Made by a program: the position numbers and the translations under genes | Shown: positions 1 through 64,000 of the stretch, one piece after another | How the letters are laid out: each line of letters begins with the position of its first letter | Position numbering within the stretch: position 1 is the stretch's first letter | The notes under the pieces: model-generated | Told to the model about the DNA's origin: nothing | The model's input: the letters and a program-made list of their open reading frames with translations, nothing else | Databases searched by the model: none | Assembly: GCA_009392915.1 (NCBI GenBank) | Contig: CP045477.1 | Location: 96,001 to 160,000 of the forward strand | Source: Candidatus Forterrea multitransposorum CG_2015-17_Forterrea_25_41 | Lineage (GTDB): Archaea; Iainarchaeota; Iainarchaeia; Iainarchaeales; CSSED10-239 | DNA: 64,000 nucleotides | Direction: 5' to 3'

Positions 1-78
1 TATGAAATATTTAACTTTAGAAGAAATTTCAAAAAGATTAGGTGCAAAATATTCAAATTAAGAGTAATGTGATAGATT

Positions 79-486
79 ATGGTAAAAAATTATATGGTTA
101 AAGCAACTAGAAAAAATGCAGTTGCAAGAGCTTCAATTAAACCTGGGAAAGGAGAAATAAGAGTTAATAAAATGTCTCTTGATGCTATTTATCCTACAGG
201 TTATAAAAAAGCAATTGTTTTAGAACCTACAAAAATTGCTTCTGAAGAATTTTCTAAATTTAATTATAATGTTAATGTTATTGGTGGAGGATCTTCTTCA
301 CAAGTCCAAGCAGTTAGAAGTTGTATTGCTAAGGGAATTGTACTTGCTAATGGTAATAAAAAAGCATTAAAAGATAAATTCTTAGAATATGATAGACATC
401 TTTTAATTGATGATGCTAGAAATAAAGAACCAAAGAAAGAACTTGGTGTTGGTGCTAGAAAGAAGAAACAAAAATCTAAGAGGTGA
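79..486 (+). CDS. rps9: 30S ribosomal protein uS9 (S16e)
   Basis: 135 aa; the C-terminal GGGxxxQxxAxR...ARKKKQKSKR tail and overall sequence are typical of archaeal S9; followed by rpoN and S2 as in the conserved archaeal cluster. Confidence 0.85.
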   Translation: MVKNYMVKATRKNAVARASIKPGKGEIRVNKMSLDAIYPTGYKKAIVLEPTKIASEEFSKFNYNVNVIGGGSSSQVQAVRSCIAKGIVLANGNKKALKDKFLEYDRHLLIDDARNKEPKKELGVGARKKKQKSKR

Positions 487-493
487 ATAATTA

Positions 494-688
494 ATGATTA
501 TTCCAGTTCGTTGTTTTTCTTGTGGGCAAGTAGTTGCTCACAACTATGAAGAATTTTTAAAAGAAATTAAAGATAAAAAATTAAAACCTACAGATGTTTT
601 AGATAACTTAGGTGTAAAAAAATATTGTTGTAGAAGAATGTATATTTCAAATGTTGAAGTAATTGATGAAATTATGAAATATAATTAA
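494..688 (+). CDS. rpoN: DNA-directed RNA polymerase subunit N (Rpb10 homolog)
   Basis: 64 aa; MIIPVRCFSCG...KYCCRRM zinc-binding motif is diagnostic of RpoN/Rpb10; SD AGAGGTGA lies upstream. Confidence 0.85.
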   Translation: MIIPVRCFSCGQVVAHNYEEFLKEIKDKKLKPTDVLDNLGVKKYCCRRMYISNVEVIDEIMKYN

Positions 689-714
689 ATATTGAAAAAA
701 AAGTGTGAAAAAAA

Positions 715-1452
715 ATGAATAAAAGTACAGAAAATAAAGCTATTGAAAATAATCCTTCTGAGAAAAGAACTCCAAATAATAGATTTCAAAAAACATTAGT
801 AAATATTGATCTTTATTTAAAAAATGGTATCCATATTGGAACTAAATATAAAAATGGAGCTATGAGAAGATTTATCTTTAAATCAAGAAGTGATAAATTA
901 AATGTAATGGATGTTCAGATAATTGATCAAAGAATAAAAACTTCAATTGAATTTTTATCAAAATTTAATCCTGAAGATGTTGTTTTTGTTTCAAGAAAAA
1001 AATATGCTTTATTTGGTTTAACTTTACTTGAAAAAACTTTTGGTTATAAAATAAAGGTTGGAAGATTTATTCCTGGTACTTTTACAAATCCAGATTCAGA
1101 ACACTTTATGGAACCAAAACTTGTTTTTGTAGTTGATCCTAATATAGATAGACAAGCTATTTTAGAAGCAACTAAAATTAGAGTACCTATAGTTGCTCTT
1201 GCAACAACTTCTAGTAATGTGAGAAATATTGATCTTTTAGTTCCTTTTAACAATAAAGGACGTAAATCTATTGCTCTTTATTTTTGGCTTTTAAACAGAG
1301 AGCTTCAATTAAAGAATGGTTTTATCAAGTCTGAAAAAGAATATAATTACAAAGTAGATGATTTTGTAATAACTAATGATGATAAAAAAGATGATGAAAC
1401 TAGAGATAGAAAACCAAGACCTAGATTTGTTAAGAAACCTTTTAGAAAATAA
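715..1452 (+). CDS. rps2: 30S ribosomal protein uS2 (SA)
   Basis: 245 aa; GIHIGT...VVDPNIDRQAILEATKIRVPIVALATTSSN matches the uS2 core; C-terminal basic/acidic extension. Confidence 0.8.
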   Translation: MNKSTENKAIENNPSEKRTPNNRFQKTLVNIDLYLKNGIHIGTKYKNGAMRRFIFKSRSDKLNVMDVQIIDQRIKTSIEFLSKFNPEDVVFVSRKKYALFGLTLLEKTFGYKIKVGRFIPGTFTNPDSEHFMEPKLVFVVDPNIDRQAILEATKIRVPIVALATTSSNVRNIDLLVPFNNKGRKSIALYFWLLNRELQLKNGFIKSEKEYNYKVDDFVITNDDKKDDETRDRKPRPRFVKKPFRK

Positions 1453-1579
1453 AAGGTTTTTAAATTTTTAAATAAGCTTTTAAATGTTACTATACATCTT
1501 ATATATAGTAATTAATTAATCTAAAAAGGTTAATATTGTTAACAATTATAAAAAAACGTAAAAAAGAGTGTGAAAAATC

Positions 1580-2305
1580 ATGAAAGATAATTATTTAGTT
1601 TCACTTTTAAAAGAACTTAATTTAACTGAATATGAAGCAAAAGCTCTTGTTACGTTATTTAAATTTTCAGAATCTGATGCTCCAACTATTAGTAGAAATT
1701 CTGAAATTCCAAAAACTAGAATTTATGATGTTTTAGATAGACTTAAAGATAAAGGTTTTGTTTTAGAAGTTTATAAAAGTCCTAAAACCTATAAAATAGT
1801 TAATCCTGAAGAAATTTTTAAAGGACTTTTAGATTTAAAACAAAATGAACTTTTAAATCTTTCAAAAAAAGTAGATGATGTTATTTTAAACTCAACATGG
1901 TCTTCTTATGCAAATAGTAATCCTGAAAAAGTATTACAAGTAAACAATATTAAAGATTATAATAAATTTTTATCACAAGAATTTGAAACTGCAGAAAAAG
2001 AAATACATGGTTTTACAAATCTTGATGAAAGAATTGATTCTTTAAAATCTGTTTTTACAAATAAAAATTTATCAATTAATATTTTAACAAATCCAGTTAC
2101 AAAAATACATGAAATTCCAAAACATGTAACTATTCAAGAAACTAACCATTCAATGGATGCTTTTGTTTTAGATAAAAAGAAAGTTATTATGGCTTTAAAT
2201 GATTTATCTTCTCCTAAAAAAGCATATAATTTAACTGTTCTTGAAAATAATCCTACCCTTGCAAATGCACTCTTATCTCATTTTAAGGATTACTGGAAAA
2301 AATAG
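1580..2305 (+). CDS. TrmB-family transcriptional regulator
   Basis: 241 aa; the N-terminal LTEYEAKALVTLFKF...ISRNSEIPKTRIYDVLDRLKDKGFV winged-HTH is typical of TrmB; C-terminal sensor-like domain. Confidence 0.55.
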   Translation: MKDNYLVSLLKELNLTEYEAKALVTLFKFSESDAPTISRNSEIPKTRIYDVLDRLKDKGFVLEVYKSPKTYKIVNPEEIFKGLLDLKQNELLNLSKKVDDVILNSTWSSYANSNPEKVLQVNNIKDYNKFLSQEFETAEKEIHGFTNLDERIDSLKSVFTNKNLSINILTNPVTKIHEIPKHVTIQETNHSMDAFVLDKKKVIMALNDLSSPKKAYNLTVLENNPTLANALLSHFKDYWKK

Positions 2306-2396
2306 TTTTTTTTAATATATTGAATACTTTTTTAAAGTTAACTATCTTTATAAATATATATAAGGGTATATTAACTTTTAAGAGGTAATAAATTAT

Positions 2397-4484
2397 ATGC
2401 AGTTAAAGAAACTAACTTTAGTTTTATTATTTTTATTTATTTTTTCCATACCAGTTTTTTCTTCTTCTATAACTCTTTATGTTTCCTCTCCTTTTTCCTC
2501 TTCATCTTCAAATTTTAGTATTTCTCCTTCACTTTCTTTTGACAAGTTATCTTTAGTTTCAGAAGATAATTTATCTTTATTAAGAGAGCAAAATATTATT
2601 GTTAAAGAAGAAATTATTAAAGAAAAAGAATCTTCTTTAGAAGATAATTCTCTGTTAGAAGAAATAAATTCTCCAAATCATATTTATGAAACTTATTTTC
2701 AAGATTCTGTAATGATTGGAGATGTTTATTTTCCAGAAGGTATAATTGATTCTTCTCAAGTAAGAGAAAGAAGAAATATTAACTCTCAGTCTACAGTTGA
2801 TAATATTTGGGGTACCACTCCATTAACTGGAGAATATCATATTCCTGTTTTTTTAGTTGATTTTTCAGATGTTCCACATACTCTTTCTAAAGAAGTTTTT
2901 GAAGAACAATTTAATTCTCCTCTTTACTTGGACGGTAATGGTACAAGTGTAAGTCAGTATTACAAGAAACAATCCTATGGTGAACTTGATATTACTTTTG
3001 ATGTTTATGATTGGAGAGAAATGCCTGAAACTTATGAATATTATAGTACAAGATTAGGTGTTTTTGGAGCTCAAACAATAGATCTTTTTGGAACTGGTCC
3101 AAATGCAATTGATTTAACTCAATATGATTCTGATAATGATGGTAGGATAGATGGTTTTGTAATTGTTCACGCTGGTTTTTCTTTACAGAACGCTGGTACT
3201 GGTCATATTAAGACATCTACTTTATTAATGTATTCTGATGAAATTTTAACCATTCAAGGTTTGCATTATGGTAATATAGCTGTTACTTCTGAGAGATATC
3301 CTAGTTGTTCTTCTGGTTTTAATGAAAATTTAATTCCATATCCAGATGATTGTAGAATTGGTGTTTTAGATCAAACACATGAGTTTGGTCATATTTTAGG
3401 TCTTCCAGACTTTTATGGTATTGATCCAAATACTGGTGGTCAATCTCCTGGTCTTCAAAACCTAACTATGATGATGATGTATGATGACATTCCTCAAAAA
3501 CCAATTAATTTAGATGCTTGGGCAAGATATTTTTTAGGTTGGATACAACCAACTGTAATTGAAGAGGGCATGGAAGGTGTTTATCCAGTTTATTCAATTG
3601 ACACCAATCCAGATGGTGCTTTTATTTTACAAGATCTAACTGAGATGGATGAACGTGAATTTTTTATAATTGAAAATAGATTTATGCAAAACTCCCCTTA
3701 TAATCAAGATACTTTTCTTTTAAACACTTCTCAACTAAATTGGGATTATTTAAATGGTCATTTTGGTGGAATTGCAGTTTATCATGTTGATGAGCAATAC
3801 ATTGAAGATAATTATCCAACTAACAGTATCATGTGGGATCCTGATGGAGATTTTTATGATGATACTATAGGGCATCCTGGAATCGTTTTTGAAGAAAATA
3901 TAAAATTTTCAGAAAATAATTGGGATTATTCATTAGGAGATTTATATTCTAGTGAACGTAATGCTGGTTTTGGAGATAATACTTTTGGTAATTTTGATAG
4001 ATACCAAAGATTTTATCCAGAATATAATATGTTATGGGATTATCACAATAAAGCCTATAATGGTAATTTAACTGGTGTTACTGTTGGCACTTTAAGTGGT
4101 AGTGGATCTATAGTTTATGCTTATCTTCAAAGTTATCAAGAAACTTTTAATGCTTTAATCTCTTCTCCAAAAAATAACAGATGGTATAAGTATACTAATA
4201 ATTTAAATTTCATTTCAAGTTATTATAATAATTTAGGAGATGTAAGTTGTGTTTGGGAAGATTCCAGTAATAATATTCTATCTCAAGATTGTGAATTTTC
4301 TGCAACTCCAGAAGATTTAGGTTTACCAATCAGTGAATGTTCTGAGAAAATCACTCTAACTTTAGAAATAACAGATCAAGAAACTGGTGATACAATTATT
4401 GATACTGTTGATATAAAGATTTATGAAACCATAAGAGATATTTGTGAGACTGCTCATAACAACACCCAAGCAGCCACAAAATAA
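2397..4484 (+). CDS. secreted zinc metalloprotease, M6 (immune inhibitor A)-like
   Basis: 695 aa; Sec-type signal peptide MQLKKLTLVLLFLFIFSIPVFSS; HEFGHILGLPDFYG zinc-binding motif (HExxHxxGxxD) of the M6/InhA family. Confidence 0.55.
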   Translation: MQLKKLTLVLLFLFIFSIPVFSSSITLYVSSPFSSSSSNFSISPSLSFDKLSLVSEDNLSLLREQNIIVKEEIIKEKESSLEDNSLLEEINSPNHIYETYFQDSVMIGDVYFPEGIIDSSQVRERRNINSQSTVDNIWGTTPLTGEYHIPVFLVDFSDVPHTLSKEVFEEQFNSPLYLDGNGTSVSQYYKKQSYGELDITFDVYDWREMPETYEYYSTRLGVFGAQTIDLFGTGPNAIDLTQYDSDNDGRIDGFVIVHAGFSLQNAGTGHIKTSTLLMYSDEILTIQGLHYGNIAVTSERYPSCSSGFNENLIPYPDDCRIGVLDQTHEFGHILGLPDFYGIDPNTGGQSPGLQNLTMMMMYDDIPQKPINLDAWARYFLGWIQPTVIEEGMEGVYPVYSIDTNPDGAFILQDLTEMDEREFFIIENRFMQNSPYNQDTFLLNTSQLNWDYLNGHFGGIAVYHVDEQYIEDNYPTNSIMWDPDGDFYDDTIGHPGIVFEENIKFSENNWDYSLGDLYSSERNAGFGDNTFGNFDRYQRFYPEYNMLWDYHNKAYNGNLTGVTVGTLSGSGSIVYAYLQSYQETFNALISSPKNNRWYKYTNNLNFISSYYNNLGDVSCVWEDSSNNILSQDCEFSATPEDLGLPISECSEKITLTLEITDQETGDTIIDTVDIKIYETIRDICETAHNNTQAATK

Positions 4485-4561
4485 AAAAATAAGTAAACCA
4501 TTTATATACTTTATGTTATATAATTTATAATATAATTATTTAAAATAAAAAATAAATTAAG

Positions 4562-7531
4562 GTGAATATTTTGATAAAAATAAAAAAAGGACAAATTTCT
4601 TTAGAAGCAATTATTATAATTGGTGTTATTGTTTTAGCAAGTATTATATTTGCGACATTCTATATTTCTAATGTTAATAAAAAAATAGATACTGCAAGTA
4701 ATCTAGATCCTAATTTTTCTGGAATGATTGGATCTGATGAAATGGGGTCAACTGATCCTATAACTATTGGTGAAGAACCAGGTCCAGGCCCAGGTCCAGG
4801 AGGAAGTACTTGTGGTGATAATATTATTGAAGGTACAGAAGATTGTGATGGTACTAATTTAGGTGGTGCTACATGTGAGTCTGAAGGTCAAGGTACAGGA
4901 GATTTATCTTGTAATTCAAATTGTACTTTTGATTATTCTGGTTGTTCTAGTCCAACAGCAAGTTATACAATAACTTCAAGTCATGGATCAAATGGAACTA
5001 TTTTTCCTTTAGGAGCTGTAACAGTTTTAGAAGGGGCAAGTAAAAAATTTAATTTGTATCCAAATGCAGGTTATGATGTAGATACTGTTTCAATTGATGG
5101 TGCAGAAGTTTCTCTTAGTGAAAGAAGAAGTTATACTTTTAATAATGTTACTTCCGGTCATACTATTCATGTAACTTTTAAACCTTATGCTTCAAATGAA
5201 CATATTATTTTTGCAAGTAGTGGTTCTCATGGAACCATAGATCCTGCAAGAAATAATACAGTTATAGAAGGAGATGATATTACTTTTACATTTAATCCAG
5301 ATACAGGATATCGTGTAGGTAATGTCTATATTGATGATACTACTGTTGGTTCAGAACAAATAGAGATTATTAATGATTTTTCTTCAAAAGATTCTGAAAA
5401 TAATAATTTATATTTTTCAGAAGAAGATGTTTTATATTTTGCATCTGATACAGGGACAGGTACTTCTTCAAATTTAGTTTATACTTTTGAAGATGTAGAT
5501 GATAGTCATACTATTCATGTAACTTTTATATCAAACACAACTCCTACATATACTTTAGAATATATTGCTGGAGCAAATGGTAGTATTTCTGGTCCAAATC
5601 CTCAAACTGTAAGTCAAGGAGAAGATGGTACAGAAGTATGTGCTGTTGCAGATGAAGGTTATGAATTTTTTAAATGGGATGATGATTATTATTCTGAATG
5701 TAGAACTGAAACAAATGTAACAAGTAATCAAACATATACTGTTATCTTTAATGAAAATGCAGGTCAAACAATGGCTATGAATTTAGAAGGTGTTGAATCA
5801 ACTCCAATAAATCAAAACTTTGATGTTGTTGTTAATACTTCTGAAACTCCAGGAACTGTAAGTTATGGTTTAGTTGCAGGATTATTAATTTATAATGATG
5901 TTGCAGGAGATTATTTGCCAACAAACAATTGTTCTTATAACGGAACTTTTGCTTCAAATCATACACTTGAAACAAATCAATCTCCAGGTATTGAAAATTA
6001 TACTTTTACATGTAATACTTCTGGAAACTATAAATTTACATTTACAGCAACAGATACAACTAACTCAACAAATGATGTTTCAAGAGATAAATTAATTACT
6101 GTTGTAAATAACCAAACAGCAGCACCAACATTTTCAATTGATGGAGGTACTTATTTTAATGATCAAACATTAACTTTAAGTTCAACAACTCCTAGTGCAA
6201 CTATAAAATACACAACTAATGGTACTATCCCAACTTGTACTACAGGAACAACTTATTCTCCTGCAAGTCCAATTCAAATTAATCAAATTTTAACAGTAAA
6301 AGCAATTGCTTGTAAATCTGGATATATTGATAGTCAAGTTGTTACAGAAATTTATAATTTAAAAGTTGGATATCCAGAACCAAGTGTTAATCCTGGTGTA
6401 TATTCTCAAGCACAGACAATTACTCTTTCAACAGAAACAATTGGTGCAACTTTGTATTATTCAACAGATGGTTCTGATGCTTTTGATGGAAGTGTTTACG
6501 TTCCAGGAGAAGAAATTATAATTTCAAAACCATATACTGAATTAAGAGTGGCAGGAGAAAAATCAAATTATAATGATAGTTCAGAATTTGATGAATATTA
6601 TTATATAAATGGTTATGAATCTCCAACTCCAAGTATGGTTTTTACAAATTATTATGGAGATGCATATAATCTTGTAGGTGCTGCAAATTTAACTCACTCA
6701 GATGTTTTCTTTGAAGATGAAGAAAATAATTTAGTAAGATTTGTTAATCCTAAATTAAATGGAGATTATTTTAACGGAAGTAATGCTTCAGGAGCTACAT
6801 TAATAGATTGTGAGGCATTTTGTTCTGAAAAGTATCTTGGAGGAACTTGTGATTCTTTTGATAAAACTAATTATTCTGGAAATGCAAATAATTTGATATA
6901 TTATAGAAATATGATTCCTGGTTCTGGTGGTGCAAATGATGTTTTCCCTTACACAATTGGGGGTGAGTTATCTAATTCTCCTCAATGGGCTTATGCTTCT
7001 GGAGCTATTGGTGGACCAGATAGAGTAGGATACTTCACTTGTGATTTTTCACACACCTCCAGTCCAGAAGATGCAGACTTTGGATTTATTGATTTATATA
7101 CTGAAGATTTATTATTAAATTATGGTGATCCATTTGATGGTACAGAATTCTATTATGATTCTTCAAGAGTAACTTTTGATAATGTTACAAAGTCTGGTTC
7201 AGAATATACTTATTCAGGTTTAAATGTTGTAGGTAATTTTGACACACCAGGCGCAACTGCTCCAACAGGAACAGTTTATATACTTTCAGATGATTTTTCA
7301 CAAGCTTGTGATGCTGTATGTGATGCTTTATATCAAGAAAGTTCTTGTGAAAATTATGATACAACAGATGTATATACTGCTAAAGGAGTTTCATATAATT
7401 ATTATCCTCCTGAATATGCAACAATATTTAATCCTAATTTAAGTACAGGTTATTATTGGACATCTGGAAGTCAACTTTTCTATGATGTTTGGTCAGAAGC
7501 TGTTCTTTCAGAAGTTACTTGTTCAAAGTAA
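4562..7531 (+). CDS. giant surface protein with archaeal class III (type IV pilin-like) signal peptide
   Basis: 989 aa; the N-terminus (M)IKIKKGQISLEAIIIIGVIVLASIIF has the KG/Q...E(+5) prepilin-peptidase motif plus a hydrophobic helix; a Cys-rich CGDNIIEGTEDCDGTN...C repeat (Myxococcus-type cysteine-rich repeat) follows; Thr/Ser/Asn-rich beta-domain body; the start may instead be the TTG at 4571, which sits 5 nt after SD AAGGTGA. Confidence 0.5.
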   Translation: MNILIKIKKGQISLEAIIIIGVIVLASIIFATFYISNVNKKIDTASNLDPNFSGMIGSDEMGSTDPITIGEEPGPGPGPGGSTCGDNIIEGTEDCDGTNLGGATCESEGQGTGDLSCNSNCTFDYSGCSSPTASYTITSSHGSNGTIFPLGAVTVLEGASKKFNLYPNAGYDVDTVSIDGAEVSLSERRSYTFNNVTSGHTIHVTFKPYASNEHIIFASSGSHGTIDPARNNTVIEGDDITFTFNPDTGYRVGNVYIDDTTVGSEQIEIINDFSSKDSENNNLYFSEEDVLYFASDTGTGTSSNLVYTFEDVDDSHTIHVTFISNTTPTYTLEYIAGANGSISGPNPQTVSQGEDGTEVCAVADEGYEFFKWDDDYYSECRTETNVTSNQTYTVIFNENAGQTMAMNLEGVESTPINQNFDVVVNTSETPGTVSYGLVAGLLIYNDVAGDYLPTNNCSYNGTFASNHTLETNQSPGIENYTFTCNTSGNYKFTFTATDTTNSTNDVSRDKLITVVNNQTAAPTFSIDGGTYFNDQTLTLSSTTPSATIKYTTNGTIPTCTTGTTYSPASPIQINQILTVKAIACKSGYIDSQVVTEIYNLKVGYPEPSVNPGVYSQAQTITLSTETIGATLYYSTDGSDAFDGSVYVPGEEIIISKPYTELRVAGEKSNYNDSSEFDEYYYINGYESPTPSMVFTNYYGDAYNLVGAANLTHSDVFFEDEENNLVRFVNPKLNGDYFNGSNASGATLIDCEAFCSEKYLGGTCDSFDKTNYSGNANNLIYYRNMIPGSGGANDVFPYTIGGELSNSPQWAYASGAIGGPDRVGYFTCDFSHTSSPEDADFGFIDLYTEDLLLNYGDPFDGTEFYYDSSRVTFDNVTKSGSEYTYSGLNVVGNFDTPGATAPTGTVYILSDDFSQACDAVCDALYQESSCENYDTTDVYTAKGVSYNYYPPEYATIFNPNLSTGYYWTSGSQLFYDVWSEAVLSEVTCSK

Positions 7532-7550
7532 TTTTAAAACAATTACTTTT

Positions 7551-7590
7551 AAAAAAGCTTAATTTCTTTTAAGCTTTTCTTTTTTTTTTC
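7551..7590 (+). terminator. hairpin plus T-tract terminator after the giant surface-protein gene
   Basis: AAAAGCTTAA-tttc-TTTTAAGCTTTT is a 10-bp perfect inverted repeat, followed by a T10 tract. Confidence 0.5.
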
Positions 7591-7715
7591 TTTTTATATA
7601 GCTTTTTTTAAATAATTATATTTAAAAACATTCCTCCATATATAATATTTATATATATAGTTCTTTTTTTTAAAAAAACTAAAAAACCAATGACACTATA
7701 AGGAGGTTGTTTGTC

Positions 7716-8255
7716 ATGTCTGAATTTATAAAATTCTCTGTACCTGAAGATTTAAGAGTTTTACAAGATGAAACTATTAAAAAATTATCAAAATCAGGTA
7801 AAATAAAAATAGGTATAAACGAAGTTACAAAAACAATTGAAAGAGGAAATGCAAAATTTGTTATTATTGCTGAAGATGTATCTCCTGCTGAAATTGTAAT
7901 GCATATACCAATAATCTCAAAAGAGAAAAAAATCCCTTTTTCTTATGCAAAAACTAAAGAAGATTTAGGTAAAATGGTTGGTATCTCTGCAAAAGCAAGT
8001 TGTGTTGCTATAACAGATGCTGGTTCAATGCAAAAAGAATTAACAACATTAATTGATAAGATTGAAGAAGTTTCTGGTGGTAAAAAAGCAGCTGTAAAAA
8101 CAGAAGATGTTAAAAAAGAAAAACCTTCTCCTAAAAAAGAAGAAGTAAAAAAAGAAGCTCCTTCTCCTAAAAAAGAAGAAGAAGTAAAAAAAGAAACACC
8201 TAAAGAAGAAAAACCAGAAAATAAAGAAGAAGTTAAAAAAGAAAACAAAGAATGA
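7716..8255 (+). CDS. rpl7ae: 50S ribosomal protein L7Ae with Lys/Glu-rich C-terminal extension
   Basis: GINEVTKTIERGNAKFVIIAEDVSPAEIVMHIPIISKEKKIPFSYAKTKEDLG matches the L7Ae/L30e fold; the likely start is the ATG at 7716, 9 nt after SD AGGAGG (track ORF begins at the TTG at 7707); the tail carries KPSPKKEEVKKE-type repeats. Confidence 0.8.
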   Translation: MSEFIKFSVPEDLRVLQDETIKKLSKSGKIKIGINEVTKTIERGNAKFVIIAEDVSPAEIVMHIPIISKEKKIPFSYAKTKEDLGKMVGISAKASCVAITDAGSMQKELTTLIDKIEEVSGGKKAAVKTEDVKKEKPSPKKEEVKKEAPSPKKEEEVKKETPKEEKPENKEEVKKENKE

Positions 8256-8267
8256 GGTGAATAATTT

Positions 8268-8480
8268 ATGGCTGATGAAGGAATACCTGCAGAAGTAGTA
8301 GAAGTTGTAGGTAGAACTGGTTCTCGTGGAGAAGCTACCCAAGTTCTTTGTAGAGTTATTGATGGTTATGAGAAAGGTAGAATTAAAAAAAGAAATGTCA
8401 AAGGTAATGTTAAGAAAGGAGACATTCTATTATTAATGAATCCAGAAACAGAAGCAAAGGACATTAAGGCACGTAGGTGA
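8268..8480 (+). CDS. rps28e: 30S ribosomal protein S28e
   Basis: 70 aa; AEVVEVVGRTGSRGEATQVLCRVIDG is the S28e signature; SD GAGGTGA. Confidence 0.85.
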   Translation: MADEGIPAEVVEVVGRTGSRGEATQVLCRVIDGYEKGRIKKRNVKGNVKKGDILLLMNPETEAKDIKARR

Positions 8481-8486
8481 TTTTTA

Positions 8487-8681
8487 ATGCAATGTACATT
8501 TTGCGGAAAAGAAGTTCCAAAAGGGACTGGTGTTTTATATGCAAAGAAAGATGGAACTACTTTTATATTTTGTTCAAGCAAATGTAAAATTAATGTTCTT
8601 GAAAAAAAATTCAAAGCACATAAAACCAAATGGACAAATAAATATCATGTAGAAAAAGAAAGACATTTAAAGAAAAAATAA
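8487..8681 (+). CDS. rpl24e: 50S ribosomal protein L24e
   Basis: 64 aa; the CTFCGKEVPKGTG...FCSSKC zinc ribbon is typical of L24e; the L7Ae-S28e-L24e order is the conserved archaeal cluster. Confidence 0.85.
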   Translation: MQCTFCGKEVPKGTGVLYAKKDGTTFIFCSSKCKINVLEKKFKAHKTKWTNKYHVEKERHLKKK

Positions 8682-8781
8682 TTTTTTTTTCTTTTTCTTT
8701 TTTCTTCAAATATTTCTAAATATAAATATTTTTTTTAATATAAATTAAATATTTAAAATAAAAATAAATAAAAGGTGGTTT

Positions 8782-10524
8782 TTGTTGTTTAGACAACCAA
8801 TAATTACAATAATGGGACACATTGATTCTGGAAAAACAACTTTTCTAGATAAGATCAAGGGTACCGGTATTGCAAAACTAGAAGCTGGTAAAATAACACA
8901 GCATATTGGTGCAACAGAGATATCTTTAGATGTTATTTTAAAAATTTGTTCTCATCTTTTAGAAAAATATAAATTTGAAGTAACTATTCCAGGTTTATTA
9001 TTTATTGATACTCCAGGACATAATGCTTTTGATAATTTAAGAGAGAGAGGTGGATCTTTAGCAGATTTAGTTGTTTTAGTTGTTGATATTAATAAAGGTC
9101 TTCAAGCACAAGATATTGAAACTTTAGAAATATTAAAAATGTATAAAGTTCCATTTATTATTGCTGCAAATAAAATAGATTTAGTTTCAGGATATTTTCA
9201 AGAAGGAAAAGATATCTCTCAAGCTTTAGAAAAACAATCAAAATCAACTGAAGATAAAATAGATGAATTAATCTACAAAATTGTTGGACAGCTTTATGAC
9301 AAAGGTTTTCAAGCTGAAAGGTTTGATAGAATCTCTGACTTTAAAAAACAAATTGCAATTATTCCAACCTCTTGTGAAAAAGAATATGGTTTAACAGAAG
9401 CAATTTTATTTTTATCAGTTCTTTCTCAAAAGTTTTTAGGTCCAAGAATAACACTTGATTCTTCTCAAAAACCACAAGCAACAATCTTAGAGGTTGGAGA
9501 AATAACTGGTATTGGAAAAACAGTTGATGCAATTGTTTATCAAGGAGTTTTAAAAGTAAAAGATAAAGTTTCTTTTCTTTCAAGAGAAGGAGTTATTGAA
9601 ACAAAAATAAAATCTCTTCTTAAATTAAATGTAATGAGTGCAATTAATAAAAAAAGAGATTATAAAAACGTAGATTTTGTATCAGCTGCAAGTGGAGTTA
9701 AAATAGTTGGTCCTGATCTTGATAAATGTATTCCAGGAAGTATTATTGTTTCTTCTGAAGATTTAGATGCTGTTGAAAGATTAAAAGAAAAAACATTAAA
9801 TAGTTTTGTATCATCAGATATTGATGGTGCTTTTCTAAAAACAGATACTTTAGGATCTTTAGAAGCATTAATTAAACTTCTTACAAAAAATAAAATTCCA
9901 ATTGCAAAAGCAGATATTGGTCCTATTACACAAAAAGATATTTTAGAGATAAAAGTTTTAAATCAAAGAGATAAGAAAAAAGGAGTTTTGTTTTTATTTA
10001 ATGCAAATATTTCAAAAGATTTTTTAGAAGATTTAAATAAAGAAAAAATTCCAGTTTTTAAAAATAATATAATCTATAAACTTATAGAAGAACATGCCGA
10101 TTGGCTTTTAAAAGAAAACAAAATTGAAAAAGATAGTTTACTTAAGGAAATTATTTTTCCTTGTGAAATTAAAGTTTTAAAAAACCATATATTCAGAACT
10201 AGTAAACCTGCAATTGTTGGAGTTAAAGTTGTTGCAGGAAAATTAACTCCTGGTTCAAGAGTATTATTAAATGATAAAGAAATTGGAGTTGTTGAAGGAA
10301 TTCAAGCTGAAGGAAAATCTTTAGATATTTTAGAAAGAGGTTCTGAAGCTGCAATTTCAATTAAACATGCAGTATATTTAAAAGATTTTAAAGAGGAAGA
10401 TGTTTTTTCAGTATATGTTCCTGATTCCTCTATTAAAAAACTTGAACAAATGATAGATGATCTTACAAATGAAGAACAAGAAATGTTATATAAAATTAAA
10501 TCAAAAAGAATTAATGTAAATTAA
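8782..10524 (+). CDS. infB: translation initiation factor aIF5B (IF2 homolog)
   Basis: 580 aa; GHIDSGKTTFLDKI G1 motif and DTPGH G3 motif, plus downstream beta-barrel domains; TTG start 3 nt after GGTGG. Confidence 0.8.
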   Translation: MLFRQPIITIMGHIDSGKTTFLDKIKGTGIAKLEAGKITQHIGATEISLDVILKICSHLLEKYKFEVTIPGLLFIDTPGHNAFDNLRERGGSLADLVVLVVDINKGLQAQDIETLEILKMYKVPFIIAANKIDLVSGYFQEGKDISQALEKQSKSTEDKIDELIYKIVGQLYDKGFQAERFDRISDFKKQIAIIPTSCEKEYGLTEAILFLSVLSQKFLGPRITLDSSQKPQATILEVGEITGIGKTVDAIVYQGVLKVKDKVSFLSREGVIETKIKSLLKLNVMSAINKKRDYKNVDFVSAASGVKIVGPDLDKCIPGSIIVSSEDLDAVERLKEKTLNSFVSSDIDGAFLKTDTLGSLEALIKLLTKNKIPIAKADIGPITQKDILEIKVLNQRDKKKGVLFLFNANISKDFLEDLNKEKIPVFKNNIIYKLIEEHADWLLKENKIEKDSLLKEIIFPCEIKVLKNHIFRTSKPAIVGVKVVAGKLTPGSRVLLNDKEIGVVEGIQAEGKSLDILERGSEAAISIKHAVYLKDFKEEDVFSVYVPDSSIKKLEQMIDDLTNEEQEMLYKIKSKRINVN

Positions 10525-10540
10525 AATAAACTGAGGTGTT

Positions 10541-10930
10541 TTGAAAATGAAATTAAATATTGCAGACCCAAAAAAAGCAAAAACATATTCCATAGAAGCA
10601 GATGAAAAAAATAGTCTTTACTTTGTTGGAAAAAAATTAAAAGATGAAGTTGATTTATCTTTCATTGCAGCAGGACTTAAAGGAGTAATTACTGGTGGTT
10701 CTGATAAAGATGGTTTTCCAATGCACGGAGCACTCGATTCAGAAAATAGAAAAAAATTATTATTATCTGGTGGAGTTGGATTTAAACCTACAAGAAAAGG
10801 TGAAAGAAGAAGAAAAAGAGTTGCTGGAAGAATAATTACAACACACATTCAACAAATAAATATTAAAGTAACTGCAGGAGATTCAGCAGTTTTAGAAGAA
10901 AAACATACAAAAAAAGATGAAAAAAAATAA
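10541..10930 (+). CDS. rps6e: 30S ribosomal protein S6e
   Basis: 129 aa; GFPMHGALDSENRKKLLLSGGVGFKPTRKGERRRK is characteristic of S6e. Confidence 0.8.
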   Translation: MKMKLNIADPKKAKTYSIEADEKNSLYFVGKKLKDEVDLSFIAAGLKGVITGGSDKDGFPMHGALDSENRKKLLLSGGVGFKPTRKGERRRKRVAGRIITTHIQQINIKVTAGDSAVLEEKHTKKDEKK

Positions 10931-10957
10931 AAGGATAAAATAAGTAGGTATTAATAT

Positions 10958-12163
10958 ATGAATAATGAAATTCAAGCAGAACTAAATATAGGGATTGTAG
11001 GACACGTTGATCACGGAAAAACAACATTAACTTCAAAGCTAACCGGTAAATGGACAGATAGACATTCTGAAGAAATAAAACAAGGAATTTCTATTAAATT
11101 AGGTTATGCAGACGCAGAGTTCTATATTGATCCATCAGTTTCTGGAATTTCAAGCTATACCTCTCAAAAAACACATCCTTTGACAGGAAATAAAACAGAG
11201 TTGGTTAGAAAAGTGTCATTTGTTGATGCTCCTGGCCACGAAACCTTAATGGCAGTTATGCTCTCTGGAGCTGCATTATTAAATGGTGCAATTTTAGTTG
11301 TTGCTGCAAATGAAGAATGTCCTCAACCAAGAACTATTGAACATCTTTTAGCACTTAAGATGCATGGTATTAAAAATTTAGTTGTTGCTCAAAATAAAAT
11401 AGATTTAGTTTCAAAAGAAGAAGCTCTTTTAAATTATAAAAAACTAAGAGAGTTTTTAGATTCTGAAGGTTATAAGGATTCTCCAATTATTCCAACTTCT
11501 GCTCATTTTGATACAAATATCGATGCTTTAATTTATGCAATTGTAAACACTATTGAAAAACCTTCAATTGAAAAATTATCCTCTAAACCTTTAAAGATGC
11601 AGATTGTAAGATCTTTTGATATTAATAAACCTTCAACAAAATTAAAAGAACTTAAAGGTGGAGTTTTAGGTGGAGCTATTTTAGAAGGTAAAATCTCAGT
11701 TAATGAAAAATGTTTTATTTATCCTGGTTTTGAAAATGGTCCAATTGAGTTTAAAGTTAAATCTTTAAATTCTGAAAAGATTTCTCTTAAAGAAGCACAT
11801 TTAGGTGGACTTATAGCAATTGGAACTGATTTAGATCCTTTCTTTTGTTTTTCAGATAAAATGGTTGGTCAGATTGTTTGTGAAGAAAAATCAAAACCTA
11901 CTCTTTCAAATATTATTAAGATTGATTATAATAAAATAGAAAGATTAATTGAGCCAAATCAATCAGAATTTAAGATTGGAGAAAGAGTTGTTTTAGTTAT
12001 AGGATCTTCTGCTCAAGTAGGAGTTATTAAAAAAATAAATAAAAATAATGAATTTGAAATAATGCTTGCAAGAAATGCAGCTTTTTATCCAAAAAATAAA
12101 GTTGCAGTAAGCAGAAATGTTAATAGTAGATGGAGACTTGCAGGATATGGGGAGATTAAATAA
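10958..12163 (+). CDS. eif2g: translation initiation factor aIF2 gamma subunit
   Basis: 401 aa; NIGIVGHVDHGKTTL GTPase; zinc-knuckle region; the archaeal aIF2gamma-PIN-rpoE-spt4 gene order follows. Confidence 0.8.
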   Translation: MNNEIQAELNIGIVGHVDHGKTTLTSKLTGKWTDRHSEEIKQGISIKLGYADAEFYIDPSVSGISSYTSQKTHPLTGNKTELVRKVSFVDAPGHETLMAVMLSGAALLNGAILVVAANEECPQPRTIEHLLALKMHGIKNLVVAQNKIDLVSKEEALLNYKKLREFLDSEGYKDSPIIPTSAHFDTNIDALIYAIVNTIEKPSIEKLSSKPLKMQIVRSFDINKPSTKLKELKGGVLGGAILEGKISVNEKCFIYPGFENGPIEFKVKSLNSEKISLKEAHLGGLIAIGTDLDPFFCFSDKMVGQIVCEEKSKPTLSNIIKIDYNKIERLIEPNQSEFKIGERVVLVIGSSAQVGVIKKINKNNEFEIMLARNAAFYPKNKVAVSRNVNSRWRLAGYGEIK

Positions 12164-12554
12164 TGTTTTGATTGATACTAATGTATTAATCTATATGTAT
12201 GAAAACAAAAAAGATATCTTTGATTATGTTACAGTTTTAATCCCTGATCCTAAGTTTTTTATTTTAGATAAAGTTTTTGATGAACTTTCAAAAGTTTATA
12301 AAGCTAAACCAAATAAATTTTTAGGTATTAAAAGATATTTAGAAAAATTAAAAGAAATAAATAAGTTTGAAATTATTGAAGTTGGAGAAGATGTTTTAAG
12401 TCTTAGTGTTAAATTTACAAAAATAGATAACTTATTAATATATTACAGTAATAAATATTTAGTATATACAAATGATAAAATATTAAAAGATAAAATTAAA
12501 AAAAAAGGAAATAGAGTTTTAACTTTAAAAAATAATGGTGTTTTATTAATTTAA
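12147..12554 (+). CDS. PIN-domain protein of the conserved aIF2gamma-rpoE neighbourhood
   Basis: NVLIDTNVLIY is an N-terminal PIN signature; overlaps the aIF2gamma stop; the ATG at 12147 is chosen, though the track ORF starts at 12117. Confidence 0.6.
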   Translation: MGRLNNVLIDTNVLIYMYENKKDIFDYVTVLIPDPKFFILDKVFDELSKVYKAKPNKFLGIKRYLEKLKEINKFEIIEVGEDVLSLSVKFTKIDNLLIYYSNKYLVYTNDKILKDKIKKKGNRVLTLKNNGVLLI

Positions 12555-12583
12555 AAAAAAATATAAAAAGAGGAAGATTTTAT

Positions 12584-13213
12584 ATGGGTTATAAAAAATT
12601 TGATGTAGAAGGAATCGTTTCAGTATCTCCTTTAAATTTATCTGGAGAATTAAAAGATATTTTAAAAGAACAATTATCAATTAACTATGATGGTGTTATT
12701 GATAAAGACATAGGTCTTATAATTGCAATAACAGATGTTTTAGATCATAGTGAAGGAGAAATTATTCCTGGAGATTCAGATGTTTTCTTTAAAGTTAAAT
12801 TTAGAGTAATAAGTTTTCTTCCTAAATTACATGAAGTTATTAGAGGTAGAGTTACACAAGCAACTGATTTTGGTGCTTTCATAAATATTGGCCCTTTTGA
12901 AGGTTTATGTCACGTATCTCAAGTAATGCCAGATTTTAATTCTTATAACCCTGAACTTCCTGGTTTCTTTGCAAAAGAAAGTAAAAAAACATTAGTGGTT
13001 GAAGATAAAGTTTTAACTAGAATTTCAAACATTAGTTTTAAGAAAACAATTGCTGAAACAAAAATTGGTCTTACAATGAGACAAACAGGTCTTGGTAAAG
13101 AAGAATGGATTGCAATTGATGCAAAGGCTGAGAAGAAAACTACTAAAAAAACATCTAAAAAAGATGATACTAAAGAAAAAAAGACCACAACTAAAAAAGG
13201 TGGTAAAAAATGA
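12584..13213 (+). CDS. rpoE: DNA-directed RNA polymerase subunit E' (Rpo7) with Lys-rich tail
   Basis: 209 aa; N-terminal Rpo7 fold plus S1/OB domain (GRVTQATDFGAFINIGPFEGLCHVSQV); C-terminal KKTTKKTSKK extension. Confidence 0.75.
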   Translation: MGYKKFDVEGIVSVSPLNLSGELKDILKEQLSINYDGVIDKDIGLIIAITDVLDHSEGEIIPGDSDVFFKVKFRVISFLPKLHEVIRGRVTQATDFGAFINIGPFEGLCHVSQVMPDFNSYNPELPGFFAKESKKTLVVEDKVLTRISNISFKKTIAETKIGLTMRQTGLGKEEWIAIDAKAEKKTTKKTSKKDDTKEKKTTTKKGGKK

Positions 13214-13434
13214 ATAAAAAAGCATGTAGAAAGTGTAGAAAAATTATAGAAGAAGTTGAAGTTAATGAAAAAGGAAAAGAAGAATCTGTAAAGGTTTGTC
13301 CTGTATGTGAAAGTACAAATTTCACAACTTTTTGGAAAGGTTCTGCACTTGTTGTAAATCCTGAAAAATCAGAAATTGGTAAGGCAATGGATGTAACAGT
13401 TCCTGGAAAATATGCCTTAAGATTAAGTAGGTGA
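13210..13434 (+). CDS. spt4: transcription elongation factor Spt4 / RNAP subunit E''
   Basis: 74 aa; CRKCRK...CPVCES zinc ribbon; overlaps rpoE by 4 nt (translational coupling). Confidence 0.75.
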   Translation: MNKKACRKCRKIIEEVEVNEKGKEESVKVCPVCESTNFTTFWKGSALVVNPEKSEIGKAMDVTVPGKYALRLSR

Positions 13435-13437
13435 TTT

Positions 13438-13463
13438 ATAAGTATTATTATACTTATTTTTTA
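13438..13463 (+). terminator. hairpin plus T-tract after spt4
   Basis: ATAAGTAT-tatt-ATACTTAT is a perfect 8-bp stem, followed by TTTTTT. Confidence 0.45.
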
Positions 13464-13570
13464 AGAATGGATTTTACGAAAGTAAAGTCTTAAATTTTTC
13501 TTGAAAATTAGTTTTTTTAAGGAAAATAAAAATCTCTCTCAAAGATTTTAGAAATATAAGGTGAAAATTA

Positions 13571-13981
13571 ATGGAAATAGAATTTGAAAAATCAAGAAAT
13601 GAACTTTTAAATAGAACAAATGTTTTTGTAAAAATAAGAAGTGTTAAAACACCAAGTAAAAAAGAACTTCAAACAAAAGTTGCTTCTGTTCTTGCGTGTG
13701 ATCAAGCATTAGTTGTTGTTGATAAAATTTCTCAAGAATTTGGATCTAAAATTTCAAATGCATATGTTAAGGTTTATGATTCTTTAGAAGTTTTAAAAAA
13801 AATAGAACTTGAACATAATATTAGAGATCTTTTAAAAGAAGAAAAAGAAAAAGAAGATGCTCTTAAGGCTGAAAGAAAAGCAAAAAAAGAAGCTGCAAAA
13901 AAACCAGCTGAACCTGAAAAAGAAGAAGCTGAAAAAGAAGAAGCTGAAGAAAAGTCTCAGGAAGAAGTTAAAGAAGAGTAG
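13571..13981 (+). CDS. rps24e: 30S ribosomal protein S24e with Lys/Glu-rich C-terminal extension
   Basis: 136 aa; the S24e core occupies the first ~100 aa, followed by a KEEKEKE...KKEAAKK tail; SD AAGGTGA. Confidence 0.75.
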   Translation: MEIEFEKSRNELLNRTNVFVKIRSVKTPSKKELQTKVASVLACDQALVVVDKISQEFGSKISNAYVKVYDSLEVLKKIELEHNIRDLLKEEKEKEDALKAERKAKKEAAKKPAEPEKEEAEKEEAEEKSQEEVKEE

Positions 13982-14033
13982 TTTTTAAACAAAAACTAAT
14001 TTTTAAAAAATTGGAAAATTAAGGTGAAAAATT

Positions 14034-14261
14034 ATGGCTAAAAAGAAAGGAGCTAATTCAGTTAAGAAAGGTAAGAAAGCTCATAAGAAAACTGTAAGAG
14101 TTAAAGTGAATAAATTTTATGAAGTTTCTGGCGCAAGTGTTACAAGAAAAGGAAAAGATTGTCCTAAATGTGGTACTGGTGTAAAGATGGGTTCTCACAA
14201 AACAAAAGATGGTCAAGTAAGATATGCTTGCGGTAAATGTGGGACAACAGTTTGGGAATAG
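14034..14261 (+). CDS. rps27ae: 30S ribosomal protein S27ae
   Basis: 75 aa; CPKCG...CGKCG zinc ribbon; the S24e-S27ae pair is conserved in archaea; SD AAGGTGA. Confidence 0.8.
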   Translation: MAKKKGANSVKKGKKAHKKTVRVKVNKFYEVSGASVTRKGKDCPKCGTGVKMGSHKTKDGQVRYACGKCGTTVWE

Positions 14262-14375
14262 TTTTATTTTAAATAAATGTGATTTAATATTTTCTATATA
14301 TTAGATCTCTTTTTATTTTTATTTCCTATTTATTTTTTATTTTTTGAAAATAGAAAAATTAAATTTAAAGAGATT

Positions 14376-14816
14376 TTGTCTAATTTTGGTGTTAAAAAAA
14401 TCTCTTTTAAATATTTTATAAAACATACTTTTATTGTTTTTTTTATTTTGTTATTTATAAGTATGTTTATTAATCTAGTATTTATTTTATTTGGTTTTAC
14501 AGATTTAGGTCTTGTTACTGAAAAAATAAAAACTCTTTCTCCATTTTTTATAGTTTATTTATTAGTTATTAGAGTTTTTTTAGAAGAATGGTTTTTTAGA
14601 GGTTTTTTAGTTTATAAAACAGGTATTTTATTTTCTGCATTTCTATTTGCTGCAGGACATTATGGGTATGGGTCTATTGTTGAAGTAGTGGGTGCTTTTA
14701 TATTAGGTTTAGTTTTAGCTTTCTATTATAAAAAAATAAATAATATTTATCCTCTTTATGCTGCGCATTTTCTATATAACTTAATGGTTATTTTAGTTAC
14801 TTTTTTTACAATTTAA
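14376..14816 (+). CDS. CPBP-family intramembrane metalloprotease (CAAX protease-like)
   Basis: EEWFFRGFL (motif 1 EExxxR), FAAGHYGYG (FxxxH) and AAHFLYN (HxxxN) on a polytopic membrane protein; start uncertain (TTG). Confidence 0.55.
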   Translation: MSNFGVKKISFKYFIKHTFIVFFILLFISMFINLVFILFGFTDLGLVTEKIKTLSPFFIVYLLVIRVFLEEWFFRGFLVYKTGILFSAFLFAAGHYGYGSIVEVVGAFILGLVLAFYYKKINNIYPLYAAHFLYNLMVILVTFFTI

Positions 14817-15261
14817 TTTTAATTAACAATAGTTAATTAATTATATTTTTTAAAAATTAATTTAAAGAAAAGAATAGTGGTATAGTTTAATTTATTAATG
14901 TGTAATATTTTGTATATCTATTTTAGTATTATATATATATAGTTTATGTTCTATTCTTATATTGGATTGAAAAAGCTATTCTTTATAGAGATGATAGAAG
15001 AGCTTTTGTGAGTATTATGAGTATGACAATACAACACAAATCCGATAGTTAGGAGGAGCTAAACTCAACGTGTTTAAACGGAAAAAAAATTAAGGTGTGC
15101 TCCCCTATCTTTAACATTTACTATTTTTATTATTTTCTAATATTATTTTTTCAAATTCTATTTTTTTAAGTAAATCGTAATTTATAAATAATTTTTTAAT
15201 AAGTAACCTAAGTAACAATGTTACATAGGTTTATATTCTTTTTGTTATATGTATTCTTATA

Positions 15262-15624
15262 ATGGTTACAATAAAAAATATGGCTGATAATCCTGAAAAG
15301 ATATGGTTGCAATTTCTTATATTGAGATTGATTTATGAAAATCCAACTTATGGTTATAAGTTAATTAAAGATATTAATAAAATAAGTAATGGAAAATATA
15401 TTGTTAAATCAGGTACTATGTATACTACACTTAGACGAATGGAAAAAAATAAATTACTAAATTCTATTTGGGAAAAAAATGAGTCTGGTCCTAGTAGTAG
15501 AATTTATAATCTAACTATAAAAGGTAAAATGAAACTTAAAAATTTACTTAAAATGGTTGTTGAAAGAAAAAAAATAATAGATCAGTTAATTAAATTTTAT
15601 GAAAAAGAATTTAAAGAACAATAA
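15262..15624 (+). CDS. PadR-family transcriptional regulator
   Basis: 120 aa; LQFLILRLIYENPTYGYKLIKDI...GTMYTTLRRMEKNKLL is a PadR winged helix. Confidence 0.7.
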   Translation: MVTIKNMADNPEKIWLQFLILRLIYENPTYGYKLIKDINKISNGKYIVKSGTMYTTLRRMEKNKLLNSIWEKNESGPSSRIYNLTIKGKMKLKNLLKMVVERKKIIDQLIKFYEKEFKEQ

Positions 15625-15648
15625 ATATAATGTAAATTAAGATTATTT

Positions 15649-15873
15649 ATGAAAATAAAATTACATCAAATATTACTTTGGATTACAATAATTTCTTTAA
15701 TAGTTTTAGTTATATCTACTGTGCCTTTATTAGTTAGTTATTTAAAAAATCTAGATGTTAAATTTCCAATGTTTGTAACTATTCATGTTTGGTCTGGTAT
15801 TATACTATTAGTGGTTGTATTATTAAGAGTTTTTATTAATCGTAAAAAATTAAAGATAATGCTTACTAATTAG
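15649..15873 (+). CDS. small 2-TM membrane protein (PadR operon partner)
   Basis: 74 aa with two hydrophobic helices; sits between PadR and the CARDB gene. Confidence 0.4.
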   Translation: MKIKLHQILLWITIISLIVLVISTVPLLVSYLKNLDVKFPMFVTIHVWSGIILLVVVLLRVFINRKKLKIMLTN

Positions 15874-15897
15874 TTATTTTAAAAATTAAGGAGTTAA

Positions 15898-17103
15898 TTG
15901 ATTAATATGTTTTCAAAAAAAATTATTTTAGTATCTGTTTTATTTTTACTTACATCTTTATTTTCGGGGTTGATTTTCTCTGAAAGATATATAGATAGTT
16001 CTTATGTTCAAGTTATTGCTCAAGAAGTAAGTCCTGAACCAGTAGAGCCTGGTCAAGATTTTTTACTAAAAGTTAGAGTTCATAATTTTGGAACAGTGGA
16101 TGCTAAAAATGTAAAAATTAATCTTGATTTAAATTATCCTTTTTATTTAAAAAATACAAGTGAGTCTTATATTGACTTTAATTCGATTTGTTCTAATTGT
16201 TCTGCAGAAAATACATATTATTTTACAGTTTCAAGTTCTGCAGTTTCAGGGATATATCCAATACATTTTAATATATCTGAAATAAATAATGAAACTGTTT
16301 CTTTTAAACCTCAAATAATAGATATTTCCATATTAGGTAAACCTGATTTAGTTTTAGAAACCATAAAAGTAGATCAAAATATTTCTGCCGGAGATATATT
16401 TAATATTAAATTTTTATTAAGGAATATAGGTACTGGGAATTCTAGAAATATAAAAATAATTCCTAATTCTGATGATTTTATGCTTATTGGGACAAATACT
16501 AAATGGTTTGAAGAATTAGGTCCCAATAAAGAAATTATTTTTGATTTAAATTTTATTTCAAACAAAGATTTAATTTCAAATAGTTATATTTTTCCTATAG
16601 ATCTTGAATTTTTAGGAGAAAAACAAAATTTTTATACCTCTTCATATAATATTGGAATTAATCTTTTAGGAAAAGCAGATTTATCTTTACAAAATTTAAA
16701 AATTACTCCTTTAAACCCTTCTTTAAAAGATTTAATTAATTTTGAAGGAATTATTGAAAATATAGGAAATGGAAAAGCAAATAATGTTTCTTTAGAATTA
16801 TTTGTTTCAAATGATGAGAATTATAAATATTATATTGGTCAATTAAATAAAGATGATGATGCTCCTTTTTATTTTAATGAAATTAAATTTAATTCTGTTG
16901 GAAATAATAAAGTAAATTTGATTGTAAATTATGATGATGATTACGGTAATTATAAAATAGAAATTCCTTTAAATCAAAATATAAATAAATCTAATAATTT
17001 ATCTTTATTTTTTATAGTTTTATTTTTATTTTTGGTTTTATTTTTTAGTTTGTATTTATTAAAAAATAATAAACACAATAAAAATAAAAAAATAAAGAAT
17101 TGA
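15898..17103 (+). CDS. secreted CARDB-domain repeat protein with C-terminal TM anchor
   Basis: signal peptide; at least 3 repeats of a VEPGQDF...NFGTVDAKNVKIN / NIGTGNSRNIKII / NIGNGKANNVSLEL beta-sandwich (CARDB-like); C-terminal hydrophobic helix plus KNNKHNKNKK. Confidence 0.55.
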   Translation: MINMFSKKIILVSVLFLLTSLFSGLIFSERYIDSSYVQVIAQEVSPEPVEPGQDFLLKVRVHNFGTVDAKNVKINLDLNYPFYLKNTSESYIDFNSICSNCSAENTYYFTVSSSAVSGIYPIHFNISEINNETVSFKPQIIDISILGKPDLVLETIKVDQNISAGDIFNIKFLLRNIGTGNSRNIKIIPNSDDFMLIGTNTKWFEELGPNKEIIFDLNFISNKDLISNSYIFPIDLEFLGEKQNFYTSSYNIGINLLGKADLSLQNLKITPLNPSLKDLINFEGIIENIGNGKANNVSLELFVSNDENYKYYIGQLNKDDDAPFYFNEIKFNSVGNNKVNLIVNYDDDYGNYKIEIPLNQNINKSNNLSLFFIVLFLFLVLFFSLYLLKNNKHNKNKKIKN

Positions 17104-17114
17104 TTTAGATTTAT

Positions 17115-18314
17115 ATGAATAAAAAAGATATTAAGCTAATGTTTTTTTTAGCTTATAAAAATATAATTAAAAGTAAATCTACTTTTATTGTAATTGTAGC
17201 TGTAATGGCTATGAGTTTTTTGTCAATAACTTTTTTTTCTGCAATTATTGATGGGTTAAGTTATGAATTTGAAGAGTCGATGATTGATGGTCAAACAGGG
17301 CATTTAATGATCGAACCATCTAATGAAGAAAGTTTTATATTTAATTCTGATAGATTAGAAAAAAATATTTCTAAAATTCCAGGAGTAATTGGTGTTTCTT
17401 CAAGATTAGAATCAAATATTTTAATTACTTATAAAAATGAAGAGCTAGGGGCACCTGTTTTCTTTATTGATCCTATTGATGAACAAAAAGTATCTAATTT
17501 TCATGAAAGTTTAATAGAAGGTAGTTTTCTTTCATATAAAGATACATCTGAAATTATTATTGGTTCTGATTTACTAGAACAGTATGCGCCTATAGATGAT
17601 ACTAAGAAAAGGTTTAATCTTAGAATAGGGGATAATATTATTTTAACTTTTAATAATGGTTATAAAAAAGAATATAAAATCAAAGGTATTTTTAAAACAG
17701 GTTCTAAGTTTAATGATGATAAAATTTTAATTAATAAAGAAGAATATTTTTCAATATTTAATAAAGAAGATATTTCTCATAAAATACTTGTTAAACTTCC
17801 TTCAAGAGGTCTTGAAAAAGAATATATTCAAAAGATAGAAGCTTTAGGAATAATTGAACAGATTAACCCTTGGGAAACTAAGATTGGTATGATTAAACAA
17901 TTTGTAGGAAGTCTTCAAATTACAAATCAGATAACTGGTTTTATAGGTTTATTAACTGCATTTGCAACAATTTACATAATTATTTTTATAAATGTAACTA
18001 ATAAAAGAAAGCAGATAGGTATATTAAAAGCTATAGGTATAAAAAAAAAAATTATTCTTGGATCATATATTATTCAATCTTTTATTTATGGTTTTGTAGG
18101 TGTTATTTTTGGAAATATTATTATGCAAATTTTGTTGGCTTTACTTGCAAGTTATCCATTATCTATGCCTATTGGGGATGTAGTTCCATTACTAACAATA
18201 GGTAAATTATTAACTACCTCTTTTATTTTAATTTTAGCCTCTATTGTTGCAGGTTTTTTCCCTTCTAGAAAAGCTTCTAATGATAATATCTTAGATGCTA
18301 TATTTGGAGGATAG
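17115..18314 (+). CDS. ABC transporter permease, FtsX/MacB-like
   Basis: 399 aa; N-terminal TM, large extracytoplasmic domain, then 3 C-terminal TMs typical of the FtsX-like permease (DUF214). Confidence 0.65.
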   Translation: MNKKDIKLMFFLAYKNIIKSKSTFIVIVAVMAMSFLSITFFSAIIDGLSYEFEESMIDGQTGHLMIEPSNEESFIFNSDRLEKNISKIPGVIGVSSRLESNILITYKNEELGAPVFFIDPIDEQKVSNFHESLIEGSFLSYKDTSEIIIGSDLLEQYAPIDDTKKRFNLRIGDNIILTFNNGYKKEYKIKGIFKTGSKFNDDKILINKEEYFSIFNKEDISHKILVKLPSRGLEKEYIQKIEALGIIEQINPWETKIGMIKQFVGSLQITNQITGFIGLLTAFATIYIIIFINVTNKRKQIGILKAIGIKKKIILGSYIIQSFIYGFVGVIFGNIIMQILLALLASYPLSMPIGDVVPLLTIGKLLTTSFILILASIVAGFFPSRKASNDNILDAIFGG

Positions 18315-18317
18315 ATT

Positions 18318-19007
18318 ATGATTAAAAATATTATTGAAGTAAATAAACTTGAAAGAATATATTCTAATGGAATTGTTAAAACTTATGCCTTAAAAGACGT
18401 TTCTTTAAGTATAAAACCTGGTGAATTTGTTGCAATTATGGGGCCTAGTGGTTCTGGAAAAAGCACTTTACTTCATCAGTTAGGACTGTTAGATACTCCA
18501 ACTAATGGAAGTATTATTATTGATAATGAAGATGTATCGAAATTAACTGATAAACAAAAAACTACCTTTAGATTAGAAAAATTAGGTTATGTTTTTCAGT
18601 CATATAATTTATTACCAGAACTTAATGTTATTGAAAATGTTTTTTTAACCTCTATGGCTAAAGGTTTAGATCCTAAAGAATATAATTTGAGAGCAAAAGA
18701 TATTCTTGAAAAAGTAGGTTTAAAAGATAGATTGTATTATTATCCTTCTGAACTTTCTGGAGGTCAACAACAAAGAGTTTCTATTGCAAGAGCATTAGTT
18801 AATAAACCTAAAATTTTATTTGCAGATGAACCAACTGCAAATCTTGATTCTGATTCTTCTCAAGATATAATTGATTTATTTAAAAAATTAAATAAAGAAA
18901 TTAATCAAACTATTGTTATGGTAACACATGAATTAGAAGAAGGTAAAAAAGCAGATAGGATAATTTGGATTAAAGATGGTATTCTAGATAAGTCTGTAAA
19001 AGTTTAA
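18318..19007 (+). CDS. ABC transporter ATP-binding protein (MacB/LolD type)
   Basis: GPSGSGKST Walker A, LSGGQQQRVSIARAL signature, ILFADEPT Walker B. Confidence 0.85.
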   Translation: MIKNIIEVNKLERIYSNGIVKTYALKDVSLSIKPGEFVAIMGPSGSGKSTLLHQLGLLDTPTNGSIIIDNEDVSKLTDKQKTTFRLEKLGYVFQSYNLLPELNVIENVFLTSMAKGLDPKEYNLRAKDILEKVGLKDRLYYYPSELSGGQQQRVSIARALVNKPKILFADEPTANLDSDSSQDIIDLFKKLNKEINQTIVMVTHELEEGKKADRIIWIKDGILDKSVKV

Positions 19008-19108
19008 CTATTTATAAATAAAATATTTAATATTTTTATTATAACTATATTTTAAATAAAATTTAGATCTATAGATATTTTTATATATTTTATTAATATA
19101 GTTTATTT

Positions 19109-19618
19109 ATGAAGTCAAGATATATTTTATTAGTTTTAATATTGTTAATTATAATTATAGGTTTTATTATATTTTATAATAAATCAAATTCTAATTATTT
19201 TTTAAAAAATAATATTTTGGATAATAATTTATCTGTAGAAGAAATAAATGCTTTAAACGCAACTTTAAATGATGAATATAAAGCAGAAGCTATCTATCAA
19301 AAAGTTATTAATAAATTTGGAAATGTTCCACCTTTTGTAAATATTATGTCTGCTGAACAAAAACATAGTTCTTCTTTAATTATGTTATATAATAAATATA
19401 ATTTAACTATTCCAGAAAATGATTGGTATAATGAAGTTCCAGAATATGAAAGTGTTCAAGAAGCTTGTAAAGCAGGAGTTAATGCTGAAATTGAGAATGC
19501 TGCTTTATATGATGAAATGATGAAAAATATAACTCATGAAGATATAATTCAAGTTTTTAATTCCTTAAAAAATGCTTCTTTAGAAAAACATCTTCCTGCT
19601 TTTGAAAGATGTTCTTAA
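19109..19618 (+). CDS. DUF2202 ferritin-like domain protein, membrane-anchored
   Basis: N-terminal TM; LNDEYKAEAIYQKV...MSAEQKHSSSL...NAALYDEM...LEKHLPAF matches the DUF2202 ferritin-like pattern. Confidence 0.5.
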   Translation: MKSRYILLVLILLIIIIGFIIFYNKSNSNYFLKNNILDNNLSVEEINALNATLNDEYKAEAIYQKVINKFGNVPPFVNIMSAEQKHSSSLIMLYNKYNLTIPENDWYNEVPEYESVQEACKAGVNAEIENAALYDEMMKNITHEDIIQVFNSLKNASLEKHLPAFERCS

Positions 19619-19799
19619 TTAGTTGTATTAAATTTCATTTTTCTTTGAGGTTCAATTTCCGCCAGAAGCTTTGCTTTTTAATTTATGTTATTTTAATTTA
19701 TTTTTTATTACTTTTAGAAATAAATCTATTTAAATAGTTTATTTTTATATATATGTATTATTCGCGAATAATGTTGGACAAAAATTTTGAGGTGGTTGT

Positions 19800-20474
19800 G
19801 TGTTTGATATCGCAGATTTTCCAAAATTAGAATCTCCCTTTATAAGAAAAACTATTAATGAAAAATATATAGTAACTTTTGAGATTAATCCTAAATATAA
19901 ATGGATTTTTAATAGAAACATTGTTTTAGCTTCAGAAAAGATAGATGGAACTAATGTTTCAATAATTATAAATAAAGGAAAAATAATTGATATATACAAT
20001 AGAAAAAATAAAATTGAAATATTAGCAAATAAAAAATATTTTAGATTTATAGATGGTATCAACTATGCCTTATATAAAGAATTATTTAGAACAAATAAAT
20101 CTATGCAAATATTTGGAGAATTAATTGGGCCAACAGTTAATGGAAATCCCTATAATGAAGTAAGAAACATATGGGTGCCTTTTTCTTACTTAAAAGAAAA
20201 ATGTGAATTTAAATTTTGGAATAAATTTTTAGAAGAAGAAATTGACGGTAAAGATTTAAGCGAAAAAGAAATATTTGAAAAAACATCAAATATTTTTAAA
20301 AATCTTTGGAGTCTTTATTATAGAAGAAAAACAGGCGAAAAGATATTTGCTGAAGGAATTGTATTTTATAATAAAGAAACTGGAGAGATGTGTAAACTAA
20401 GAAGAGATATGTTTGATTGGTATGAAGGAATTAGTCATGATTTTTTTAAAGCTAAAGCAAAAAAAGATCTATAA
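19800..20474 (+). CDS. stand-alone Rnl2-like ATP-dependent RNA ligase adenylyltransferase domain
   Basis: 224 aa; motif I EKIDGTN (KxDGxN), FGELIG (motif III-like), AEGIVFY (motif IV EGxV), CKLRRD (motif V Lys); GTG start 6 nt after SD GAGGTGG. Confidence 0.5.
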   Translation: MFDIADFPKLESPFIRKTINEKYIVTFEINPKYKWIFNRNIVLASEKIDGTNVSIIINKGKIIDIYNRKNKIEILANKKYFRFIDGINYALYKELFRTNKSMQIFGELIGPTVNGNPYNEVRNIWVPFSYLKEKCEFKFWNKFLEEEIDGKDLSEKEIFEKTSNIFKNLWSLYYRRKTGEKIFAEGIVFYNKETGEMCKLRRDMFDWYEGISHDFFKAKAKKDL

Positions 20475-20560
20475 AATGTAATTTTTATAAACATATTTTA
20501 TATTACTCACATCTGTGTATTACTCACAATCTTTTTAAATGTTTTGAGTAATACATATTT

Positions 20561-21496
20561 ATGAGTTATTTATCTAAACTTAAAAGAAATAATAAAACAT
20601 ATTATTATCTTGTAGAAAATATTCCTATATCTAAAGGTAGGCGAAAACAAATTAGAAAATATATAGGGACAATTAAACCTACAGATCAAAAATTATCTTT
20701 AGAACTATTAAAGTTTGAAAAAGAAATTACTTCTAAAAAAAAACAAATGCAAGGATTTACCTATTTAACTAAAGAAGAAATAAAAGAAGTAGATGAAATT
20801 AATTCAAATTTTTGGAAAAAATATAATAAATTATCAAAAACTGAGAGAGAAGAATTTTGGAATAATTTTATTGGAATTTTTGTTTTTAACACAAACTCAA
20901 TAGAAGGTTCAACTTTAACATTAAAGGAAGTTGAACTACTATTATCTGAAAATATATCTCCAAATAGACCTTTAGAAGATGTTTTAGAAGCAAAATCTGC
21001 AAAAAAAGCAATTAATTTTATTTTAAATTATAAATCTGATTTGTCAATAGATTTAATTACTAAAATTCATAAAATATATTTTAAAGAAAGCTTTCCAGAT
21101 ATAGCTGGTAAATTTAAAAGATTAAATAATAGAATAAAAGGATCAAAATTTGATACTACTCCAAAAGAACTAGTTTTAACTGATTTAAAAATACTTATAG
21201 ATAATTATAAAAAATTTAAAAAAGAATTACATCCAATAGAATTATCTGCTTGGTTGCATTGGTCTTTTGTAAAAATTCATCCTTTTCAAGATGGAAATGG
21301 AAGAATTTCAAGATTACTTATGAATTTTATACTTTTTAAAAATAAATATGCTTTAATAGATATTAAAACAAAAGAAAAACAAACATATTTTAATTCTCTT
21401 GAAAAATGTAATTATTTGAATAATGGAAAACCATTAGCTCAAAGATTAGTTAGAAGATTTAAAAAACAGTATAAAAATATATTTTCAAATTTATAG
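20561..21496 (+). CDS. Fic/Doc family protein (class II, self-inhibited AMPylase-like)
   Basis: HPFQDGNGRISR is the canonical Fic motif HxFx(D/E)GNGRxxR; upstream TNSIEGS matches the inhibitory-helix motif (S/T)xxxE(G/N). Confidence 0.8.
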   Translation: MSYLSKLKRNNKTYYYLVENIPISKGRRKQIRKYIGTIKPTDQKLSLELLKFEKEITSKKKQMQGFTYLTKEEIKEVDEINSNFWKKYNKLSKTEREEFWNNFIGIFVFNTNSIEGSTLTLKEVELLLSENISPNRPLEDVLEAKSAKKAINFILNYKSDLSIDLITKIHKIYFKESFPDIAGKFKRLNNRIKGSKFDTTPKELVLTDLKILIDNYKKFKKELHPIELSAWLHWSFVKIHPFQDGNGRISRLLMNFILFKNKYALIDIKTKEKQTYFNSLEKCNYLNNGKPLAQRLVRRFKKQYKNIFSNL

Positions 21497-21525
21497 TTTT
21501 ATTAATTTTTTTTTAAAAGAAAAAA

Positions 21526-22272
21526 CTATTTATAACTTAAAAGCTTTTTAACATTTATATTCTCATTAAAAATCTCTTTTGACATTCCTTCAACATGTCC
21601 AGCACCAACAACAACCACAATGCTGTTAACATCTTCTTGTTGTAAGATCTGTCTAATACCATAAGCCATAAACTGATCTCTCTCATCAATCATTATTCTC
21701 TTTAAGGTCTTATGTCTTTTCATGAAAATTTCAAGAAGTTTATTTAGTTTGTCACCACTCTCTTCATCATCAACGCTTTTTAAAAGAACATTTACATCAA
21801 AGTCTTTACCAAGTTCTTTTCTTGTGTTAAATCCTCCAAAGAAAAGTCTAAATTTATCTCTAAAGGTTAAATTTTTTAAAAGTTTACTTAAAGTAAACTC
21901 TGCATCTCTATCCAGAAGTAAAAGCTTTGATTTATTCTCTTGAGCAGAAATAACTCCTTGCATCATTTCTTCTCCAGGAGTTGTATCAAATTTACTTGCA
22001 ATTTTTTTTTGAAATTTTTGTAAAACATAATATACTAAAAAAAGTCCAGGTTTTTTAGCTCTAAAAATATCTTTTAATCTAATCTCTCTTTTATTTTCTT
22101 TTGTCATCATGCTTTGAAATCTTTTTCTATCAAGCTCAATTCCAACAACATCAGGTTTTTCTAAATCAATAGTTTCTTTTACTTTTTCCTTGCTTTTTTT
22201 AGAAATATGTGCTGTTCCAACAATAATTATTTTTTTATTATTATAAAAAATAGTTTTAATCATAATTTTCAC
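21526..22272 (-). CDS. TraB/GumN family protein
   Basis: 248 aa; IIVGTAHISKKS...VVGIELD N-terminal pattern and a C-terminal GAGH motif typical of TraB/PrgY-like proteins. Confidence 0.55.
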   Translation of the reverse strand: MKIMIKTIFYNNKKIIIVGTAHISKKSKEKVKETIDLEKPDVVGIELDRKRFQSMMTKENKREIRLKDIFRAKKPGLFLVYYVLQKFQKKIASKFDTTPGEEMMQGVISAQENKSKLLLLDRDAEFTLSKLLKNLTFRDKFRLFFGGFNTRKELGKDFDVNVLLKSVDDEESGDKLNKLLEIFMKRHKTLKRIMIDERDQFMAYGIRQILQQEDVNSIVVVVGAGHVEGMSKEIFNENINVKKLLSYK

Positions 22273-22380
22273 TTAAAATAAACATTTAAATAGGTTTTTA
22301 ATATATTATATATTATAAATAATAGGAAACATTTTTAATATGTTTTTAAAATATTTAAATTAAGGAAAATCAAGATATAT

Positions 22381-25300
22381 ATGAAAAATAAGATACTAAT
22401 AATTTTTTTATTTACAATTTTACTTTCAACTTTTATTTTTTCAGATCCTGTTGTAAAGATAAATGATAATTTAACAACATATACAAACAGTGATTCTGAA
22501 AACTTCTATGTTGAAGTAAGTAATACTGGAGATAATTGTGAAGTTGAATCTGATTTTATAAGTATTAATTTAAGTTCAGATGCAGCAAGTTCTTTTCCAT
22601 ATTTAATATACTGTAATCTTGAAAGAAATTATAGTGGTTATTTTTCAGTAGATTTTTCAACAAACACACCAACACCTCCAATACCAAATGTTTTAGTTAA
22701 TAATGAAGATACTGTTATTGCAGACTATAATGGGTTTACTGCTAATTTAGTAGTTGACACAATAAATACTATAACAGGAACTTTTGATTTAAATTCTGTT
22801 GATTCAGTTGTAAATAATTACTATAAAGGAGATGTTGAAGTTACTTCTTTAAGTTCTTTTTCAGATGCACATTCTGGTTTAAAAGAATATTACATTTATA
22901 TTGTTGAAGTTGATTCAGTAAATGACTATAGAGATGATTATTATAAGAGATTAATTGTAGATGTTAATGAAACTTCTATTGATTTAGGTACATCTACAAC
23001 TGTTTCTGATGGAAATTATTTTGTTTTAGTTGAAGCTTTAGATTATGCTGAAAATCTTGCAATACCTTCTCAAGTAATTTTAAATAAAAAAAATATGTAT
23101 GTTGATAATACAGCACCTCAAGTAACTTCTTTTAGTTTAGGAAGTTTTTCAGAAGGTACAACTTATTATGTTCCTTCAACAACTACTACTTTGACTTTAT
23201 TAATTGAAGATGATGGTGTAGGGGTAAGGAATGAACCTCTATATACACAAATAGATAGAGATAGTGTAAAGTTAGCAGATTATAATTCTATATTAGGCGG
23301 TTTCTTTTTTGATTTTACAACAGTTGATTATGATATTGATGGTTCATATGAGCTTGCAGCAACAGATCTTTTAGGTAATTTAAATGAAAAAACATTTTCA
23401 ATAATGATAGATGAAACTTCTCCAACAACTCCAACAATTTCAACAGTTACAAGAGCTGTAGATAATAATGTTACAATTTCAAATTGGGGTACTTCAACTG
23501 ATTCTGGAAGTGGTTTAAAAGAATACAAAGTCTATAGGTCAACTTCTTCTTTTACAGAAGTTTCAAATCAAGATTTAATTTGTACAGTTTCTGCAGCTGC
23601 TTCAAAAACTTGTCTTGATTCAACTTCAAAATCAGATGATACAAGATATTATTATGGTGTTACTGCAGTTGATAATGCAGGAAATAATAGTCCAGTTGTA
23701 ACTGCAAGCATAAAAACAGGTCCTGAACTTGATATTTATATTGATTTAGAAGATTCTGATTTTGTAAATACTGTTACTCCAGAGATAACTTTAGAGTATG
23801 GTTCTGATGTTAATGCTGTTAGATTTAGTTGTAATGCTTCAACTTTTACATCATGGGTTGAAGTTTCGGGAACTTCTGAGGTTTATGAAAGTTTTAATGT
23901 AACTTCTGGAAATGGATGTAATACAGATCAAGGAGATAAAATAATTTATGTTGAAGCAAGAAGTGAAGACGATCCTTATCTTATTACTAGAGAATCTTTT
24001 GAGTTTGAACTTGATTCAAAAGCACCAACAATACCTAGTAACATAGAAGTTTTAGAACAAGCAAATGGTTCTTTAAATATTTCTTGGACAAGCTCAACAG
24101 ATGTAAATGGTAGTGGTCTTGAAGAATACAGGATTTATTATTCAGAATCTGAGTCAGTTTCTAAATCCTCACAATATATGACTTCTTCAGATGAAGAGTA
24201 TATTTTTAATCCTAATGAAGATAAAACATTTTATTTTAAAATATCTGCAATTGATGAAGCATTAAATGAATCTGATCTTTCATCTATTGCTTCTGGAACT
24301 GCAAAAAGATTTGGACCTTCTTTTACTTTTAATGCAAGCCCAAAAAATTTAATTGATGATGTTTATTATTTAAAAAAAGGAAATGTTTTATTTACTATTA
24401 CAAGTAGTGAAGAATTAAAACAAACACCTATTATTAGACTTAAAATTGGTAATTCACCTTATAAATCAATTTCTGCAATTTATAGTAATTTAATTACAAC
24501 TTTTAATTATTCTTTAGAAGAAAGTGGAGATTCAATTTTAGAAATTACAGGTACAAATAATAATAATGAAACAACAACTGATACTTTTAATTTTATAGTA
24601 GATGCAGAAGTTCCAACTTTTACTGCTGACTATAATTTCTTTGAAGATACTAAATTATATGAATTTAAAATAAGTGATTTTTCAGATGATGTTTTCAGAG
24701 TTCAATATTTATTTAATAATGTTGAAGAAGTTTGTTTTATTGAAGATTCAAATAACAATTATCTTTGTTCACTTGATTCTACTCTTTATAAAGATGGTAA
24801 TCATAAAATGTATGTTTTAGTTTATGATAGAGCATTAAATTATGAAACTGAAATTATTTCTTTTGAAATAGATAATGTTGATGAAGCTTTAATTTTAAAA
24901 GAAAATTTAGTTGCTGAAATTAATACAAATATTTTTACAATTGAAGATAGAATTTCTTTCCTTCAAGCAATCTCTTTAGAAGTTTCTCAAGATGTTTTAG
25001 ATAAATTTTCTGAAGCTAAAGAAAAAGTTGTTCTTGCAAAATCTCTAGAAGATTCAAATAATTTTTCAGAAGCTGTAAATACTTATACTTCTGTAAATAA
25101 TTCTTTACTTGAGATATTAGAAGTTTTACCTACAGAAAATGTTTTAAAAACAAAAACTATTGAAATTGATCTTTTAGATAATTCTTTTGATCTTAATACA
25201 GTTATTTTGGATCAAAATATATTAACTGATAATTTGTCTTTTTATGATGTTAATAATCAAGACCTAAATTTTATATCAGTTTCAAGAGAATTTAGTGTTT

Positions 25301-25959
25301 TTGAAGTATCTGGTCAAAACTTTTATTCTAGTAATTTAATTTTTGTAAATGACTCTAATGTAGATAAAGTAATTTCTTTTATTGAAGTAATACCTAAAGA
25401 ATTTGAAAAATCTTCAGATAATATTTATTTTGATAGAAATATTGTTGTAATTGATAAAGATCCAATAATTCTTTATAATTTAGTAATTCCTAAAAATTCT
25501 TCTCTTACAACAAAATATATTAGTCAAACAGCAATTACAAGTTTTGATATTTTAACTAAATTTGATGCAATTGTTTACAAGTCTCCTCTTCTTTTAACTG
25601 GATCTGTAAATTTAGAAGATTTAAATTTTGAAAAACCTTTAATTGATAGTAAATCTTTATTTATGATAGCAGTTGTTCTTTTAATAATAATTATCTTACT
25701 TTTAGTAATCTGGATGGTGGCTTCTGGTCGTAAGAAAAAAGAAGATGTCTTTAAAGAAATGGAACCTAAGGATGCTATGAATAAATATCTTGGAAATAAA
25801 CTAAATAGTAATTCTCAAGAAAAATCTTCAACTGATTCTTCTTCATCTAAAACTTTAGAAGAAAAAGAAGAAGAGCATAAAAGTGATCTTGAAAAGAAAA
25901 AGAAGTATGATAGTAATTATGAGTTTATTTTAGATGCTGTTAAAAGAAGTAATAAATAA
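22381..25959 (+). CDS. large secreted surface protein with C-terminal TM anchor (S-layer/adhesin-like)
   Basis: 1192 aa; Sec signal peptide; Thr/Ser/Asn-rich beta-rich body with Ig/FN3-like segments; C-terminal LFMIAVVLLIIIILLLVIWMVASGRKKK anchor plus a 70-aa charged tail. Confidence 0.5.
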   Translation: MKNKILIIFLFTILLSTFIFSDPVVKINDNLTTYTNSDSENFYVEVSNTGDNCEVESDFISINLSSDAASSFPYLIYCNLERNYSGYFSVDFSTNTPTPPIPNVLVNNEDTVIADYNGFTANLVVDTINTITGTFDLNSVDSVVNNYYKGDVEVTSLSSFSDAHSGLKEYYIYIVEVDSVNDYRDDYYKRLIVDVNETSIDLGTSTTVSDGNYFVLVEALDYAENLAIPSQVILNKKNMYVDNTAPQVTSFSLGSFSEGTTYYVPSTTTTLTLLIEDDGVGVRNEPLYTQIDRDSVKLADYNSILGGFFFDFTTVDYDIDGSYELAATDLLGNLNEKTFSIMIDETSPTTPTISTVTRAVDNNVTISNWGTSTDSGSGLKEYKVYRSTSSFTEVSNQDLICTVSAAASKTCLDSTSKSDDTRYYYGVTAVDNAGNNSPVVTASIKTGPELDIYIDLEDSDFVNTVTPEITLEYGSDVNAVRFSCNASTFTSWVEVSGTSEVYESFNVTSGNGCNTDQGDKIIYVEARSEDDPYLITRESFEFELDSKAPTIPSNIEVLEQANGSLNISWTSSTDVNGSGLEEYRIYYSESESVSKSSQYMTSSDEEYIFNPNEDKTFYFKISAIDEALNESDLSSIASGTAKRFGPSFTFNASPKNLIDDVYYLKKGNVLFTITSSEELKQTPIIRLKIGNSPYKSISAIYSNLITTFNYSLEESGDSILEITGTNNNNETTTDTFNFIVDAEVPTFTADYNFFEDTKLYEFKISDFSDDVFRVQYLFNNVEEVCFIEDSNNNYLCSLDSTLYKDGNHKMYVLVYDRALNYETEIISFEIDNVDEALILKENLVAEINTNIFTIEDRISFLQAISLEVSQDVLDKFSEAKEKVVLAKSLEDSNNFSEAVNTYTSVNNSLLEILEVLPTENVLKTKTIEIDLLDNSFDLNTVILDQNILTDNLSFYDVNNQDLNFISVSREFSVFEVSGQNFYSSNLIFVNDSNVDKVISFIEVIPKEFEKSSDNIYFDRNIVVIDKDPIILYNLVIPKNSSLTTKYISQTAITSFDILTKFDAIVYKSPLLLTGSVNLEDLNFEKPLIDSKSLFMIAVVLLIIIILLLVIWMVASGRKKKEDVFKEMEPKDAMNKYLGNKLNSNSQEKSSTDSSSSKTLEEKEEEHKSDLEKKKKYDSNYEFILDAVKRSNK

Positions 25960-25971
25960 TTTTGAAAAAAT

Positions 25972-27156
25972 ATGATTGAAGGTATAGATAAAAGAATAAT
26001 TATTGTTGGTGGTGGACCAACAGGACTTTATTGTGCTTATCTTTTAAAAAAATTAAATCCAAATATAATTATTACAGTCATAGAAGAACATAAAACTTGT
26101 GGTTCTCCAATGTGTTGTAGTGGTTTAATTGATGTTTCTGGTTATAATAGATTAAAGCTTAAAAATTTTTTAGTTTTAAAAGACTTTTTAATAAATAAAA
26201 TATATGGATCTCACATCTATGGTCCTTTAGAAGCAAAAATAGATGTTCTTTCAAAAGATGTTAAAGCATATGTTATTGATAGAGAAAAATTTGATAATAG
26301 TATAAAAGAATTAGCCTTAAGTTTTGATGTTGAACTTTTATCTGGAAAAAGAGTTGTTTCTATTGAAAATAATTTTGTAACTTTTAAAGATTTAGAAACT
26401 GATTCTGAAGAACAATTAAGATACGATTATTTAGTTGGAGCAGATGGTCCTAATTCTTTGGTGAGAAAAACTTTTTTCCCTGAAATTAAAAACTCAGAGT
26501 TTGTGCATACTTATCAAGTAACAGTTGAAGGAAATTTTGATAATAGAAATGTTTCTGTTTATTTAGGTGATTTTGCAAAAGGTTTATTTGCATGGATTGT
26601 TCCTGAATCATCAAGTGTTGCAAAAATTGGTTTAGGTGTTTCTTTAGGTAAAAATCCTAAAGATGCTTTTTTAAAATTTAAAGAAAAATATAAATTGACT
26701 TATCAAAGAGAGATTTATGAATGTTCAGGTATATTGCCTATCTCTAAACCATTAAAAAATTTAGTGCATGACAATGTTTTACTTGTTGGAGATGCTGCTT
26801 GTTTTGTAAAGTCTACAACTGGAGGAGGAGTGAATTTTGGACTTCTTTCTTCTGAAATGGCATCAAAAGCAATTAATGAAAGAATTAAAGAGTATAAGTC
26901 TCTTAAAAACTATAATACTTTATTAAAAAAATACCGTAAAGAATTAAATACTCATTATAAGATTAGGAATTATTTATTGTCTAAAAATTTTGTAGAACAA
27001 GATAAATTGCTTTTAAAGATTAAAGATTCAAATATTCATAAAATTTTAGAAGAATATGGCAACATGGATTATCCTAGTGAATTTTTATCAAAGATTTTTA
27101 CAAATAAAAATAGTTTTTTATTAATTCCTGAATTTTTTAAATTTATTATTAAATAG
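25972..27156 (+). CDS. geranylgeranyl reductase family FAD-dependent oxidoreductase
   Basis: IIIVGGGPTGL dinucleotide-binding motif, PMCCSG, LVGDAA...GGG; typical of archaeal lipid reductases. Confidence 0.6.
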   Translation: MIEGIDKRIIIVGGGPTGLYCAYLLKKLNPNIIITVIEEHKTCGSPMCCSGLIDVSGYNRLKLKNFLVLKDFLINKIYGSHIYGPLEAKIDVLSKDVKAYVIDREKFDNSIKELALSFDVELLSGKRVVSIENNFVTFKDLETDSEEQLRYDYLVGADGPNSLVRKTFFPEIKNSEFVHTYQVTVEGNFDNRNVSVYLGDFAKGLFAWIVPESSSVAKIGLGVSLGKNPKDAFLKFKEKYKLTYQREIYECSGILPISKPLKNLVHDNVLLVGDAACFVKSTTGGGVNFGLLSSEMASKAINERIKEYKSLKNYNTLLKKYRKELNTHYKIRNYLLSKNFVEQDKLLLKIKDSNIHKILEEYGNMDYPSEFLSKIFTNKNSFLLIPEFFKFIIK

Positions 27157-27769
27157 ATTTATTTTCTAATTTTTCAATTTCTCTTTCAAAATCTTTCCAA
27201 CTTTCAATTTTTTTAGTATTTTTAGGAAGTGGTCTTTTTTTATTCCATTTATATTGATTATTTTTATCAAATAAAAAAAGTTTTGTTTTTGAATTTTTTG
27301 AAGCTATGTCTTTTATTTCATCTAAATTATCTTCAATTACAACATCTATTTTAAATTTATTTACTAAATCTCCTTTAGTAAATATAGGTTCATTTTTATC
27401 TGTATTTTTATAATCAATAAATAATATTTCTTCAAATTTATTTTTATAATGTTTATCAATCCAAAGAATTGTTTGAAATTTAACTTTACTATTTCTTGCT
27501 GTAATTATATATATTTGATGTTTTAAACTTAATTTCTTAATAACTCTTGTAGAGCCTTTAATAGGTTTCATTGATAAATGTTTTTCTGTATTAAGAAATT
27601 CTTCCCAGTCATTATAAAAACTATTAAAATCAGAATGGAATAAATCATAGCCTGATGGTTTTTTTGAATGCACTTCTTTTTTTTTAAGAGAATATTTTTT
27701 ATTTAAATAGTTAATAATTGTTTTGAAAGTAGGTGCAATGGTATTATCAATATCTATTCCAATTTTCAT
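27149..27769 (-). CDS. HAD-superfamily hydrolase (5'(3')-deoxyribonucleotidase-like)
   Basis: N-terminal MKIGIDIDNTI (DxDxT HAD motif I); ~200 aa. Confidence 0.5.
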   Translation of the reverse strand: MKIGIDIDNTIAPTFKTIINYLNKKYSLKKKEVHSKKPSGYDLFHSDFNSFYNDWEEFLNTEKHLSMKPIKGSTRVIKKLSLKHQIYIITARNSKVKFQTILWIDKHYKNKFEEILFIDYKNTDKNEPIFTKGDLVNKFKIDVVIEDNLDEIKDIASKNSKTKLFLFDKNNQYKWNKKRPLPKNTKKIESWKDFEREIEKLENKSI

Positions 27770-27802
27770 AATTAATCATATTTTATTATATATATTAAAT
27801 AT

Positions 27803-27874
27803 AGCTCGGAGGAGATTCGAACTCCTGTCGTAAGATCCAGGGTCTTACATGCTTGGCCTCTACACTACCGAGCT
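27803..27874 (-). tRNA. tRNA-Gln (anticodon CUG), atypical C33
   Basis: manual fold of the minus-strand sequence AGCTCGG-TA-GTGT-AGAGGCCAA-GCAT-G-TAAGA-CCCTGGA-TCTTA-CGAC-AGGAG-TTCGAAT-CTCCT-CCGAGCT; 7-bp acceptor and GGAGTTCGAATCTCC T-arm; colinear with the tRNA-Gln(UUG) at 46239-46310; no CCA encoded. Confidence 0.7.
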
Positions 27875-27957
27875 TTTTTTGTTTTTAAATCTTTCTTTAT
27901 ATATAATATATTTATCATATAAAAATCTATTTAAAACAATTGTATTAATATATAATT

Positions 27958-29172
27958 ATGGATATTTTAAAAATTAGAGAAGATTTTAAAGTTTTAAAAG
28001 AAAATAAAATAATATATTTTGATAATGCAGCATCTTCTTTAAAACCAAAACAAGTTTTAGAAGGAATTAGTGAGTATTATTTAGACTTTCCTGTAAACAT
28101 TCATAGAGGTATACACAAATTATCAATGAGAGCATCTATAATCTATCAAGAAACAAGAGAAAAGCTTGCAAAGTTTATAGGATCTAAAGAAAATGAAGTT
28201 GTTTTTACAAACAATAGTACAGATGCAATCAATTTAGTGATGTATTCTCTTTATAATTCTGAATATTTAAAAAAAGATGATGAAATAATTCTTTCAATTC
28301 TAGAACATCATGCAAATTTAGTTCCTTGGCTTTTTTTATCTAAAAAAATAGGTGTTAAACTTAAGTTTGTTGAAATAAAAGATGATTTTACACTTGATAT
28401 GGAAGATTTTAAAAATAAACTTTCTTCTAAAACAAAGTTAGTTGCAATTACACATATTTCAAATACTACAGGAACTATTGTTCCAATTAAAGAAATTATT
28501 TCTTTATCTAAGAAATATGATTGTTTAACATTAATTGATGCTTCTCAATCAGCACCACATTTTAAAATAAACTTTAAAGAACTTGATTGTGATTTTCTTG
28601 TATTTACAGCTCATAAAATGTTAGGTCCTACAGGTTTAGGATTTTTAATTTCAAAAGAAAATAATTTAGAAAAGTTTATGCCATTTAAGTTTGGTGGGGA
28701 CATGATTAAAAATGTTTCAACAACTGATTTTAGTACTAATAGTGTTCCTTTTAAATTTGAAGCAGGAACTCCAAATATATCAGCAGTTTTTGGTTTTTCA
28801 AAAGCTATTGATTATTTATCTGATATTGGACTTGAAAATATTGAAAAACAAGATAAACTTTTATTAGAGTATGGTATTGAAAAATTAAAAGCTATTAAAA
28901 ATTTAGAATTTTTTAATCCTTTAGATAAAAATTTACAAAGTCCTATCTTTTTATTTAGACTTAAAGGTATTGATTGTAATGATCTTTCTGCAATTTTAGA
29001 TGATATGTCAAATATTGCAACTAGAGCGGGAGTTCATTGTGCAGAACCAATTGTTACAAGATTTGATAAAAATGGACTTTCAAGAGCTTCTCTTTATTTT
29101 TATAATACTTTTGAAGAAATTGATAAGTTTGTAGAGTCAATAAAGACAGTTGATGGTAAAATAAATGGATAG
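27958..29172 (+). CDS. cysteine desulfurase (SufS/NifS class V aminotransferase)
   Basis: 404 aa; FDNAASS...HANLVPW...SAHKMLGPTG (PLP lysine) ...RAGVHCA catalytic Cys region. Confidence 0.8.
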   Translation: MDILKIREDFKVLKENKIIYFDNAASSLKPKQVLEGISEYYLDFPVNIHRGIHKLSMRASIIYQETREKLAKFIGSKENEVVFTNNSTDAINLVMYSLYNSEYLKKDDEIILSILEHHANLVPWLFLSKKIGVKLKFVEIKDDFTLDMEDFKNKLSSKTKLVAITHISNTTGTIVPIKEIISLSKKYDCLTLIDASQSAPHFKINFKELDCDFLVFTAHKMLGPTGLGFLISKENNLEKFMPFKFGGDMIKNVSTTDFSTNSVPFKFEAGTPNISAVFGFSKAIDYLSDIGLENIEKQDKLLLEYGIEKLKAIKNLEFFNPLDKNLQSPIFLFRLKGIDCNDLSAILDDMSNIATRAGVHCAEPIVTRFDKNGLSRASLYFYNTFEEIDKFVESIKTVDGKING

Positions 29173-29271
29173 TTTTGTTTTTTGTATAATAATTAATATT
29201 TTAAATACTTTCTATTCATAATATTAATATAAAATGTACATATACAATTCCGATATAAAAGGGGGAAAAAT

Positions 29272-29562
29272 ATGACTAGCGAAAATGGATCTGTTGAAAC
29301 AAATATAATATATATTGGTAAAAAAGTAACAATGTCTTATGTTTTAGCAGTAATAACTCAATTTAACCAAGGTGCAGAAAGTGTTGTTATTAAAGCAAGA
29401 GGTAAAACAATATCAAAAGCAGTTGATGTTTCTGAGATTGTGAAAAATAAATTTGTAAATACTTTAAGAGTTGAAAAAATAAATATTTCTACAGAAGAGA
29501 TAACAACTGAAAACAATACCCCTATGAAAGTTTCTGCAATTGAAATTATACTTGCAAAGTAA
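29272..29562 (+). CDS. albA: DNA/RNA-binding protein Alba
   Basis: 96 aa; IGKKVTMSYVLAVITQF...VVIKARGKTISKAVDVSEIVKNKF is the Alba signature. Confidence 0.85.
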   Translation: MTSENGSVETNIIYIGKKVTMSYVLAVITQFNQGAESVVIKARGKTISKAVDVSEIVKNKFVNTLRVEKINISTEEITTENNTPMKVSAIEIILAK

Positions 29563-29566
29563 ATTT

Positions 29567-31015
29567 CTAATTAACTATTAGTTTTGGTATTGGTAAGTTT
29601 AATTGAGGAAAATAATTATTTATTTTCTCAATAATTTTTTTTTCTTTTACAATTACTTTTTCTTTGTCTATTAAATATTTATTTTCATTTACATCTATTT
29701 TCTTAATGGTTTCAAGCTTCAAATATTTTATTGATTGAGCAAGTAAAGAATCATAAAACTTAGTATTTTTATGTTCTATAAACTTAGGTATCTCTTCAAT
29801 AAGGTCATTTATAAGTTTGTATTCTGTTAGATATTGTATAAACATAGGATTTTGTTCTAAATTGTTCTTGAAAGAATAATTATAGTTAAAAGAATTACTT
29901 AAATTTATAGAAGTTTCTAAATATTTTAATCTCTTTAAATATTCTTTTATTTTAATAGATAAGAAAGATTCTTTCTTTAAACAATACCATTTGATTTCAT
30001 CTAAGTTATCAATTATTTCAATTTCTTCTTCTGAAACTAAATTTACTGCATCTATTAAAGGAATACTTGCAAAATCTCCTTTGTAAAAAGGTCCTGTTGG
30101 CATTTCTTTTAAACCATTATTTTTTTTGAAATTAATTCTATTTTCTTTATTTATATTCTCTTGATGGAATTGTTCATATGCCCATTTTTGATCTTTTGAA
30201 ATAAAATAGAATCCTTGTTTTTTAAATCTTACTTTAACAATTGAATTTGATAAAACATTTATATCTAAATAGTTTTTTGGTTTACAACAATCACAATTTA
30301 AAGTATCATGCCCTATATTGTAAAAATCTTTTGTTAAAAGATATGGCCAGATATTTGAAAAATCCATTTTAATTCCTTGTCTTATGTTTTTTTCTTTTTC
30401 TAAGTATTCTATACTAATTTTATTGTTTAGCATCATTTTATTTTCAAAATATAAGTTTTCAAAGAAATTATTTAAAATTTCTTGATTATTAATATTTTTA
30501 ATTTTTATTTTTAATATGTTACTTAAAAGTAGTTTTTTAGTTAAGTTTTCAATTAACTTTAATTGCTCTTCTTTTAAGAAAGGATTTATATATTTTTTAA
30601 CAATTGAACTTATATTGTTATTTTCTATTTTTTTAATTCTTGTTTTTGAAACAATTATAAATAAATCATAATAACTCCATTCTTTCTCAATTAAATACTC
30701 TCTTTCAATATCTAAGATTAATATGTTTTTAGAAGTAGATATAGATAATATTTTATAAATCTTATTTAATGTTTCTTTATTTTTTGCAATTACTTTAATT
30801 TTATTTTTTTCAATTTTTTCTATATTTACTTCTCTTTTAAAATCAGATAATAGCTTTTGTACTACTTCTTTTGGAAGGTCAATATAAAAATAAGGGTTAA
30901 ATTTTTCCTTATAAACAAAATCATACTTATTGCTATAAGGATCTTTTGAAAAATAGCTTATAATTCTTTGTTTTTCTTCTTCATACACGCATTCTGTTAA
31001 ATATAGTTGTTCCAT
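29567..31015 (-). CDS. degenerate family-B DNA polymerase homolog (PolB-like, likely catalytically inactive)
   Basis: 482 aa; the N-terminus LYLTECVYEEEKQRIISYF...KFNPYFYI is colinear with the PolB N-terminal domain (ILDVDYITEEGKPVIRLF...FRPYIYAL); ILILDIE matches Exo I (FDIET); the Exo II NGDxFD is absent; DFAS-IPLI (motif A lacking LYPS), LSNSFNYNY (motif B-like) and FYDSLL (motif C lacking DTD) occur in the canonical order. Confidence 0.45.
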   Translation of the reverse strand: MEQLYLTECVYEEEKQRIISYFSKDPYSNKYDFVYKEKFNPYFYIDLPKEVVQKLLSDFKREVNIEKIEKNKIKVIAKNKETLNKIYKILSISTSKNILILDIEREYLIEKEWSYYDLFIIVSKTRIKKIENNNISSIVKKYINPFLKEEQLKLIENLTKKLLLSNILKIKIKNINNQEILNNFFENLYFENKMMLNNKISIEYLEKEKNIRQGIKMDFSNIWPYLLTKDFYNIGHDTLNCDCCKPKNYLDINVLSNSIVKVRFKKQGFYFISKDQKWAYEQFHQENINKENRINFKKNNGLKEMPTGPFYKGDFASIPLIDAVNLVSEEEIEIIDNLDEIKWYCLKKESFLSIKIKEYLKRLKYLETSINLSNSFNYNYSFKNNLEQNPMFIQYLTEYKLINDLIEEIPKFIEHKNTKFYDSLLAQSIKYLKLETIKKIDVNENKYLIDKEKVIVKEKKIIEKINNYFPQLNLPIPKLIVN

Positions 31016-31196
31016 AATCTATTCACTTAATTTTCACAAATATTATAAATAATCTAAAAAGTTGGCAGTTCTTTTTAGGTTATCTTTAAAGGCAATATAT
31101 AATTAGATTGTATAAAATATATCTCTTTTCAAGGGGGGTACTTGGCCGAGAAAGATAATCTTTTAGTTTAAAAATAGTTCTCTCCATTATTTCTAT

Positions 31197-32831
31197 ATGG
31201 CAATTAAAAAAAATATTTTAACTTTAGAGCTCAAATTATTAATATTTTCTCTAATTTCTTTATTTGTCCTTAAAATATTTTATATTAAACAATTAGATAT
31301 AATCTTAATTACAACTTTTTTTGATATTTTAATTTTTACATTTATTTTTTCAATTTTTATTTTATTTAAAAATATTTTTTCAAAAGTTTTATTTCATATT
31401 ATTTATGTTTTAAATTTTATTCTTTTTTCTTTTTTCTACATTTTCTATTATGATGTATCTCAAAGAGGGCTTTTCATTTCTAAAATAAAATTAGATGCAA
31501 TTACTTTTGTTTTAAAAAATATTATTTCTTTTAAATTAATATTAATTGTATTTCTTGCTTTATTTTTTATCTATTTTTTATCTTTTTTTATTTTAAAATA
31601 TAAAAAGTTTTTATTAAATTCATTTACTTTAAAATTAGTTTCTGTGATTTCTCTTTTAATATTTTTATTTCTAGTATTATTATTTAATCTAAATTATAAT
31701 CCTTATGCTGATGTTGTTTTAAATTTTAAAAATAGTTTTAGTTATATTCCTTTAGAAGATAATTCTAAAGATTTATCTATTTTTCCAGTAAACAATACAT
31801 TATATCCTGAAAATGAATTAGATATTAAATATAAAAAAATAATTCTGCTTATTGGTGAAGAATGGATGTTTTCTAGCTTTTTGAAAGATAGTAATTCTTT
31901 AGATAATAGTTTTTTTAAAAAAACTGAAAATAATACTCATTTTTATTCAAATTATTACACCACAAATCAAGATAGTAGAACTGCTATTTACACTTTACTT
32001 ACAAGTCAATTTATTCCTTTTGAAGCATATTTAGATTCTACTTATTCAATATATCTTGAAAAGATTAAAACAGTTCCAAGTCTTGTAGATTATTTTAATG
32101 ATAATAATTATTCTTCTTTCTTTGTAGTTTCTTCAATTGAACAACCAGATATTGCAACTCCTTTTAATTGGACTGAAATTGTAACTTTAAAAGAAGATGT
32201 TTATAATAGTAATAATTATTATTGTTCTTCACTTTTTACATATGAAACTTCTTGTGAAGATCTTTCTATTTTAGATGATGTGAAAAAAAAATTAATTTCT
32301 GATGAAAATATATTTTTAGTTCAAGAGTTTATTTATGGTCATAGCTACAAACATATTATAGATACTAAAAAATCAAGAACTCAATATTATAATAATTATT
32401 TTAATTCATTATATGATTTTTTAGAAAAAGAATCCTTGTTAAAAGATACTTTAATAATCATTACTTCAGATCATGGTTCTAGAGCTTACAATGAAATGGT
32501 TTCTCCTGAAGGATATCATATTCCTTTTTTAGTAATTTCAAACAATTTAGATTATAAAGATGATGATTCTCTTTTATCTCATTTAAATTTTAAAGATATT
32601 CTTTATAAATATATCTTAGGTATAGATTATATACCAAACAATAAATCTATAATGTTTACTGGTGGAACAAACAGTGATCTTTTAGGTTTTATTACAAATA
32701 AAAATGATTTTGGAATAATTAATTCTTCTAAATCATTATTAATAAATTATAATAAAGAAGATTTATCTATTAAAGAGAAATCTCAAAATCATTATAGTTA
32801 TTATAATTTTTTAAAAAATAATTTTAAATAA
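31197..32831 (+). CDS. membrane-anchored sulfatase/LtaS-family (alkaline phosphatase superfamily) transferase
   Basis: N-terminal ~5 TM helices followed by an extracytoplasmic domain with the IITSDHGSR motif typical of sulfatase/LtaS/phosphoglycerol transferases. Confidence 0.55.
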   Translation: MAIKKNILTLELKLLIFSLISLFVLKIFYIKQLDIILITTFFDILIFTFIFSIFILFKNIFSKVLFHIIYVLNFILFSFFYIFYYDVSQRGLFISKIKLDAITFVLKNIISFKLILIVFLALFFIYFLSFFILKYKKFLLNSFTLKLVSVISLLIFLFLVLLFNLNYNPYADVVLNFKNSFSYIPLEDNSKDLSIFPVNNTLYPENELDIKYKKIILLIGEEWMFSSFLKDSNSLDNSFFKKTENNTHFYSNYYTTNQDSRTAIYTLLTSQFIPFEAYLDSTYSIYLEKIKTVPSLVDYFNDNNYSSFFVVSSIEQPDIATPFNWTEIVTLKEDVYNSNNYYCSSLFTYETSCEDLSILDDVKKKLISDENIFLVQEFIYGHSYKHIIDTKKSRTQYYNNYFNSLYDFLEKESLLKDTLIIITSDHGSRAYNEMVSPEGYHIPFLVISNNLDYKDDDSLLSHLNFKDILYKYILGIDYIPNNKSIMFTGGTNSDLLGFITNKNDFGIINSSKSLLINYNKEDLSIKEKSQNHYSYYNFLKNNFK

Positions 32832-32838
32832 ATTTATC

Positions 32839-34143
32839 ATGGCCTTTAAATTATCAAAAAGAATGTTTTTTTTTATAATCTTTCTATTTATCTTTATTTT
32901 TTATTATATTTCTATTAAAGGAAGTTTTGTAGTTTTTTTAATAATGTCTTTTATTTTTTTATATTTAATAGTTTTAATAATTATTTTATATGTTCTTTAT
33001 CCAAATATTGCAAAAGAGAGGGCTTTTCCTAAAAAAGCACCAACTGTTGCAGTAGTAACTTATGCTTTTAATAATTTTCAACCTGTAAAAAGAACTATTG
33101 AAGCTTTATTAAAATTAGAGTATCCTATCCCTTTTAAGGTTTATGTAATAACTGACGGAACTTGTATTTTTTTAAAAAACTTAAAAGGTGTAAAACAAAT
33201 TGTAATTGATAAAAAATATTTTAAAAAATCAAAAAATACTAAATCTATTGTGATGAATGAAGGTTTAAAATATATTAAAGATGAAAATATTTTTTGTGTT
33301 GATGGAGATACTATAGTTGATAGTAAGGCTTTAAAAAGAATGACTGGTTTTTTAGATGAAAAACAAGTAGTTGCTGTAAATGGAATTTTAGTTCCTGAAA
33401 ATAGAAGTAGTTTTTGGGAAAAAGTTCAAGTTATAGAATATAGTCTTAATTGGGGTATTTATCAAAGAATTTTATCTGCAATGGATTCTATTAATATTCC
33501 TATTGGTGCAATGTTTCTAATGAAAAAGAAAGTATTTGATCAATTAGGAGGCTATTCTACAAACAATTTTGTTGAAGATAAAGAATTAGGTTATAGAATT
33601 ATTAAAGCTGGTTATAAGATAAGATGTTGTGAAGTTGCATATGGTTTTACAGAAACTCCTAAAACATTAAATGGCTGGTATAAACAAAGGAAAAGATGGT
33701 CTAGAGGAGAGCTTGCAACTATATATGAGCATAGAGATGTTTTATTTAATTTTAAATATAGTGTATTTGGAATGTTTGTTTTACCTTTTACTTTTTTTGT
33801 TCAAACTGTAGGTGTTGCTTTTATTTTTACATATATTTTTATTTATTTAAGAAGATTTATTATTTTTATTTATTTTTTAATTTCTGAATTTTTAAAAAAC
33901 TCTATTTTATTATATCCTAATTTTAGTAGTATTGTGCTTCCATCTACAATTTATGTTATTTTCTTATCTTTAATAATTTTCTTGATATATGCTTTATTTG
34001 CATTTAAAATAACAAAATTTAACTTAAATTACAAATATATTCTTCCTTTTGCATTTTTTATATTTATATATACCTATTTATTAATTTCTGTATATTTAAT
34101 ATCTATAATACAAGAGTTTTTAGGTTTTGAAAACAAATGGTAG
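32839..34143 (+). CDS. processive family-2 glycosyltransferase (synthase-like) with TM domains
   Basis: AVVTYAFNN (GT-A start), DGD, and QRKRWSRG (the QxxRW motif of processive GT2 synthases); N- and C-terminal TM bundles. Confidence 0.7.
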   Translation: MAFKLSKRMFFFIIFLFIFIFYYISIKGSFVVFLIMSFIFLYLIVLIIILYVLYPNIAKERAFPKKAPTVAVVTYAFNNFQPVKRTIEALLKLEYPIPFKVYVITDGTCIFLKNLKGVKQIVIDKKYFKKSKNTKSIVMNEGLKYIKDENIFCVDGDTIVDSKALKRMTGFLDEKQVVAVNGILVPENRSSFWEKVQVIEYSLNWGIYQRILSAMDSINIPIGAMFLMKKKVFDQLGGYSTNNFVEDKELGYRIIKAGYKIRCCEVAYGFTETPKTLNGWYKQRKRWSRGELATIYEHRDVLFNFKYSVFGMFVLPFTFFVQTVGVAFIFTYIFIYLRRFIIFIYFLISEFLKNSILLYPNFSSIVLPSTIYVIFLSLIIFLIYALFAFKITKFNLNYKYILPFAFFIFIYTYLLISVYLISIIQEFLGFENKW

Positions 34144-34153
34144 TTGAAATGAT

Positions 34154-34852
34154 ATGAATAAAAAAGATAAAAAATTTATTAAAAATAAAACTTTTAACAA
34201 TAATGTATTATTATTTGCATTCTTAATAATTGTGGTGTTATTTATTATTGTCTTTTCTGCAATTAATTTTTATGATAGTCATAAAAGAAAAGTAATTGAA
34301 GACGATTATAATATTTTACAACAACAGATTATTTTAAATGATCTTTATAAAAAATATTTAGATGAAACTAATTCTGAAAAATGTACTGTTTTAAAAAATC
34401 AATTAGATTCTTATCTTAATATTAATAGTGAACTTTACTTAAGACTTAAAAAAATAAATAGAAATGCAATTGTTGAATCAGATGATAGAACTAAACTTTT
34501 ATTTGTTTTAACAAATATTAATCTTTGGCTTCATTATAACTCTATTGAAAAAGAGTGTGGATATAATAAAGAAAGAGCAATTTTATATTTTTATCCTGAG
34601 TTTCAAGATTTTAGTGTCGAAAAAGCAGAATCTGATGCTAGAACTTTATTTTTTGCAGAAAAATTAGAAAGATTAACTAAAGAGTGTAATTTAAATTCAA
34701 TTGCTCTTCCTTATGTTGATTATATTCCTATTTTAAATCAAATAATTTCTGATTATAATATTAATTCATCTCCATCAGTATATATTAATGGAAAAGTATA
34801 TTATGATGTAAATTTAGATGAATCTTTCTTAAAAGAGATTGGATGTAGATAA
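34154..34852 (+). CDS. hypothetical membrane-anchored protein (thioredoxin-like C-terminus?)
   Basis: N-terminal TM; the C-terminal PSVYINGKVYYD resembles the DsbA-type PTFVINGK, but no CxxC is present; function unknown. Confidence 0.3.
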   Translation: MNKKDKKFIKNKTFNNNVLLFAFLIIVVLFIIVFSAINFYDSHKRKVIEDDYNILQQQIILNDLYKKYLDETNSEKCTVLKNQLDSYLNINSELYLRLKKINRNAIVESDDRTKLLFVLTNINLWLHYNSIEKECGYNKERAILYFYPEFQDFSVEKAESDARTLFFAEKLERLTKECNLNSIALPYVDYIPILNQIISDYNINSSPSVYINGKVYYDVNLDESFLKEIGCR

Positions 34853-34864
34853 AAGGGATAACTT

Positions 34865-35605
34865 TTGGCTTTACAGCAAACACATGTTATTTTTTTAAAA
34901 GAAATTATAGAGCTACATCCTAATCTTTTAAAAAACTATAATAAAAAATCGCTTTATTATGGAGCTGTTTATCCAGATATTTTTTATATTAGGCTACTTA
35001 AAACTAGACCTAATTTTTCACTTTATCTTCATGAAAATAAAAATATTATAAAAATAGGTGAAGAACTTTATAATAATTCATCTAATATTTCTGAAAGATC
35101 TTTTTCAATTGGTTTTTTATCTCATTTTTTTCTAGATAAAAGAATACATGGTTATTTAGAGAAAATTGGATTTATAGATGGCCCTGAACATTTATCTCTT
35201 GAGTTTTATTTATATATGTTTTTAGATAAAAAAACAAAAGTTAGTGTTTCTAAAAATCCAAACAAATTATTAAAAAAAATATTTAAATTTTATTTTAATA
35301 AACAAAATTATTTTTTTATTCCAAACATATTAATTAAAAGATTATTTTTGTTTGTTTGTAATTATATAATTAAAGAGACTATTGATATTAAGTATAAAAA
35401 AATAAAAAAAGGTAATTTTTTTAAAAATAATTTACTTAAAATCTCTTATTATTTTGCTTTTAATTCTTATGGTTACAGTGTATCTAAATTATTTAATCCA
35501 GATTTTAAATTTTTAGAAAAACATTTGCCTTTTCTTTTAAAAGAATATAATCTGGCAAAAAAAGATTTTATTGATTTTTTAAATAATGGTAATTTTTATG
35601 GTTAA
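34865..35605 (+). CDS. hypothetical protein, zinc-dependent phospholipase C-like?
   Basis: N-terminal QTHVIFLKEII and GAVYPD/SHFFLD patterns loosely recall the PF00882 family; weak. Confidence 0.25.
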   Translation: MALQQTHVIFLKEIIELHPNLLKNYNKKSLYYGAVYPDIFYIRLLKTRPNFSLYLHENKNIIKIGEELYNNSSNISERSFSIGFLSHFFLDKRIHGYLEKIGFIDGPEHLSLEFYLYMFLDKKTKVSVSKNPNKLLKKIFKFYFNKQNYFFIPNILIKRLFLFVCNYIIKETIDIKYKKIKKGNFFKNNLLKISYYFAFNSYGYSVSKLFNPDFKFLEKHLPFLLKEYNLAKKDFIDFLNNGNFYG

Positions 35606-36077
35606 AATATTATTTGTTTGTAGTGGGAATGTTTTTAGAAGTATGTGTGCTAAATATTGTTTAGAATATTTTTTAGCTAAAAATAATATTAAAAATATTT
35701 CTGTAGATTCTGCAGGTATTTCTGTAACTTCTAAAAAACCACAAAATATTGCTTTAGAAGTTAAAGAGTTACTTTTTAAAAAAGGAATAGATGTTTCAAA
35801 GCATTTATCTAAGAATGTTTCAAAAGTTGATTTAAAATCTTTTGATTTAGTAATCTCTATGGGTTATAATCATAAAAAATATTTAAAAGAAAAATATGGT
35901 ATTTCTTCTGTTTTATTTAATAAAGTGTGTTACGGTGTTAATTATCCTGTTTATGATAATAATGAAATTTTAAAAGAATATAAAGGTTTTAGAGGTAAGA
36001 TTTATAATATAGAAGTTGTTAAAAAAATTTATTCAGATATTAAATTTTTTCACAAAAATTATAAAAAATTCATTTAA
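35598..36077 (+). CDS. low-molecular-weight protein tyrosine phosphatase / arsenate reductase fold
   Basis: KILFVCSGNVFRS P-loop (CxGNxxRS) and a DSAG-containing segment; the ATG at 35598 is chosen (the track ORF from 35586 overlaps the upstream gene). Confidence 0.75.
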   Translation: MVKILFVCSGNVFRSMCAKYCLEYFLAKNNIKNISVDSAGISVTSKKPQNIALEVKELLFKKGIDVSKHLSKNVSKVDLKSFDLVISMGYNHKKYLKEKYGISSVLFNKVCYGVNYPVYDNNEILKEYKGFRGKIYNIEVVKKIYSDIKFFHKNYKKFI

Positions 36078-36705
36078 TTTTTTTTAAACAAATTTTGTTT
36101 ATTGGGCATTTTTCACAATTAGGATTTCTTGGAAAACAAATGTTTTGTCCTAAGATAACAAATAAATAGTTTGTATCTATCCAAAATTTTTTAGGAAGTT
36201 TATTTCTTAAAACCATTTCTGTTTCTAAAGGGTTTTTTGTTTCAATATAGCCTATTCTATTAAATATTCTGTGTACATGTGTATCTACACAAATAGCTGG
36301 TATTTTATATGATACTGCAATTACTAGATTTGCAGTTTTTCTTCCTACACCTGGAAGAGTAATTAATTCTTCTATGGTTCTTGGTACTTTATTATTAAAA
36401 TCTTCTTTTAATTTTTTTGCAAGTAACTTTAAGTTTTTAGCTTTAGTTTTATAAAATCCAACAGGATATAATAATTGTTCTAATTTTTCAATTTTAATTT
36501 TTATTAAGTCATCTGTATTCTTTATTTCTTTAAATAAATTATCACAAACTTTTGCAGTAATTTGATCTTTTGTTCTTGCTGAAAGCATTGTTCCAATTAA
36601 TACATAAAAAGAATTTTTACTTTTAATATCTATTTGTTCTGCAAGAGGAATTGTGTACTCTTTTAACTCTTTTTCAAGAATTTTATATATTTTTTCAATA
36701 TCCAT
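36070..36705 (-). CDS. nth: endonuclease III (DNA glycosylase/AP lyase)
   Basis: HhH-GPD fold (LPGVGRKTANLV), catalytic region, and a C-terminal 4Fe-4S cluster loop CFPRNPNCEKCPINKIC. Confidence 0.85.
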   Translation of the reverse strand: MDIEKIYKILEKELKEYTIPLAEQIDIKSKNSFYVLIGTMLSARTKDQITAKVCDNLFKEIKNTDDLIKIKIEKLEQLLYPVGFYKTKAKNLKLLAKKLKEDFNNKVPRTIEELITLPGVGRKTANLVIAVSYKIPAICVDTHVHRIFNRIGYIETKNPLETEMVLRNKLPKKFWIDTNYLFVILGQNICFPRNPNCEKCPINKICLKKIK

Positions 36706-36791
36706 ATTAATTATTTTTGTTAAGAAAACATTTAAAAAGACATCTATAATATATATTAATATTTTAAATATATTTTAAAGAGATTATTAAT

Positions 36792-38186
36792 ATGAACAAA
36801 AATTTAACAAAATTATTTTTCTGGATATTTGGTATAATATTCAGTGGAATTTTTTATTTTTTCTCAAAAACATCTACTTCTTTATCATATATTAATGAAA
36901 TTAAGTTTCTTCCATACGTAATAATGTTAATAATTATTTTGTTATTTTTCTTAATTGGTATTTTATTTTCGAAAATACCTTTTTTTTGGTATTCAAAATT
37001 TAGAAAATCCAATCTTAATGAAGTTTTATCTGAAGTTGATGTAAAAAAAACTGAAGAAAATATTGATCAATTAATTGATAAATTAAAAGATGCTATAAAA
37101 AATATTAGTAAAAGTAATTATTCTCAAATATCTATAAATTATTTAATAAAGAATGTAGGTATTTCAAAAGAAAGTGCAGATGGAATTATTAAAAATATAA
37201 AGAGATTAAAAAGATTAAAAACTTTATCAATAGCTTTAGGAATTATAATTTCTTTAGGTTTATATTTTTTTGTAAGTAGTTTACCAGTATTTAATATTAT
37301 TCCAAATTATGTGTTTATAATATCTGCAGTAATTATTTTTCTTTTATTTGTTTTAGAAGGTTATTTAATTACAAGAATGCCTGATTCATTTTATTTAAAT
37401 TTAATTAATATAAATAAAGAAAAAATATTAGAAGTTAAAAGAGAATCTTTAGAAAAAGAAGAAAAGTTAAATAATTATAATCAAAAACAAAAAGGTTTGT
37501 TAGATAATATTCAAAAAGCAACTAAATTTCTTTTATCTCAAGATGTAAGTAAAGAAGCAATTTCTAATTTCTTTAGTAAATATGATGTTGATCAGTCTAC
37601 AATTTCAAAATTTATTGAACTTTCAGAAAAAGAATTAAATATTGAAAAGAATAATTCTGGAAAAGTTTTATTTAATGCAAAATCAGATTCTGCAATAAGA
37701 TTAACTCTTTCTAAAATACACGATAGTTTTGAACAAATTAATCAAATATATAATGAAGTTTCAAAACTTCAAAAAGAAGTAAGTGATATTTCTCAAAGAC
37801 AAGAAAAACTTGAAAAAATGTCAACTATTAGTGTTTCAAAAGAAGTTAAAAAACTTAAAAAAGAACCAATAATGTCAAACAAGTATAAGGATTTAAAAAA
37901 AGCAGATCCTAAAGAAATTAAAGAATTGTTAGATAAAAGAAATGAAGAATATGATAAACTTATAAGTTATTTATATCACTTGTTCTTACCATCTGTTGAA
38001 ACTTCTTCTCAAAATGATGTTTTTTCTACATTAGTTTATTATGGTTATCCTTATGAGATTGTAGAAGATGTTTTACAAAAGTTTAAAGATAAAAAAATTA
38101 ATTTCGGGAAAGATAAAAAAGTATCTTTCTCTGAAAAATTAGTAAATAAAATTAATGGTTTTTATGAATTATTTGCCTCTAAATAA
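36792..38186 (+). CDS. polytopic membrane protein with long coiled-coil (paralog A of unknown family)
   Basis: 464 aa; two TM hairpins (res ~5-60 and ~145-190) flank a soluble insert, followed by ~200 aa of predicted coiled-coil and a conserved C-terminal domain (VYYGYPYEIVEDVLQKF); paralogous to 49583-50956. Confidence 0.5.
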   Translation: MNKNLTKLFFWIFGIIFSGIFYFFSKTSTSLSYINEIKFLPYVIMLIIILLFFLIGILFSKIPFFWYSKFRKSNLNEVLSEVDVKKTEENIDQLIDKLKDAIKNISKSNYSQISINYLIKNVGISKESADGIIKNIKRLKRLKTLSIALGIIISLGLYFFVSSLPVFNIIPNYVFIISAVIIFLLFVLEGYLITRMPDSFYLNLININKEKILEVKRESLEKEEKLNNYNQKQKGLLDNIQKATKFLLSQDVSKEAISNFFSKYDVDQSTISKFIELSEKELNIEKNNSGKVLFNAKSDSAIRLTLSKIHDSFEQINQIYNEVSKLQKEVSDISQRQEKLEKMSTISVSKEVKKLKKEPIMSNKYKDLKKADPKEIKELLDKRNEEYDKLISYLYHLFLPSVETSSQNDVFSTLVYYGYPYEIVEDVLQKFKDKKINFGKDKKVSFSEKLVNKINGFYELFASK

Positions 38187-38189
38187 AAA

Positions 38190-39479
38190 CTATATTAATT
38201 TTACTTTTTGTATTTTTGAAAAACTATAAAGTGAGCTTCCAAAGAACTTTTGTTCTTTTGAAAATTCTATTTCTTTAAATAGTTCTTTTAAATTACCTGT
38301 TAAATTTAAGTTTGTAATAGTTTCCTTAAAATTACCATCTTTAATAACCTTTCCAGAAGATATTGTTAATGAAAAGTCACCAGTTGTTATTTTGTTTGTG
38401 TGAAACCCTAAAATCTCATAAACTAAGATTCCTTTTTTAGTTTTTGATATCATATCTTCTATTTTTTTAGTACCTGCTTCTTGTATTAAGTTTGTATATT
38501 CTGGATTAAATCCATTTTCAAGGAATGCATTTCCAGTTGGTTTTTTATTATATTTTATACTTTCATAAAGATTATAGATTGGTTTTCTAAAAATACCTTT
38601 ATTAATTATATTTTTCTTAGAAGTCTTAAATCCTTCATCATCTATTCTTGAAGAATTTAAAAAATAATCAATAGTTGGATCTTCTTTTAGATTTATGTTT
38701 TCAGAAAATATTTTTTTTCCTAAAGAATCGTGTAAAAAACTATTTTTCTTTTCAATAGCTTCTCCTTTTGTTCCTGAAAGAATAAATTCAAAAAATTCTC
38801 TTGTAATTTCTGGAGTAAATATTAAAGTGTATTCTCCTTTTTCACCATTTACAGGATCCATTAAAGTATATGCATTATGTTTTGCTTGCATAAATGTTTG
38901 ATTAATGTCAATATCTTCTTTTTTTGTAAATATTGAAGAAAAATCACCAGATGATTTTTTTTTATTTTTTGTAATTACTAGAGATGATAGTGAAATAAAA
39001 TCAATTTTATTTTCTTTACTAAGATAAGGATTTATAAAAAAACTTTCTATATGGTTTTTTGAAACACCTCCAAGATATCCTTGAATATATTTATCTTTAG
39101 TTAAGTTTTCTTTAATTTTTTCTAAAGTTTTTGAAAAATCTATTTTTTCTATTTCTGAATCATATTTTATTTTCTTATTATTAATATCTTTTCCAAAATT
39201 TTCAAACTTAACTTCTGATTTTTTATTTCTGGCAATATCTTTTGCTTTCTTAACACCTTTTTCAATTTTTTCTTTTGTAATTCCTTGTATGCTGTAGGAA
39301 CCTATTTTTCCTTTATCTATAACTCTTATAAATAATCTATCTATGTTATTCATTCTATAATTTTCAATTGAGAAATTTCTAAATTCTCCTTTTTCACTTT
39401 CATTTTTTATATATTTAAAAGTAACTTCTTCTTTTTTACTTATTTTTTCACAATAATTAAATATTTCTTCTTTATTCAT
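38190..39479 (-). CDS. PmbA/TldE family metalloprotease partner
   Basis: 429 aa; TldD/PmbA-fold C-terminal domain; lacks HExxxH; overlaps the upstream tldD-like gene by 8 nt. Confidence 0.65.
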   Translation of the reverse strand: MNKEEIFNYCEKISKKEEVTFKYIKNESEKGEFRNFSIENYRMNNIDRLFIRVIDKGKIGSYSIQGITKEKIEKGVKKAKDIARNKKSEVKFENFGKDINNKKIKYDSEIEKIDFSKTLEKIKENLTKDKYIQGYLGGVSKNHIESFFINPYLSKENKIDFISLSSLVITKNKKKSSGDFSSIFTKKEDIDINQTFMQAKHNAYTLMDPVNGEKGEYTLIFTPEITREFFEFILSGTKGEAIEKKNSFLHDSLGKKIFSENINLKEDPTIDYFLNSSRIDDEGFKTSKKNIINKGIFRKPIYNLYESIKYNKKPTGNAFLENGFNPEYTNLIQEAGTKKIEDMISKTKKGILVYEILGFHTNKITTGDFSLTISSGKVIKDGNFKETITNLNLTGNLKELFKEIEFSKEQKFFGSSLYSFSKIQKVKLI

Positions 39480-40860
39480 GTTTTGTACCCCCTACAATAA
39501 CATTTTCTATTTTAATTAAGGGGCTACTTCCACTTACAAAAGCTGTTTGCCCATTTTTTCCACAATACCCAAATTCAAAATTTCCAACCTTGTTTGAAAT
39601 TTCTGTTATTTTATTTAAATATTTTAAAATATCTCCAGATATTGATGCTTGTTTATATTTATTTATAATTTCTCCATGTTTATATTCATAAGCTTGTCTA
39701 ATTCCAAACATAAATGTTCCAATATTTGTATCTACTTCTCCACCTGAAAATCCTTTAAGTAAAAATCCAGTGTAATCTGATAACATATCTTTTACTTTAG
39801 TTGTTCCTTCTTTAAAATATGTGTTGCTCATTCTAACTATAGGAAGATAATTATAGTTTTCACTTCTTGCAGAACCATTTGAAACTTCATTTAATTTTGT
39901 TGCAGTTGTAATATCTGTCATAAACTCATTTACAACTCCATTTTTAATAAGATCTACTTTTTTTGATTTAATTCCTTCATCATCATATTTAAAATATCCA
40001 AAATCTTTTTTCTCTGGATTATCTATAATATTTACTTCTTTGTTATTTGAAACTTTTAATCCTTTTTTAAGAACTGTTGTTTTATCTATTAAAAAATCTC
40101 CTTCACAAGCATGACCTATTGCTTCATGTGCTAAAAGTTCACCAACATCTGGACTTAAAATAATATCTGTTGTAATTGCAGGACATGGTTTTGATTCTAA
40201 TAATTCTTGAAGTGTTCTTCTATTTTCAAGAACCGTTTTCATTTTATCTTCTTTGTTAAATATTTCAAGACCACCTAGATTTCCAAGTCTATCTACATTA
40301 GTTTCTATTTGGTTATTTCTTTTTCCTGTTATTTTTGAATAAAACACAGTATATGGTCTTTTTTGATGTATTTCTGAATCGTTTGTTAAAAAGTATTTTT
40401 CAATTTCTGTTTCTTTATAAATTATTTCTGAATTTAGTATGTTTATATCTCTATTACTTGTTTTTAATATTTCTTTATTAATTTCATTAAATTCTTTTAT
40501 TTTTTGAGAATTTGAAATACTTTCAAAATCTTTATATTTTAAAATATCTTTTCCTTTATTTGTGGAATAATTCTTAAATTCTGTTTTTTTATTTATTTTT
40601 TTTGTATTTTCAATAACTCTATCTATTTTTTCTTTATATTTTGAAAATTCATTTAATGCTAAGAAACCTACTTTTTTATCTACAATTATTCTAATTCCAA
40701 TTCCTTCAGTTTCTTTTTCAATAAGTTCTTTTGTAGAAGTATTTTCAACATCTATTATTCTATTTTTATGTTTTTCAAACCTTACTTCAAAATAATCAAG
40801 GTTTTTTGTATTTAGATATTTTTTAATATCATAAAGCATAGGTATTATTTTTTTATCCAT
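39472..40860 (-). CDS. tldD: TldD family zinc metalloprotease
   Basis: 462 aa; LAHEAIGHACEGD carries the TldD HExxxH zinc site. Confidence 0.75.
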   Translation of the reverse strand: MDKKIIPMLYDIKKYLNTKNLDYFEVRFEKHKNRIIDVENTSTKELIEKETEGIGIRIIVDKKVGFLALNEFSKYKEKIDRVIENTKKINKKTEFKNYSTNKGKDILKYKDFESISNSQKIKEFNEINKEILKTSNRDINILNSEIIYKETEIEKYFLTNDSEIHQKRPYTVFYSKITGKRNNQIETNVDRLGNLGGLEIFNKEDKMKTVLENRRTLQELLESKPCPAITTDIILSPDVGELLAHEAIGHACEGDFLIDKTTVLKKGLKVSNNKEVNIIDNPEKKDFGYFKYDDEGIKSKKVDLIKNGVVNEFMTDITTATKLNEVSNGSARSENYNYLPIVRMSNTYFKEGTTKVKDMLSDYTGFLLKGFSGGEVDTNIGTFMFGIRQAYEYKHGEIINKYKQASISGDILKYLNKITEISNKVGNFEFGYCGKNGQTAFVSGSSPLIKIENVIVGGTKHE

Positions 40861-40934
40861 GTAATATTAGTGTATAGTTACTTTTTTAAAACAATATTTA
40901 GTATAATTATTTATATACAGTAATTTAAATTATA

Positions 40935-41489
40935 GTGTTATATGATACAAACATGAAACAAACAAAGCTATCTGACTTTAAGCTTAAAAAACCTAGTTTT
41001 TTTAATAGTTTAATAGTTTATAAGAAAACTTCTTTTATCTATAAAATCTATTATTGGTTAATGGACTTTAAGTTGTTCTATAAAAATAAAAAAACTCTTA
41101 AATATCTAGTCATAGGTCTTTCAGGAGAAATTATTGATTTTTCATTTTTACTTTTATTTACAGAAGTTTTTAATATTTTTTATCTATTATCAGCTGTTAT
41201 TGCATATTTTTTTGCTATAATAAATAATTTCTTTTTAAATGTGATATTTACTTTTAAATATAAACCTTTAAATAAATCTGAATTAATTGGTGCTTTATTT
41301 AATTATTTTCTAGTCTCTTTATTTGGTTTTATATTAAGTGTTTTATTGATATTTGTTTTTGTTGAAGTCTTAAATATTTATTATTTAATTGGTAAAGTCT
41401 TTTCTTCAATAATTGTTTTTATTATGATATATACTGGTCATAATTTTGTGTTTTCAAGAAAAAAATTATCAATTTGTAAATTCAATTAA
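40935..41489 (+). CDS. GtrA-like small membrane protein
   Basis: 184 aa; 4 TM helices with the GtrA-family pattern (LKYLVIGLSGEIIDFSFLLLF...). Confidence 0.45.
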   Translation: MLYDTNMKQTKLSDFKLKKPSFFNSLIVYKKTSFIYKIYYWLMDFKLFYKNKKTLKYLVIGLSGEIIDFSFLLLFTEVFNIFYLLSAVIAYFFAIINNFFLNVIFTFKYKPLNKSELIGALFNYFLVSLFGFILSVLLIFVFVEVLNIYYLIGKVFSSIIVFIMIYTGHNFVFSRKKLSICKFN

Positions 41490-41538
41490 AAAGAACAATT
41501 ATATTTGTTTTGTTATAATATAATATATGTGATATATA

Positions 41539-42879
41539 ATGAAAAACTTAACAACTGACGATATTGGTAAAATCATAGAAATCAAAAGAAAAGTAAATAA
41601 TCAAGAGATAACTCATAAAGGTTATTTAGTTGAAATCTTAAATGATTCTTTAAAAGTTAAGCTTTTAGATAATGGTTATAATATAAGTATTTTTTCAAAA
41701 GAAATTTCTTCTTTTTCTTTAGATGAGTCTAAAGTTTCTTTAGGAAAAGTTAATTCTAAAGACTTTAAAGAAAATTCTTCTCTTCCAAATATTGTATATA
41801 TTGGAACAGGTGGAACTATTGGAACACATGTTGATTATGTTACTGGTGGAGTTACAATGTCAAGAACTCCTCAAGAAATAATTTCTACAACACCTGAACT
41901 TGAAAATATAATTAATATTAAAAAAATAGAATCTCCTTTTAGAAAAGCATCAGAAGACATTTATTATAAAGATTGGCTTGTTTTATCTGAAGTTGTTTTT
42001 AAATATTTAAATGATCCTTCAATTGACGGAATAATTATAACTCATGGAACAGATACTTTATCTTTTACAGGGAGTGCACTTTCTTTTTTAATTGAAAACA
42101 TAAATAAACCTGTTCTTTTAGTTGGTGCTCAAAGATCTCCTGATAGAGCAAGTTTTGATGGATCTTTAAATCTTATTTGTGCAGCTCGTTTTGTAAAGGA
42201 AAAAATACCTGGTGTTTTTACTGTTATGCATGGTTCTATTAATGATGATTTTTGTTCAGTTATTAAAGCTGTTAAATCTAGAAAAATGCATACTTCTAGA
42301 AGAGATGCTTTTATTCCAGTAAATGATATTGTTTATGCAAAAGTTTTTTCTGATGGTAAAATAGATTTTTTAAAAAAAGAAATTTTTTCAAAAGATAAAA
42401 TTCCTTTATTAAATAAAGAATATGAAGAAAAAGTAGCACTTATAAAAATACATCCAAATATTGATCCTTCAATAATTGATTGGTATATTGAAAAAGGTTA
42501 TAAAGGAATTATTTTTGAAGGAACTGGTTTAGGTCATGTTCCAACTGCAGAAAATAATGATTCTATTCTTCCTTTAAAATATCAGTTTATACCTTATATT
42601 AAAAAAGCAATTGAATCTAAATTAATTGTAGTTATGTCTTCCCAATGTCTTTTTGGAAGAGTAAATAATAAAGTTTATTCTAACCTTAGATATCTTTCTC
42701 AAGCAGGTGTTGAATATTTAGATTCTCATGACATTTTACCAGAAGTTTTACAAATAAAACTTTCAGTTGCTTTAAAAAAATTTAAACCAAAAGAAGAAAT
42801 AATTAAATATCTTAAGACCAATATTTCTGGCGAAATAACTTCTAAAGAAGTTCCTTCTTTTTATGATGAAGTTTTATAA
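41539..42879 (+). CDS. gatD: glutamyl-tRNA(Gln) amidotransferase subunit D
   Basis: 446 aa; asparaginase-like domain IVYIGTGGTIGT...HGTDT; followed directly by gatE. Confidence 0.85.
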   Translation: MKNLTTDDIGKIIEIKRKVNNQEITHKGYLVEILNDSLKVKLLDNGYNISIFSKEISSFSLDESKVSLGKVNSKDFKENSSLPNIVYIGTGGTIGTHVDYVTGGVTMSRTPQEIISTTPELENIINIKKIESPFRKASEDIYYKDWLVLSEVVFKYLNDPSIDGIIITHGTDTLSFTGSALSFLIENINKPVLLVGAQRSPDRASFDGSLNLICAARFVKEKIPGVFTVMHGSINDDFCSVIKAVKSRKMHTSRRDAFIPVNDIVYAKVFSDGKIDFLKKEIFSKDKIPLLNKEYEEKVALIKIHPNIDPSIIDWYIEKGYKGIIFEGTGLGHVPTAENNDSILPLKYQFIPYIKKAIESKLIVVMSSQCLFGRVNNKVYSNLRYLSQAGVEYLDSHDILPEVLQIKLSVALKKFKPKEEIIKYLKTNISGEITSKEVPSFYDEVL

Positions 42880-42900
42880 TGTTTATTAATATGATTTATT

Positions 42901-44823
42901 ATGATTAAAATTGATATAAATAATTTAGATTATGAAAAACTAGGCCTTATGTGTGGTCTTGAATTACATCAACAGTTAAACACAAATAAACTTTTTTGTA
43001 ATTGTCCTTCAAAATTAATTAATGATGATTTAAAGCCAGATAAAGTAATCCATAGACAATTAAGAGCAGTTTCTTCAGAGACTGGAGATTTAGATGTTAC
43101 TGCAAAAGAAGAACAAGATAAAAATAAAATTTTTAAATATCTTTTTTATAATTCTTGTAATTGTTTAGTTGAAACAGATTCACAACCTCCTTTAAATATT
43201 AATAAAGATGCTTTAAATATTGCTTTAGTTGTTTCTTTTTTAACAAATTCAGTTGTTGTAAATACTTCTCATGTTATGAGAAAACAAGTAATTAATGGTT
43301 CTAATGTTTCTGGTTTTCAGAGAACTACAATGATTTCAACTGATGGTTATCTTGATTTTAGTTTTGGAAAAGTAAGAATTGATAAAATTCTTTTAGAAGA
43401 AGATGCTGCTAGAACAATTGAAAAAACTGATTCTATTGTAACTTATTCTTTAGATAGGCTTGGTATTCCTTTAATAGAATTAGTTGCATGGCATGATATG
43501 CACACTCCTGAACAAGTTAAAGAAGTTGCATTATATCTTGGACAAATGTTTCGAAGTACTGGTAAAACTAAAAGAGGTTTAGGTTCAATCAGACAAGACA
43601 TTAATATTTCTATTAAAGATGGTTCTAGAGTAGAGATTAAAGGTTGTCAAGATCTTGATTTAATTCCAGAGATTGTTAATAGAGAGATTGTTCGTCAATT
43701 AAATTTAATAGATATTAAAAAAGAAGTTATTGAAAAAAATCTTACTTCATTTTCTTTAAAACCTATTATGATTAATGATTATTTTAAGCAAACTGATTCT
43801 AAAGTTGTTTTAAAATCTTTTTCAGAAAATAAAAATGCTTATTTATTTTTACTTCCTGGATTTAAGGGTTTTTTAGGTAGAGAAATTCAACCAAACAGAA
43901 GACTTGGAACTGAAATTGCAAGTGTTTTAAAAATGAGAACTACTCTAAAAGGTCTTTTCCATTTAGATGAACTTCCAAATTATGGTATTACAGAAAAAGA
44001 AGTTAATTTAATTAAAAAAGATTTTTCTGTTAAAGAAAATGATTCCTTTATAATTATTTTTTCTTCTGAAAATGAAATTTCTTCAGTTAAAAATGTAATT
44101 GAAGATAGACTTAATAAACTTAAAGACGGGGTTTTAAAAGAAACTAGAGCTTCAACTGTTGAAGGAAATACAGAATATCAAAGACCTCTTTCAACTTCTT
44201 CAAGAATGTATCCTGAAACTGATCTTTCACCAATTGTTTTTAATGAAGAATTATTAGCTTTAGCTAAAAAAGAAGTTCCTTTATCTTTAGAAGATAGAAA
44301 AAAATTATATGTTGATACTTTTAAACTAAGTTCACAACTTGCAGATAAAATGAAACTTAATAATTTTGCACCAATTTTTGAAAAAATAGTTTCTGAATAT
44401 AAAATTAATCCTACAACTCTTTCAGTATTTTTACTTGAAGATTTAATTAAAGCTTCAAGAGAAGGAGTTTTAGATCTTGATGATGTTAATGATTCTTTAT
44501 TAATTAATTTTTTTAAAACAAAAGATTTGTTTAACAGAATTAATAAAAATAAACTTTTAGATGTCTTTATTGAATTTTTAAAAAATCCTCTTGATTTAGA
44601 AAGAATTATTCAAGAAAATAAAAAAGAGGATTTATCTTTTGATGTATTAACTAATATTATTGATCAAGTAATAGATGAAAATAAAGATTTTATTTTAAAA
44701 CAAAAAGAAAGATCTTTAGGTTTATTGATGGGAAGAGTAATGTCTAAAACTGAAAATAAATATGATGGGAAAATTATTTCTCAAACAATTAAAGAAAGAT
44801 TAAATCTTTTTTTAAAAAATTAA
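42901..44823 (+). CDS. gatE: glutamyl-tRNA(Gln) amidotransferase subunit E
   Basis: 640 aa; the GatB/GatE N-terminal LHQQLNT...CNC pattern and a C-terminal GatB/YqeY-like domain. Confidence 0.85.
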   Translation: MIKIDINNLDYEKLGLMCGLELHQQLNTNKLFCNCPSKLINDDLKPDKVIHRQLRAVSSETGDLDVTAKEEQDKNKIFKYLFYNSCNCLVETDSQPPLNINKDALNIALVVSFLTNSVVVNTSHVMRKQVINGSNVSGFQRTTMISTDGYLDFSFGKVRIDKILLEEDAARTIEKTDSIVTYSLDRLGIPLIELVAWHDMHTPEQVKEVALYLGQMFRSTGKTKRGLGSIRQDINISIKDGSRVEIKGCQDLDLIPEIVNREIVRQLNLIDIKKEVIEKNLTSFSLKPIMINDYFKQTDSKVVLKSFSENKNAYLFLLPGFKGFLGREIQPNRRLGTEIASVLKMRTTLKGLFHLDELPNYGITEKEVNLIKKDFSVKENDSFIIIFSSENEISSVKNVIEDRLNKLKDGVLKETRASTVEGNTEYQRPLSTSSRMYPETDLSPIVFNEELLALAKKEVPLSLEDRKKLYVDTFKLSSQLADKMKLNNFAPIFEKIVSEYKINPTTLSVFLLEDLIKASREGVLDLDDVNDSLLINFFKTKDLFNRINKNKLLDVFIEFLKNPLDLERIIQENKKEDLSFDVLTNIIDQVIDENKDFILKQKERSLGLLMGRVMSKTENKYDGKIISQTIKERLNLFLKN

Positions 44824-44838
44824 AAATGTGAATTATTT

Positions 44839-45348
44839 ATGGCTAAACATGATATTCTTTATGCTCCTTGGAGAAAAAAATATGTAACTTCAAATACTAA
44901 AAAAGAAAGTAAAAATCCTAAAACTTGTATTTTTTGTAAAGCTCCAAAAGAAGAGGTAATATTTTCAAGTAAAAAAATATTTCTTCAAGCAAATAAATAT
45001 CCTTATGGGGAAGGTCATCTTTTAGTAATTCCAAAAAGACATGTAAATCAAGTTATAGATCTAACTTCTAAAGAAAGAGAAGAATTATTTAATATGATTG
45101 ATCTTTCAGTTTATGCTTTAAATATTTTTATGAAACCTGAAGGTTATAATATTGGTTGTAGTATAGGTGATGTTGCTGGAGAAAGTATTAAACATTTGCA
45201 TTTTCATATCTTACCAAGATATAAAGGAGATGTTGCATGGTCAAGACTTTGTGATTTTGAAGTTGTTTCATTATCTCCAAATGAATTAGCTATTAGTCTT
45301 AAAGAAATTATTGAAAAAAATAAACTTGCAAAAAAATTTAATCTTTAA
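44839..45348 (+). CDS. HIT (HINT-like) family nucleotide hydrolase
   Basis: N-terminal CIFC, HLLVIPKRH, and the histidine triad HLHFHILPR. Confidence 0.75.
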   Translation: MAKHDILYAPWRKKYVTSNTKKESKNPKTCIFCKAPKEEVIFSSKKIFLQANKYPYGEGHLLVIPKRHVNQVIDLTSKEREELFNMIDLSVYALNIFMKPEGYNIGCSIGDVAGESIKHLHFHILPRYKGDVAWSRLCDFEVVSLSPNELAISLKEIIEKNKLAKKFNL

Positions 45349-45475
45349 GTAAAATAGTTTGTTTTTTTATCTTTTTTTAAGTTTTTCTAAGGTTTATATG
45401 TAACCATTAGTTTTTAAATATATTTATACATTATATATATAAATTTTATATTTATGCTTTTTTGGTGATTAAGAT

Positions 45476-45961
45476 ATGTTTAAACTATTTAAGAAGACAA
45501 GAGTTACAGAAGTTGTTGAAATTGATGAGTCTACTATTTCTGAAATTAAAAGACCTAAAGTTGTTCAAGTAGAACAAAAGAACTATAGAGTTAAATCTAT
45601 TGATTGGTTAGAACAACATTATATAGTTGTTTCAGAAGTTGCATCTGGTAAAAAAACTGGTGCAAGACAACAAGGAAAATTTACTTTTGAAGGAAGACAG
45701 ATCTATAAGGATGATGTTACAAGAAAACTTTATAGTGATCTTTTAGATAATTATAGTTATTATGCTATGACTGTTAAAAGATATATTGTTGTTAGAAAAG
45801 AACTTGAGATTATTGATAAACAAAAAGATGAAGAATACTTAATTGCAGGTAGAGCGAAAGAATTTAATTTAGAAGCTTCAAGACTTGAGAATGCATTAAA
45901 TGTTTATCTAACAAATATTAATGTTATTAAAAATAAGATTAAGGATTATTTATATTCTTAA
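45476..45961 (+). CDS. hypothetical protein
   Basis: 161 aa soluble ORF, no recognisable motif, good coding periodicity. Confidence 0.4.
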   Translation: MFKLFKKTRVTEVVEIDESTISEIKRPKVVQVEQKNYRVKSIDWLEQHYIVVSEVASGKKTGARQQGKFTFEGRQIYKDDVTRKLYSDLLDNYSYYAMTVKRYIVVRKELEIIDKQKDEEYLIAGRAKEFNLEASRLENALNVYLTNINVIKNKIKDYLYS

Positions 45962-46008
45962 ATCTTTTTTCTATTTTCTTATAAAATTAGTTTTTTTTAA
46001 AAAATATT

Positions 46009-46203
46009 TTAAATCATTCCTTTTGCCATACCTTTGGTTGATCTTAAACATTTTTTATGCCAATACTGTCCACCCCATTTTTTATCACAACCTTTTTGGT
46101 TGCAAAGGGCGCATGTTTCATCAGGATATTTAGATTTTGAGAAATCTATTCTTTTTTCATTATCTTCTTTATTTTCTTTTTTTTTAAATAATCCAAATAC
46201 CAT
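46009..46203 (-). CDS. small Cys/His-rich (zinc-binding?) basic protein
   Basis: 64 aa; CALCNQKGCDKKW...HKKC; chosen over two overlapping low-complexity plus-strand ORFs; no clear SD. Confidence 0.3.
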   Translation of the reverse strand: MVFGLFKKKENKEDNEKRIDFSKSKYPDETCALCNQKGCDKKWGGQYWHKKCLRSTKGMAKGMI

Positions 46204-46238
46204 TTTTTTTCACAATTAGTTTTTTTTTAAAAAATTAT

Positions 46239-46310
46239 AGTCCGGAGGAGATTCGAACTCCTGTCGCCAGGTTCAAAGCCTGACATGCTTGGCCACTACA
46301 CTACCGGACT
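46239..46310 (-). tRNA. tRNA-Gln (anticodon UUG)
   Basis: minus strand AGTCCGG-TA-GTGT-AGTGGCCAA-GCAT-G-TCAGG-CTTTGAA-CCTGG-CGAC-AGGAG-TTCGAAT-CTCCT-CCGGACT; clean cloverleaf; no CCA encoded. Confidence 0.85.
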
Positions 46311-46443
46311 ATTTTATTTAGCAAAGAAATATTTTCTTTTCTATTAATATCTAAAAAAGGAAGGGTTTTTATTTCTTTATTAAGTTAAATATTTAATAAT
46401 AGAAATATTTTTATATACTATTCTTTATAAATTAATATATAAA

Positions 46444-46518
46444 GGGAGTGTAGCTTAGTCTGGTTGGAGCACTCGACTGATAATCGAGAGGCCGCAGGTT
46501 CGAATCCTGCCATTCCCA
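46444..46518 (+). tRNA. tRNA-Ile (anticodon GAU)
   Basis: GGGAGTG-TA-GCTT-AGTCTGGTTG-GAGC-A-CTCGA-CTGATAA-TCGAG-AGGCC-GCAGG-TTCGAAT-CCTGC-CATTCCC-A; no CCA encoded. Confidence 0.85.
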
Positions 46519-46559
46519 CTTTCTATTTTTATATAGATTTTAAAAAAAGAGGATAATTT

Positions 46560-46733
46560 ATGAGAAATATACAAGATGTATTAAAATCAGATTCCGATTA
46601 TGATTTTTCTGAATTTGATTATGATGAAGATCCTAAAAAGAAAAAACAAGACCAATTAGATTCACAAGAAGAAGAAATTCGTGTTGATGATGAATGGGAT
46701 GATGAGTCAGATGATAGTGATTCTGACTATTAA
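46560..46733 (+). CDS. small highly acidic protein (57 aa)
   Basis: not in the ORF track (under 60 aa); ATG 8 nt after AGAGGA; sequence MRNIQDVLKSDSDYDFSEFDYDEDPKKKKQDQLDSQEEEIRVDDEWDDESDDSDSDY; sits directly upstream of the histone-fold gene. Confidence 0.35.
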   Translation: MRNIQDVLKSDSDYDFSEFDYDEDPKKKKQDQLDSQEEEIRVDDEWDDESDDSDSDY

Positions 46734-46853
46734 TTTTTTTTATTTTTTTACTTAATTTTAGTGCTATTTTTTAGTTAATAATAATCTATTTAAATACTTT
46801 GTACCATATATTATTATAGTGTTTTTAATAATTAATGAAAGGGGTATTTAAAT

Positions 46854-47267
46854 ATGAGTGAAGTTGAAAAACAAATAAATGATCAAGAAGTTTTAGAAAA
46901 AAAAGAAGAAGCTTTAGTTGATGATGAAGATGAAGCTTTAGAAGAAGATGATGAAAAACTTCCTTTCCCTAATGCTAGAGTTGTAAGACTTATGAGAGAA
47001 AGTTTAGATCAAAATAAACAAATCAAATCTGTTGTTAAAAAAGAAATGAATATTTTCTTAGGAAGAATAGTTGAAACTATTTGTAAGAAAATGAACGAAT
47101 TTGATTATAGTTATGTTGATTATGGTATGTTTAAGCAAGCAATAGAAACTTTTGAAAATATTCAAACAATTGAACTTGAAAAAATAAGAATCATAAAAGC
47201 TTTAGAAAAAATAAAAGCAGATTGTGATGTCTTAGTAAATGATGTTGAAAGAAAATTCCATGAATAG
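46854..47267 (+). CDS. histone-fold protein (CBF/NF-Y / archaeal histone superfamily) with acidic N-terminal tail
   Basis: 137 aa; acidic N-terminal 35 residues, then LPFPNARVVRLMRES...IKSVVKKEMNIFLGRIVETICKK, which resembles the alpha1-L1-alpha2 of NF-YC/NC2-type histone folds (LPLARIKKIMK...). Confidence 0.5.
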   Translation: MSEVEKQINDQEVLEKKEEALVDDEDEALEEDDEKLPFPNARVVRLMRESLDQNKQIKSVVKKEMNIFLGRIVETICKKMNEFDYSYVDYGMFKQAIETFENIQTIELEKIRIIKALEKIKADCDVLVNDVERKFHE

Positions 47268-47348
47268 ATGGAATTTTTTATTTTTATTTTTTTTAAAATA
47301 TTTTTTTTTTAACTTTAAAAAAAAACAAAAAACCTATTTAAAAAGAAG

Positions 47349-48980
47349 GTGATTTTTATGACTGATTCTCAAACACAAAATAACGCCATGTTTGGTGAAG
47401 GAACTAGACGTGAGAGGGGCAAAGATGCTCAAAAAATAAACATACTTGTTGCAAAAGCAGTTGCTAATGCGGTAAAGTCTACTTTAGGTCCAAGAGGGAT
47501 GGACAAGATGCTTGTTGATGAACTTGGAGATGTAACTATTAGTAATGATGGTGCTACAATTTTAAAAGAAATGTCAATAGAACACCCTATAGGTAAGATG
47601 TTTGTTGAACTTGCAAAAACACAAGATGATGAAGTTGGAGATGGTACTACTTCAAGTGTTATTATTGCAGGTGAGTTAGTTTCTAAAGCTGAAAACTTAC
47701 TTGATGAAAATATACATTCTTCAATAATTATTAGAGGATATAAAATGGCTTCTGAGAAAGCAATTTCTTTTTATCAAGAAATTTCAGAAGATATTTCTTT
47801 AAGTGATAAAGATCTTTTATTAAATATTGCAAAAACTTCAATGACAGGAAAAGCTTCAGACTATAGTGATTATCTTTCAAAAGCTGTTGTTGATTCTATA
47901 TTGATGATTTTAAATGAAACAAATTATAAAGAAATTGATAGAGATAAAATAAGACTTGAAAAAAAGATTGGATCTTCAATTTCTGAAACAAAAATAATTG
48001 ATGGTATTGTTCTTGATAAAGAGATTGTGCATCCTGAAATGCCAAAATCTTTAGAAAATTGTAAAGTTGCAATTTTAAATACTGCTCTTGAGATTAGAGA
48101 ACCTGAAAATGATACTAAAATACAAATCAATTCTCCTGAACAACTTCAAATGTTTATTGAACAAGAAGAAAGTCAATTAAGAAAAATGGTTGATAAATTA
48201 ATTGAAACTAAAACAAATATTGTTTTTTGTCAAAAAGGAATTGATGATCTTGCAGAACATTATCTTTCAAAAGCTGGTATTTCTGCAATTAAAAGAGTTA
48301 AACAATCAGATATTGAAATTTTAGCAAAATCTTCAGGCGCAAAGATTATTACAAGAATAAATGATATGTCACAAGAAGATTTAGGTTTCTTTGGAAAAGT
48401 TTATGAAAAGAGAATTTCTGGAGAAAATATGTTGTTTATTGAAAATCCTAAACAAAAAGGAATTGTTACAATTCTTTTAAGAGGTTCTTCAGAACAAGTT
48501 TTATCTGAAACAGAAAGAACAATTACAGATGCTATTGGTGCTGTACTTTCTTCACTTAGATCAGGAAAATATGTTTCTGGTGGGGGTTCTTGTGAAATTG
48601 AAGTTTCTTTAAGACTTAAAAACTATGCTAAAACAATTGGAGGAAGAGAACAACTTGCAATTGAAGCATTTGCAGATGTTTTAGAATCTATTCCTAAAAT
48701 TTTAGCTGAAAGTTCTGGACTTGATGCAATTGATACTTTAGTTTCTTTAAGAAGTATACATCAAGATATAAATAATAAAAGTTATGGGGTAGATGTAATT
48801 AATAGTAAAATAGAAGATATGAAAAAATTACATGTTATTGAACCATTAAACCTTAAAACCCAAATTATTAATTCTTCTTTTGAAGTAGTTGAAATGATTC
48901 TTAGAATAGATGATATTATTGCAGCTTCTTCAAAGAATAAAGGGCAAGGTTTTCAAGGAATGCCAAATAATTTAATGTAG
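47349..48980 (+). CDS. ths: thermosome subunit (group II chaperonin)
   Basis: 543 aa; [21 protein letters not shown] and the equatorial/apical domain pattern; SD AAGGTGA; coordinates taken from the ORF track. Confidence 0.85.
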
Positions 48981-49011
48981 ATTTTAAAAAAGAAAAATAT
49001 ATAAACTCTTA

Positions 49012-49031
49012 CCTTCTATAAATATTTATAA
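49012..49031 (+). promoter_or_regulatory. candidate BRE/TATA promoter (CCTTCTATAAATATTTATAA)
   Basis: shares the CCTT-TATAAATATTT core with the elements at 52416 and 55744; lies ~55 nt upstream of the OB-fold gene. Confidence 0.35.
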
Positions 49032-49076
49032 CTTGTAAATTTTAACAAGTTATTATTTTATAAATTTGATAAATAT

Positions 49077-49415
49077 ATGAAAGTAAAAGATATAAAACCT
49101 TTCCAAAAAAAAATAAGTCTTTTATGTAAAGTAATTTCAAAGACTGAAATAAGAAAAGTAGTTTCAAGATTAGATGAAATTGAACATAAAGTTTGTGAAG
49201 CTTTAATTGGTGATGATACTGGTGTTGTTTATCTTACTTTATGGGATTTATCTATAGAAAATTTACAAGAAGGTAAGGTTTATTCTTTTGAAAATCTTTA
49301 TTCTTCAGAGTTTAAAAAATCTTTAAGACTTAATCTTGGAAGATTTGGAGAATTTAAAGAAGTTTCTCAAGAAATTGAAGTAAACAAAGAAAATAATCTT
49401 TCAAAAGAAGTTTAA
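49077..49415 (+). CDS. single OB-fold ssDNA-binding (RPA/SSB-like) protein
   Basis: 112 aa; KISLLCKVIS...ALIGDDTGVVYLTLWD matches the RPA-type OB-fold signature (IGDETGxIRLTLW). Confidence 0.55.
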   Translation: MKVKDIKPFQKKISLLCKVISKTEIRKVVSRLDEIEHKVCEALIGDDTGVVYLTLWDLSIENLQEGKVYSFENLYSSEFKKSLRLNLGRFGEFKEVSQEIEVNKENNLSKEV

Positions 49416-49450
49416 TTTTTTTCTTTTTAAAAAAGTATTATTATTATTTT

Positions 49451-49525
49451 GGAAGTGTAGCTTAGTCTGGTTAGAGCATTGGTCTTATACACCAAAGGTC
49501 GCAGGTTCGAATCCTGCCATTTCCA
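49451..49525 (+). tRNA. tRNA-Ile (anticodon UAU)
   Basis: GGAAGTG-TA-GCTT-AGTCTGGTTA-GAGC-A-TTGGT-CTTATAC-ACCAA-AGGTC-GCAGG-TTCGAAT-CCTGC-CATTTCC-A; the anticodon loop reads C-U-U-A-U-A-C; near-identical backbone to tRNA-Ile(GAU). Confidence 0.75.
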
Positions 49526-49582
49526 CTTTTTTTTAAAAATAAAGCTTTATAAATCTAATTAACTACTATATATTAGATAATT

Positions 49583-50956
49583 ATGGGTTATTCTTTTAAA
49601 AAAGAAAGTAGATTATTTTTTTGGATATTAAGTATTTTACTTTCTTCATTAATATTTTCTATATTATATTTCTTCCAAGTGTTTGGAAGTTCTCAAAATA
49701 ATTCTCTTTCATTTATCTTTTCATTAATTATTTTAATTGTTTTATTTATTGTTGGTATGTTTAATTATAAACTTACAACAAAGCTATATGGTTTTATTTC
49801 TTCACAAAGAGATTTATCTAAACTTATAAGTAGAATTAATCTAGATGATTCTGAAGAAAATATTCAAAAAATGATTAGTAGATTTAAAGAAGTTTTTTAT
49901 AATCTTGATCTTTCAGATAAAGAAGGTTCAATTTTAATTATTAGAAAAACTGTTGGCTTAGATTCTGATGCTGCTTTCAAAGTATATAAGATTCTAAAAA
50001 ATATTAGTTTTACAAAAAATGTTTTAACTATTTCTGGTTTTTTAATATCTGTAATTGTTTATTTTATAATTACAAAAATTAATTTTTTTAATATTATTAC
50101 TGAAACTAAGTTTTTCCCACTTGCAATTTCTTTATTATTATTTTTTATATTTTTATTTGAAAGTAGATTGTCTTCTAAAATACCTTCTAGTTTTTATATT
50201 AACCTTGTAATTATTAATAAAAAAGCATTAACAAATAGTAAAAAGGATGTAATTGATAGTGAAAATCAATTAAATAATATTTTTAAAAAAAGAGATGAAA
50301 TTAGAGAAAAAATAAAAGATATTGTTTTTAATTTAACAAAACAAGGTTTTAAAAAAAAAGATGTTGTTGAAATAATTAATTCTAGAAAAAAAGATTCTTA
50401 TGGTCTAAAAGATTTAATTATGCAATCAAATGAAGATTTTAATTCAGAAGCAAAAAAAGCTTCTTTTAAAGATGTTTCTTTAGATATTGAGAATATTTTA
50501 AAATTTTATGAAGATGTTAAAAATAAAGAAAAAGAAGTGCTTTCTTTAAAAGAGAAAATAAACCAAATTAGAGAAATTCAAGAAACTGTTGAAAAAATAA
50601 ATTCTAATGATTGGGATTATTATAAAAATATTAAATTTAATTTAAATAAATCTAAAGAATTTGAAAGAAACATAACTGATGAAATTTCAAGTAAATTACA
50701 TCATAGATCTGAACTTAAGGAAGATAAAGAAGTTATAATTAAAAATTTATATAATTTATTCATAAATTATAAAGACTCAATTACAAAAGATCAAGTTTAT
50801 TCTTTTTTAATTTCTAAAGGTTATTGTTATGAAACTATTATGGATCTTTTTGATGAATTTAAGAAAAATAATATTGATTTAACTAAAAATAAAAAAACTT
50901 TTCAAGACAAAATTATTTCAAAGATTAATAATGTTTATGAAAGTTTTAAAGATTAG
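49583..50956 (+). CDS. polytopic membrane protein with long coiled-coil (paralog B)
   Basis: 457 aa; same architecture as 36792-38186 (2 TM, insert, 2 TM, PSSFYINLVIINKK, coiled-coil, C-terminal VYSFLISKGYCYETIMDLFDEF). Confidence 0.5.
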   Translation: MGYSFKKESRLFFWILSILLSSLIFSILYFFQVFGSSQNNSLSFIFSLIILIVLFIVGMFNYKLTTKLYGFISSQRDLSKLISRINLDDSEENIQKMISRFKEVFYNLDLSDKEGSILIIRKTVGLDSDAAFKVYKILKNISFTKNVLTISGFLISVIVYFIITKINFFNIITETKFFPLAISLLLFFIFLFESRLSSKIPSSFYINLVIINKKALTNSKKDVIDSENQLNNIFKKRDEIREKIKDIVFNLTKQGFKKKDVVEIINSRKKDSYGLKDLIMQSNEDFNSEAKKASFKDVSLDIENILKFYEDVKNKEKEVLSLKEKINQIREIQETVEKINSNDWDYYKNIKFNLNKSKEFERNITDEISSKLHHRSELKEDKEVIIKNLYNLFINYKDSITKDQVYSFLISKGYCYETIMDLFDEFKKNNIDLTKNKKTFQDKIISKINNVYESFKD

Positions 50957-51061
50957 TTTTTAGATAAATTTAAAAATCTGTTTATAAATATAATAAATAA
51001 AAGAGATATATTTAAATTTAAAAGAGATAATAAAAATAGATAATAAAAGAGATAATAAAAC

Positions 51062-52408
51062 ATGATTGAACCAAACACATTTTTTTTAATATTTTCAGCA
51101 ATTTTTTTAATTGCTTTTTTTGGAAATCTTTTTTTTAAAAAGACAAGATTTTCAGATATTTCTATTCTTTTAATCATCGGTTTTTTAATTGGTTCTGTGT
51201 TTAACATTATTACCAATTCTCAACTTGAAATTTTAAAAAGTATGTCTTCTTTATTTGGTTCTTTAGCTTTAATTATTATTCTTTTTGAAGGTGGACTTCA
51301 TCTTAATTTTTATAAAGTTTTAAGAGAGATTGGAAAAGCTACAATGTTTACAATTGCAGTTTTCTTTTTTACAGTTCTTTTCTCTGGAGTTTTACTTCAT
51401 TATATTTTTTCAATACCTGCAATTTATGCACTTTTAATTGGTTCTGCAATTGGAGGTGTAAGTTCTGCTGTGGTAATTCCTTTAGTTATGAACTCTAAAT
51501 CTAAAGAAGAAACTAAAACTTTAATTACTTTAGAGTCTGCAATTACTGATGTTTTGTGTATTATTGTCTTTATAACTCTTTTTGAAATAATTGTGACTCA
51601 AAAATCAAGTATTCAGTTTGTTACTCAAAATATAATTTCTGCATTTGCAATTGCAACTGTTATAGGTGCAGTTTCAGGAATTGTTTGGACAAAGGTTTTA
51701 AGAGATTTTAATGTTATTAGAAAATTTAATTATCTTTTAACTCTTTCTTTTTTATTTTTAATTTATGTTTTAATTGAATATGCAAAAGGAAATGGAGCTT
51801 TTGGAGTTTTAATCTTTGGTTTAGTTTTAGGTAATTCTAATGAAATTTTAAAAATATTTAAAATGAAAACTTTAAGTCTTGATAATGTTGTTAGTTTAAA
51901 TGAAGTTTATAAGTTTCAAGCAGAAATTAGTTTATTTATTAAAGCATTTTTCTTTATTTATTTAGGACTTATAATTGATCTTTCTTCTGTAACTTTAAAT
52001 ATTATTTTAATTTCTGCAGTTTTAATTTTTGTATCAATTGCTTCTAGGTATTTATCCATTTATATATTTTCTGGAGATAAGACAATTAAGCAAGATACAA
52101 GATATATTTTATCTCTTCATGCAAGAGGACTTGCTGCTGCTGTTTTAGGTACTTATCCAATTGCTATGGGTCTTGTAAACAATTATACTTTAATCCTTTT
52201 ACCAATAACTTTCCTTGTAATCTTTTTAACAAATATTACAACTACTTTTATGTTTTTCTTTACAGAAAGAAATAAACTTAAGGAAGAGTCTTTAAATGAA
52301 GAATCTTCAGAAAAAGATTCTTCTCAGGAAGAAGAAACTAATCCTTATAGTTTAATTAAAAAATCTAATAAAAATAAAGATTCTAAAGAAAAAATAGATG
52401 ATAATTAA
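51062..52408 (+). CDS. cation:proton antiporter (NhaP/CPA1-type Na+/H+ exchanger)
   Basis: 448 aa; ~12 TM helices; LFEGGLHL and IGGVSSAVVIP segments typical of CPA1; acidic C-terminal tail. Confidence 0.6.
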   Translation: MIEPNTFFLIFSAIFLIAFFGNLFFKKTRFSDISILLIIGFLIGSVFNIITNSQLEILKSMSSLFGSLALIIILFEGGLHLNFYKVLREIGKATMFTIAVFFFTVLFSGVLLHYIFSIPAIYALLIGSAIGGVSSAVVIPLVMNSKSKEETKTLITLESAITDVLCIIVFITLFEIIVTQKSSIQFVTQNIISAFAIATVIGAVSGIVWTKVLRDFNVIRKFNYLLTLSFLFLIYVLIEYAKGNGAFGVLIFGLVLGNSNEILKIFKMKTLSLDNVVSLNEVYKFQAEISLFIKAFFFIYLGLIIDLSSVTLNIILISAVLIFVSIASRYLSIYIFSGDKTIKQDTRYILSLHARGLAAAVLGTYPIAMGLVNNYTLILLPITFLVIFLTNITTTFMFFFTERNKLKEESLNEESSEKDSSQEEETNPYSLIKKSNKNKDSKEKIDDN

Positions 52409-52415
52409 AAATCTA

Positions 52416-52434
52416 TTCCTTTATAAATATTTTG
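52416..52434 (+). promoter_or_regulatory. candidate promoter TTCCTTTATAAATATTTTG upstream of ileS
   Basis: 19-nt element identical to 55744-55762; contains the TATA-like TTTATAAATA; followed at +24 by the shared AATATTTATG box. Confidence 0.4.
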
Positions 52435-52602
52435 TATCTATAAAATATTTATGACTTACAATAATACTTTAAGTTTTTATAAAGATAACTTAATTTCTAT
52501 AATTATAAGTATTATTATATATTGATAGGCAAAGATTAACCTTCATTCTAATTTTAATCTTTTGCCAAAATTTTAAGCTTTAAAGGTAGGTGGGCAAAAA
52601 TT

Positions 52603-55443
52603 ATGTTTTCAAATCAAAATGAAAAAGAAATAAAAGAGTTTTGGGAAAAAAATAATATTCCTAAAAAAGTAAGAGAAAAAGAGTCTGATAAACATTATTA
52701 TTTTATAGACGGACCTCCATATGCAACAGGTTCTATTCATTTAGGAACTGCAATGAACAGGATCTTAAAAGATATTCTTTATAGGTTTAAAAGACAAGAA
52801 GGTTTTAAGGTTTTAGACATTCCTGGTTTTGATACTCATGGTGTGCCAATAGAACGTAAGGTGCAAAAAAAATATGATTTAAAATCAAAAGAAGATATTG
52901 AAGCTTTTGGTATTGAAAAATTTTCAAAAGAATGTCATGCATTTGCAACTAAACACATCTCTGAAATGTCAAAAGATATTTATGATTTAGGACAATGGAT
53001 GGATTGGGAAAATCCATATAGAACTTTAGATCAAACCTATATGCAATCTGCTTGGTGGACTTTTAAAAAAGCTTTTGATAAAGGTCTTTTATTTCATGAC
53101 AAATATCCTATCCATGTCTGTCCTGATTGTGAAACTTCAGTTTCTTTTAATGAAATTGAATATCAAGATTTAACTGATCTTTCAATTTTTGTTTCCTTAC
53201 AATCAAAAGAAGATTCTTCTCTTTTCTTTGTTATTTGGACAACAACTCCATGGACTCTACCTGCAAACATGGCAATCATGGTTCACCCTAAATATACATA
53301 TGTTGAGCTTATCTCAAACAATAAAAAATATATTGTTGCAAAAGATTTATCTGAAAAATTAATAAAAGAATTTAATTTTGAAAACTATACTTTAGGTAAA
53401 GAATATTTAGGAGAAGAACTTGTAGGTAAAGAATATCTTCCTGTTCTAGGAGAATGGTTAAATCTTCCTGAAGATTATACAAAAAATGCATATAAAATAA
53501 TCTCTTCAGCAAGACATGTAAACCTAGAAGACGGTTCTGGTTTAGTTCATTGTGCTCCAGGACATGGTAAAGAAGATTATCAAGTTGGAAGAGAATTTAA
53601 TATTCCTATATTTTCTCCGGTTACAATGTCAGGTGAGTATGATGATTCTGTTTCTTTTGGAAAAGGAAAAAAAGTTAAAGAACTTGATTTAGATATAATG
53701 AAATATTTACATGAAAAAGAATGTATCTTAGCTAAAAGAAAAGTAAAACATAGTTACCCTACATGTTGGAGATGTCATAATCCTTTAATAATGGTATCTT
53801 TACCTCAGTGGTTTTTAAGAATTGAAGATTTAAAACCAAGACTTGTAGAACTTAATGAAAGTGAAGTTTCTTGGCATCCTTCTTGGGGAAAAGATAGATT
53901 TTCAAACTGGCTTAAAAATTTATCTGATTGGCCAATTTCAAGAGCAAGATATTGGGGAACTCCTGTTCCTATTTGGAAATGTGATAACTGTGAAAAAATA
54001 CATGTCTTTGAGTCTTTAGAAGATTTAAAGAAAAAAGCTCCTGAAGTAGATTTAAATATGGATATTCATAAACCATTTATTGACAAAATAGAAATTACTT
54101 GTGATTGTGGAACAAAGGTGAAAAGAATTCCAGAAGTATTTGATGTTTGGTTTGATTCTGGTGTTGCATCATGGGCATCTTTAGGTTATCCTTTCAAAAA
54201 AGAATTATTTGATAAATATTGGCCAGCAGATGCTAATTTAGAAGGTCCTGATCAAATAAGAGGTTGGTGGAATTCTCAAATAATTGCTTCTGTAATTGCT
54301 TTTGATAAAGTTCCATTTAAACAAATTTCTATGCATGGTATGGTTCTTGCTGGAGATAAAAGAAAGCTTTCTAAATCTGAAGGAAATGATATTCCTTTAA
54401 TTGAAAGATTTTCACAAACTTCAATTGATTACTATAGATATTATTTTGCAAAAGAATTTTCAGGAGAAGACATTGTTTTAGATTCTAAAAAATTTGATGA
54501 AGTTAGAAGAACTTTAAATCTTTTAGAAAATCTTTATAATTTCATTTCTCTTTATGATGAAAAACAAACATTTGTAACTTCTTTAGATGTTTCAAAAGAA
54601 ACTTTACTTGTTGAAGATAAATGGATTCTTTCAAGATTTAATAATCTTTTAAAAAATAGTTATGCAAACTTTTCAACAACTAACTATTCAAAAGTTATAA
54701 ATGATTTTGAAAAATTTTTGCTTGAAGATTTTAGTAGAATATATGTTAAACTTTTAAGAAAAAGAAAAGATGAAAATCATGTTCTTTCATATGTCTTTTC
54801 CTCAAGTTTAATATTGATCTCACCAATAGTTCCTCATTTTACAGAATTCATGTATCAAAAGTTTTCTGTAAAAGAAAAAGAATCTGTGCATTTCTACCAT
54901 AATCCTTTAATCAATGAAAGTTTAATTGATTTAGATCTTGAAAAGAACTTTGACCTTTCTCAAGAAGTTGTAAAAACAGCTCTTTCTTTAAGAGAGGACT
55001 TAAAGAAAAGATTAAGATGGATCTTACCTGAAATGCATGTTGTTTTAAAAGACTTTGAAAAAATATCTATCTTTAAGGAAATTATAGAAGATATGGCAAA
55101 TATTGAAAATGTAAGTTTTTCAAATAATGCTCCTGATAACATGCCTTCAAAAGAAGTTTTAAAAGATGTTTTTGTATACATTAATGAAAACATTGATTCT
55201 TCTTATAAAGAAGTTTGGGAAGTATCAGAGCTTACAAGGCTTATACAGTCTGAGAGAAAGAAACAAAAGTTAAATCCAAATGATAAAGTTTCTTTGAAGA
55301 TATCTTGTAGTGAAAAAGATTTCCTTGTAAAAAATAAACCTAAAATTGAAGATGCAACAAACACTATTCTTGATATCTTGGACGATTTAAGTGAAGACAA
55401 TAAACAAAAGTTAATAGAGAGAGAAGTTTCTTTCTCTTTTTAA
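52603..55443 (+). CDS. ileS: isoleucyl-tRNA synthetase (compact, 946 aa)
   Basis: PPYATGSIHLGTAMN (HIGH region), GFDTHGVPIE, KLSKSEGN (KMSKS); CP1 editing and zinc-binding CxxC pairs; IleRS-like rather than ValRS by the xDTHGxPIE motif. Confidence 0.7.
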   Translation: MFSNQNEKEIKEFWEKNNIPKKVREKESDKHYYFIDGPPYATGSIHLGTAMNRILKDILYRFKRQEGFKVLDIPGFDTHGVPIERKVQKKYDLKSKEDIEAFGIEKFSKECHAFATKHISEMSKDIYDLGQWMDWENPYRTLDQTYMQSAWWTFKKAFDKGLLFHDKYPIHVCPDCETSVSFNEIEYQDLTDLSIFVSLQSKEDSSLFFVIWTTTPWTLPANMAIMVHPKYTYVELISNNKKYIVAKDLSEKLIKEFNFENYTLGKEYLGEELVGKEYLPVLGEWLNLPEDYTKNAYKIISSARHVNLEDGSGLVHCAPGHGKEDYQVGREFNIPIFSPVTMSGEYDDSVSFGKGKKVKELDLDIMKYLHEKECILAKRKVKHSYPTCWRCHNPLIMVSLPQWFLRIEDLKPRLVELNESEVSWHPSWGKDRFSNWLKNLSDWPISRARYWGTPVPIWKCDNCEKIHVFESLEDLKKKAPEVDLNMDIHKPFIDKIEITCDCGTKVKRIPEVFDVWFDSGVASWASLGYPFKKELFDKYWPADANLEGPDQIRGWWNSQIIASVIAFDKVPFKQISMHGMVLAGDKRKLSKSEGNDIPLIERFSQTSIDYYRYYFAKEFSGEDIVLDSKKFDEVRRTLNLLENLYNFISLYDEKQTFVTSLDVSKETLLVEDKWILSRFNNLLKNSYANFSTTNYSKVINDFEKFLLEDFSRIYVKLLRKRKDENHVLSYVFSSSLILISPIVPHFTEFMYQKFSVKEKESVHFYHNPLINESLIDLDLEKNFDLSQEVVKTALSLREDLKKRLRWILPEMHVVLKDFEKISIFKEIIEDMANIENVSFSNNAPDNMPSKEVLKDVFVYINENIDSSYKEVWEVSELTRLIQSERKKQKLNPNDKVSLKISCSEKDFLVKNKPKIEDATNTILDILDDLSEDNKQKLIEREVSFSF

Positions 55444-55461
55444 TTTTTTAAGTGATATTTT

Positions 55462-55647
55462 ATGAAATTAATTATAGATTCTAAATTAGATATATCTTTA
55501 AAAGAATGGTCTGAAGGAAAAAAATCTTTAGGAGATGTTTCTAAAGAAAATAATTTATCTATATGTCAAACAATGGAAGAAGCTAAAAAAAGAGGTCTTT
55601 CTTCAAGCATATCTTTAGAAGATATAAAAGATGATTTCAACTTATAA
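55462..55647 (+). CDS. small hypothetical protein
   Basis: 61 aa ORF directly after ileS; no SD; weak. Confidence 0.2.
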   Translation: MKLIIDSKLDISLKEWSEGKKSLGDVSKENNLSICQTMEEAKKRGLSSSISLEDIKDDFNL

Positions 55648-55743
55648 AGGTTATTTATAGTTTTTTCTTATATTTTATTTTTAATAATCTTTTTTTAAAT
55701 TAATTTTTATAATTAATAAATATCTTTAAAAGGTTATTTTCAA

Positions 55744-55762
55744 TTCCTTTATAAATATTTTG
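55744..55762 (+). promoter_or_regulatory. candidate promoter TTCCTTTATAAATATTTTG upstream of asnS
   Basis: identical 19-mer to 52416-52434, with the same downstream AATATTTATG (+24) and AATACTTT (+42) boxes. Confidence 0.4.
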
Positions 55763-55982
55763 CTTCTTATTAATATTTATGTATTTCAAAATACTTTTAT
55801 CAAAAACAAGATTTTTACAAATCTACTTATTTTCTGTAGTTAACTTTAATCTCCTTTAGAGGGAGAGAATTTAATATTTATCGGTTTATATAATATTTAT
55901 AGTACTTTATTAAAATAAAGTCTAAACATATTTATAGTAATTTTTAAAAAAAATATATTTATAAAAAAGGAGTTAATAATTT

Positions 55983-57287
55983 ATGGAAAAAAAATATTTA
56001 TCAATAAAAGAAGTTTTAGAAAAGAAAGAAGGAGAGGTATCTTTAAGAGGATGGGTACACAGGTTTAGAGACCAAAAGACAACAATCTTTATAACCTTAA
56101 GAGATGTTACAGGGGTAATACAACTTGTGTGTGATCAAGATAAAGTATCTCCAGAGCTTTTTGAAAAAATAAAACAAACAACTATAGAATCATCAATAGT
56201 TGTTTCTGGAACTGTAAGAAAAGAAGAAAGATCTCCTCAAGGTTATGAAATTGATATAAAAGATTATGAGATTGCAGGTCTTGCAGAAACTTATCCAATA
56301 TCAAAAGATTTTTCTGAAGAATTTCTTTTAGATGTAAGACACTTATGGTTAAGATCAAGAAAAATGCAAGCAATCTTAAAAATAAGATCAACTGTCTTTA
56401 GAGCTATTCATGATTATTTTAGAAGTCAAGATTATTATGAATATCAATCTCCAGTTCTTCAGTCAGTTCAATGTGAAGGAGGATCAAGTTTATTTAAGGT
56501 TGATTACTTTGAAAAGAAAGGTGTCTTTTTAGCACAGACATGGCAATTGTATGCAGAGCCAGCTATCTTTTCTTTAGAAAGAATATATACAATCTCTCCA
56601 TCTTTTAGAGCGGAAAAGTCAAAGACAACAAGACATTTAGCTGAATATTGGCATGCAGAGATGGAAGGAGCTTGGGTTTCTTTTGAAGAGTTACAAGAGC
56701 ATGCAGAAGGTTTAATAAAAAAAGTAATCTCTGATGTTTTAAAACACCATAGAGATGATCTTGAAACTTTAAAGAGAGATGTTAAAGTTTTAGAAACTGC
56801 AATTTCAAAACCTTTTGTAAAAATGACATACACCGAAGCTTTAGAGATTTTAAAAAAAGAGCATGACATGCATGTTGAATGGGGAAAAGACCTAAGAACT
56901 GTTGAAGAGGATCTTTTATCTAAAATGTATGATACTTTTATTATTATTACAAGATATCCAAAAGAAGTAAAAGCTTTTTATATGAAAGAAGATCCACAAG
57001 ACCCTAGAGTAGTTTTAGGTTTTGATTGTATCGGTCCTGAAGGTTATGGTGAGATTATAGGTGCAAGTGAAAGAGAGGATGATATTAAAAAAATAGTTGA
57101 AAGACTTGAAAAAGACGGAGAAGATGTCTCACAATATGATTTCTATCTTGACACTAGAAAATATGGTTCTGTCCCTCATTCTGGTTTTGGAATGGGTGTT
57201 GAAAGAATAATCTCTTATATCATAAAAGCTGATACAATAAAGGATGCTATTGCTTTCCCTAGAACAATGGTAAGGTATAGACCTTAA
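55983..57287 (+). CDS. asnS: asparaginyl-tRNA synthetase (class IIb)
   Basis: 434 aa; N-terminal OB anticodon-binding domain; FRAEKSKTTRHLAEYWHAEMEGAW (motif 2), GFGMGVERI (motif 3); the C-terminal FPRT matches AsnRS rather than AspRS (FPRD). Confidence 0.6.
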   Translation: MEKKYLSIKEVLEKKEGEVSLRGWVHRFRDQKTTIFITLRDVTGVIQLVCDQDKVSPELFEKIKQTTIESSIVVSGTVRKEERSPQGYEIDIKDYEIAGLAETYPISKDFSEEFLLDVRHLWLRSRKMQAILKIRSTVFRAIHDYFRSQDYYEYQSPVLQSVQCEGGSSLFKVDYFEKKGVFLAQTWQLYAEPAIFSLERIYTISPSFRAEKSKTTRHLAEYWHAEMEGAWVSFEELQEHAEGLIKKVISDVLKHHRDDLETLKRDVKVLETAISKPFVKMTYTEALEILKKEHDMHVEWGKDLRTVEEDLLSKMYDTFIIITRYPKEVKAFYMKEDPQDPRVVLGFDCIGPEGYGEIIGASEREDDIKKIVERLEKDGEDVSQYDFYLDTRKYGSVPHSGFGMGVERIISYIIKADTIKDAIAFPRTMVRYRP

Positions 57288-57595
57288 TTTTTTAAAAGAT
57301 AAAAGTATTATACTTTTTATAATACTTTTTCTTATATTATTTTAGATAATTTTATTTTGGGAATATATGATTAAAAATAAATCTAAGATTGTTTTAGAAG
57401 TAATTAAAGAAGTTGAAAAATTAAAAAAACAAAAGATTAAACCAATGTCAAAGAATGATTTAAATGATTTCTTTGAAAATGCTAAAAATTAATTTTTTAT
57501 ATTTAAATATTTTTTATATTCAATTTATTTGTCTAATTTTGTTTTTGTAATACAAATAGATTGTTTTTTAAACTTTTTGTATTACATAAATATAT

Positions 57596-58099
57596 ATGTT
57601 AAATAATAAAGTTAATGCTGTAATTGACTCTTCATTTTGGATAAACTTGAGTAGAGTTGATCTTACAAAATATTTATTAGATTATTTTACTATTTATTCT
57701 ACCATAAAAGTAAAAGAAGAACTTTTTGATTTTTACGAAAGAAGAGGTTATTTTTCAAAAGATTCTTATCTTTTTAAGTTATATTTAGAAGCAGATTTTA
57801 TTATTTTAAAAGACCTTAAAGAAATTACTTTAAAAATAAAGCAAGAATTGTCAAAAGATTCTGGAGAGTTATATTCTGCTGCTCTTTTAAAGGAAATTGG
57901 AGGTGTTTTTTTAACAGATGATAAGGGGGCACTTAATTTTTGCAAAAATAATAATCTTTTTGCAATTACTTCTGTTTATTTAATAGTTAGACTTTATAAG
58001 GATAATTTAATATCAAAAGAAAAAGCTAAATTTTCAATTATGCGATTAAAAGGAAAAATAAGTAATATACATATACAATCTGCTTTAAAGGATTTATAG
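57596..58099 (+). CDS. PIN-like nuclease domain protein (DUF3368-like toxin candidate)
   Basis: 167 aa; N-terminal AVIDSSFWINL acidic PIN start; internal TDDKGAL. Confidence 0.4.
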   Translation: MLNNKVNAVIDSSFWINLSRVDLTKYLLDYFTIYSTIKVKEELFDFYERRGYFSKDSYLFKLYLEADFIILKDLKEITLKIKQELSKDSGELYSAALLKEIGGVFLTDDKGALNFCKNNNLFAITSVYLIVRLYKDNLISKEKAKFSIMRLKGKISNIHIQSALKDL

Positions 58100-58119
58100 T
58101 ATAAAAGGAGGTTTTTAAC

Positions 58120-58476
58120 ATGGTTAAAAAAGATTATAAATTGAAATCTTATAGATTATCTGATAGTTCCTTAAAATTAATATATAATGTTTCTAAAGAA
58201 AAAGATTTGAGTGAATCTGAAGCTTTAAGAATGTTAGTTGACAAAGGGCTTTATGAATATAAGTTAGAGTCAGCAATAAAAACATATTATGATAAAAATT
58301 TAGATTTAACTGCTGGAGCAAAACTTGCTGGTATTTCCAAAAGAGAGTTTATGGAAGAACTTTCAAGAAAAGGGGAAGGTATTAATCTTTCAAAAGAAGA
58401 TTATGATTATTCTAAAAAATCTTTTGAAAAATTATTTGGAAAAACAAAAAAGAAAACTACTCAAAAGCCCAAGTAG
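58120..58476 (+). CDS. UPF0175-like HTH antitoxin candidate
   Basis: 118 aa; LDLTAGAKLAGISKREFMEELSRKG resembles the UPF0175 HTH (ISLGKAAELAGMSRWEF...); SD AAGGAGG. Confidence 0.45.
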   Translation: MVKKDYKLKSYRLSDSSLKLIYNVSKEKDLSESEALRMLVDKGLYEYKLESAIKTYYDKNLDLTAGAKLAGISKREFMEELSRKGEGINLSKEDYDYSKKSFEKLFGKTKKKTTQKPK

Positions 58477-59905
58477 TTTTTTCTTTAGAATCAAAAAGAA
58501 TAACTCCTTTTTTCTTAAGGTTTATTCTTATGATGTCTGCTTCTTCCCATTTCTTAGAATCTCTTAATTCTTGTCTTTTTAAAATTAATTTTTCAATTTC
58601 TTCAACAGGCATTTTATTTTTTGCTTTATTTTCACTATTACTTTCAAAATTTAAAACTTTAAAAACAAGATTTACTTTTTTCAAAAATTCTAAAATCTGT
58701 GATGCTTCTTCTCTGGTTAATTTTTCTTGATCCATTAGTTTGTTTGTTTCTTTTACAAGGAAAAAGATTTGCGCCCATGCATTTGGTGTGTTAAGATCAT
58801 CATCCATGGCTTTTTCAAAATTAAAGATTGATGTTTCAATAATTTCTTTTGCATAAAACATTTCTTTTTCTTGTTTAACTTCTTGAAGTCTTCTTATATA
58901 GTTGTTTAGGTTTTGTAAAGTTTTTTTAGCATCTAAAATAGATTGTTCTGTATAGTTTTGTGGTTTTCTATAATGTCCTGTTGAGAAAACATATCTAAGT
59001 TCTTCAGCTGTATTTTTCTTTAAAAAGTCTTCAATGGTTATAAAGTTTCCTAAGGATTTTCCCATTTTCTTTCCATCAATTGAAAGCATTGCTGTATGTA
59101 CCCAGTAGTTTACCATCTTATGATTTAAACAACCAAAGTTTTGTGCAATTTCATTTTCATGATGAGGGAAAACATGTTCTATTCCTCCGCCATGAATATC
59201 AAAATTATCTCCAAGATATTTATTACCCATAACTGAACATTCCATGTGCCAACCAGGATAGCCAAGACCCCATGGAGAATTCCATTTCAAGATATGCTCT
59301 GATTTTGCTTTTATCCAAACTGCAAAGTCTGCTGGGTTTTTCTTTTCTTCATCATTTTTAAATCTTGTATCTTTTAAAAGATCTTCAATCTTTCTGTTTG
59401 AAAAAGAACCATATTCTGAATATTTTGAAACATCAAAATAAATTCCATTTTTAGTTTCATATGCAAAACCATTTTCAAGAAGTTTTTTAACCCATTCTAT
59501 TATTTCTGGAACATGTGCTGAGGCTTGTGGTTCTATGTTTGGTCTTGATATTTTTAAATCATCAAAAGCTTTCCACATTCTATGTGAATATTTATAAGCA
59601 AGTTCCATTGGGTGTACTTTTCTTTCTTTTGCTCTTTTTGTCATTTTGTCTTCTCCAGAATCTCCTAAGCCATCATCTGTTAGATGACCAACATCTGTAA
59701 TGTTTCTAACATAGAAAATCTGGTAGTTATGAAAAATTTTAAAATAATTGATTAAAAGATCATAGTAGATATATGACATTGCATGCCCTAAATGAACATC
59801 ATCATAAACAGTTACTCCACACACATATATTTTAAGTAAACCTTTTTCAACAGGTTTAAAGGCTTCTTTTTTTCTTGTAAGTGTGTTGTAGAGTTTTATT
59901 GTCAT
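58457..59905 (-). CDS. cysS: cysteinyl-tRNA synthetase
   Basis: 482 aa; CGVTVYDDVHLGHA (HIGH), zinc-binding Cys, KMGKSLGN (KMSKS); SD GGTGA. Confidence 0.85.
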   Translation of the reverse strand: MTIKLYNTLTRKKEAFKPVEKGLLKIYVCGVTVYDDVHLGHAMSYIYYDLLINYFKIFHNYQIFYVRNITDVGHLTDDGLGDSGEDKMTKRAKERKVHPMELAYKYSHRMWKAFDDLKISRPNIEPQASAHVPEIIEWVKKLLENGFAYETKNGIYFDVSKYSEYGSFSNRKIEDLLKDTRFKNDEEKKNPADFAVWIKAKSEHILKWNSPWGLGYPGWHMECSVMGNKYLGDNFDIHGGGIEHVFPHHENEIAQNFGCLNHKMVNYWVHTAMLSIDGKKMGKSLGNFITIEDFLKKNTAEELRYVFSTGHYRKPQNYTEQSILDAKKTLQNLNNYIRRLQEVKQEKEMFYAKEIIETSIFNFEKAMDDDLNTPNAWAQIFFLVKETNKLMDQEKLTREEASQILEFLKKVNLVFKVLNFESNSENKAKNKMPVEEIEKLILKRQELRDSKKWEEADIIRINLKKKGVILFDSKEKTTWAFE

Positions 59906-60141
59906 ATATTTTTCACCTTTTTATAATATATTTATAATTAATATTATAGTATAAAAAGTTTATAAAATGCTTCTTTTGTTTTATTTTTGTAATTTTTAAT
60001 ATTTTAAGAATATATATAAATATATTGTTTCTTATATAATATATAGTTTAGATAGTTATTGTTAACTTAAAAACTATATTTAATTAATTTAAATTTATGA
60101 AATAATAATTATGGAACATTTATAAAAGAGGTTTTATTAAT

Positions 60142-62544
60142 ATGCAAAAGAGATTAGGTATTTTAGGTATTTTTTTAATAGTTTTAATGTTTGTTTTTTC
60201 ATCAGGCTTTGTTTTTGCTGAAAATTCATTTGTAAGTTATAGTTCTACTTCAAAAGTAGGTTGGGAAATAACTTCTGCTGAAATTACAAATGATAATATT
60301 GAAATTAATTACATGAATAATCTTGAAGCAAGAGATTCTTGTAAAACAAATGAAAGAACTTTTATGTGGGTTCCTTTTGCAACAGAATATAGAGGTTTGT
60401 TTTTAGTAACTCTTTTTGTTCCTAATAATTTTAATAATGAATCTGGATTTGATTCATTTTTGTATGATAATTTGTCTGACAGAGGAAAAAGTGAAAATGA
60501 AACAGAAGATACTCTTAAAAAATATGAACGATATTTAAAAAGTAATGATCCTACTTTTATGAATTATTTAAATAGTTATGTTAGTGAAGATAAATATTTT
60601 TATATAGTTAAAATTGAAGATGATTTTAAACAAAATAAAAATTATACTCATAATATTGATTTAAGTATGATTAATGAATTAGATAAATTTGGAAAAGTTT
60701 ATATTTATTTATATGATCATTGTGGAAGTTTATCTTCATTTTATCATAATGACTATAAAATTTCTAAAAATCTTGCGAAAGCAGTTTATAATTTTAGTGA
60801 TGGTCAAGAAGAAACTTCTAAAAAAGAAAATGCTACTTCAATAAAATTATCTTCTTCTATTGAAGATAATAAAATAAAATTAGATTCAAATGTTACTGAT
60901 AATGTTAATATTTATTATACATTAGATGATTTTAATTTAGAAAACCATTTTAAATCAAAATTTGTTGAATTTAATTATAATAAAGAAAAAATAAATACTT
61001 ATCTTAAAAGTAATTCTTGGAATATTAATCAATTTGGGGTAAATTTTAAAGTGACTAAATATACTGCACCTGTATCTTTATCTTCTGGACAAAAACTAAA
61101 TGCAATTGCAGTTAATTATGATAATTTTACTTTAAGTAATTATCTTGAAGGAATTACTCTTTCATCTTCTGAAAATTATTCTTCATCTTCTCAAAGCAAT
61201 AATTTTTCAATTAACTTTAAAGAAGATAAAAAAACAGATAATGTGATTTGTGAAAAGGAAACAAAAATTTGTTATGTTAAATTTAATCAAAACATTGATT
61301 TAGATTTAATTGCAAATAAAGTAAATGATGGAAATGTTTATTTTTATATTAATGATATAGAAGGAGATATTGAAAATATTGTAAAAAGCTTATCTTCTCC
61401 TCTTTTAAATATTACACCACCTGCTAAATTAAATGATAATAAACTAAGTTTAGGAAGTAATTTATTCAAATATTCAGATTTAGAAAATTATACTCTAAAT
61501 CTTAATCAAAATGAATCAAAGTTTTTTACTATTAGTGCTTTCCAATTAAATACAAATGTTGATAAGTTATATTTTGTATTTTTACCTGACGAAAACTTTG
61601 AAGATTTAGTAAAATATAAAACTTTACAAAAAATAATAAATTCTGTATATTGTGATGGTTGTAAAATTCCAGATTGGATGCCAAATGGATTAATAATTGA
61701 TAATCAAAATTTATCTACTAGTGATCCTGATCCTTCTACTAGTGATCCTGATCCTTCTACTAGTGATCCAAATTGTAAATATACTGGTGATTTTGAAATT
61801 TTATGTGATTTTCATATCTTTAATTTAGATAAAGATATTGGAAGTAGTTCTATTGATAGTTCAGCAGGAACATTTAGCCCTAAAGAAACATATTATTTAG
61901 AAATTGAATATTTTTATAATGATAAAAAAAATAATTTTAATAAAAATTTAGAAGCTTATAAATTATTTGAATCTGAAAAAAATAATTTTAATCTTACTGA
62001 AAATGAAATTACAATATTTTTTTCAATAATTGGAGGAGAATCCTCTTTTTTAAATGATCAAGCTGGTGATCAAGGAGAATCTATAGGTTTAACTCAAATA
62101 AATAAACCTATATGGAGAACAGAAAGTGGTTTTAATGATCTAAAAGTATATCTTCCAAGTGAAGTTAATACAGTTGAAAAATATTATAAATATTTTGATG
62201 ATTCTAAAAATGATTTAAATAAATCTTTATATTTAGGTCTTGCAGTTTTTAAATATAATTTAAATTATGCTAAAAATAATATTTCTAACTTTAATTCAAA
62301 GTATTCAGATATTGATAGAGCATTTATAATGTTTTACGCACACCAGTTTAATATAAGAGATACAAAAACATTCTTTAATACTGTAAATATTCCTACAGAT
62401 AAAGAAAATGTAATTATTAATTGTGCAGGAACTGGTAATGATTTATTCCAAAATTCTTCTTTAAAGAAACTTGGTTGTGTTGCGACTGTAGGTTCTGTAA
62501 GAAAAATTGGATGGTATCTTAATTACATAAATAATTTAAATTAA
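60142..62544 (+). CDS. secreted protein with C-terminal lytic transglycosylase (SLT/lysozyme-like) domain
   Basis: 800 aa; signal peptide MQKRLGILGIFLIVLMFVFSSGFVFA; STSDPDP x3 linker; C-terminal IIGGESSFLNDQAGDQGESIGLTQI matches the SLT motif ES.F...A.S..GA.GLMQ. Confidence 0.45.
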   Translation: MQKRLGILGIFLIVLMFVFSSGFVFAENSFVSYSSTSKVGWEITSAEITNDNIEINYMNNLEARDSCKTNERTFMWVPFATEYRGLFLVTLFVPNNFNNESGFDSFLYDNLSDRGKSENETEDTLKKYERYLKSNDPTFMNYLNSYVSEDKYFYIVKIEDDFKQNKNYTHNIDLSMINELDKFGKVYIYLYDHCGSLSSFYHNDYKISKNLAKAVYNFSDGQEETSKKENATSIKLSSSIEDNKIKLDSNVTDNVNIYYTLDDFNLENHFKSKFVEFNYNKEKINTYLKSNSWNINQFGVNFKVTKYTAPVSLSSGQKLNAIAVNYDNFTLSNYLEGITLSSSENYSSSSQSNNFSINFKEDKKTDNVICEKETKICYVKFNQNIDLDLIANKVNDGNVYFYINDIEGDIENIVKSLSSPLLNITPPAKLNDNKLSLGSNLFKYSDLENYTLNLNQNESKFFTISAFQLNTNVDKLYFVFLPDENFEDLVKYKTLQKIINSVYCDGCKIPDWMPNGLIIDNQNLSTSDPDPSTSDPDPSTSDPNCKYTGDFEILCDFHIFNLDKDIGSSSIDSSAGTFSPKETYYLEIEYFYNDKKNNFNKNLEAYKLFESEKNNFNLTENEITIFFSIIGGESSFLNDQAGDQGESIGLTQINKPIWRTESGFNDLKVYLPSEVNTVEKYYKYFDDSKNDLNKSLYLGLAVFKYNLNYAKNNISNFNSKYSDIDRAFIMFYAHQFNIRDTKTFFNTVNIPTDKENVIINCAGTGNDLFQNSSLKKLGCVATVGSVRKIGWYLNYINNLN
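61717..61770 (+). repeat. 21-nt tandem repeat (2.6 copies) encoding STSDPDP linker
   Basis: ACTAGTGATCCTGATCCTTCT x2 plus the partial ACTAGTGATCCA. Confidence 0.8.
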
Positions 62545-62610
62545 ATATTTTTACTTTAATTAAAAGAGAAACAATTCTCTTTTTATTTCTTTATTTACTA
62601 TATATTATAT

Positions 62611-64000
62611 ATGAGTAAAAGATATTTTACAATAATTTTCTTTATATTTCTAATAATAGGTTTATCTGTTCCTATTTTTTCTGCAGAAATAAACCTAAAT
62701 CCTTCTAAAACTTATTACTACAACCAAGAAATTAATCTAGGAACAACTTCTCTTCCAGAAGAAACTTTCTATGTAAACCTAAAAATAACTTCTGAAAACA
62801 GAACTTTATTTGAAAGAGATTTTTTAAAAGAAGAAGCTTTTAACATCCCTTTTATCTTTCAAGACTTCTACCCTTCTTCTTTAACTTTAACTTATAATTA
62901 TTTTTCAGTTTCTAAAGATTTACTTGAAACAAAAGAAGCTAATTTACTTTTAACAAAACTAAACCAAGAGATTGAATATTTTTTCTGTAATGAAATTGAA
63001 TGTGAAAAAGAACTTTTTGATGTTATTGAAGAAAATAAAGATTTCTATCTTTCCTCTTCTCTAAAAAACATGTCTTTTACAGTAAAGATAACTTCACAAG
63101 ATTATTTAAAAGACTACAAAGAAGTATCTTTACCTTTAAAACTTAATTTAAAAGAAGGAGTTTATTCTTTAGAGATTTCAACACTTCTTGATGATTCAAT
63201 ATTTTCAAAGACTTTAGATATTATTGTAGTCTCACAAGATCAGATTTCTTCTCCTGAAAACAATCCTTCAGGTCTTGAAGGTTTAGGTTCTGGTGTTCAA
63301 GGTGTTCCTTCTCAAAATATTTTTCAAAAAATAAAAAGTAACAGCTTACAAGATAATTTAAGAAGCTATTGGTATATTCTTTTAATAATTATTATTTTAT
63401 TATTTTTAATATTTAAAAAAAGAAAAAAAGAACCTATGCAAGAAAATATTAAAAAAGAAAGTTCTCTTTCAAGAAGAGAAGCAAGAAAAATACATTTATT
63501 TATATTATTAATAATTATTTCTTTATTTTCACAAATTACTTTTGCAAACTTTGTTGATAAAGAATACGAGTTTAGTTACTTTACAGATGATTATAAACTT
63601 TTAGAAAAAAACTTTCCTCAAGAAAACGAAATTTCTTTATATCTTACAAATTTAAAGCAAACTAATTCTTATTTTTTACCTTTAATAAACCATACAAACC
63701 AATCTTTAGTTTATTCTCAGAAAAAAGAACTTTATCAAGGAACACTAGAATACATTCCAATATATTCTTTATTTGCAATTGATATAAATAAATCACAAGG
63801 AAATTATGCTCCTTTCTTGCCAAATGAACAATATTCTCAATATTGTAAACCAGTTTTAGATTATTTTAAAAATCATCCTGTTAGTACAAAAGTAGATTTA
63901 ATAAACAGAAATAAATTTTATTTAACAAATTATATTGGTTTTTCAAAAGAATGTATAGATGAGCTTATCTCTAAAAGATGGCTTCAAGAAAAATATGTTT
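62611..64000 (+). CDS. secreted/anchored surface protein, 3' partial (runs off the window)
   Basis: open frame from the ATG at 62611 to the window end with no stop (checked codon by codon); signal peptide MSKRYFTIIFFIFLIIGLSVPIFSA; internal YWYILLIIIILLFLIFKKRKK anchor, then a second signal-like hydrophobic segment. Confidence 0.45.
   Translation, partial: MSKRYFTIIFFIFLIIGLSVPIFSAEINLNPSKTYYYNQEINLGTTSLPEETFYVNLKITSENRTLFERDFLKEEAFNIPFIFQDFYPSSLTLTYNYFSVSKDLLETKEANLLLTKLNQEIEYFFCNEIECEKELFDVIEENKDFYLSSSLKNMSFTVKITSQDYLKDYKEVSLPLKLNLKEGVYSLEISTLLDDSIFSKTLDIIVVSQDQISSPENNPSGLEGLGSGVQGVPSQNIFQKIKSNSLQDNLRSYWYILLIIIILLFLIFKKRKKEPMQENIKKESSLSRREARKIHLFILLIIISLFSQITFANFVDKEYEFSYFTDDYKLLEKNFPQENEISLYLTNLKQTNSYFLPLINHTNQSLVYSQKKELYQGTLEYIPIYSLFAIDINKSQGNYAPFLPNEQYSQYCKPVLDYFKNHPVSTKVDLINRNKFYLTNYIGFSKECIDELISKRWLQEKYV

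Follow-up and report, generated by a model that had tools for sequence, protein, structure and literature searches.

The DNA analysed here, a segment of 64,000 nucleotides referred to as the window, comes from a DPANN archaeon (Iainarchaeota/Diapherotrites) with a tiny genome. Two genes, designated ORF1 (2397-4484) and ORF2 (4571-7531), were confirmed at these positions, and both are on the + strand. ORF1 encodes an M6 metalloprotease, and ORF2 encodes a large protein headed by a class III signal peptide. The features of the locus are as follows.

1580..2305, + strand: TrmB-family winged-helix regulator (Pfam TrmB, 70.8 bits), directly upstream of the pair
2397..4484, + strand: ORF1, secreted M6 (immune inhibitor A-like) zinc metalloprotease, 695 aa (PF05547, TIGR03296, fold match)
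3378..3410, + strand: catalytic zinc-binding motif HEFGHILGLPD (HEXXHXXGXXD) of ORF1, aa 328-338 (sequence motif)
4485..4570, + strand: intergenic region with BRE/TATA-like AAACCATTTATATAC at 4495-4509 and ribosome-binding-like AGGTGA at 4560-4565
4571..4591, + strand: class III leader MIKIKKG of ORF2, predicted cleavage after Gly7 (10 aa, MNILIKIKKG, from GTG 4562)
4592..4705, + strand: predicted mature N-terminus QISLEAIII, alpha-1 helix and conserved FATFYISNVNKKIDT, aa 8-45 (pilin-type assembly/anchor helix)
4706..4804, + strand: Gly/Pro-rich flexible linker, ...GEEPGPGPGPGG, aa 46-78 (read from the sequence; pLDDT <35)
4805..4948, + strand: six-cysteine head, a single DUF4215-like Cys-rich unit, aa 79-126 (BLASTP to P0083)
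4949..5770, + strand: three InlB B-repeat-like (Flg_new_2) beta domains, aa 127-400 (Pfam on sub-fragments)
5771..6124, + strand: Ig-like beta-sandwich, sequon-rich, aa 401-518 (weak Big_9/PKD/GOLD-type matches only)
6125..6616, + strand: two CHB_HEX_C_1/Fn3_assoc domains, aa 519-682 (Pfam, 59.4 and 36.7 bits)
6617..7528, + strand: lineage-specific C-terminal region of 304 aa, aa 683-986, without a Pfam match

ORF1 is composed of a Sec-type signal (aa 1-~23), a catalytic domain and C-terminal beta-sandwich domains. It matches Pfam Peptidase_M6 (PF05547) at 42.1 bits against a cutoff of 22, and TIGR03296 at 108 bits, which is 2.8 under the cutoff of 110.8. The residues H328, E329, H332, G335 and D338 are invariant across 54 homologues. 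A PDB search with the single sequence found no match and the M6 profile alone gave one, Bacillus anthracis InhA2 (4YU5, E 1.9e-29). The AF2 model of ORF1 has a pLDDT of 80.9, and its top Foldseek matches are 4YU5/4YU6 (E 3.8e-14, TM 0.41). An earlier note, written from the sequence alone, described ORF1 as a secreted M6/InhA-like metalloprotease, and the Sec-type signal, the intact HEFGHILGLPD site and the M6 profile match bear this out. ORF1 shares with Bacillus InhA (family M6) the HEXXHXXGXXD zinc site, similarity to the InhA2 zymogen 4YU5 in profile and fold, and secretion. It differs in being archaeal and in having only ~12% identity in the structural alignment; its subfamily, unlike Bacillus InhA, is specific to Iainarchaeota and almost always adjoins a gene for a class III protein. 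The region of aa ~19-96 is modeled with low confidence and, by analogy with the InhA2 zymogen, could be a pro-region. InhA-type M6 enzymes are broad-specificity secreted proteases.

ORF2 opens at GTG 4562, which gives 989 amino acids, and a start at TTG 4571 gives 986. An AGGTGA Shine-Dalgarno-like element (4560-4565) precedes TTG 4571, and this start is used by the database representative and the NCBI cluster member; one JGI member has 989 amino acids. The class III signal that the earlier note ascribed to a 989-aa protein stands, and the length of 989 applies to the GTG start only. Whichever start is used, the K-G-Q motif is 6-9 residues away from the N-terminus, and therefore the objection that the true start might be internal, leaving the motif away from the N-terminus, fails with both GTG and TTG.

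The N-terminus MIKIKKG|QISLEAIII is a class III signal peptide of the DUF361/EppA type. In Methanococcus maripaludis, the leader has 5-13 amino acids ending in Gly, with Gln at +1 and Glu at +5 (PMC3875500), and the signature of EppA substrates is QXSXEXXXL, with Q+1 and E+5 (PMC2910488, PMC3875500). K(-2), G/A(-1), Q(+1), S/A(+3) and E(+5) do not vary among 14 homologous N-termini that head otherwise unrelated bodies. In ORF2, position +9 is Ile, not the Leu of QXSXEXXXL. By analogy with M. maripaludis, the Q+1, S+3, E+5 motif points to an EppA-like peptidase rather than FlaK (PMC2910488). ORF2 scores 23.5 bits against Pfam Class_IIIsignal (PF04021), 0.2 below the gathering score of 23.7, and P0005 has a precomputed PF04021 match flagged 'faint' in the locus table.

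It could be argued from the marginally sub-threshold PF04021 score, and from the lack of a prepilin peptidase in the window, its flanks and the related loci, that the likeness of K-G-Q...E to the class III motif is accidental and that ORF2 is simply a Sec-secreted or type II membrane protein of the usual kind. The invariance of the five key positions in the 14 divergent proteins speaks against this, as do the scores of an HMM built for the N-terminal module (73 bits for ORF2, in a range of 64-82 bits), a homologue that passes PF04021 at 29.3 bits, and the NCBI curated name of the identical protein, "class III signal peptide-containing protein". The M6 proteases encoded beside the class III genes carry an ordinary Sec signal that is clearly unlike the class III type. 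We regard a chance resemblance as very improbable.

The only hydrophobic segment of ORF2 is aa ~9-33 (Kyte-Doolittle), in keeping with the uncharged hydrophobic stretch of ~20 aa that class III proteins have right behind the cleavage site, and AF2 predicts a helix at aa 11-38. Along the protein, there is no second hydrophobic helix and no C-terminal anchor. The linker that follows the helix differs in length and sequence among class III partners of M6 genes. The Cys-rich head aligns with ~10 tandem units of a Myxococcota DUF4215 protein, P0083, at 50-63% identity (E 3e-15, BLASTP), and reaches only 13.7 bits against Pfam DUF4215 (PF13948; threshold 27). The unit of this DUF4215/Myxococcus-type family has ~46 amino acids and six Cys and usually occurs in tandem. 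The motif CGDxxxEGxEDCDxxN, which had been taken for a repeat of ORF2, occurs there once (aa 81) and is in tandem only in other proteins.

Residues 1-116 of ORF2 align with the whole of a 122-aa stand-alone class III protein of locus L016 (E 1e-17), and it is this 122-aa protein that passes PF04021 at 29.3 bits. Since the match covers the entire stand-alone protein, ORF2 can be described as a pilin-like module with a grafted body, and judging from the sequence the helix and the six-Cys head make up a complete small pilin-like module. In related genomes, a gene for a T2SSE-family secretion ATPase lies 2-3 kb from those of the 122-aa protein (about 2 kb in its case) and of a similar 118-aa one. 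These small stand-alone homologues occur without an adjoining M6 gene. The N-module HMM found no other match in the 64-kb window and none in 1.04 Mb of bacterial M6 loci. The Cys head is far smaller than the globular domain of a canonical pilin, an observation that counts against reading ORF2 as pilin-headed.

The 64-kb window and the fetched 10-kb flanks yielded no prepilin peptidase (Peptidase_A24), FlaJ/TadC platform or secretion ATPase, nor does any of these genes adjoin any of the M6/class III pairs examined. Pfam searches of about 50 of the larger ORFs of the window revealed no pilus machinery or prepilin peptidase, the right flank (+10 kb) had neither, and a scan for multi-TM/GxGD proteins across all archaeal loci gave only a presenilin-type SPP. 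In one related lineage, the distance between the pair and a T2SSE ATPase is about 9-11 kb. A metagenome scan that started from the related ATPase reached only relatives of 77-93% identity and not this organism. In the loci examined, the pair is never inside a pilus operon.

The lack of pilus genes beside any pair suggests that ORF2 may be tethered to the membrane and never enter a filament, its class III peptide being cleaved or serving only as a signal-anchor and the M6 protease being a co-expressed exoenzyme. [quoted passage not shown] The large size of the partners (328-1578 aa) would sterically disfavour polymerisation, the helix is followed by a flexible Gly/Pro linker, and there are documented cases of class III peptides on proteins that do not form filaments (PMC2910488; bioRxiv 10.64898/2026.04.22.720090). 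However, the N-module is homologous over its full length to the ~120-aa pilin-like proteins encoded 2-3 kb from a type-IV-filament ATPase, and the strict conservation of E+5 and alpha-1 is what one would expect if the helix packs on other pilins. We consider permanent tethering a serious possibility, albeit on the whole an unlikely one. A body of about 950 amino acids could fit only at the tip of a filament, which weighs against the pilin-headed reading.

The earlier statement that class III peptides normally head small pilins is too strong, since large non-pilin class III proteins are documented: such peptides occur on substrate-binding proteins, proteases and large adhesin-like proteins (PMC2910488; PMC4858521; bioRxiv 10.64898/2026.04.22.720090). 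The proteins of the M. maripaludis Epd pilus (DUF361, PF04021), which are processed by EppA, share with ORF2 a short basic leader ending in Gly, Q+1/S+3/E+5 and the hydrophobic helix. M. maripaludis also has the larger pilin-like members MMP0600/0601/0709 (PMC2910488, PMC3875500). ORF2 differs from the Epd proteins in its ~10x larger body, its 6-Cys DUF4215-like head and Ile at +9 instead of Leu; it is encoded outside an epd-type operon, in a DPANN host, with no EppA gene located.

ORF2 is rich in Thr (11.5%), Ser (10.2%) and Asn (8.0%) and has 20 Cys, and its body consists of beta modules of the kind seen in adhesins. There are 26 N-X-S/T sequons against 16 +/- 3 expected, clustered at aa 422-514. 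The Flg_new_2 scores on sub-fragments are 18.7, 20.3 and 40.9 bits, the second domain having an insertion, and AF2 models the beta domains of aa 127-400 with a pLDDT of 60-86. The AF2 model of full-length ORF2 (5 sequences) has a pLDDT of only 48, its C-terminus and Cys head being unreliable, and the geometry of stalk and tip is therefore not established. A Foldseek search with this low-confidence model returned only beads-on-a-string adhesins and generic Ig arrays, which are too generic to indicate function. The ORF2 profile matched nothing in a PDB sequence search. Identity as an S-layer protein was rejected: ORF2 lacks an S_layer domain, and relatives have an S_layer_C protein of their own, encoded separately.

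The C-terminal 304 amino acids matched only their own cluster in an exhaustive HMMER search against 1.84 billion representatives. Among close relatives, this region tends to be the least conserved part of the protein (68-81% identity vs 81-96% elsewhere). Its Cys residues form two similar sets of four, 747/751/760/824 and 913/917/926/984. An internal duplication was considered; its support is weak (E 0.002 over 21 residues), and the region is therefore described only as having a repeated Cys pattern. As the distal end of the protein, this region is the candidate ligand-recognition tip.

An M6 gene and a class III gene lie side by side and co-directional, with a gap of 40-190 nt, in 11 divergent Iainarchaeota-type lineages. 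Identity of the M6 proteases between the paired loci drops to about 35%, and the pairs occur in differing genomic contexts and in either gene order. The bodies of the class III partners range from 328 to 1578 amino acids and are extremely diverse, including an RCC1 propeller, GLUG/M26_N, DUF285 and Cys-rich orphans. All partners have in common only the N-terminal helix-linker-Cys-head module, and the linkage to M6 is kept whatever the body. The suggestion of the earlier note that the protease and the class III protein form a cassette is strongly backed by this conserved pairing. Recurrence of the pair across the lineage with very different bodies makes it a probable cassette for attachment and digestion at the surface, which as a kind is broadly known. 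A limited literature search found no mention of an association of M6 with class III proteins or of InhA with DPANN archaea, which is weak evidence of novelty.

The TrmB-family gene lies upstream of the pair in L001/L002 and L008 and may have a role in its control. It is not part of the cassette core because it is missing from the L005 and L006 contexts. The intergenic region is near-identical in three relatives in which the partner proteins are only 83-85% identical, and its BRE/TATA-like element (4495-4509) is, from the sequence, a putative promoter. A sigma-70 promoter scan was disregarded, as the host is an archaeon.

Since only the N-module is conserved among the partners and the M6 linkage is still kept, the coupling between protease and partner may run through this module. 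This would fit a dedicated maturation or shedding protease that, instead of attacking outside targets, cuts the linker or head of ORF2 and thereby activates or releases the ectodomain, for which the exposed Gly/Pro linker offers a plausible cleavage site. The linker sequences are not conserved, however, the small stand-alone homologues lack an adjacent M6 gene, and the broad specificity generally known for InhA-type enzymes of family M6 fits poorly with such dedication. We consider a dedicated maturation role improbable. Gene adjacency does not reveal what the M6 protease cleaves.

The two modules CHB_HEX_C_1 and Flg_new_2 are typical of bacterial glycosidases and surface enzymes, and CHB_HEX_C domains also occur fused to many of the archaeal M6 homologues. 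The pair could be a cassette for feeding outside the cell and not for attachment to a partner cell: the CHB_HEX_C and InlB-B-type modules would hold glycan polymers or detritus, and the M6 protease would break down proteins that an organism able to synthesise little for itself could take up. Functionalised type IV machineries that scavenge nutrients have been suggested for archaea (bioRxiv 10.64898/2026.04.22.720090). However, the bodies of the partners vary enormously, the pair has no glycosidase or transporter linked to it, and an orphan tip that tends to be the most variable domain fits variable biological surfaces better than a common polymer. We judge a feeding cassette to be possible and rather doubtful.

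Bacterial modular type IV pilins, such as PilB/PilC of Streptococcus sanguinis and CofB of ETEC, share with ORF2 a small pilin module, a linker and grafted modules. They are presumed to be displayed at the tip for adhesion, and multi-domain forms reach 860 amino acids, including those of CPR bacteria (PMC8179133). ORF2 has the layout of a modular pilin in the sense of Raynaud et al. (2021), being composed of the N-module, three Flg_new_2 domains, the Ig-like domain, two CHB_HEX_C_1 domains and the orphan region. In contrast to the bacterial proteins, it has a signal of the archaeal type (Q+1), where the bacterial set has the IPR012902 prepilin N-methylation motif, lacks the canonical alpha/beta globular domain and is paired with a separate M6 gene. 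The Sulfolobus bindosome proteins and the adhesins of archaeal filament loci are non-pilin extracellular proteins that use a class III signal and a hydrophobic helix for surface display, and archaeal TFF systems are linked with large Ig-rich adhesins. These proteins are either solute binders linked to ABC transporters or adhesins inside TFF operons, whereas ORF2 is linked to a protease and lies in a neighbourhood of ribosomal-protein genes. SPEARE proteins are single giant polypeptides with a serine protease domain and a restriction endonuclease domain. ORF1 and ORF2 differ from them in being two genes, in the metalloprotease, in the pilin-type N-terminus and in having no nuclease. SPEARE proteins belong to Nanohaloarchaeota and are a DPANN surface system of protease and adhesion with a proposed role in host interaction (PMC9563170).

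Taken together, we lean slightly toward ORF2 being a modular pilin-headed surface adhesin that acts with the Sec-secreted M6 protease, a reading whose chances we put at a little better than even. In the following model we infer the cleavage, the filament incorporation, the adhesion and the M6 substrate. The MIKIKKG leader would be removed by a membrane prepilin-type aspartyl peptidase, EppA-like and encoded elsewhere in the genome. The exposed alpha-1 helix and the six-Cys head, as a complete pilin-like module, would mount ORF2 on the cell surface. Its most likely place there would be that of a low-copy subunit, at the tip or minor, in an Epd/Tad-like type IV filament; failing that, the same alpha-1 helix would hold ORF2 in the membrane. 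The module would project a glycosylated stalk of about 860 amino acids made of beta-sandwich domains, and at the end of the stalk the fast-evolving, lineage-specific, Cys-containing tip would recognise its target. The M6 protease would be secreted by the Sec pathway, probably as a zymogen, and would work outside the cell together with the adhesin, on the bound surface or substrate or on the adhesin itself.

A more integrated arrangement is put forward tentatively, and we regard it as rather unlikely when taken as one joint claim: the M6 protease and the pilin-headed protein would form a single attach-and-cut machine characteristic of Iainarchaeota, with a recognition arm that is filament-displayed or helix-anchored. 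Its hypervariable tip would select the partner cell or substrate, and the M6 protease, coupled via the helix-linker-Cys-head module, would open the surface or release the arm. If so, swapping the body would change the target range.

In conclusion, we found that a conserved pair of genes in Iainarchaeota encodes an M6 protease and a pilin-headed protein. Proteins with class III peptides that are large and not pilins were known before, as were modular pilins. Since the components belong to known kinds and NCBI already gives the protein a correct label, the gain is incremental and not conceptual. Little is known of the ways in which DPANN archaea recognise and exploit partners or substrates, and no member of Iainarchaeota has been cultured. 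The conserved pair, with its interchangeable bodies and fast-evolving orphan tip, is a testable candidate for surface recognition and attack in these organisms, and it extends to archaea the principle of the modular pilin, so far surveyed in bacteria.

The M6 protease gene (ORF1, 2397-4484, +) and the class III signal peptide gene that follows it (ORF2, from 4562 or 4571 to 7531, +) lie among ribosomal-protein and translation-factor genes, in the order S9, S2, TrmB, ORF1, ORF2, L7Ae, aIF5B, S6e and aIF2-gamma. The window is archaeal with a G+C content of about 24%, and the nearest public relatives of both genes are found in MAGs named Candidatus Iainarchaeum sp., Candidatus Diapherotrites archaeon or 'archaeon'. 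Iainarchaeota is placed in the DPANN kingdom Nanobdellati, and assemblies of the source organism reach up to 839,632 bp. G+C is 28-29% across ORF1 and ORF2 (2001-8000), compared with 24% in the 2 kb directly upstream and 19-28% in most of the window.

ORF1 encodes a 695-aa protein with an N-terminal hydrophobic signal of the ordinary Sec type and the motif HEFGHILGLPD at residues 328-338. It passed the Pfam Peptidase_M6 model (42.1 bits; cutoff 22) and fell just under the cutoff of TIGR03296 (108 bits; cutoff 110.8). A profile of 54 homologues matched Bacillus anthracis InhA2 (4YU5; E 1.9e-29), the best Foldseek matches of the AlphaFold2 model (pLDDT 80.9) were 4YU5/4YU6 (E 3.8e-14), and H328, E329, H332, G335 and D338 were invariant in 54/54 homologues. 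From the signal, motif, profile, fold and invariant site residues, ORF1 is a secreted M6 metalloprotease, as the earlier note had proposed, and it is active-looking, with an intact zinc motif; its likeness to InhA2 is one of sequence profile and predicted fold. Residues 19-96, which were modelled poorly, could be a pro-segment by analogy with the InhA2 zymogen.

The ORF2 frame opens with GTG at 4562, giving 989 aa, and an AGGTGA element (4560-4565) precedes a TTG at 4571, giving 986 aa. The TTG start is used in the representative and NCBI entries, and one JGI entry is the 989-aa form. Since both starts are kept in relatives, conservation gives no choice between them. With either start the class III motif, M(NIL)IKIKKG/QISLEAIIIIGVIVLASIIFATFYI, stands at the extreme N-terminus in the sole hydrophobic segment of the protein, and the internal true start that would have told against the earlier note's reading is not borne out. 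The Pfam Class_IIIsignal model gave 23.5 bits, 0.2 below its gathering score of 23.7. The motif matches QXSXEXXXL, the signature published for DUF361, in which Gln stands at +1 and Glu at +5. In Methanococcus maripaludis, proteins with this signature are substrates of EppA, a dedicated prepilin peptidase, and their leaders of 5-13 residues end in Gly (PMC2910488, PMC3875500). K(-2), G/A(-1), Q(+1), S/A(+3) and E(+5) were invariant across 14 homologous N-termini with unrelated bodies. On the sequences, a chance origin of the motif appears excluded, and we hold the class III assignment with high confidence. The M6-ORF2 spacer (window 4485-4570; 9915-10000 and 719-803 in the related loci L001 and L004) is nearly perfectly kept, whereas in these relatives the partners, the class III proteins encoded beside the M6 genes, are only 83-85% identical. 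The spacer contains a BRE/TATA-like element, AAACCATTTATATAC; its conservation and this element suggest that ORF2 may have its own regulated promoter.

Regions of ORF2 (residues of the 986-aa form)
1-7, leader
8-45, hydrophobic alpha-1 helix and conserved FATFYISNVNKKIDT segment
46-78, Gly/Pro linker
79-126, six-Cys unit
127-400, three InlB-B-repeat-like Flg_new_2 domains
401-518, Ig-like domain
519-682, two CHB_HEX_C_1 domains
683-986, remainder, to which no family matched

The Cys-rich CGDxxxEGxEDCD element had been taken for a repeat, but it occurs only once in ORF2. The Cys unit is 50-63% identical to each of about 10 units that stand in tandem in a DUF4215-annotated Myxococcota protein; Pfam's own DUF4215 model gave just 13.7 bits. 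ORF2 is rich in Thr, Ser, Asn and Gly, with 20 Cys and 26 N-X-S/T sequons (16 +/- 3 in shuffles), and this composition and sequon excess are as would be expected of an archaeal surface glycoprotein. For the C-terminal 304 residues, a search of 1.84 billion representatives detected no homologue beyond the 50% cluster to which they belong, and this region tends to the lowest conservation in close relatives (68-81% identity, compared with 81-96% elsewhere). It has two similar four-Cys patterns, but support for an internal duplication is weak. The AlphaFold2 model of full-length ORF2 was poor (pLDDT 48), with only the N-terminal helix and central beta-sandwich domains credible, and its Foldseek matches were generic Ig-array adhesins.

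ORF2 residues 1-116 align end to end (36% identity, E 1e-17) with the whole of a 122-aa protein encoded in a related Iainarchaeum genome. This small protein consists of leader, helix, linker and an ORF2-type Cys unit and nothing more. This homologue passed PF04021 (29.3 bits), and its gene is about 2 kb from that of a T2SSE-family secretion ATPase (full length 770 aa); in a second strain, the gene of a similar protein of 118 aa lies about 3 kb from that of this ATPase. From this end-to-end match to a stand-alone small protein, ORF2 reads as a complete pilin-like module with about 860 grafted residues of extra modules. The principle is that of the 'modular pilins' described in bacteria, S. sanguinis PilB for example (PMC8179133), in which functional modules are grafted on a pilin module.

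The M6 and class III genes form a conserved unit. The TrmB-M6-class III order recurs in relatives with partners 83-85% identical. Where M6 identity is 51%, the gene after M6 encodes an 814-aa class III homologue and the context is another one, with EF-1alpha/S10 and PolD as flanks. Where it is 45%, the gene after M6 encodes a class III protein of 1578 aa, in which at least two Cys units are combined with nine CHB_HEX_C domains and an RCC1 propeller. Where it is 38%, the two genes stand in the reverse order, with that of a 387-aa class III protein ahead of M6. An M6-profile scan of GTDB species representatives added seven lineages, with partners of 328-1109 aa. The pairing claimed earlier extends over differing contexts, the two genes being co-directional and 40-190 nt apart in 11/11 lineages. 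No partner is seen at five in-family M6 loci, in each of which one flank or both lie beyond a contig end; the partner was clearly absent only at a distant M6 gene (28% identity, L032). The partner bodies are mutually unrelated (GLUG/M26_N, DUF285, RCC1, Cys-rich orphans), and the N-terminal helix-linker-Cys-head module is the only part common to all. An HMM of this module had 20 matches in 464 kb of archaeal loci, all M6-adjacent apart from the two small genes linked to the ATPase and one pair that lies 4-9 kb upstream of an M6 gene. Bacterial M6 loci (1.04 Mb) gave it zero matches, and the 64-kb window none besides ORF2. We consider functional coupling of ORF1 and ORF2 fairly probable.

Six shorter partners (328-732 aa; L008, L011, L012, L016, L021 and L073) share a C-terminal motif (...[FY][IV]NQPDxSE...C...G..C[FI]S[LI]G), which defines a second partner subfamily with an uncharacterised C-terminal domain. 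Beside the M6 gene of L008, a 177-aa protein (8522-9055, -) has an N-terminal TM helix and then about six tandem CGDGxCxxxExCxxCExDCGxC units, a Cys-rich repeat different from the ORF2 head. At L009 and L015 (JAQUYT01, JAQVTI01), a tandem pair of M6 genes is followed by radical-SAM enzymes and a tiny 47-aa Cys-rich ORF (…CSVCHCDCGCGSDCPCSSCY), possibly a RiPP-like cluster beside the M6 paralogues.

[quoted passage not shown] The identical NCBI protein is already named 'class III signal peptide-containing protein'. Therefore, a class III peptide on a large protein is not the anomaly that the earlier note saw. In the literature searched, we did not find a DUF4215-like Cys unit as a pilin head, an explicit modular-pilin construction in an archaeon, or a lineage-wide pairing of a class III protein with an M6 protease.

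Other features of the window (+ strand unless noted)
7707-8255, L7Ae with a Lys/Glu/Pro-rich C-terminal tail of about 55 aa (KKEKPSPKKEEVKKE...); this low-complexity tail yields several spurious antisense ORFs (7943-8342)
15898-19007, secreted CARDB-domain protein with a C-terminal TM helix, then FtsX permease and ABC ATPase, a MacB-like trio whose order is kept in relatives
22381-25959, 1192-aa Sec-signal surface protein with Big_13
36792-38186 and 49583-50956, 464- and 457-aa proteins with alike N-terminal multi-TM regions and C-terminal ends
46444-46519, the usual tRNA-Ile(GAT), strand not stated
49451-49526, tRNA-Ile with anticodon TAT (UAU)
60142-62544, 800-aa Sec-signal surface protein with faint Fn3_assoc/CHB_HEX_C

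In most archaea AUA is decoded by a modified CAU tRNA, which makes a UAU tRNA-Ile gene uncommon; it is reported in a few reduced archaea. The 464- and 457-aa proteins had no Pfam match even at E<=1 and seem to be two members, 13 kb apart, of an uncharacterised family of membrane proteins. A 1289-aa Sec-signal surface protein (L090 12470-16339) neighbours the 800-aa protein just past the window; these two and the 1192-aa protein are essentially without annotation, and large extracellular proteins abound in this part of the genome.

Type IV filament systems are reported in some DPANN archaea, including 'system 1', of the Epd type with DUF361 pilins and a dedicated peptidase (bioRxiv 10.64898/2026.04.22.720090; PMC6393860; PMC9563170). 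In ORF2, an EppA-like peptidase would remove the MIKIKKG leader, and the Gln-started hydrophobic helix and small disulfide-bonded head would mount the protein at the cell surface, most probably as a subunit that is rare in an Epd/Tad-like filament or sits at its tip. We propose this incorporation into a filament tentatively. Genes for an A24 prepilin peptidase, a FlaJ/TadC platform or a secretion ATPase were absent from the 64-kb window, from 10 kb on its upstream side (read in a syntenic relative of 83% identity) and 10 kb downstream, and from the genes next to every M6/class III pair examined; the only GxGD membrane proteases in the sequence examined were of the presenilin-type SPP. The absence beside the pairs favours the alternative that the helix simply retains ORF2 in the membrane with no filament, which we regard as less likely than the filament. 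The glycosylated stalk of beta-modules would present a fast-evolving, target-binding tip, and the Sec-secreted M6 protease would work with this adhesin outside the cell, on the target surface, a nutrient protein or the adhesin's own linker as candidate substrates. Because the linkage persists across unrelated bodies, the protease and its partner may be coupled by way of the conserved N-terminal module.

Follow-up and report, generated by a model that had tools for sequence, protein, structure and literature searches.

The window, by which we mean the whole 64-kb stretch of DNA that was analyzed, contains a gene for a stand-alone RNA-ligase-type nucleotidyltransferase (NTase). The open reading frame runs from position 19800 to 20474 on the forward strand, is complete (224 amino acids plus a stop codon), and begins with GTG. 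The ORF listing reproduced exactly the coordinates and length given in a preliminary description of this DNA. A Shine-Dalgarno-like sequence, GAGGTGG (19789..19795, forward strand), is located 4 nt 5' of the start codon, and the start is placed alike, relative to a DFPKLESPF motif, among the ligase homologs in an alignment of 41 sequences. The 181-bp spacer upstream of the gene, read by eye, contains an AT-rich, TATA-like stretch at approximately 19738-19760. Because of this putative element, the sequence suggests that the ligase gene has its own promoter.

The genes around the ligase encode, in order, PadR, a membrane protein, a CARDB-like protein, an FtsX/ABC transporter, a DUF2202 protein, the ligase, a Fic protein, TraB/PrgY (on the minus strand), a 1192-aa surface protein, and a geranylgeranyl reductase. 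The outer flanks consist of housekeeping genes (aIF2, ribosomal proteins, Rpo7, Spt4, and Alba). ARAGORN identified a tRNA-Ile gene with anticodon TAT at 49451-49526 and a tRNA-Ile(GAT) gene at 46444-46519. Within the 64-kb window we found no second copy of the ligase and no AbiEi or AbiEii gene, and no end-healing enzyme (kinase, phosphatase, or cyclic phosphodiesterase) is encoded adjacent to the ligase.

The Fic-domain gene (20561..21496, forward strand; Pfam Fic, E = 2e-19) lies directly downstream of the ligase gene, where it had previously been noted. We treat it as context and not as a demonstrated partner. Its product has an intact catalytic motif, HPFQDGNGRISR, together with an inhibitory-helix (auto-inhibitory) motif, TNSIEG, and it matches the PADLOC candidate single-gene defense families PDC-S04 (4.8e-34) and SoFic (1.1e-21). 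A PADLOC scan (PADLOC-DB 2.0) of the ligase protein gave no match. The two genes are 86 bp apart. The spacer between them contains two copies of TATTACTCACA, at 20501 and 20518 (offset by 17 nt), as well as an imperfect inverted repeat of 36 nt with arms at 20499-20534 and 20537-20572. These repeats (20499-20572) may be an operator or promoter element for the Fic gene.

The preliminary description had also placed the ligase in an accessory block, and this claim holds only in part. GC content is uniform (0.20-0.26 throughout 15-27 kb), which rules out a compositional island around the ligase, and the wider flanks are housekeeping genes. In favor of the claim, a near-identical strain loses synteny right after the Fic gene: positions 1-2539 of its contig (strain L079, NPID01001896.1) are 98.8% identical to window positions 18974-21513, and the synteny ends 17 bp past the Fic stop codon. 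The ligase gene of this strain has a 1-bp deletion near window position 20203, which may be a frameshift, compatible with dispensability, or a sequencing error.

We found that the ligase has the motifs of a covalent nucleotidyltransferase, in the order that defines the superfamily (KxDG, then motifs III, IV, and V). All conservation figures given here are from the 41-sequence homolog alignment, which has a mean column identity of 40%. Motif I, EKIDGTN (19935..19955; residues 46-52), contains the predicted AMP-accepting lysine, K47 (codon at 19938-19940), and K47, G50, and N52 are invariant. Motif Ia (N67-R68; 19998..20003) is also invariant. Motif III is FGELIG (20112..20129; residues 105-110), with F105, G106, E107, and G110 invariant. 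It is followed by a motif IIIa-like segment, W125-V-P127-F128 (20172..20183), in which W125 is invariant and P127 and F128 are at least 90% conserved; in the profile alignment this segment aligns to T4 Rnl2 upstream of F119/D120. Motif IV is EGIVFY (20352..20369; residues 185-190), with E185 and G186 invariant. The last of the series, CKLRRD (20391-20408; residues 198-203), includes motif V, K199-L-R201-R-D (20394..20408), of which K199, R201, and D203 are invariant. The usual motif V pattern is K-x-K; the second basic residue here, R201, is an Arg in all 41 homologs. All of these motifs are on the forward strand. EKIDGTN, FGELIG, EGIVFY, and CKLRRD had been singled out before as collinear, and we find all four in that order, an arrangement that is far beyond chance. 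The conservation of the Lys in KIDG, on which the earlier assignment depended, is complete.

Two further segments are conserved outside the catalytic motifs. An N-terminal segment, D6-x-P-K-L-E-S-P-F-x-R16 (19815..19847, forward strand), is at least 90% conserved and is followed by a beta-hairpin and a helix, and then by motif I. This segment is a candidate stand-in for the absent accessory domain and could contact the ATP gamma-phosphate or the RNA. After motif V there is a short conserved tail, M-F-D-W-Y-x-G-x-x-H213 (20409..20438, forward strand), whose pattern M-F-x-W-Y...H is at least 90% conserved, and the protein ends 11 residues further on.

The protein is an NTase domain and nothing more, as had been proposed. 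The chain continues for just 21 residues beyond motif V and therefore lacks a C-terminal domain. An AlphaFold2 model built on the alignment (mean pLDDT 93, pTM 0.89) has one alpha/beta NTase domain (residues 14-201), no additional domain, and a disordered end, with pLDDT dropping from 93 to below 50 across residues 210-224. The 40 residues before motif I are modeled as a hairpin and a helix. This is a single-domain minimal ligase fold, as in RLIG1 (C12orf29). The stand-alone architecture is the rule in the family and is not a truncation in this genome, since full-length members are nearly all 197-265 aa (profile search of 1.84 billion cluster representatives) and none of 20 long members scanned had a kinase, phosphatase, or OB fusion.

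The long members contained other insertions and fusions. Three of them (P0130, P0140, and P0142) have LAGLIDADG endonuclease domains, and two of the three also have an intein splicing domain. Inteins with LAGLIDADG homing endonucleases interrupt motif I of P0130 and P0140, between KxxG and S/T-N, with the junctions EKLHG|C...HN|SNVS and EKLNG|C...HN|TNVS, respectively. One long member is a DUF4286 fusion. A distant member of 273 aa (P0248) has, in addition to the ligase domain, a weak N-terminal ribbon-helix-helix or antitoxin-like match (E = 1.5e-4 to 6e-4, below cut-offs).

Profile searches assigned the protein to the RNA ligases. Pfam PF09414 (RNA_ligase) aligned to residues 42-194 and scored 39 bits (E = 1.2e-9), where 27 bits is the gathering threshold. 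The model recognized each of the 41 aligned family members; more distant relatives fell under the threshold. Two PHROGs families annotated as RNA ligase were matched, phrog_548 (4.5e-8) and the short phrog_14301. When the family profile was compared with the PDB, T4 Rnl2 was found at E = 1.8e-6 and NgrRnl at E = 0.12. The ligase similarity proposed from the motifs is therefore borne out by the PF09414, T4 Rnl2, and PHROG matches. The best Foldseek match to the model was Yasminevirus C12orf29, over the full length (TM 0.53-0.55, E = 7e-6), followed by NgrRnl (TM 0.41-0.47) and T4 Rnl2 (TM ~0.39). The top six structural matches are RNA ligases, as are all sequence and profile matches. Some of the relatives are already named "RNA ligase family protein" by NCBI.

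None of the models for specific ligase types recognized the protein. It scored 19.7 bits vs. a cut-off of 197.15 for the Rnl2 equivalog (TIGR02307), 14.9 bits vs. 151.15 for the Rnl5/DraRnl equivalog (TIGR02306), 19.3 bits vs. 137 for Rnl3 (TIGR01209), and 12.6 bits vs. a gathering threshold of 25 for the RLIG1/C12orf29 Pfam model (PF17720). The last model was touched by 15 of the 41 relatives and passed by two of them, P0072 (33.3 bits) and P0091 (26.6 bits). The term "Rnl2-like" in the preliminary description is apt for the Pfam family and the collinear motifs, but not for the specific type, as the protein fails the Rnl2 and Rnl5 equivalog models by a large margin and lacks the flanking domains of Rnl2 and Rnl5 proper.

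Rnl1 to Rnl6 are each defined by the domain that flanks the catalytic core (PMC7261155). The window protein has no flanking domain and is therefore a member of none of them. Because the specific models for Rnl2, Rnl3, Rnl5, and RLIG1 all failed, we assign it to a clade that is unclassified, has no accessory domains, and falls between the Rnl2/Rnl5-type domain and RLIG1. The clade is outside Rnl1-6 and formally outside RLIG1, and on the predicted structure RLIG1 is its closest likeness. We found no member of this clade in the PDB or in the literature searched.

Comparison with known ligases shows what the window protein shares with them and what it lacks. By sequence profile, the nearest solved structure is that of T4 Rnl2, which like trypanosome REL1 is an Rnl2 family member and shares Pfam family PF09414 with the window protein. 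The order of motifs I, Ia, III, IIIa, IV, and V is collinear in T4 Rnl2 and the window protein, and the T4 Rnl2 NTase domain (residues 1-234) is similar in size (PMC4599027). Unlike the window protein, with its 21 residues, Rnl2 family members have a C-terminal helical domain of ~90 aa after motif V. In Rnl5 ligases (DraRnl of Deinococcus and NgrRnl of Naegleria) an N-terminal OB domain contacts the ATP gamma-phosphate (PMC7261155); the window protein has only the 40-residue hairpin and helix in that place. Rnl3 family members (Pab1020 and MthRnl) have an N-terminal domain and a C-terminal dimerization domain and are ~380 aa in all, an organization that the window protein does not have.

The nearest architectural precedents are RLIG1 (HsRnl in humans) and DpRNL. 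The Yasminevirus C12orf29/RLIG1 protein (PDB 9c6l/9c6m) is a proven minimal 5'-P/3'-OH RNA ligase, and both RLIG1 and its 242-aa viral homolog are autonomous ligases. The structure-based sequence identity of RLIG1 to the window protein is ~15-23%, and the family sequence profile did not find the Yasminevirus chain at E ≤ 1. RLIG1 homologs have been reported from metazoans, some bacteria, and viruses, whereas the clade described here is mainly archaeal. DpRNL ("deviant RNA ligase 2", 203 aa) of Diplonema papillatum is a short PF09414 protein with a vestigial C-terminal region that was described computationally (PMC4599027). It is eukaryotic, and its likeness to the window protein is one of description only.

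The family is large. A database search gave 809 homologs at E ≤ 1e-3, nearly all of 200-245 aa. An exhaustive profile search of the 1.84 billion cluster representatives gave 574 clusters (50% identity) at E ≤ 1e-3 and 80 at E ≤ 1e-30. The window gene is 100% identical to that of locus L009, from a Candidatus Iainarchaeum (Diapherotrites, DPANN) MAG. Contigs from many samples, at least 24 in number and as long as 687 kb, encode the identical protein in an unchanged context. More widely, the family is present in Iain-, Aenigmat-, Nanohal-, Woese-, Pace-, and Micrarchaeota, in Thermoplasmata and Helarchaeota, and in a few bacterial MAGs. Approximately 30 IMG/VR viral contigs have full-length family matches. 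These metagenomic contigs are the sole source of viral members, and tblastn against 50,697 GenBank records of cultured phages gave no family match.

To describe the neighborhoods across the family, we predicted ORFs in 187 loci, discarded loci whose ligases were near-duplicates (90% identity), and clustered the neighbors in the 133 loci that remained, of which 50 came from genomes, 49 came from metagenomes, and 34 were viral. There was no universal partner of the ligase in the 133 loci. The commonest Pfam families among immediate neighbors in cellular loci were AbiEii (5), AAA_14 (3), radical SAM (3), and PIN (3), followed by DUF1016, RhuM, Fic, and Pol-beta/MNT NTases (2 each). A Pfam census of the 116 neighbors at ranks 1-2 in viral loci revealed no recurrent family.

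We found that AbiE genes are concentrated next to the ligase. In a rank test of ORFs of at least 100 aa (gene rank 1-2 vs. rank 3 or more), with families chosen after inspection, loci and lineages that are not fully independent, and no genome-wide background frequency, AbiEi/AbiEii accounted for 14/198 genes at rank 1-2 and 3/474 at rank 3 or more (odds ratio 12, p = 7e-6). In the same test, AAA_14-DUF4143 ATPases accounted for 7/198 and 2/474 genes, respectively (p = 0.004). Loci with these ATPases are L014, L016, L052, L069, L076, L082, L086, and L089. Fic genes were not enriched (2/198 at rank 1-2 vs. 6/474 at rank 3 or more; p = 1.0), and family-wide Fic is not a preferential neighbor of the ligase.

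AbiEi/AbiEii genes, whose identities were confirmed by Pfam and PADLOC, are within two genes of the ligase in L026, L039, L058, L059, L067, L082, L139, and a Thermoplasmata group (L060-L066). The window ligase has no such pair within two genes. At least 7 lineages contribute AbiE-linked ligases, whose mutual identity is just 35-53%. The order is AbiEi-AbiEii-ligase in five loci (L026, L039, L059, L062, and L063), with a gap between AbiEii and the ligase of ~20 bp in L026, L039, and L059 and up to ~570 bp in L062. In L058, from a Roizmanbacteria MAG, the order is ligase-AbiEi-AbiEii; in L060, L065, L066, and L071 the arrangement is divergent; and L059 has AbiE pairs on both sides of the ligase. 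Representative AbiE-ligase regions are L039:2580-4617, L059:4440-8551, L026:307-2386, L063:241-2576, and L058:1977-4075.

Fic genes are found near the ligase in the clade closest to the window gene. In L079 the Fic gene is directly downstream, as in the window; in L074 and L075 it is immediately upstream and cut by the contig edge; and in L011/L078 it is 1.3 kb upstream. The Fic fragment of L074 is only 42% identical to the window Fic protein. A Fic gene is also directly adjacent to the ligase in L050.

Other associations were observed in single loci or groups of loci. On a 98.6-kb viral contig (Ga0172381_10000091; L005/L098/L154), the ligase is directly preceded by an AAA_33 (polynucleotide-kinase-like) gene that nearly abuts it (L005:3776-7067); one Metallophos gene is found two genes downstream of the ligase and another upstream. 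AAA_33, the ligase, and Metallophos could possibly form a heal-and-seal RNA repair set on this contig. A Ro60/TROVE gene is located a few kb from a ligase homolog in one cellular locus (L006:1155-2561) and in one viral locus, which hints at a link to RNA quality control. Pace-, Woese-, and Micrarchaeota share a conserved block around the ligase (L040, L043-L047, L052, L055, L070, and L072). In this block, 8 loci encode a 115-aa coiled-coil protein upstream of the ligase, and in 6 of these its gene is directly adjacent. A Cys-rich basic protein of 70-90 aa is encoded next to the ligase in 7 loci, with its gene immediately downstream in 5 of them, and RadC follows in 5-6 loci. Neither of the small proteins had a Pfam match.

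We suggest, with a probability of roughly 0.7, that the window gene encodes an autonomous ATP-dependent RNA ligase that consists of the NTase domain alone and serves to mend RNA damaged in toxin or phage conflicts. The repair role, taken alone, is more tentative, and we put it slightly below even odds. It is proposed because the family is present in viruses, its context is not conserved, and AbiE, PIN, MNT, and Fic genes are frequent neighbors. Among these toxin families, several have tRNA or translation factors as their targets. The support for a conflict role comes more from the AbiE adjacency in other lineages than from the window. Against the suggestion as a whole are the lack of a PADLOC match for the ligase, the housekeeping flanks, the lack of an adjacent end-healing enzyme in the window, and the possible frameshift in strain L079.

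By homology with T4 Rnl2, NgrRnl, and RLIG1, K47 would attack ATP to form a ligase-(lysyl)-AMP intermediate. The AMP would then be passed to the 5'-phosphate of the RNA, and attack by the RNA 3'-OH on the adenylylated end would seal the break. E107 (motif III), E185 (motif IV), K199 and R201 (motif V), and R68 (motif Ia) are predicted to make the nucleotide, metal, and phosphate contacts. The N-terminal PKLESPFxR segment and the DMFDWYxGxxH tail probably replace the flanking domains of other RNA ligases. The enzyme would probably act on nicks in structured RNA that have 3'-OH and 5'-PO4 ends, for example broken tRNA loops, as shown for RLIG1. The likely role would be repair of such damage in toxin or phage conflicts, and the gene would be a mobile single-gene function common to DPANN archaea, Thermoplasmata, a few bacteria, and viruses, often beside toxin-antitoxin genes.

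Other explanations bear on whether the enzyme is complete and what it does. The isolated NTase domain of T4 Rnl2, which is about the same size, is reportedly defective in step 2 of the reaction, and therefore the autonomy of the window protein is not guaranteed. The protein might self-adenylylate and seal pre-adenylylated ends yet need a protein in trans for 5'-adenylylation or substrate binding. Its size and domain content, which are the same as those of T4 Rnl2(1-249), and the Cys-rich basic protein encoded beside the ligase in the Pace-, Woese-, and Micrarchaeota block are consistent with such a partial enzyme. We consider it unlikely, as the best structural matches, RLIG1 and its 242-aa viral homolog, are autonomous, no partner is conserved family-wide, and the strongly conserved N- and C-terminal extensions could fill the missing role. 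The gene might instead be a housekeeping RNA-processing ligase that circularizes C/D-box sRNAs or rRNA intermediates, as a small replacement for Rnl3 in reduced genomes. In this genome it is found among translation and transcription genes, one Aenigmarchaeota locus is flanked by two TRM5/TYW2 tRNA methyltransferases, and archaeal Rnl3 circularizes C/D-box sRNAs (PMC9014305). We think a housekeeping function improbable given that the gene context differs between lineages, the family extends to viruses and scattered bacterial MAGs, toxin-antitoxin genes are enriched among the neighbors, and a close strain may carry a frameshift.

The adjacent Fic gene raises the possibility of a two-gene module, for example a Fic toxin or defense effector whose action the ligase would counteract or complete. 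The proximity of the two genes in the window, in the closest clade, and in L050 would fit such a module, as would the PDC-S04 and SoFic matches of the window Fic protein. Most loci have no Fic gene, though, and the rank test detected no family-wide concentration. The 86-bp spacer has its own repeats and AT-rich promoter-like sequence. Moreover, Fic proteins modify proteins, and no obvious chemistry ties a protein-modifying enzyme to an RNA ligase. We regard a ligase-Fic module as quite unlikely. Least of all do we expect a minimal DNA ligase or another covalent nucleotidyltransferase (of the capping type, or one that AMPylates proteins). DNA ligases and capping enzymes need an OB domain, and none is present here; the top six structural matches, and every sequence and profile match, point to RNA ligases. 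An autonomous, core-only RNA ligase is the reading that we prefer.

A broader proposal, which we offer as speculation and think unlikely, is that the clade would be a seventh, hitherto unrecognized kind of ATP-dependent RNA ligase that lacks accessory domains, an archaeal and viral sister group of human RLIG1. Beside AbiEi/AbiEii pairs it might act with AbiEii as an "add a nucleotide, then seal" module for tRNA repair or editing, like RlaP and its ligase. RlaP (PF10127), a Pol-beta-type NTase encoded beside a 5'-P RNA ligase, is the precedent, and it adds one or two nucleotides to damaged RNA (tRNA) 3' ends before sealing (PMC12776372). The likeness is that Pfam describes the AbiEii neighbors in other lineages as "nucleotidyl transferase". 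The difference is that those neighbors are AbiEii (PF08843) with an AbiEi antitoxin, and the window gene has neither. If the proposal were true, some AbiE "toxin-antitoxin" pairs would belong to an RNA-repair system.

For the window gene itself, the result is modest. The profiles, the invariant motifs, and the model agree with the preliminary description that this is a genuine RNA-ligase-type adenylyltransferase without accessory domains, and it is of a kind already labeled generically in databases. [quoted passage not shown] RLIG1 recently demonstrated that an enzyme with nothing but the core can work as a full ligase. The clade described here, which is large (574 clusters), mostly archaeal and viral, and uncharacterized, would extend this core-only design to archaea. 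For structure-function studies of substrate binding in the absence of an accessory domain, it would offer a candidate of 220 aa. AbiE toxin systems target tRNA, and their repeated adjacency to the ligase connects RNA sealing with toxin systems in a way that can be tested.

Follow-up and report, generated by a model that had tools for sequence, protein, structure and literature searches.

The 64-kb stretch of DNA analysed here (the window) carries on its plus strand a gene for a class II Fic protein (20561..21496, ATG at 20561, 311 amino acids plus a stop codon) whose promoter bears three copies of an 11-nt repeat arranged around its TATA box. These repeats are very probably the protein-bound operator of the Fic promoter. 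With somewhat better than even confidence, we infer that the Fic protein itself binds this operator through its N-terminal domain (residues 1-66; 20561..20758, plus strand), a candidate DNA-binding domain delimited in structure models, and thereby represses its own promoter.

The first-pass annotation had described a canonical Fic motif and a self-inhibited class II protein, and both assignments were confirmed. The active-site motif HPFQDGNGRISR (residues 240-251, H240-PFQDGNGRIS-R251; 21278..21313, plus strand) fits HxFx(D/E)GN(G/K)RxxR and is invariant in 34 homologues. The Pfam Fic domain PF02661 is matched with E = 2e-19, the all-helical Fic fold is present, and the AlphaFold2 model has a mean pLDDT of 89. 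The inhibitory motif TNSIEG (T111-N-S-I-E115-G116; 20891..20908, plus strand) matches (S/T)xxxE(G/N), is likewise invariant in the 34 homologues, lies N-terminal to the Fic motif in the same chain, 125 residues upstream of H240, and aligns with the TVAIEGN region of FICD. Class II status is thus confirmed at the level of the sequence and of the modelled fold. In class II Fic proteins, the inhibitory glutamate is in contact with the second arginine of the motif and prevents ATP from binding productively.

By contrast, the description of the locus as a toxin-like module was not borne out, since the gene is without a partner or antitoxin gene, its neighbours vary between loci and the inhibitory helix is provided in cis. 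A class I Fic or type II toxin-antitoxin module was rejected because the window holds no partner ORF and none is conserved in the orthologous loci. Class I Fic pairs and Phd/Doc share the Fido fold with the present protein, and repeat-bearing autoregulated promoters are typical of toxin-antitoxin systems; however, these are two-gene operons in which the antitoxin supplies both the inhibitory helix and the DNA-binding domain, whereas a single gene is found here. The PADLOC models SoFic and PDC-S04, both candidate anti-phage systems, match the protein with E = 1e-21 and 5e-34, respectively, the matches being confined to the Fic domain (residues 83-310). The present Fic is, like them, a single-gene class II protein, but it has no C-terminal winged helix such as that of SoFic and, unlike the SoFic and PDC-S04 candidates, its gene is conserved throughout the lineage and is not sporadic.

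Upstream of the gene, copy 1 of the repeat (TATATTACTCA; 20499..20509, plus strand) is a distal direct repeat at -62..-52 relative to the ATG. Copy 2 (TGTATTACTCA; 20516..20526, plus strand, -45..-35), 17 bp further downstream, forms the upstream arm of an 11-bp inverted repeat whose other arm is copy 3 (TGAGTAATACA, the reverse complement of TGTATTACTCA; 20545..20555, minus strand) at -16..-6. The TATA box TTTTTAAA (20532..20539, plus strand, -29..-22) lies midway between copies 2 and 3, in the 18 nt that separate them, and the whole promoter reads TATATTACTCA CATCTG TGTATTACTCA CAATCTTTTTAAATGTTT TGAGTAATACA TATTT ATG(20561). The three copies have in common the 9-mer TATTACTCA, extended by its flanks to 11 nt, and copies 2 and 3 constitute widely spaced inverted half-sites (20516-20555) in the gene's own promoter. 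This agrees with the three copies initially reported, TATTACTCACA at 20501-20511 and 20518-20528 and TGAGTAATA at 20545-20553, with two corrections: the distance from TGAGTAATA to the ATG amounts to 7 nt and not 8, and the perfect inverted repeat (20516-20526 and 20545-20555) measures 11 bp and not 10.

The exact 9-mer occurs three times in the 64 kb, always in the Fic promoter, and the motif search that had been proposed at first pass, run on the window, returned no exact copy beyond these three. The 10-mer GTATTACTCA occurs twice, compared to an expectation of 0.11 in shuffled sequences, none of 100 of which contained it twice, and when the 70-nt regions upstream of the 48 long ORFs of the window were ranked for inverted and direct repeats combined, the Fic upstream region came first. 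A chance origin of the repeats was rejected on the basis of these counts, shuffles and ranking. Matches with one mismatch numbered 30 in the window compared to 39 expected; the motif shows no excess outside the Fic promoter and is therefore local to it. A regulon inside the window was also rejected, as there are no further exact copies and none enriched at one mismatch. Among about 100 loci, the 10-mer was found upstream of Fic orthologues only, save for one isolated match in locus L008. A degenerate fourth half-site (TGAGTTATT, 20562-20570) covers part of the start codon; with it, the region becomes an imperfect palindrome of 36 nt that has the TATA box at its centre. This half-site was rejected as a functional element since it is not kept in orthologues (L001, L082 and L083); the conserved Met-Ser/Ala-Tyr-Leu codons probably account for it.

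The named homologues belong to Candidatus Diapherotrites/Iainarchaeum (DPANN archaea), and the source genome is archaeal, of the DPANN group Diapherotrites/Iainarchaeota; bacterial promoter logic is therefore not applicable. Across the window, TATA-like 8-mers upstream of long ORFs are concentrated at -32..-28 from the ATG, with 25 starts over these five positions compared to about one per position elsewhere, and such a sharp peak is the mark of leaderless transcripts. The Fic TATA box TTTTTAAA lies in the register typical of the window's leaderless genes, and the Fic mRNA is probably leaderless, its start, as placed about 26 nt downstream of the centre of the TATA box, coinciding with the ATG. 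The inverted pair of copies 2 and 3 brackets the TATA box, copy 2 lying just upstream of the BRE/TATA region and copy 3 between the TATA box and the predicted transcription start. The archaeal origin, the TATA box inside the inverted repeat and the additional N-terminal domain, the one candidate DNA-binding part of the protein, had all gone unremarked at first pass.

Relatives were checked for absence of the operator-like repeats, and the layout proved to be kept: in 16/16 independent orthologous loci (53-100% protein identity), an 11-mer is followed by N6, a second 11-mer, N18 with TTTTTAAA or TTTATAA and an inverted 11-mer, the distance between copy 3 and the ATG being 5-7 nt. The 6-nt and 18-nt spacers, the TATA box apart, and the sequence upstream of copy 1 diverge freely; the TATA box, present in all orthologues, is the sole conserved element of the spacer. 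This layout is found even in L001, a much more GC-rich Iainarchaeum MAG. A seventeenth locus, L104, was added later. The exception, L084 (71% identity; 3880-4015), was left out of the table of 16 loci: copy 2 has been lost, and the stretch from copy 3 to the annotated ATG is longer by 32 nt, so that either a leader is present or the start is mis-assigned.

The adjoining genes differ in nearly every lineage, the window having an RNA ligase and a TraB-family gene and other loci having, among others, DUF6498, HAD hydrolase, AlaRS and methyltransferase genes. Over the approximately 8 kb covered around each orthologue, no regulator gene is conserved beside the Fic gene in any lineage. With such variable neighbours, the Fic gene is the only constant partner of the operator. 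It should be noted that the gene directly upstream of the Fic promoter in the window (19800-20474) belongs to the RNA-ligase family (PF09414, E = 1e-9). In L081 (contig Ga0334898_1000022), the Fic protein is 100% identical to that of the window and the intergenic region (3880-4000, compared to 20440-20560 in the window) contains several substitutions; thus the population sampled in the window is closely related, not identical, to that of L081. At copy 1, L081 reads TGTATTACTCA where the window reads TATATTACTCA.

In 7 of the 16 orthologous loci and in the distant locus L009, the operator-Fic unit directly follows a tRNA gene of the same strand, a frequency far above the approximately 5% expected from tRNA density. 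Five tRNA identities are represented among the seven orthologous loci, namely Ile (L082, 3721-3795), Tyr (L088, 3727-3853; L092, 3942-4064), Trp (L093, 3816-3937), Cys (L099, 2867-2938; L100, 2868-2938) and Ser (L103, 1857-1939), and a further tRNA-Tyr precedes the gene in L009 (3737-3884). Several of these genes have introns, and in L093, L099, L100 and L103 the 3' end of the tRNA is separated from copy 1 by 0-2 nt. The adjacency may be due to a hot spot of insertion, or to a mobile cassette of which copy 1 is the left boundary. The RNA ligase next to the Fic gene in the window and the tRNAs elsewhere give a loose hint of an RNA-related context, but may just as well be a coincidence.

Three operator variants were found across the lineages: TATTACTCA, as tGTATTACTCA in most loci; TGTTACTCA, as TATGTTACTCA in L100, L095, L093 and L103; and TATTACACA, as TTATTACACA in L102 and L104. 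The substitutions are shared by both orientations and, in most loci, by all three copies, copy 2 being degenerate in L093, L103 and L104. As copy 1 is unpaired and yet changes in concert with the others, this pattern points to one sequence-specific binder rather than to a hairpin. The ACA variant coincides with the substitution N20V in the second beta strand of the N-terminal domain, seen in L102 and then met, as predicted, in L104. Since the L102 and L104 proteins are close relatives, this pairing lends weak support to a possible correspondence between residue and operator. The idea that valine 2 alone determines the G-type operator was rejected because the protein P0037 combines V2 with an A-type second base.

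Paralogues within one genome have different operators. The MAG GCA_030649345.1 holds both P0100 (L101), with the A-type GTATTACTCA, and P0116 (L095), with the G-type ATGTTACTCA, an argument that presupposes a non-chimeric MAG. The Iainarchaeum contig L001 is free of that problem, as it carries two Fic paralogues in tandem (2833-3804 and 4001-4933) that are 31% identical and both have the N-terminal domain. The second paralogue, with the motif HPFKDGNKR, lies directly upstream of the orthologue and has its own TATA box at -30 and its own short repeats of 5-7 bp (ACTACAT at -74 and -36, TGTAG at -17). The same contig also carries a fluoride riboswitch (RF01734, 1171-1241, 38.8 bits).

More distant loci were obtained from an alignment scan of genome contigs; the matches listed were mostly distant bacterial Fic genes, and L001 was the only close orthologue among them. 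All full-length distant archaeal homologues among the matches listed (28-39% identity to the query), which come from MAGs of Woesearchaeota, Hadarchaeota, Aenigmatarchaeota, Bathyarchaeia and Nitrosopumilales, have the N-terminal domain. These distant homologues carry unrelated 8-12-bp repeats at the same TATA-flanking positions: GGTGACCACA...TGTGGYCACC in L003, L005, L006, L007 and L008, TGTAGTCACC in L009, L010, L012 and L017, and CCCTACA...TGTAGG in L002 and L004. L007 has a perfect inverted repeat of 11 bp. The copies that flank the TATA box in L009 and L010 are direct repeats and not inverted ones, which makes a symmetric dimer model too simple. The operator family thus follows the sequence family of the N-terminal domain across archaeal phyla, with the architecture remaining constant.

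In structure models (pLDDT about 90), the N-terminal domain consists of three antiparallel beta strands (residues 3-9, 12-24 and 27-36) and a helix (42-64). Residues 1-40 contain 11 Lys/Arg compared to one Glu, and the invariant residues of the domain are Y3, L4, Y14, Y16, E19, R28, Q30, R32, Y34 and G36; a very basic N-terminal domain is present in all orthologues and in the distant archaeal homologues examined. Searches of Pfam and NCBIfam with residues 1-103 gave sub-threshold noise only and no family. No solved structure is related by sequence to the domain, all matches starting at residue 79 or later, and this start of homology leaves the N-terminal domain as the sole part of the protein outside the Fic fold. 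An AP2 or integrase arm-type fold was defined by three antiparallel strands packed on a helix together with significant structural similarity, and the fold search with the domain gave no convincing structural relative. The Fic protein has no match to an HTH family and ends with the Fic core helices, and none of the other ORFs of the window contains a second copy of the domain as a separate regulator. When a profile of the domain was compared with 1.8 billion representative proteins, 73 proteins were recovered, mostly Fic proteins or short fragments, together with a few other fusions. P0139 and P0165 combine the domain with a thioredoxin-like [2Fe-2S] ferredoxin (PF01257) and with an acetate kinase fragment; such fusions may be real or may be gene-calling artefacts. 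A role in DNA binding, suggested by context, charge and topology rather than by homology, is the most likely one for the domain. The class II Fic AMP-transferases FICD/HYPE, BT_2513 (3CUC) and CdFic (4X2C) are without an N-terminal beta-sheet domain, FICD having instead a TPR region and a membrane anchor. We know of no operator arrangement described for these three proteins, and in the literature we found no description of the regulation of archaeal or DPANN Fic proteins.

That the Fic protein could bind the repeats itself had been raised at first pass, and this stands as the best-supported reading, by inference from comparison. Under the mechanism that we propose, the repeats would serve as operator in the archaeal promoter of the Fic gene itself, with copy 1 as an auxiliary site, and the binder would be the Fic protein through its basic three-stranded beta-sheet domain. 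As the protein accumulates, the sites would be occupied and the binding of TBP/TFB or the recruitment of RNA polymerase would be blocked: occupation of copy 2 would disturb TFB binding at the BRE, and occupation of copy 3 would prevent RNA polymerase recruitment. Such negative autoregulation would hold a self-inhibited class II AMP-transferase at a low, constant level. MDR1, LrpA and Phr are archaeal repressors that act from sites just downstream of the TATA box. Their sites overlap or adjoin the TATA/BRE region and block recruitment of TBP/TFB or RNA polymerase, as proposed here, and autoregulation is common among such archaeal core-promoter repressors; however, they are dedicated HTH or winged-helix regulators, whereas the present candidate is an enzyme with a non-HTH domain.

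The nearest design is that of CccR, a class II Fic protein of Yersinia pseudotuberculosis with a C-terminal HTH, which binds as a dimer to AGATAATCAT-N26-ATGATAATCT and represses its own promoter (PMC9755527). Each of the two is a class II Fic protein made of a single chain, with its inhibitory (S/T)xxxEG motif on the N-terminal side. Both possess an extra module, which binds DNA in CccR and is a candidate for doing so here, and both genes have two 10-11-bp inverted half-sites separated by an unusually long spacer (N26 for CccR, N18 here) in their own promoters. Auto-repression was shown experimentally for CccR and is deduced by comparison for the present Fic. The two systems differ in several respects. 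The DNA-binding part of CccR is its C-terminal HTH, whereas the present Fic has no HTH and its extra domain is N-terminal, with a beta3-alpha topology; unlike that of CccR, the promoter described here is archaeal (TATA/BRE, leaderless), its half-sites lie on either side of the TATA box and a direct third copy is present. CccR furthermore acts as an effector secreted through a T6SS, a role of which the present Fic gives no indication.

It is also conceivable, though rather unlikely, that a distinct transcription factor, encoded at another place in the genome, binds the repeats and that the N-terminal domain serves, for instance, target recognition or oligomerisation. The conservation and promoter placement of the repeats call for a sequence-specific binder of whatever kind, the lack of a convincing structural relative of the domain leaves room for such other roles, and a distal co-evolving factor could lie beyond the 8 kb covered around each orthologue. 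Yet the constancy of the Fic gene, with no regulator conserved at its side, and the restriction of the 10-mer to Fic promoters but for the match in L008 both speak against a separate factor. Moreover, the differing operators of paralogues in one genome or contig would demand one dedicated factor per paralogue, each having duplicated and diverged together with its Fic gene, and the correspondence between operator family and N-terminal domain family across archaeal phyla argues further for the Fic protein as the binder.

Two further readings have to be weighed. The inverted repeat might act as an RNA or single-stranded DNA hairpin, either a 5' leader hiding the start codon or a terminator of the upstream gene or tRNA. 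The region 20495-20575 does fold as RNA at -19.5 kcal/mol (z = -5.2 compared to shuffles), an outer stem pairs copy 1 with the start codon AUGAGU, and the A-to-G and T-to-A variants alter both arms, so that pairing is kept. However, the loop of this hairpin is the conserved TATA box at the genome-typical position -30, from which the transcript should start downstream of the stem, and there is no conserved upstream promoter. The arms are nearly invariant and not freely covarying, copy 1 has no conserved pairing partner for the changes that it shares with the other copies, and the direct TATA-flanking repeats of L009 and L010 are unable to pair. We hold a hairpin to be most improbable. The tRNA genes adjoining operator-Fic units prompted the other reading, in which the repeats are remnants of recombination or attachment sites of a mobile cassette inserting beside tRNA genes and their promoter position is incidental. 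No recombinase gene is present beside the Fic gene, however; recombination sites would not need the constant spacing from TATA box and ATG that is seen here, and neither target-site duplications nor matching repeats were found 3' of the gene, the motif being upstream only. This origin is very unlikely as an explanation of the repeats, although it is compatible with an operator function and not exclusive of it.

Returning to autoregulation by the Fic protein, a broader form of the proposal can be put forward tentatively, with rather less than even confidence. The N-terminal domain would be an undescribed sequence-specific DNA-binding module that defines a pan-archaeal family of self-repressing Fic proteins (in DPANN, Hadarchaeota, Bathyarchaeia and Nitrosopumilales MAGs), each enzyme clamping the TATA box of its own leaderless gene. 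The specificities of operator and domain would have co-diversified, insulating paralogues from each other, and the preferential location of the cassette downstream of tRNA genes would hint at a mobile or defence-type module.

Several other elements of the window were recorded during this work. An 11-bp inverted repeat, TGTAATACAAA / TTTGTATTACA, flanks TTTTTTAAAC at 57546-57586, in the same design as the Fic promoter, 9 nt before the ATG of a 167-aa ORF (57596-58099) that has a PIN-like N-terminus and no Pfam or PADLOC match and is followed by a 118-aa ORF (58120-58476). Its half-site and the Fic operator both contain GTAWTAC, in opposite orientations. A 14-nt perfect direct repeat, TAAAAGAGATAATA, occurs at 51019-51032 and 51044-51057, and part of it recurs as AAAAGAGATA near 51000; these copies shortly precede a gene for a Na+/H+ exchanger (51062-52405, PF00999). 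Finally, tRNA-Ile(TAT) was found besides tRNA-Ile(GAT) (window 49451-49526 and 46444-46519; L082 3721-3795); a tRNA-Ile with the anticodon TAT represents an unusual mode of AUA decoding for archaea.

Class II proteins make up the majority of the Fic family, and their control is largely unknown according to the CccR study (PMC9755527). Relative to that precedent, what would be new here is the candidate N-terminal non-HTH DNA-binding domain, the putative archaeal operator flanking the TATA box and the self-regulation deduced from sequence comparison. If the proposal is true, auto-repression by the enzyme would be recurrent among Fic proteins, having arisen independently with a different DNA-binding domain, and it would extend to the archaeal, eukaryote-like transcription system. 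The N-terminal domain would then be a new small DNA-binding fold whose specificity code may be readable from the co-variation of operator and protein, with residue 20 and operator position 7, and residue 2 and operator position 2, as candidate specificity pairs. The Fic promoter would also be among the first predicted cis-regulatory circuits for uncultured DPANN archaea.

What the first reader, a model, noticed from the sequence alone, without database searches (positions are those of the whole stretch)
29567..31015. Miniaturised, probably catalytically dead family-B DNA polymerase homolog divergent from Alba
The 482-aa protein is colinear with archaeal PolB. It has the N-terminal-domain motifs (LxLxExxYEEEKxxIxxYF...FNPYFYI) and an Exo I-like ILILDIE. 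Exo II is missing. Motif A is reduced to DFAS-IPLI (no LYPS), motif B is degenerate (LSNSFNYNY) and motif C is FYDS instead of YxDTDS. It is about 60% the length of a real PolB. Inactivated PolB paralogs are known in some archaea, but a compact one paired head-to-head with Alba is unusual. It could be a structural/regulatory replisome or chromatin component.
Basis: partly seen in the sequence, partly recalled or inferred. Interest (0 to 1): 0.6.

Follow-up and report, generated by a model that had tools for sequence, protein, structure and literature searches.

The report
Dead mini-PolB linked to DNA-end repair
This gene encodes a conserved, catalytically dead, stripped-down relative of family-B DNA polymerases from tiny DPANN archaea; it carries an unexpected cysteine-clamped, GINS-like insert and in most relatives sits inside the NurA-HerA-Rad50 DNA-break-repair cluster, so it has probably been re-used as a repair or replication adaptor rather than as a polymerase.

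Summary

The "miniaturised dead PolB" idea therefore holds, but four motif assignments are wrong:
- True motif A is KMDFSNIWPYLL (216-227).
- The motif C equivalent is YLIDKEKVIV (447-456).
- "ILILDIE" lies in the N-terminal domain, not Exo I.
- "DFASIPLI" lies in an insert.

The Exo and thumb domains are absent. Catalytic positions are not conserved (motif A Asp 41/51; motif C acidic 10/51). The invariant residues are three cysteines before and one after a ~97-aa insert, which resembles GINS B-domains rather than the Pol epsilon P-domain.

Alba is convergent (4 nt between stop codons), not head-to-head, and is adjacent only in the close clade. In all 12 distant loci examined the order is NurA-HerA-[this gene], with Rad50 convergent, where mre11 usually sits.

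Best reading: a non-catalytic DNA-binding or docking subunit of end-resection/recombination machinery. Function is inferred, not shown.

The parts
29567..31015 (-). Whole CDS (482 aa plus stop) of the inactivated mini-PolB-like protein
   Evidence: ORF list; 38 close and 159 clustered homologues; dN/dS 0.04; AF2 model pLDDT 85.9, pTM 0.85
30623..31015 (-). PolB-type N-terminal domain (residues 1-131), including near-invariant Y11, invariant P41, and the ERQ(F/Y)L...WSY(F/Y)DxF block (104-119).
30374..30622 (-). Helical linker and N-terminal palm (residues 132-214), in place of the ~196-aa 3'-5' exonuclease domain. Only 217 residues precede the motif A Asp, against 404 in Pfu.
   Evidence: DSSP of the model; D218 to Pfu D405 alignment; no Exo motifs found
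30335..30370 (-). Degenerate motif A, KMDFSNIWPYLL (residues 216-227). D218 is equivalent to the Pfu D405 metal ligand.
   Evidence: hhalign Q208-245 to Pfu 395-430, E 0.0027; D218 is D in only 41/51 members (N6, S2, E1, P1)
30284..30295 (-). Cys triad C241-D-C243-C244 at the N-terminal base of the insert
   Evidence: C241 and C244 51/51, C243 50/51; C244 aligns with Pfu C429
29990..30280 (-). ~97-aa insert (residues 246-342) between motif A and the fingers. It contains a GINS-B-domain-like module and carries family-invariant R293, G308, P309, D322 and near-invariant H284.
29981..29989 (-). W343-Y-C345: the fourth invariant cysteine, at the C-terminal base of the insert
   Evidence: C345 51/51, W343 50/51; aligns with Pfu HKFC443
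29774..29965 (-). Fingers: two long antiparallel helices (residues 351-414). The motif B equivalent (~400-412) lacks the K/N/S/Y/G signature.
   Evidence: DSSP H351-380 and H390-414; hhalign Q342-456 to Pfu 440-547; column composition
29753..29764 (-).
   Evidence: hhalign; conservation F420 46/51
29648..29677 (-). Motif C-equivalent beta-hairpin YLIDKEKVIV (residues 447-456). D450 and E452 align with Pfu D541 and D543 but are not conserved in the family.
   Evidence: hhalign; position 450 D 10/51, position 452 E 10/51; strands 447-450 and 453-456
29570..29647 (-). Short C-terminal palm remnant (residues 457-482) with the conserved F..LPxPxI tail. There is no thumb domain: 32 residues follow the motif C equivalent, against 234 in Pfu.
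   Evidence: Model DSSP; P477 50/51, P475 43/51
29272..29562 (+). Alba gene, convergent neighbour (4 nt between stop codons). This is context only and probably not functionally tied.
   Evidence: Pfam Alba E 8.6e-20; sequence; adjacency only in the clade with at least 42% identity

Best explanation
The gene encodes a non-catalytic derivative of a family-B DNA polymerase.

Shown:
- It keeps the PolB N-terminal domain, palm and fingers.
- It has lost the whole 3'-5' exonuclease domain and the thumb.
- It no longer conserves the motif A, B or C catalytic and dNTP-binding residues.
- What the family does conserve absolutely is three cysteines just after motif A (C241, C243, C244) and one cysteine (C345) about 100 residues later, flanking a ~97-aa insert.

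Likely:
- The insert folds like a GINS B-domain, which is a protein-docking module.
- The four cysteines (possibly with H284) clamp its base with a metal (Zn or Fe-S). This is the same 3+1 topology as the CysX site of Pol epsilon.

Inferred from gene context:
- The protein works with the HerA-NurA helicase-nuclease and Rad50 in processing DNA ends for recombinational repair.
- The PolB-derived core would bind DNA (single strand or ss/ds junction), and the clamped insert would dock a partner protein.
- In the window's own lineage the gene has moved away from that cluster and now lies tail-to-tail with Alba, which is probably incidental.
For: PolB fold:
- Foldseek top 50 all PolBs.
- Model pLDDT 85.9.
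- Colinear hhalign segments covering motif A and fingers-motif C.

Domain loss:
- 217 versus 404 residues before the motif A Asp.
- 32 versus 234 residues after motif C.

Inactivation:
- D218 in 41/51 members.
- Motif C positions acidic in 10/51.
- No motif B signature.

Functional constraint:
- dN/dS 0.04.
- Invariant C241, C244, C345, R293, G308, P309, D322.

Insert:
- Stand-alone model pLDDT 89.1.
- Pfam PSF2_N in 7/42 inserts, best E 5.3e-4.
- Gins51_C hit on residues 308-330.
- PSF2_N hit on P0101 residues 319-348.
- The Gins51 C-domain is a known docking module for GAN and DP1 (PMC9023282).

3+1 Cys topology:
- It matches Pol epsilon CysX, where three Cys lie before and one after the P-domain (PMC6582351).

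Context:
- NurA-HerA-[gene] with Rad50 convergent in 10/10 distant GTDB loci and 2/2 further metagenome loci.
- The intermediate clade keeps NurA and/or HerA within 3-8 kb.
- Most of the family's diversity is of the distant type: only about 4 of the 150 listed representatives score as the window type.
Against: - Sequence-only methods never reach PolB, and hhalign probability is low (13.5%).
- I could not inspect model coordinates, so spatial clustering of the four cysteines is inferred from topology only.
- The conserved cluster also contains clearly unrelated genes (rpoK, S17e, EF1beta), so synteny within one phylum may reflect ancestry rather than function.
- The window's own clade has no NurA, HerA or Rad50 within 64 kb.
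- In the window's subclade both motif C-equivalent positions are acidic (D450, E452) and D218 is present, so residual metal binding cannot be excluded.
- There is no experimental data of any kind.
Confidence: 0.5

Rival explanations
1. It is a replisome scaffold, analogous to the inactive C-terminal PolB module of Pol epsilon. It would bridge the helicase complex (GINS, GAN/RecJ, MCM) or PolD through its GINS-B-like insert.
For: - Precedent exists for inactive PolB modules acting as scaffolds (PMC7544198).
- The GINS-B-like insert.
- Gins51C docks GAN and DP1N (PMC9023282).
- Weak DUF1744 hits in 2/51 members, E 0.018.
Against: - No replication gene (MCM, GINS, PolD, PCNA, primase) is a conserved neighbour in any locus.
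- The conserved neighbours are NurA, HerA and Rad50.
- The DUF1744 hits could not be reproduced in the 10 members rescanned.
Confidence: 0.2
2. It is an unconventional but active polymerase or translesion extender, as happened with PolB2/Dpo2, which was predicted to be dead and later shown to be active.
For: - Precedent: PolB2 was predicted inactive but is active in lesion extension (PMC8764526).
- The window protein itself has D218 plus D450 and E452 at the motif A and C positions.
Against: - These acidic residues are not conserved across the family (41/51 and 10/51).
- Motif B is gone.
- No thumb is present to hold duplex DNA.
- The family's invariant residues all lie in the insert and Cys site, not in the active site.
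Confidence: 0.05
3. It is a chromatin or Alba partner: the protein works with the adjacent Alba.
For: Alba is the immediate neighbour in the window and throughout the close clade (21 loci).
Against: - The genes are convergent, so they cannot share a promoter.
- In the P0034 clade another gene sits between them.
- Alba is absent from the neighbourhood in all distant members.
Confidence: 0.03
4. It is a decaying relic, a pseudogenised polymerase fragment with no function.
For: Massive domain loss and loss of catalytic residues.
Against: - dN/dS 0.04.
- Near-constant length across 159 clusters.
- Nine invariant positions at 32% mean column identity.
- Confident compact fold.
Confidence: 0.01

Closest known systems
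Archaeal family-B DNA polymerases (e.g. S. solfataricus PolB1 1s5j; Pfu, KOD, 9°N PolB)
   Same: - Motif A remnant DFSxxWP is recognisable.
- The post-motif-B S(K/R)F(Y/F)...LA..I segment is present.
- The motif C hairpin geometry is kept.
   Different: - No exonuclease domain and no thumb.
- Motifs A, B and C are not conserved.
- A ~97-aa insert with a 3+1 Cys site.
- No detectable Pfam PF00136 or PF03104 signal.
- About 62% of the length.
Inactivated archaeal PolB2 (Rogozin et al. 2008, PMC2527604; Dpo2, PMC8764526)
   Same: An archaeal PolB paralogue with degenerate catalytic motifs that exists alongside other polymerases.
   Different: - PolB2 retains one conserved motif C Asp and a D(K/R) motif (PMC7544198). 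This family conserves neither.
- As I recall, PolB2 also keeps an exonuclease-like domain and a thumb, which this family lacks (not checked here).
- No PolB2 or other PolB-length protein (the longest listed is 546 aa) appears among the 150 representatives listed from the family-profile search of 1.84 billion proteins.
Pol epsilon catalytic core CysX / P-domain (PDB 6qib; PMC6582351)
   Same: - An insertion in the palm after motif A.
- It is clamped by three cysteines on its N-terminal side and one on its C-terminal side.
- Spacing from the motif A Asp is similar: +23/+25/+26/+127 here against +25/+28/+37/+123 in Pol2. The D640 position of Pol2 motif A is from my memory.
   Different: - The host protein is catalytically dead.
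- The metal identity is unknown.
GINS B-domain (Gins51 C-terminal, Gins23/Psf2 N-terminal; 5ghr, 3anw, 9moj)
   Same: - The GPF...(I/V)PLxDAxxL motif matches the PSF2_N and Gins51_C profiles weakly.
   Different: - It is embedded inside a PolB palm rather than attached to a GINS A-domain.
- Scores are below Pfam cut-offs.
- Homology versus convergence is unresolved.
Non-catalytic C-terminal PolB module of Pol epsilon (PolEpsilonC)
   Different: It is eukaryotic, much larger, retains an exo-like domain, has C-terminal CysA/CysB zinc modules, and sits in a replication rather than repair context.
Archaeal herA-mre11-rad50-nurA cluster
   Same: In 12/12 distant family loci the gene sits directly after herA and next to rad50, the slot that mre11 occupies in the canonical operon. 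The canonical order is from established knowledge, not tested here.
   Different: - The protein has a PolB fold, not an Mre11 phosphoesterase fold.
- rad50 is convergent.
- The window's clade has left the cluster.

Membership tests
Family-B DNA polymerase (structural superfamily) | N-terminal domain, palm and fingers fold in PolB order | tested here: met
   [not shown]
Family-B DNA polymerase (functional enzyme) | Sequence signature recognised by Pfam DNA_pol_B / DNA_pol_B_exo1 or by PDB sequence profiles | tested here: not met
   No hit for the protein or for any of 51 members
Family-B DNA polymerase (functional enzyme) | 3'-5' exonuclease domain with Exo I-III | tested here: not met
Family-B DNA polymerase (functional enzyme) | Motif A with an invariant catalytic Asp (DxxSLYPS) | tested here: not met
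   The motif is recognisable (DFSxxWP) but the Asp is present in only 41/51 members
Family-B DNA polymerase (functional enzyme) | Motif B KxxxNSxYG | tested here: not met
   Equivalent columns 396-412 show no conserved K, N, Y or G
Family-B DNA polymerase (functional enzyme) | Motif C DTD(S/G) catalytic aspartates | tested here: not met
   Equivalent positions 450 and 452 are acidic in 10/51 each. In the window protein they are D and E.
Family-B DNA polymerase (functional enzyme) | Thumb domain | tested here: not met
   The protein ends 32 residues after the motif C equivalent, against 234 in Pfu
Archaeal PolB2 (inactivated group B2) | One conserved motif C Asp plus the group-specific D(K/R) motif (as described in PMC7544198); PolB-length protein (the length is from my memory) | tested here: not met
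   No conserved Asp at motif C; length ~480-530 aa; the family HMM recovers no PolB-length protein among the 150 listed representatives
Pol epsilon CysX / P-domain | Three Cys before and one Cys after an insertion in the palm following motif A | tested here: met
   C241, C243, C244 and C345 flank residues 246-342 and are invariant; definition from PMC6582351
Pol epsilon CysX / P-domain | The insert has the P-domain fold | tested here: not met
   [not shown]
Pol epsilon CysX / P-domain | Binds a [4Fe-4S] cluster | not testable with these tools
GINS B-domain | B-domain fold | tested here: met
   [not shown]
GINS B-domain | Passes the Pfam PSF2_N or Gins51_C gathering score | tested here: not met
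   Best E 5.3e-4 (7/42 inserts) and E 0.13, against a 27-bit cut-off: the window's Gins51_C hit scores 12.5 bits and P0101's PSF2_N hit 13.8 bits
GINS subunit | Alpha-helical A-domain paired with the B-domain | tested here: not met
   The host is a PolB palm; no A-domain-like match was found
HerA-NurA-(Mre11)-Rad50 end-resection gene cluster | Conserved adjacency to herA, nurA and rad50 | tested here: met
   12/12 distant loci. This is not met in the window itself or its closest clade.
HerA-NurA-(Mre11)-Rad50 end-resection gene cluster | Physical or functional interaction with the complex | not testable with these tools
   Requires pull-downs, genetics or multimer modelling

The most novel reading that the evidence does not exclude
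In Iainarchaeota a polymerase-dead, exo-less and thumb-less PolB has been exapted as the fourth component of the HerA-NurA-Rad50 end-resection machine. It would occupy, positionally and perhaps functionally, the slot of Mre11. It would dock partners through a metal-clamped GINS-B-like domain. This would be an archaeal, repair-side parallel to the way eukaryotes turned an inactive PolB (PolEpsilonC) plus GINS contacts into a replisome scaffold. It would also be the first CysX-like intramolecular metal staple in a PolB outside Pol epsilon.
Probability: 0.15. Interest if true: 0.8.

Novelty: new variant of a known kind. Interest (0 to 1): 0.6.

Why it matters
Inactivated PolBs re-used as scaffolds are central to models of how the eukaryotic replisome evolved (PolEpsilonC, PolB2). 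The 2020 census of PolB diversity (PMC7544198) states two things: that P-domain/CysX-type features exist only in Pol epsilon orthologues, and that no metal-binding domains had been detected in archaeal PolBs.

This family matters for four reasons:
- It is invisible to sequence profiles and so was missed by such censuses.
- It shows an extreme reduction of the PolB fold to the N-terminal domain, palm and fingers.
- It carries an invariant 3+1 cysteine clamp around an inserted GINS-B-like module.
- It is embedded in the DNA-break-repair cluster of a DPANN phylum, where no Mre11 gene lies next to Rad50.

If the inferred role holds, it gives a tractable small protein for asking how polymerase folds become adaptors. 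It would also show how reduced-genome archaea process DNA ends.

Tried and rejected
1. Pfam, NCBIfam, PDB phmmer and PDB hmmsearch with a 31-sequence profile gave no PolB or any other significant family. A Pfam scan of all 51 members gave only sub-threshold hits.
2. The other 482-aa minus-strand ORF (58457-59905) is not a paralogue. It is Cys-tRNA synthetase.
3. I looked for a real polymerase in the window. The 29 ORFs of the window that were scanned, including all seven of at least 543 aa, contain no PolB, PolD or other replication or repair gene, and tblastn found no NurA, HerA or Rad50 anywhere in the window. Whether the genome has them elsewhere could not be tested, because only flanks of up to 10 kb are retrievable.
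4. My own first guess, that invariant NTKFY (417-421) was a degenerate DTD motif C, was rejected. It aligns with Pfu ARWY after motif B, and N417 and K419 are not conserved in the wider family.
5. The hypothesis that the insert is a Pol epsilon-type P-domain was rejected at the fold level. Only the Cys topology is shared.
6. PADLOC defence models gave no hit for three family members.
7. An Mre11 motif scan (DxH...GD...GNH[DE], and a relaxed version) over all loci and the window found nothing.
8. The DUF1744 (PolEpsilonC) lead was not reproduced in 10 divergent members and is left as unverified.
9. The search for related loci with the broad alignment A2 failed because no conserved stretch was available. 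It was rerun with A1, so the genome census is biased towards the close clade.
10. hhalign of the N-terminal 215 residues against PolB gave only a 12-residue, non-significant match. The homology of the N-terminal domain rests on the structure matches.
Full report
**1. Observation**

The window has 19-29% G+C and encodes archaeal housekeeping genes:
- aIF5B, aIF2-gamma, thermosome, GatE/GatD;
- Alba, L7Ae, several aminoacyl-tRNA synthetases.

The closest genome records are 'Candidatus Iainarchaeum / ainarchaeum' MAGs, which are DPANN archaea.

The gene is real and constrained:
- 38 homologues of 42-95% identity, nearly all 481-492 aa, were found by word-seeded search.
- 159 clusters at 50% identity were found by an exhaustive HMM search of 1.84 billion representatives. 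Almost all full-length members are 480-530 aa, and no PolB-length protein is among the 150 listed.
- dN/dS against the 95%-identical orthologue is 0.04.
- Every source calls these proteins 'hypothetical protein'.

The orientation claim is wrong. Alba (29272-29562, plus strand) and the ORF are convergent, with 4 nt between their stop codons. The gene that is divergent from the ORF is a sulfatase-family membrane protein (31197-32831).

**2. Is it a PolB homologue?**

Sequence methods say nothing:
- Pfam, NCBIfam and PDB phmmer on the single sequence gave no relevant hit.
- A 31-sequence HMM against all PDB sequences gave nothing.
- Pfam on each of 51 diverse members gave only sub-threshold hits.

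Structure methods are decisive. An AlphaFold2 model built on the family alignment is confident (mean pLDDT 85.9, pTM 0.85).
- Foldseek against the PDB returns only family-B polymerases in the top 50. The best is 9°N Pol, E 2.8e-7, probability 1.0. The alignments span about 690 columns of targets of about 760 residues, so they are colinear with large gaps.

I also ran hhalign of a 51-sequence family profile against a reference profile made of real Pfu, Pab, Tgo, KOD and Tli PolBs plus E. coli Pol II. It is weak on its own, but it yields two independent, colinear segments:
- Q208-245 to Pfu 395-430 (E 0.0027).
- Q342-456 to Pfu 440-547 (E 0.014).
- The default run has a probability of 13.5% and E 0.0021.

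**3. Corrected anatomy**

Coordinates were verified.

| Element | Residues | Notes |
|---|---|---|
| N-terminal domain | 1-131 | Near-invariant Y11, invariant P41, and the block (E)PERQ(F/Y)L...WSY(F/Y)DxF |
| Helical linker / N-terminal palm | 132-214 | Replaces the Exo domain |
| Motif A | 216-227 | KMDFSNIWPYLL, aligned to Pfu LDFRALYPSII (D218 to D405) |
| Cys triad | 241-244 | C-D-C-C |
| Insert | 246-342 | About 97 aa; Pfu has about 10 residues here |
| W-x-C | 343-345 | Aligns with Pfu HKFC443 |
| Fingers | 351-414 | Two long helices; the motif B equivalent (~400-412) shows no K/N/S/Y/G conservation |
| TKFY...LAQSI | 418-429 | Aligns with Pfu ARWY...CAESV |
| Motif C hairpin | 447-456 | YLIDKEKVIV, aligned to Pfu LYIDTDGLYA |
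| C-terminal tail | 457-482 | The protein ends 32 residues after the motif C equivalent |

It aligns, non-significantly, with Pfu IPFAKRYLIDKG 114-125 rather than with FDIET. Position 103 is Pro in 46/51 members.
- Only 217 residues precede the motif A Asp, against 404 in Pfu. The deficit of 187 equals an Exo domain. That domain is about 196 aa in Thermococcales PolB, a figure from my knowledge of the KOD/Pfu structures.
- Pfu has 234 residues after motif C, so there is no thumb.

**4. Catalytic status**

Across 51 diverse members:
- The motif A Asp is D in 41 (N6, S2, E1, P1).
- The two motif C-equivalent positions are D in 10 and E in 10 respectively.
- The motif B equivalents are unconserved.

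A polymerase under selection for catalysis would keep these residues invariant.

One caveat applies. The window protein and its nearest relatives do have D218, D450 and E452. However, with no motif B and no thumb, activity is very unlikely.

**5. What is conserved instead**

- Invariant in 51/51: P41, C241, C244, R293, G308, P309, D322, C345.
- In at least 90% of members (at least 46/51), among others: C243 (50), W343 (50), R105 (49), H284 (48), W113 (46).

Selection therefore acts on the Cys site and the insert, not on the polymerase active site.

The arrangement is three Cys before and one Cys after an insertion that follows motif A. [quoted passage not shown] The PolB census paper states that this feature is found only in Pol epsilon orthologues and that metal-binding domains were unknown in archaeal PolBs (PMC7544198).

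- Further Psf2, Psf3, Sld5, Psf1 and Gins51 chains.

Pfam gives independent, sub-threshold support for the GINS-B similarity:
- It matches PSF2_N in 7 of 42 isolated inserts (best E 5.3e-4).
- It matches Gins51_C on window residues 308-330, the invariant GPF...IPLxDAxxL motif.
- In P0101 the PSF2_N match covers residues 319-348.

The Gins51 C-domain is a known docking module for GAN/RecJ and PolD DP1 (PMC9023282).

I rate structural similarity to the GINS B-domain as likely (about 0.65). Homology is open.

**6. Genomic context**

In the window's clade and other members of at least 42% identity, the convergent Alba neighbour (usually together with the cysteine desulfurase gene) is conserved (21 loci). 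In the distant members (18-33% identity), which hold most of the family's diversity, Alba is absent.

The order in the distant members is NurA -> HerA -> [this gene] -> (sometimes RpoK, S17e) -> <- Rad50 (zinc hook) <- EF1beta.
- This holds in 10/10 GTDB loci (L023-L027, L029, L032-L034) and in 2/2 further metagenome loci. In L023 and L035 the contig ends inside or just before herA, so nurA could not be seen.
- An intermediate clade (P0034-like) keeps NurA 6-9 kb upstream and/or an intein-containing HerA 3-6 kb downstream.
- The window's own clade has lost the linkage: there is no NurA, HerA or Rad50 in the 64 kb.
- No Mre11-type phosphoesterase motif occurs in any fetched locus.

In the canonical archaeal operon (herA-mre11-rad50-nurA, from established knowledge) the slot between herA and rad50 is mre11's.

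A caution is needed. The same conserved block contains obviously unrelated genes (rpoK, S17e, EF1beta) and all loci come from one phylum. The association is therefore suggestive rather than proof.

**7. Mechanism proposed**

Shown:
- The protein has a PolB-derived fold lacking the Exo and thumb domains.
- The catalytic motifs are not under selection.
- There is an invariant 3+1 Cys site around an inserted domain.

Likely:
- The cysteines, possibly with H284, bind a metal that staples the base of the insert.
- The insert is a GINS-B-like docking module.

Inferred:
- The protein acts as a non-catalytic DNA-binding or adaptor subunit in HerA-NurA/Rad50 end processing.

Rivals:
- A replisome scaffold like PolEpsilonC (0.2).
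- A cryptically active polymerase like Dpo2 (0.05).
- An Alba or chromatin partner (0.03).
- A decaying relic (0.01).

**8. Novelty**

No Pfam, NCBIfam or PADLOC family covers the protein. No paper in the searchable library describes a PolB-like protein with these features or this context. Inactivated PolBs are a known kind (PolB2, PolEpsilonC). This is a new, structurally extreme variant with two unexpected additions and an unexpected repair context.

**9. Limits**

- I could not read model coordinates, so the geometry of the Cys site and the residue-level structural alignments are inferred from hhalign and secondary-structure order.
- I could not survey whole genomes for Mre11, PolB, PolD or GINS.
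- The reference PolB profile was narrow (Thermococcales plus E. coli).
- The genome scan used patterns from the close clade, so the family's taxonomic range is a lower bound. At least Iainarchaeota/Diapherotrites are covered, with one record labelled Micrarchaeota and one labelled Thaumarchaeota.

Noticed in passing
L001 12508-15012 (also L002, L011, L014, L019, L030): HerA in the P0034-like clade is about 834 aa because it carries an intein (Intein_splicing plus a LAGLIDADG homing endonuclease) inside the ATPase.
   Followed up: no
L025 6494-8464; L036 10022-12076; L026, L027, L029, L032-L035: Rad50 (zinc hook, about 650-810 aa) is preceded by EF1beta and has no Mre11-type phosphoesterase gene anywhere within 10 kb. 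This is unusual, because mre11 and rad50 are normally adjacent in archaea.
   Followed up: partly
P0016 (535 aa), alignment A1 columns ~220-272: One homologue has a ~53-aa internal tandem duplication of the segment just before motif A (repeat of ...IRPEINIKNDEILNILFENNFY.NKLVLKNKQKI...).
   Followed up: no
window 447-456 of the protein (29648-29677): In the window's own subclade the motif C-equivalent reads I-[DE]-[KR]-[DE]-K, acidic at both PolB catalytic positions, unlike the wider family. Either this is coincidence or there is residual metal binding.
   Followed up: partly
window 4562-7531, 22381-25959, 60142-62544: Three very large ORFs (989, 1192 and 800 aa) have only Ig-like/CHB_HEX_C/Flg_new-type domains or no Pfam hit. 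They are probably surface or adhesion proteins typical of DPANN episymbionts.
   Followed up: no
window 19800-20474 and 20561-21496: An RNA-ligase-family protein lies next to a Fic/DOC-family protein.
   Followed up: no
window 36792-38186 and 49583-50956: Two ORFs of about 460 aa have no Pfam hit at E of 1e-4 or better.
   Followed up: no
L001 2126-2832: A ParE toxin / RHH antitoxin pair lies immediately next to NurA in the P0034-like clade.
   Followed up: no
family members: Two of 51 members give weak Pfam hits (best E 0.018) to DUF1744, which from my memory is the family covering the non-catalytic C-terminal PolB-like half of Pol epsilon. I could not find the matching members in a rescan of 10.
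   Followed up: partly
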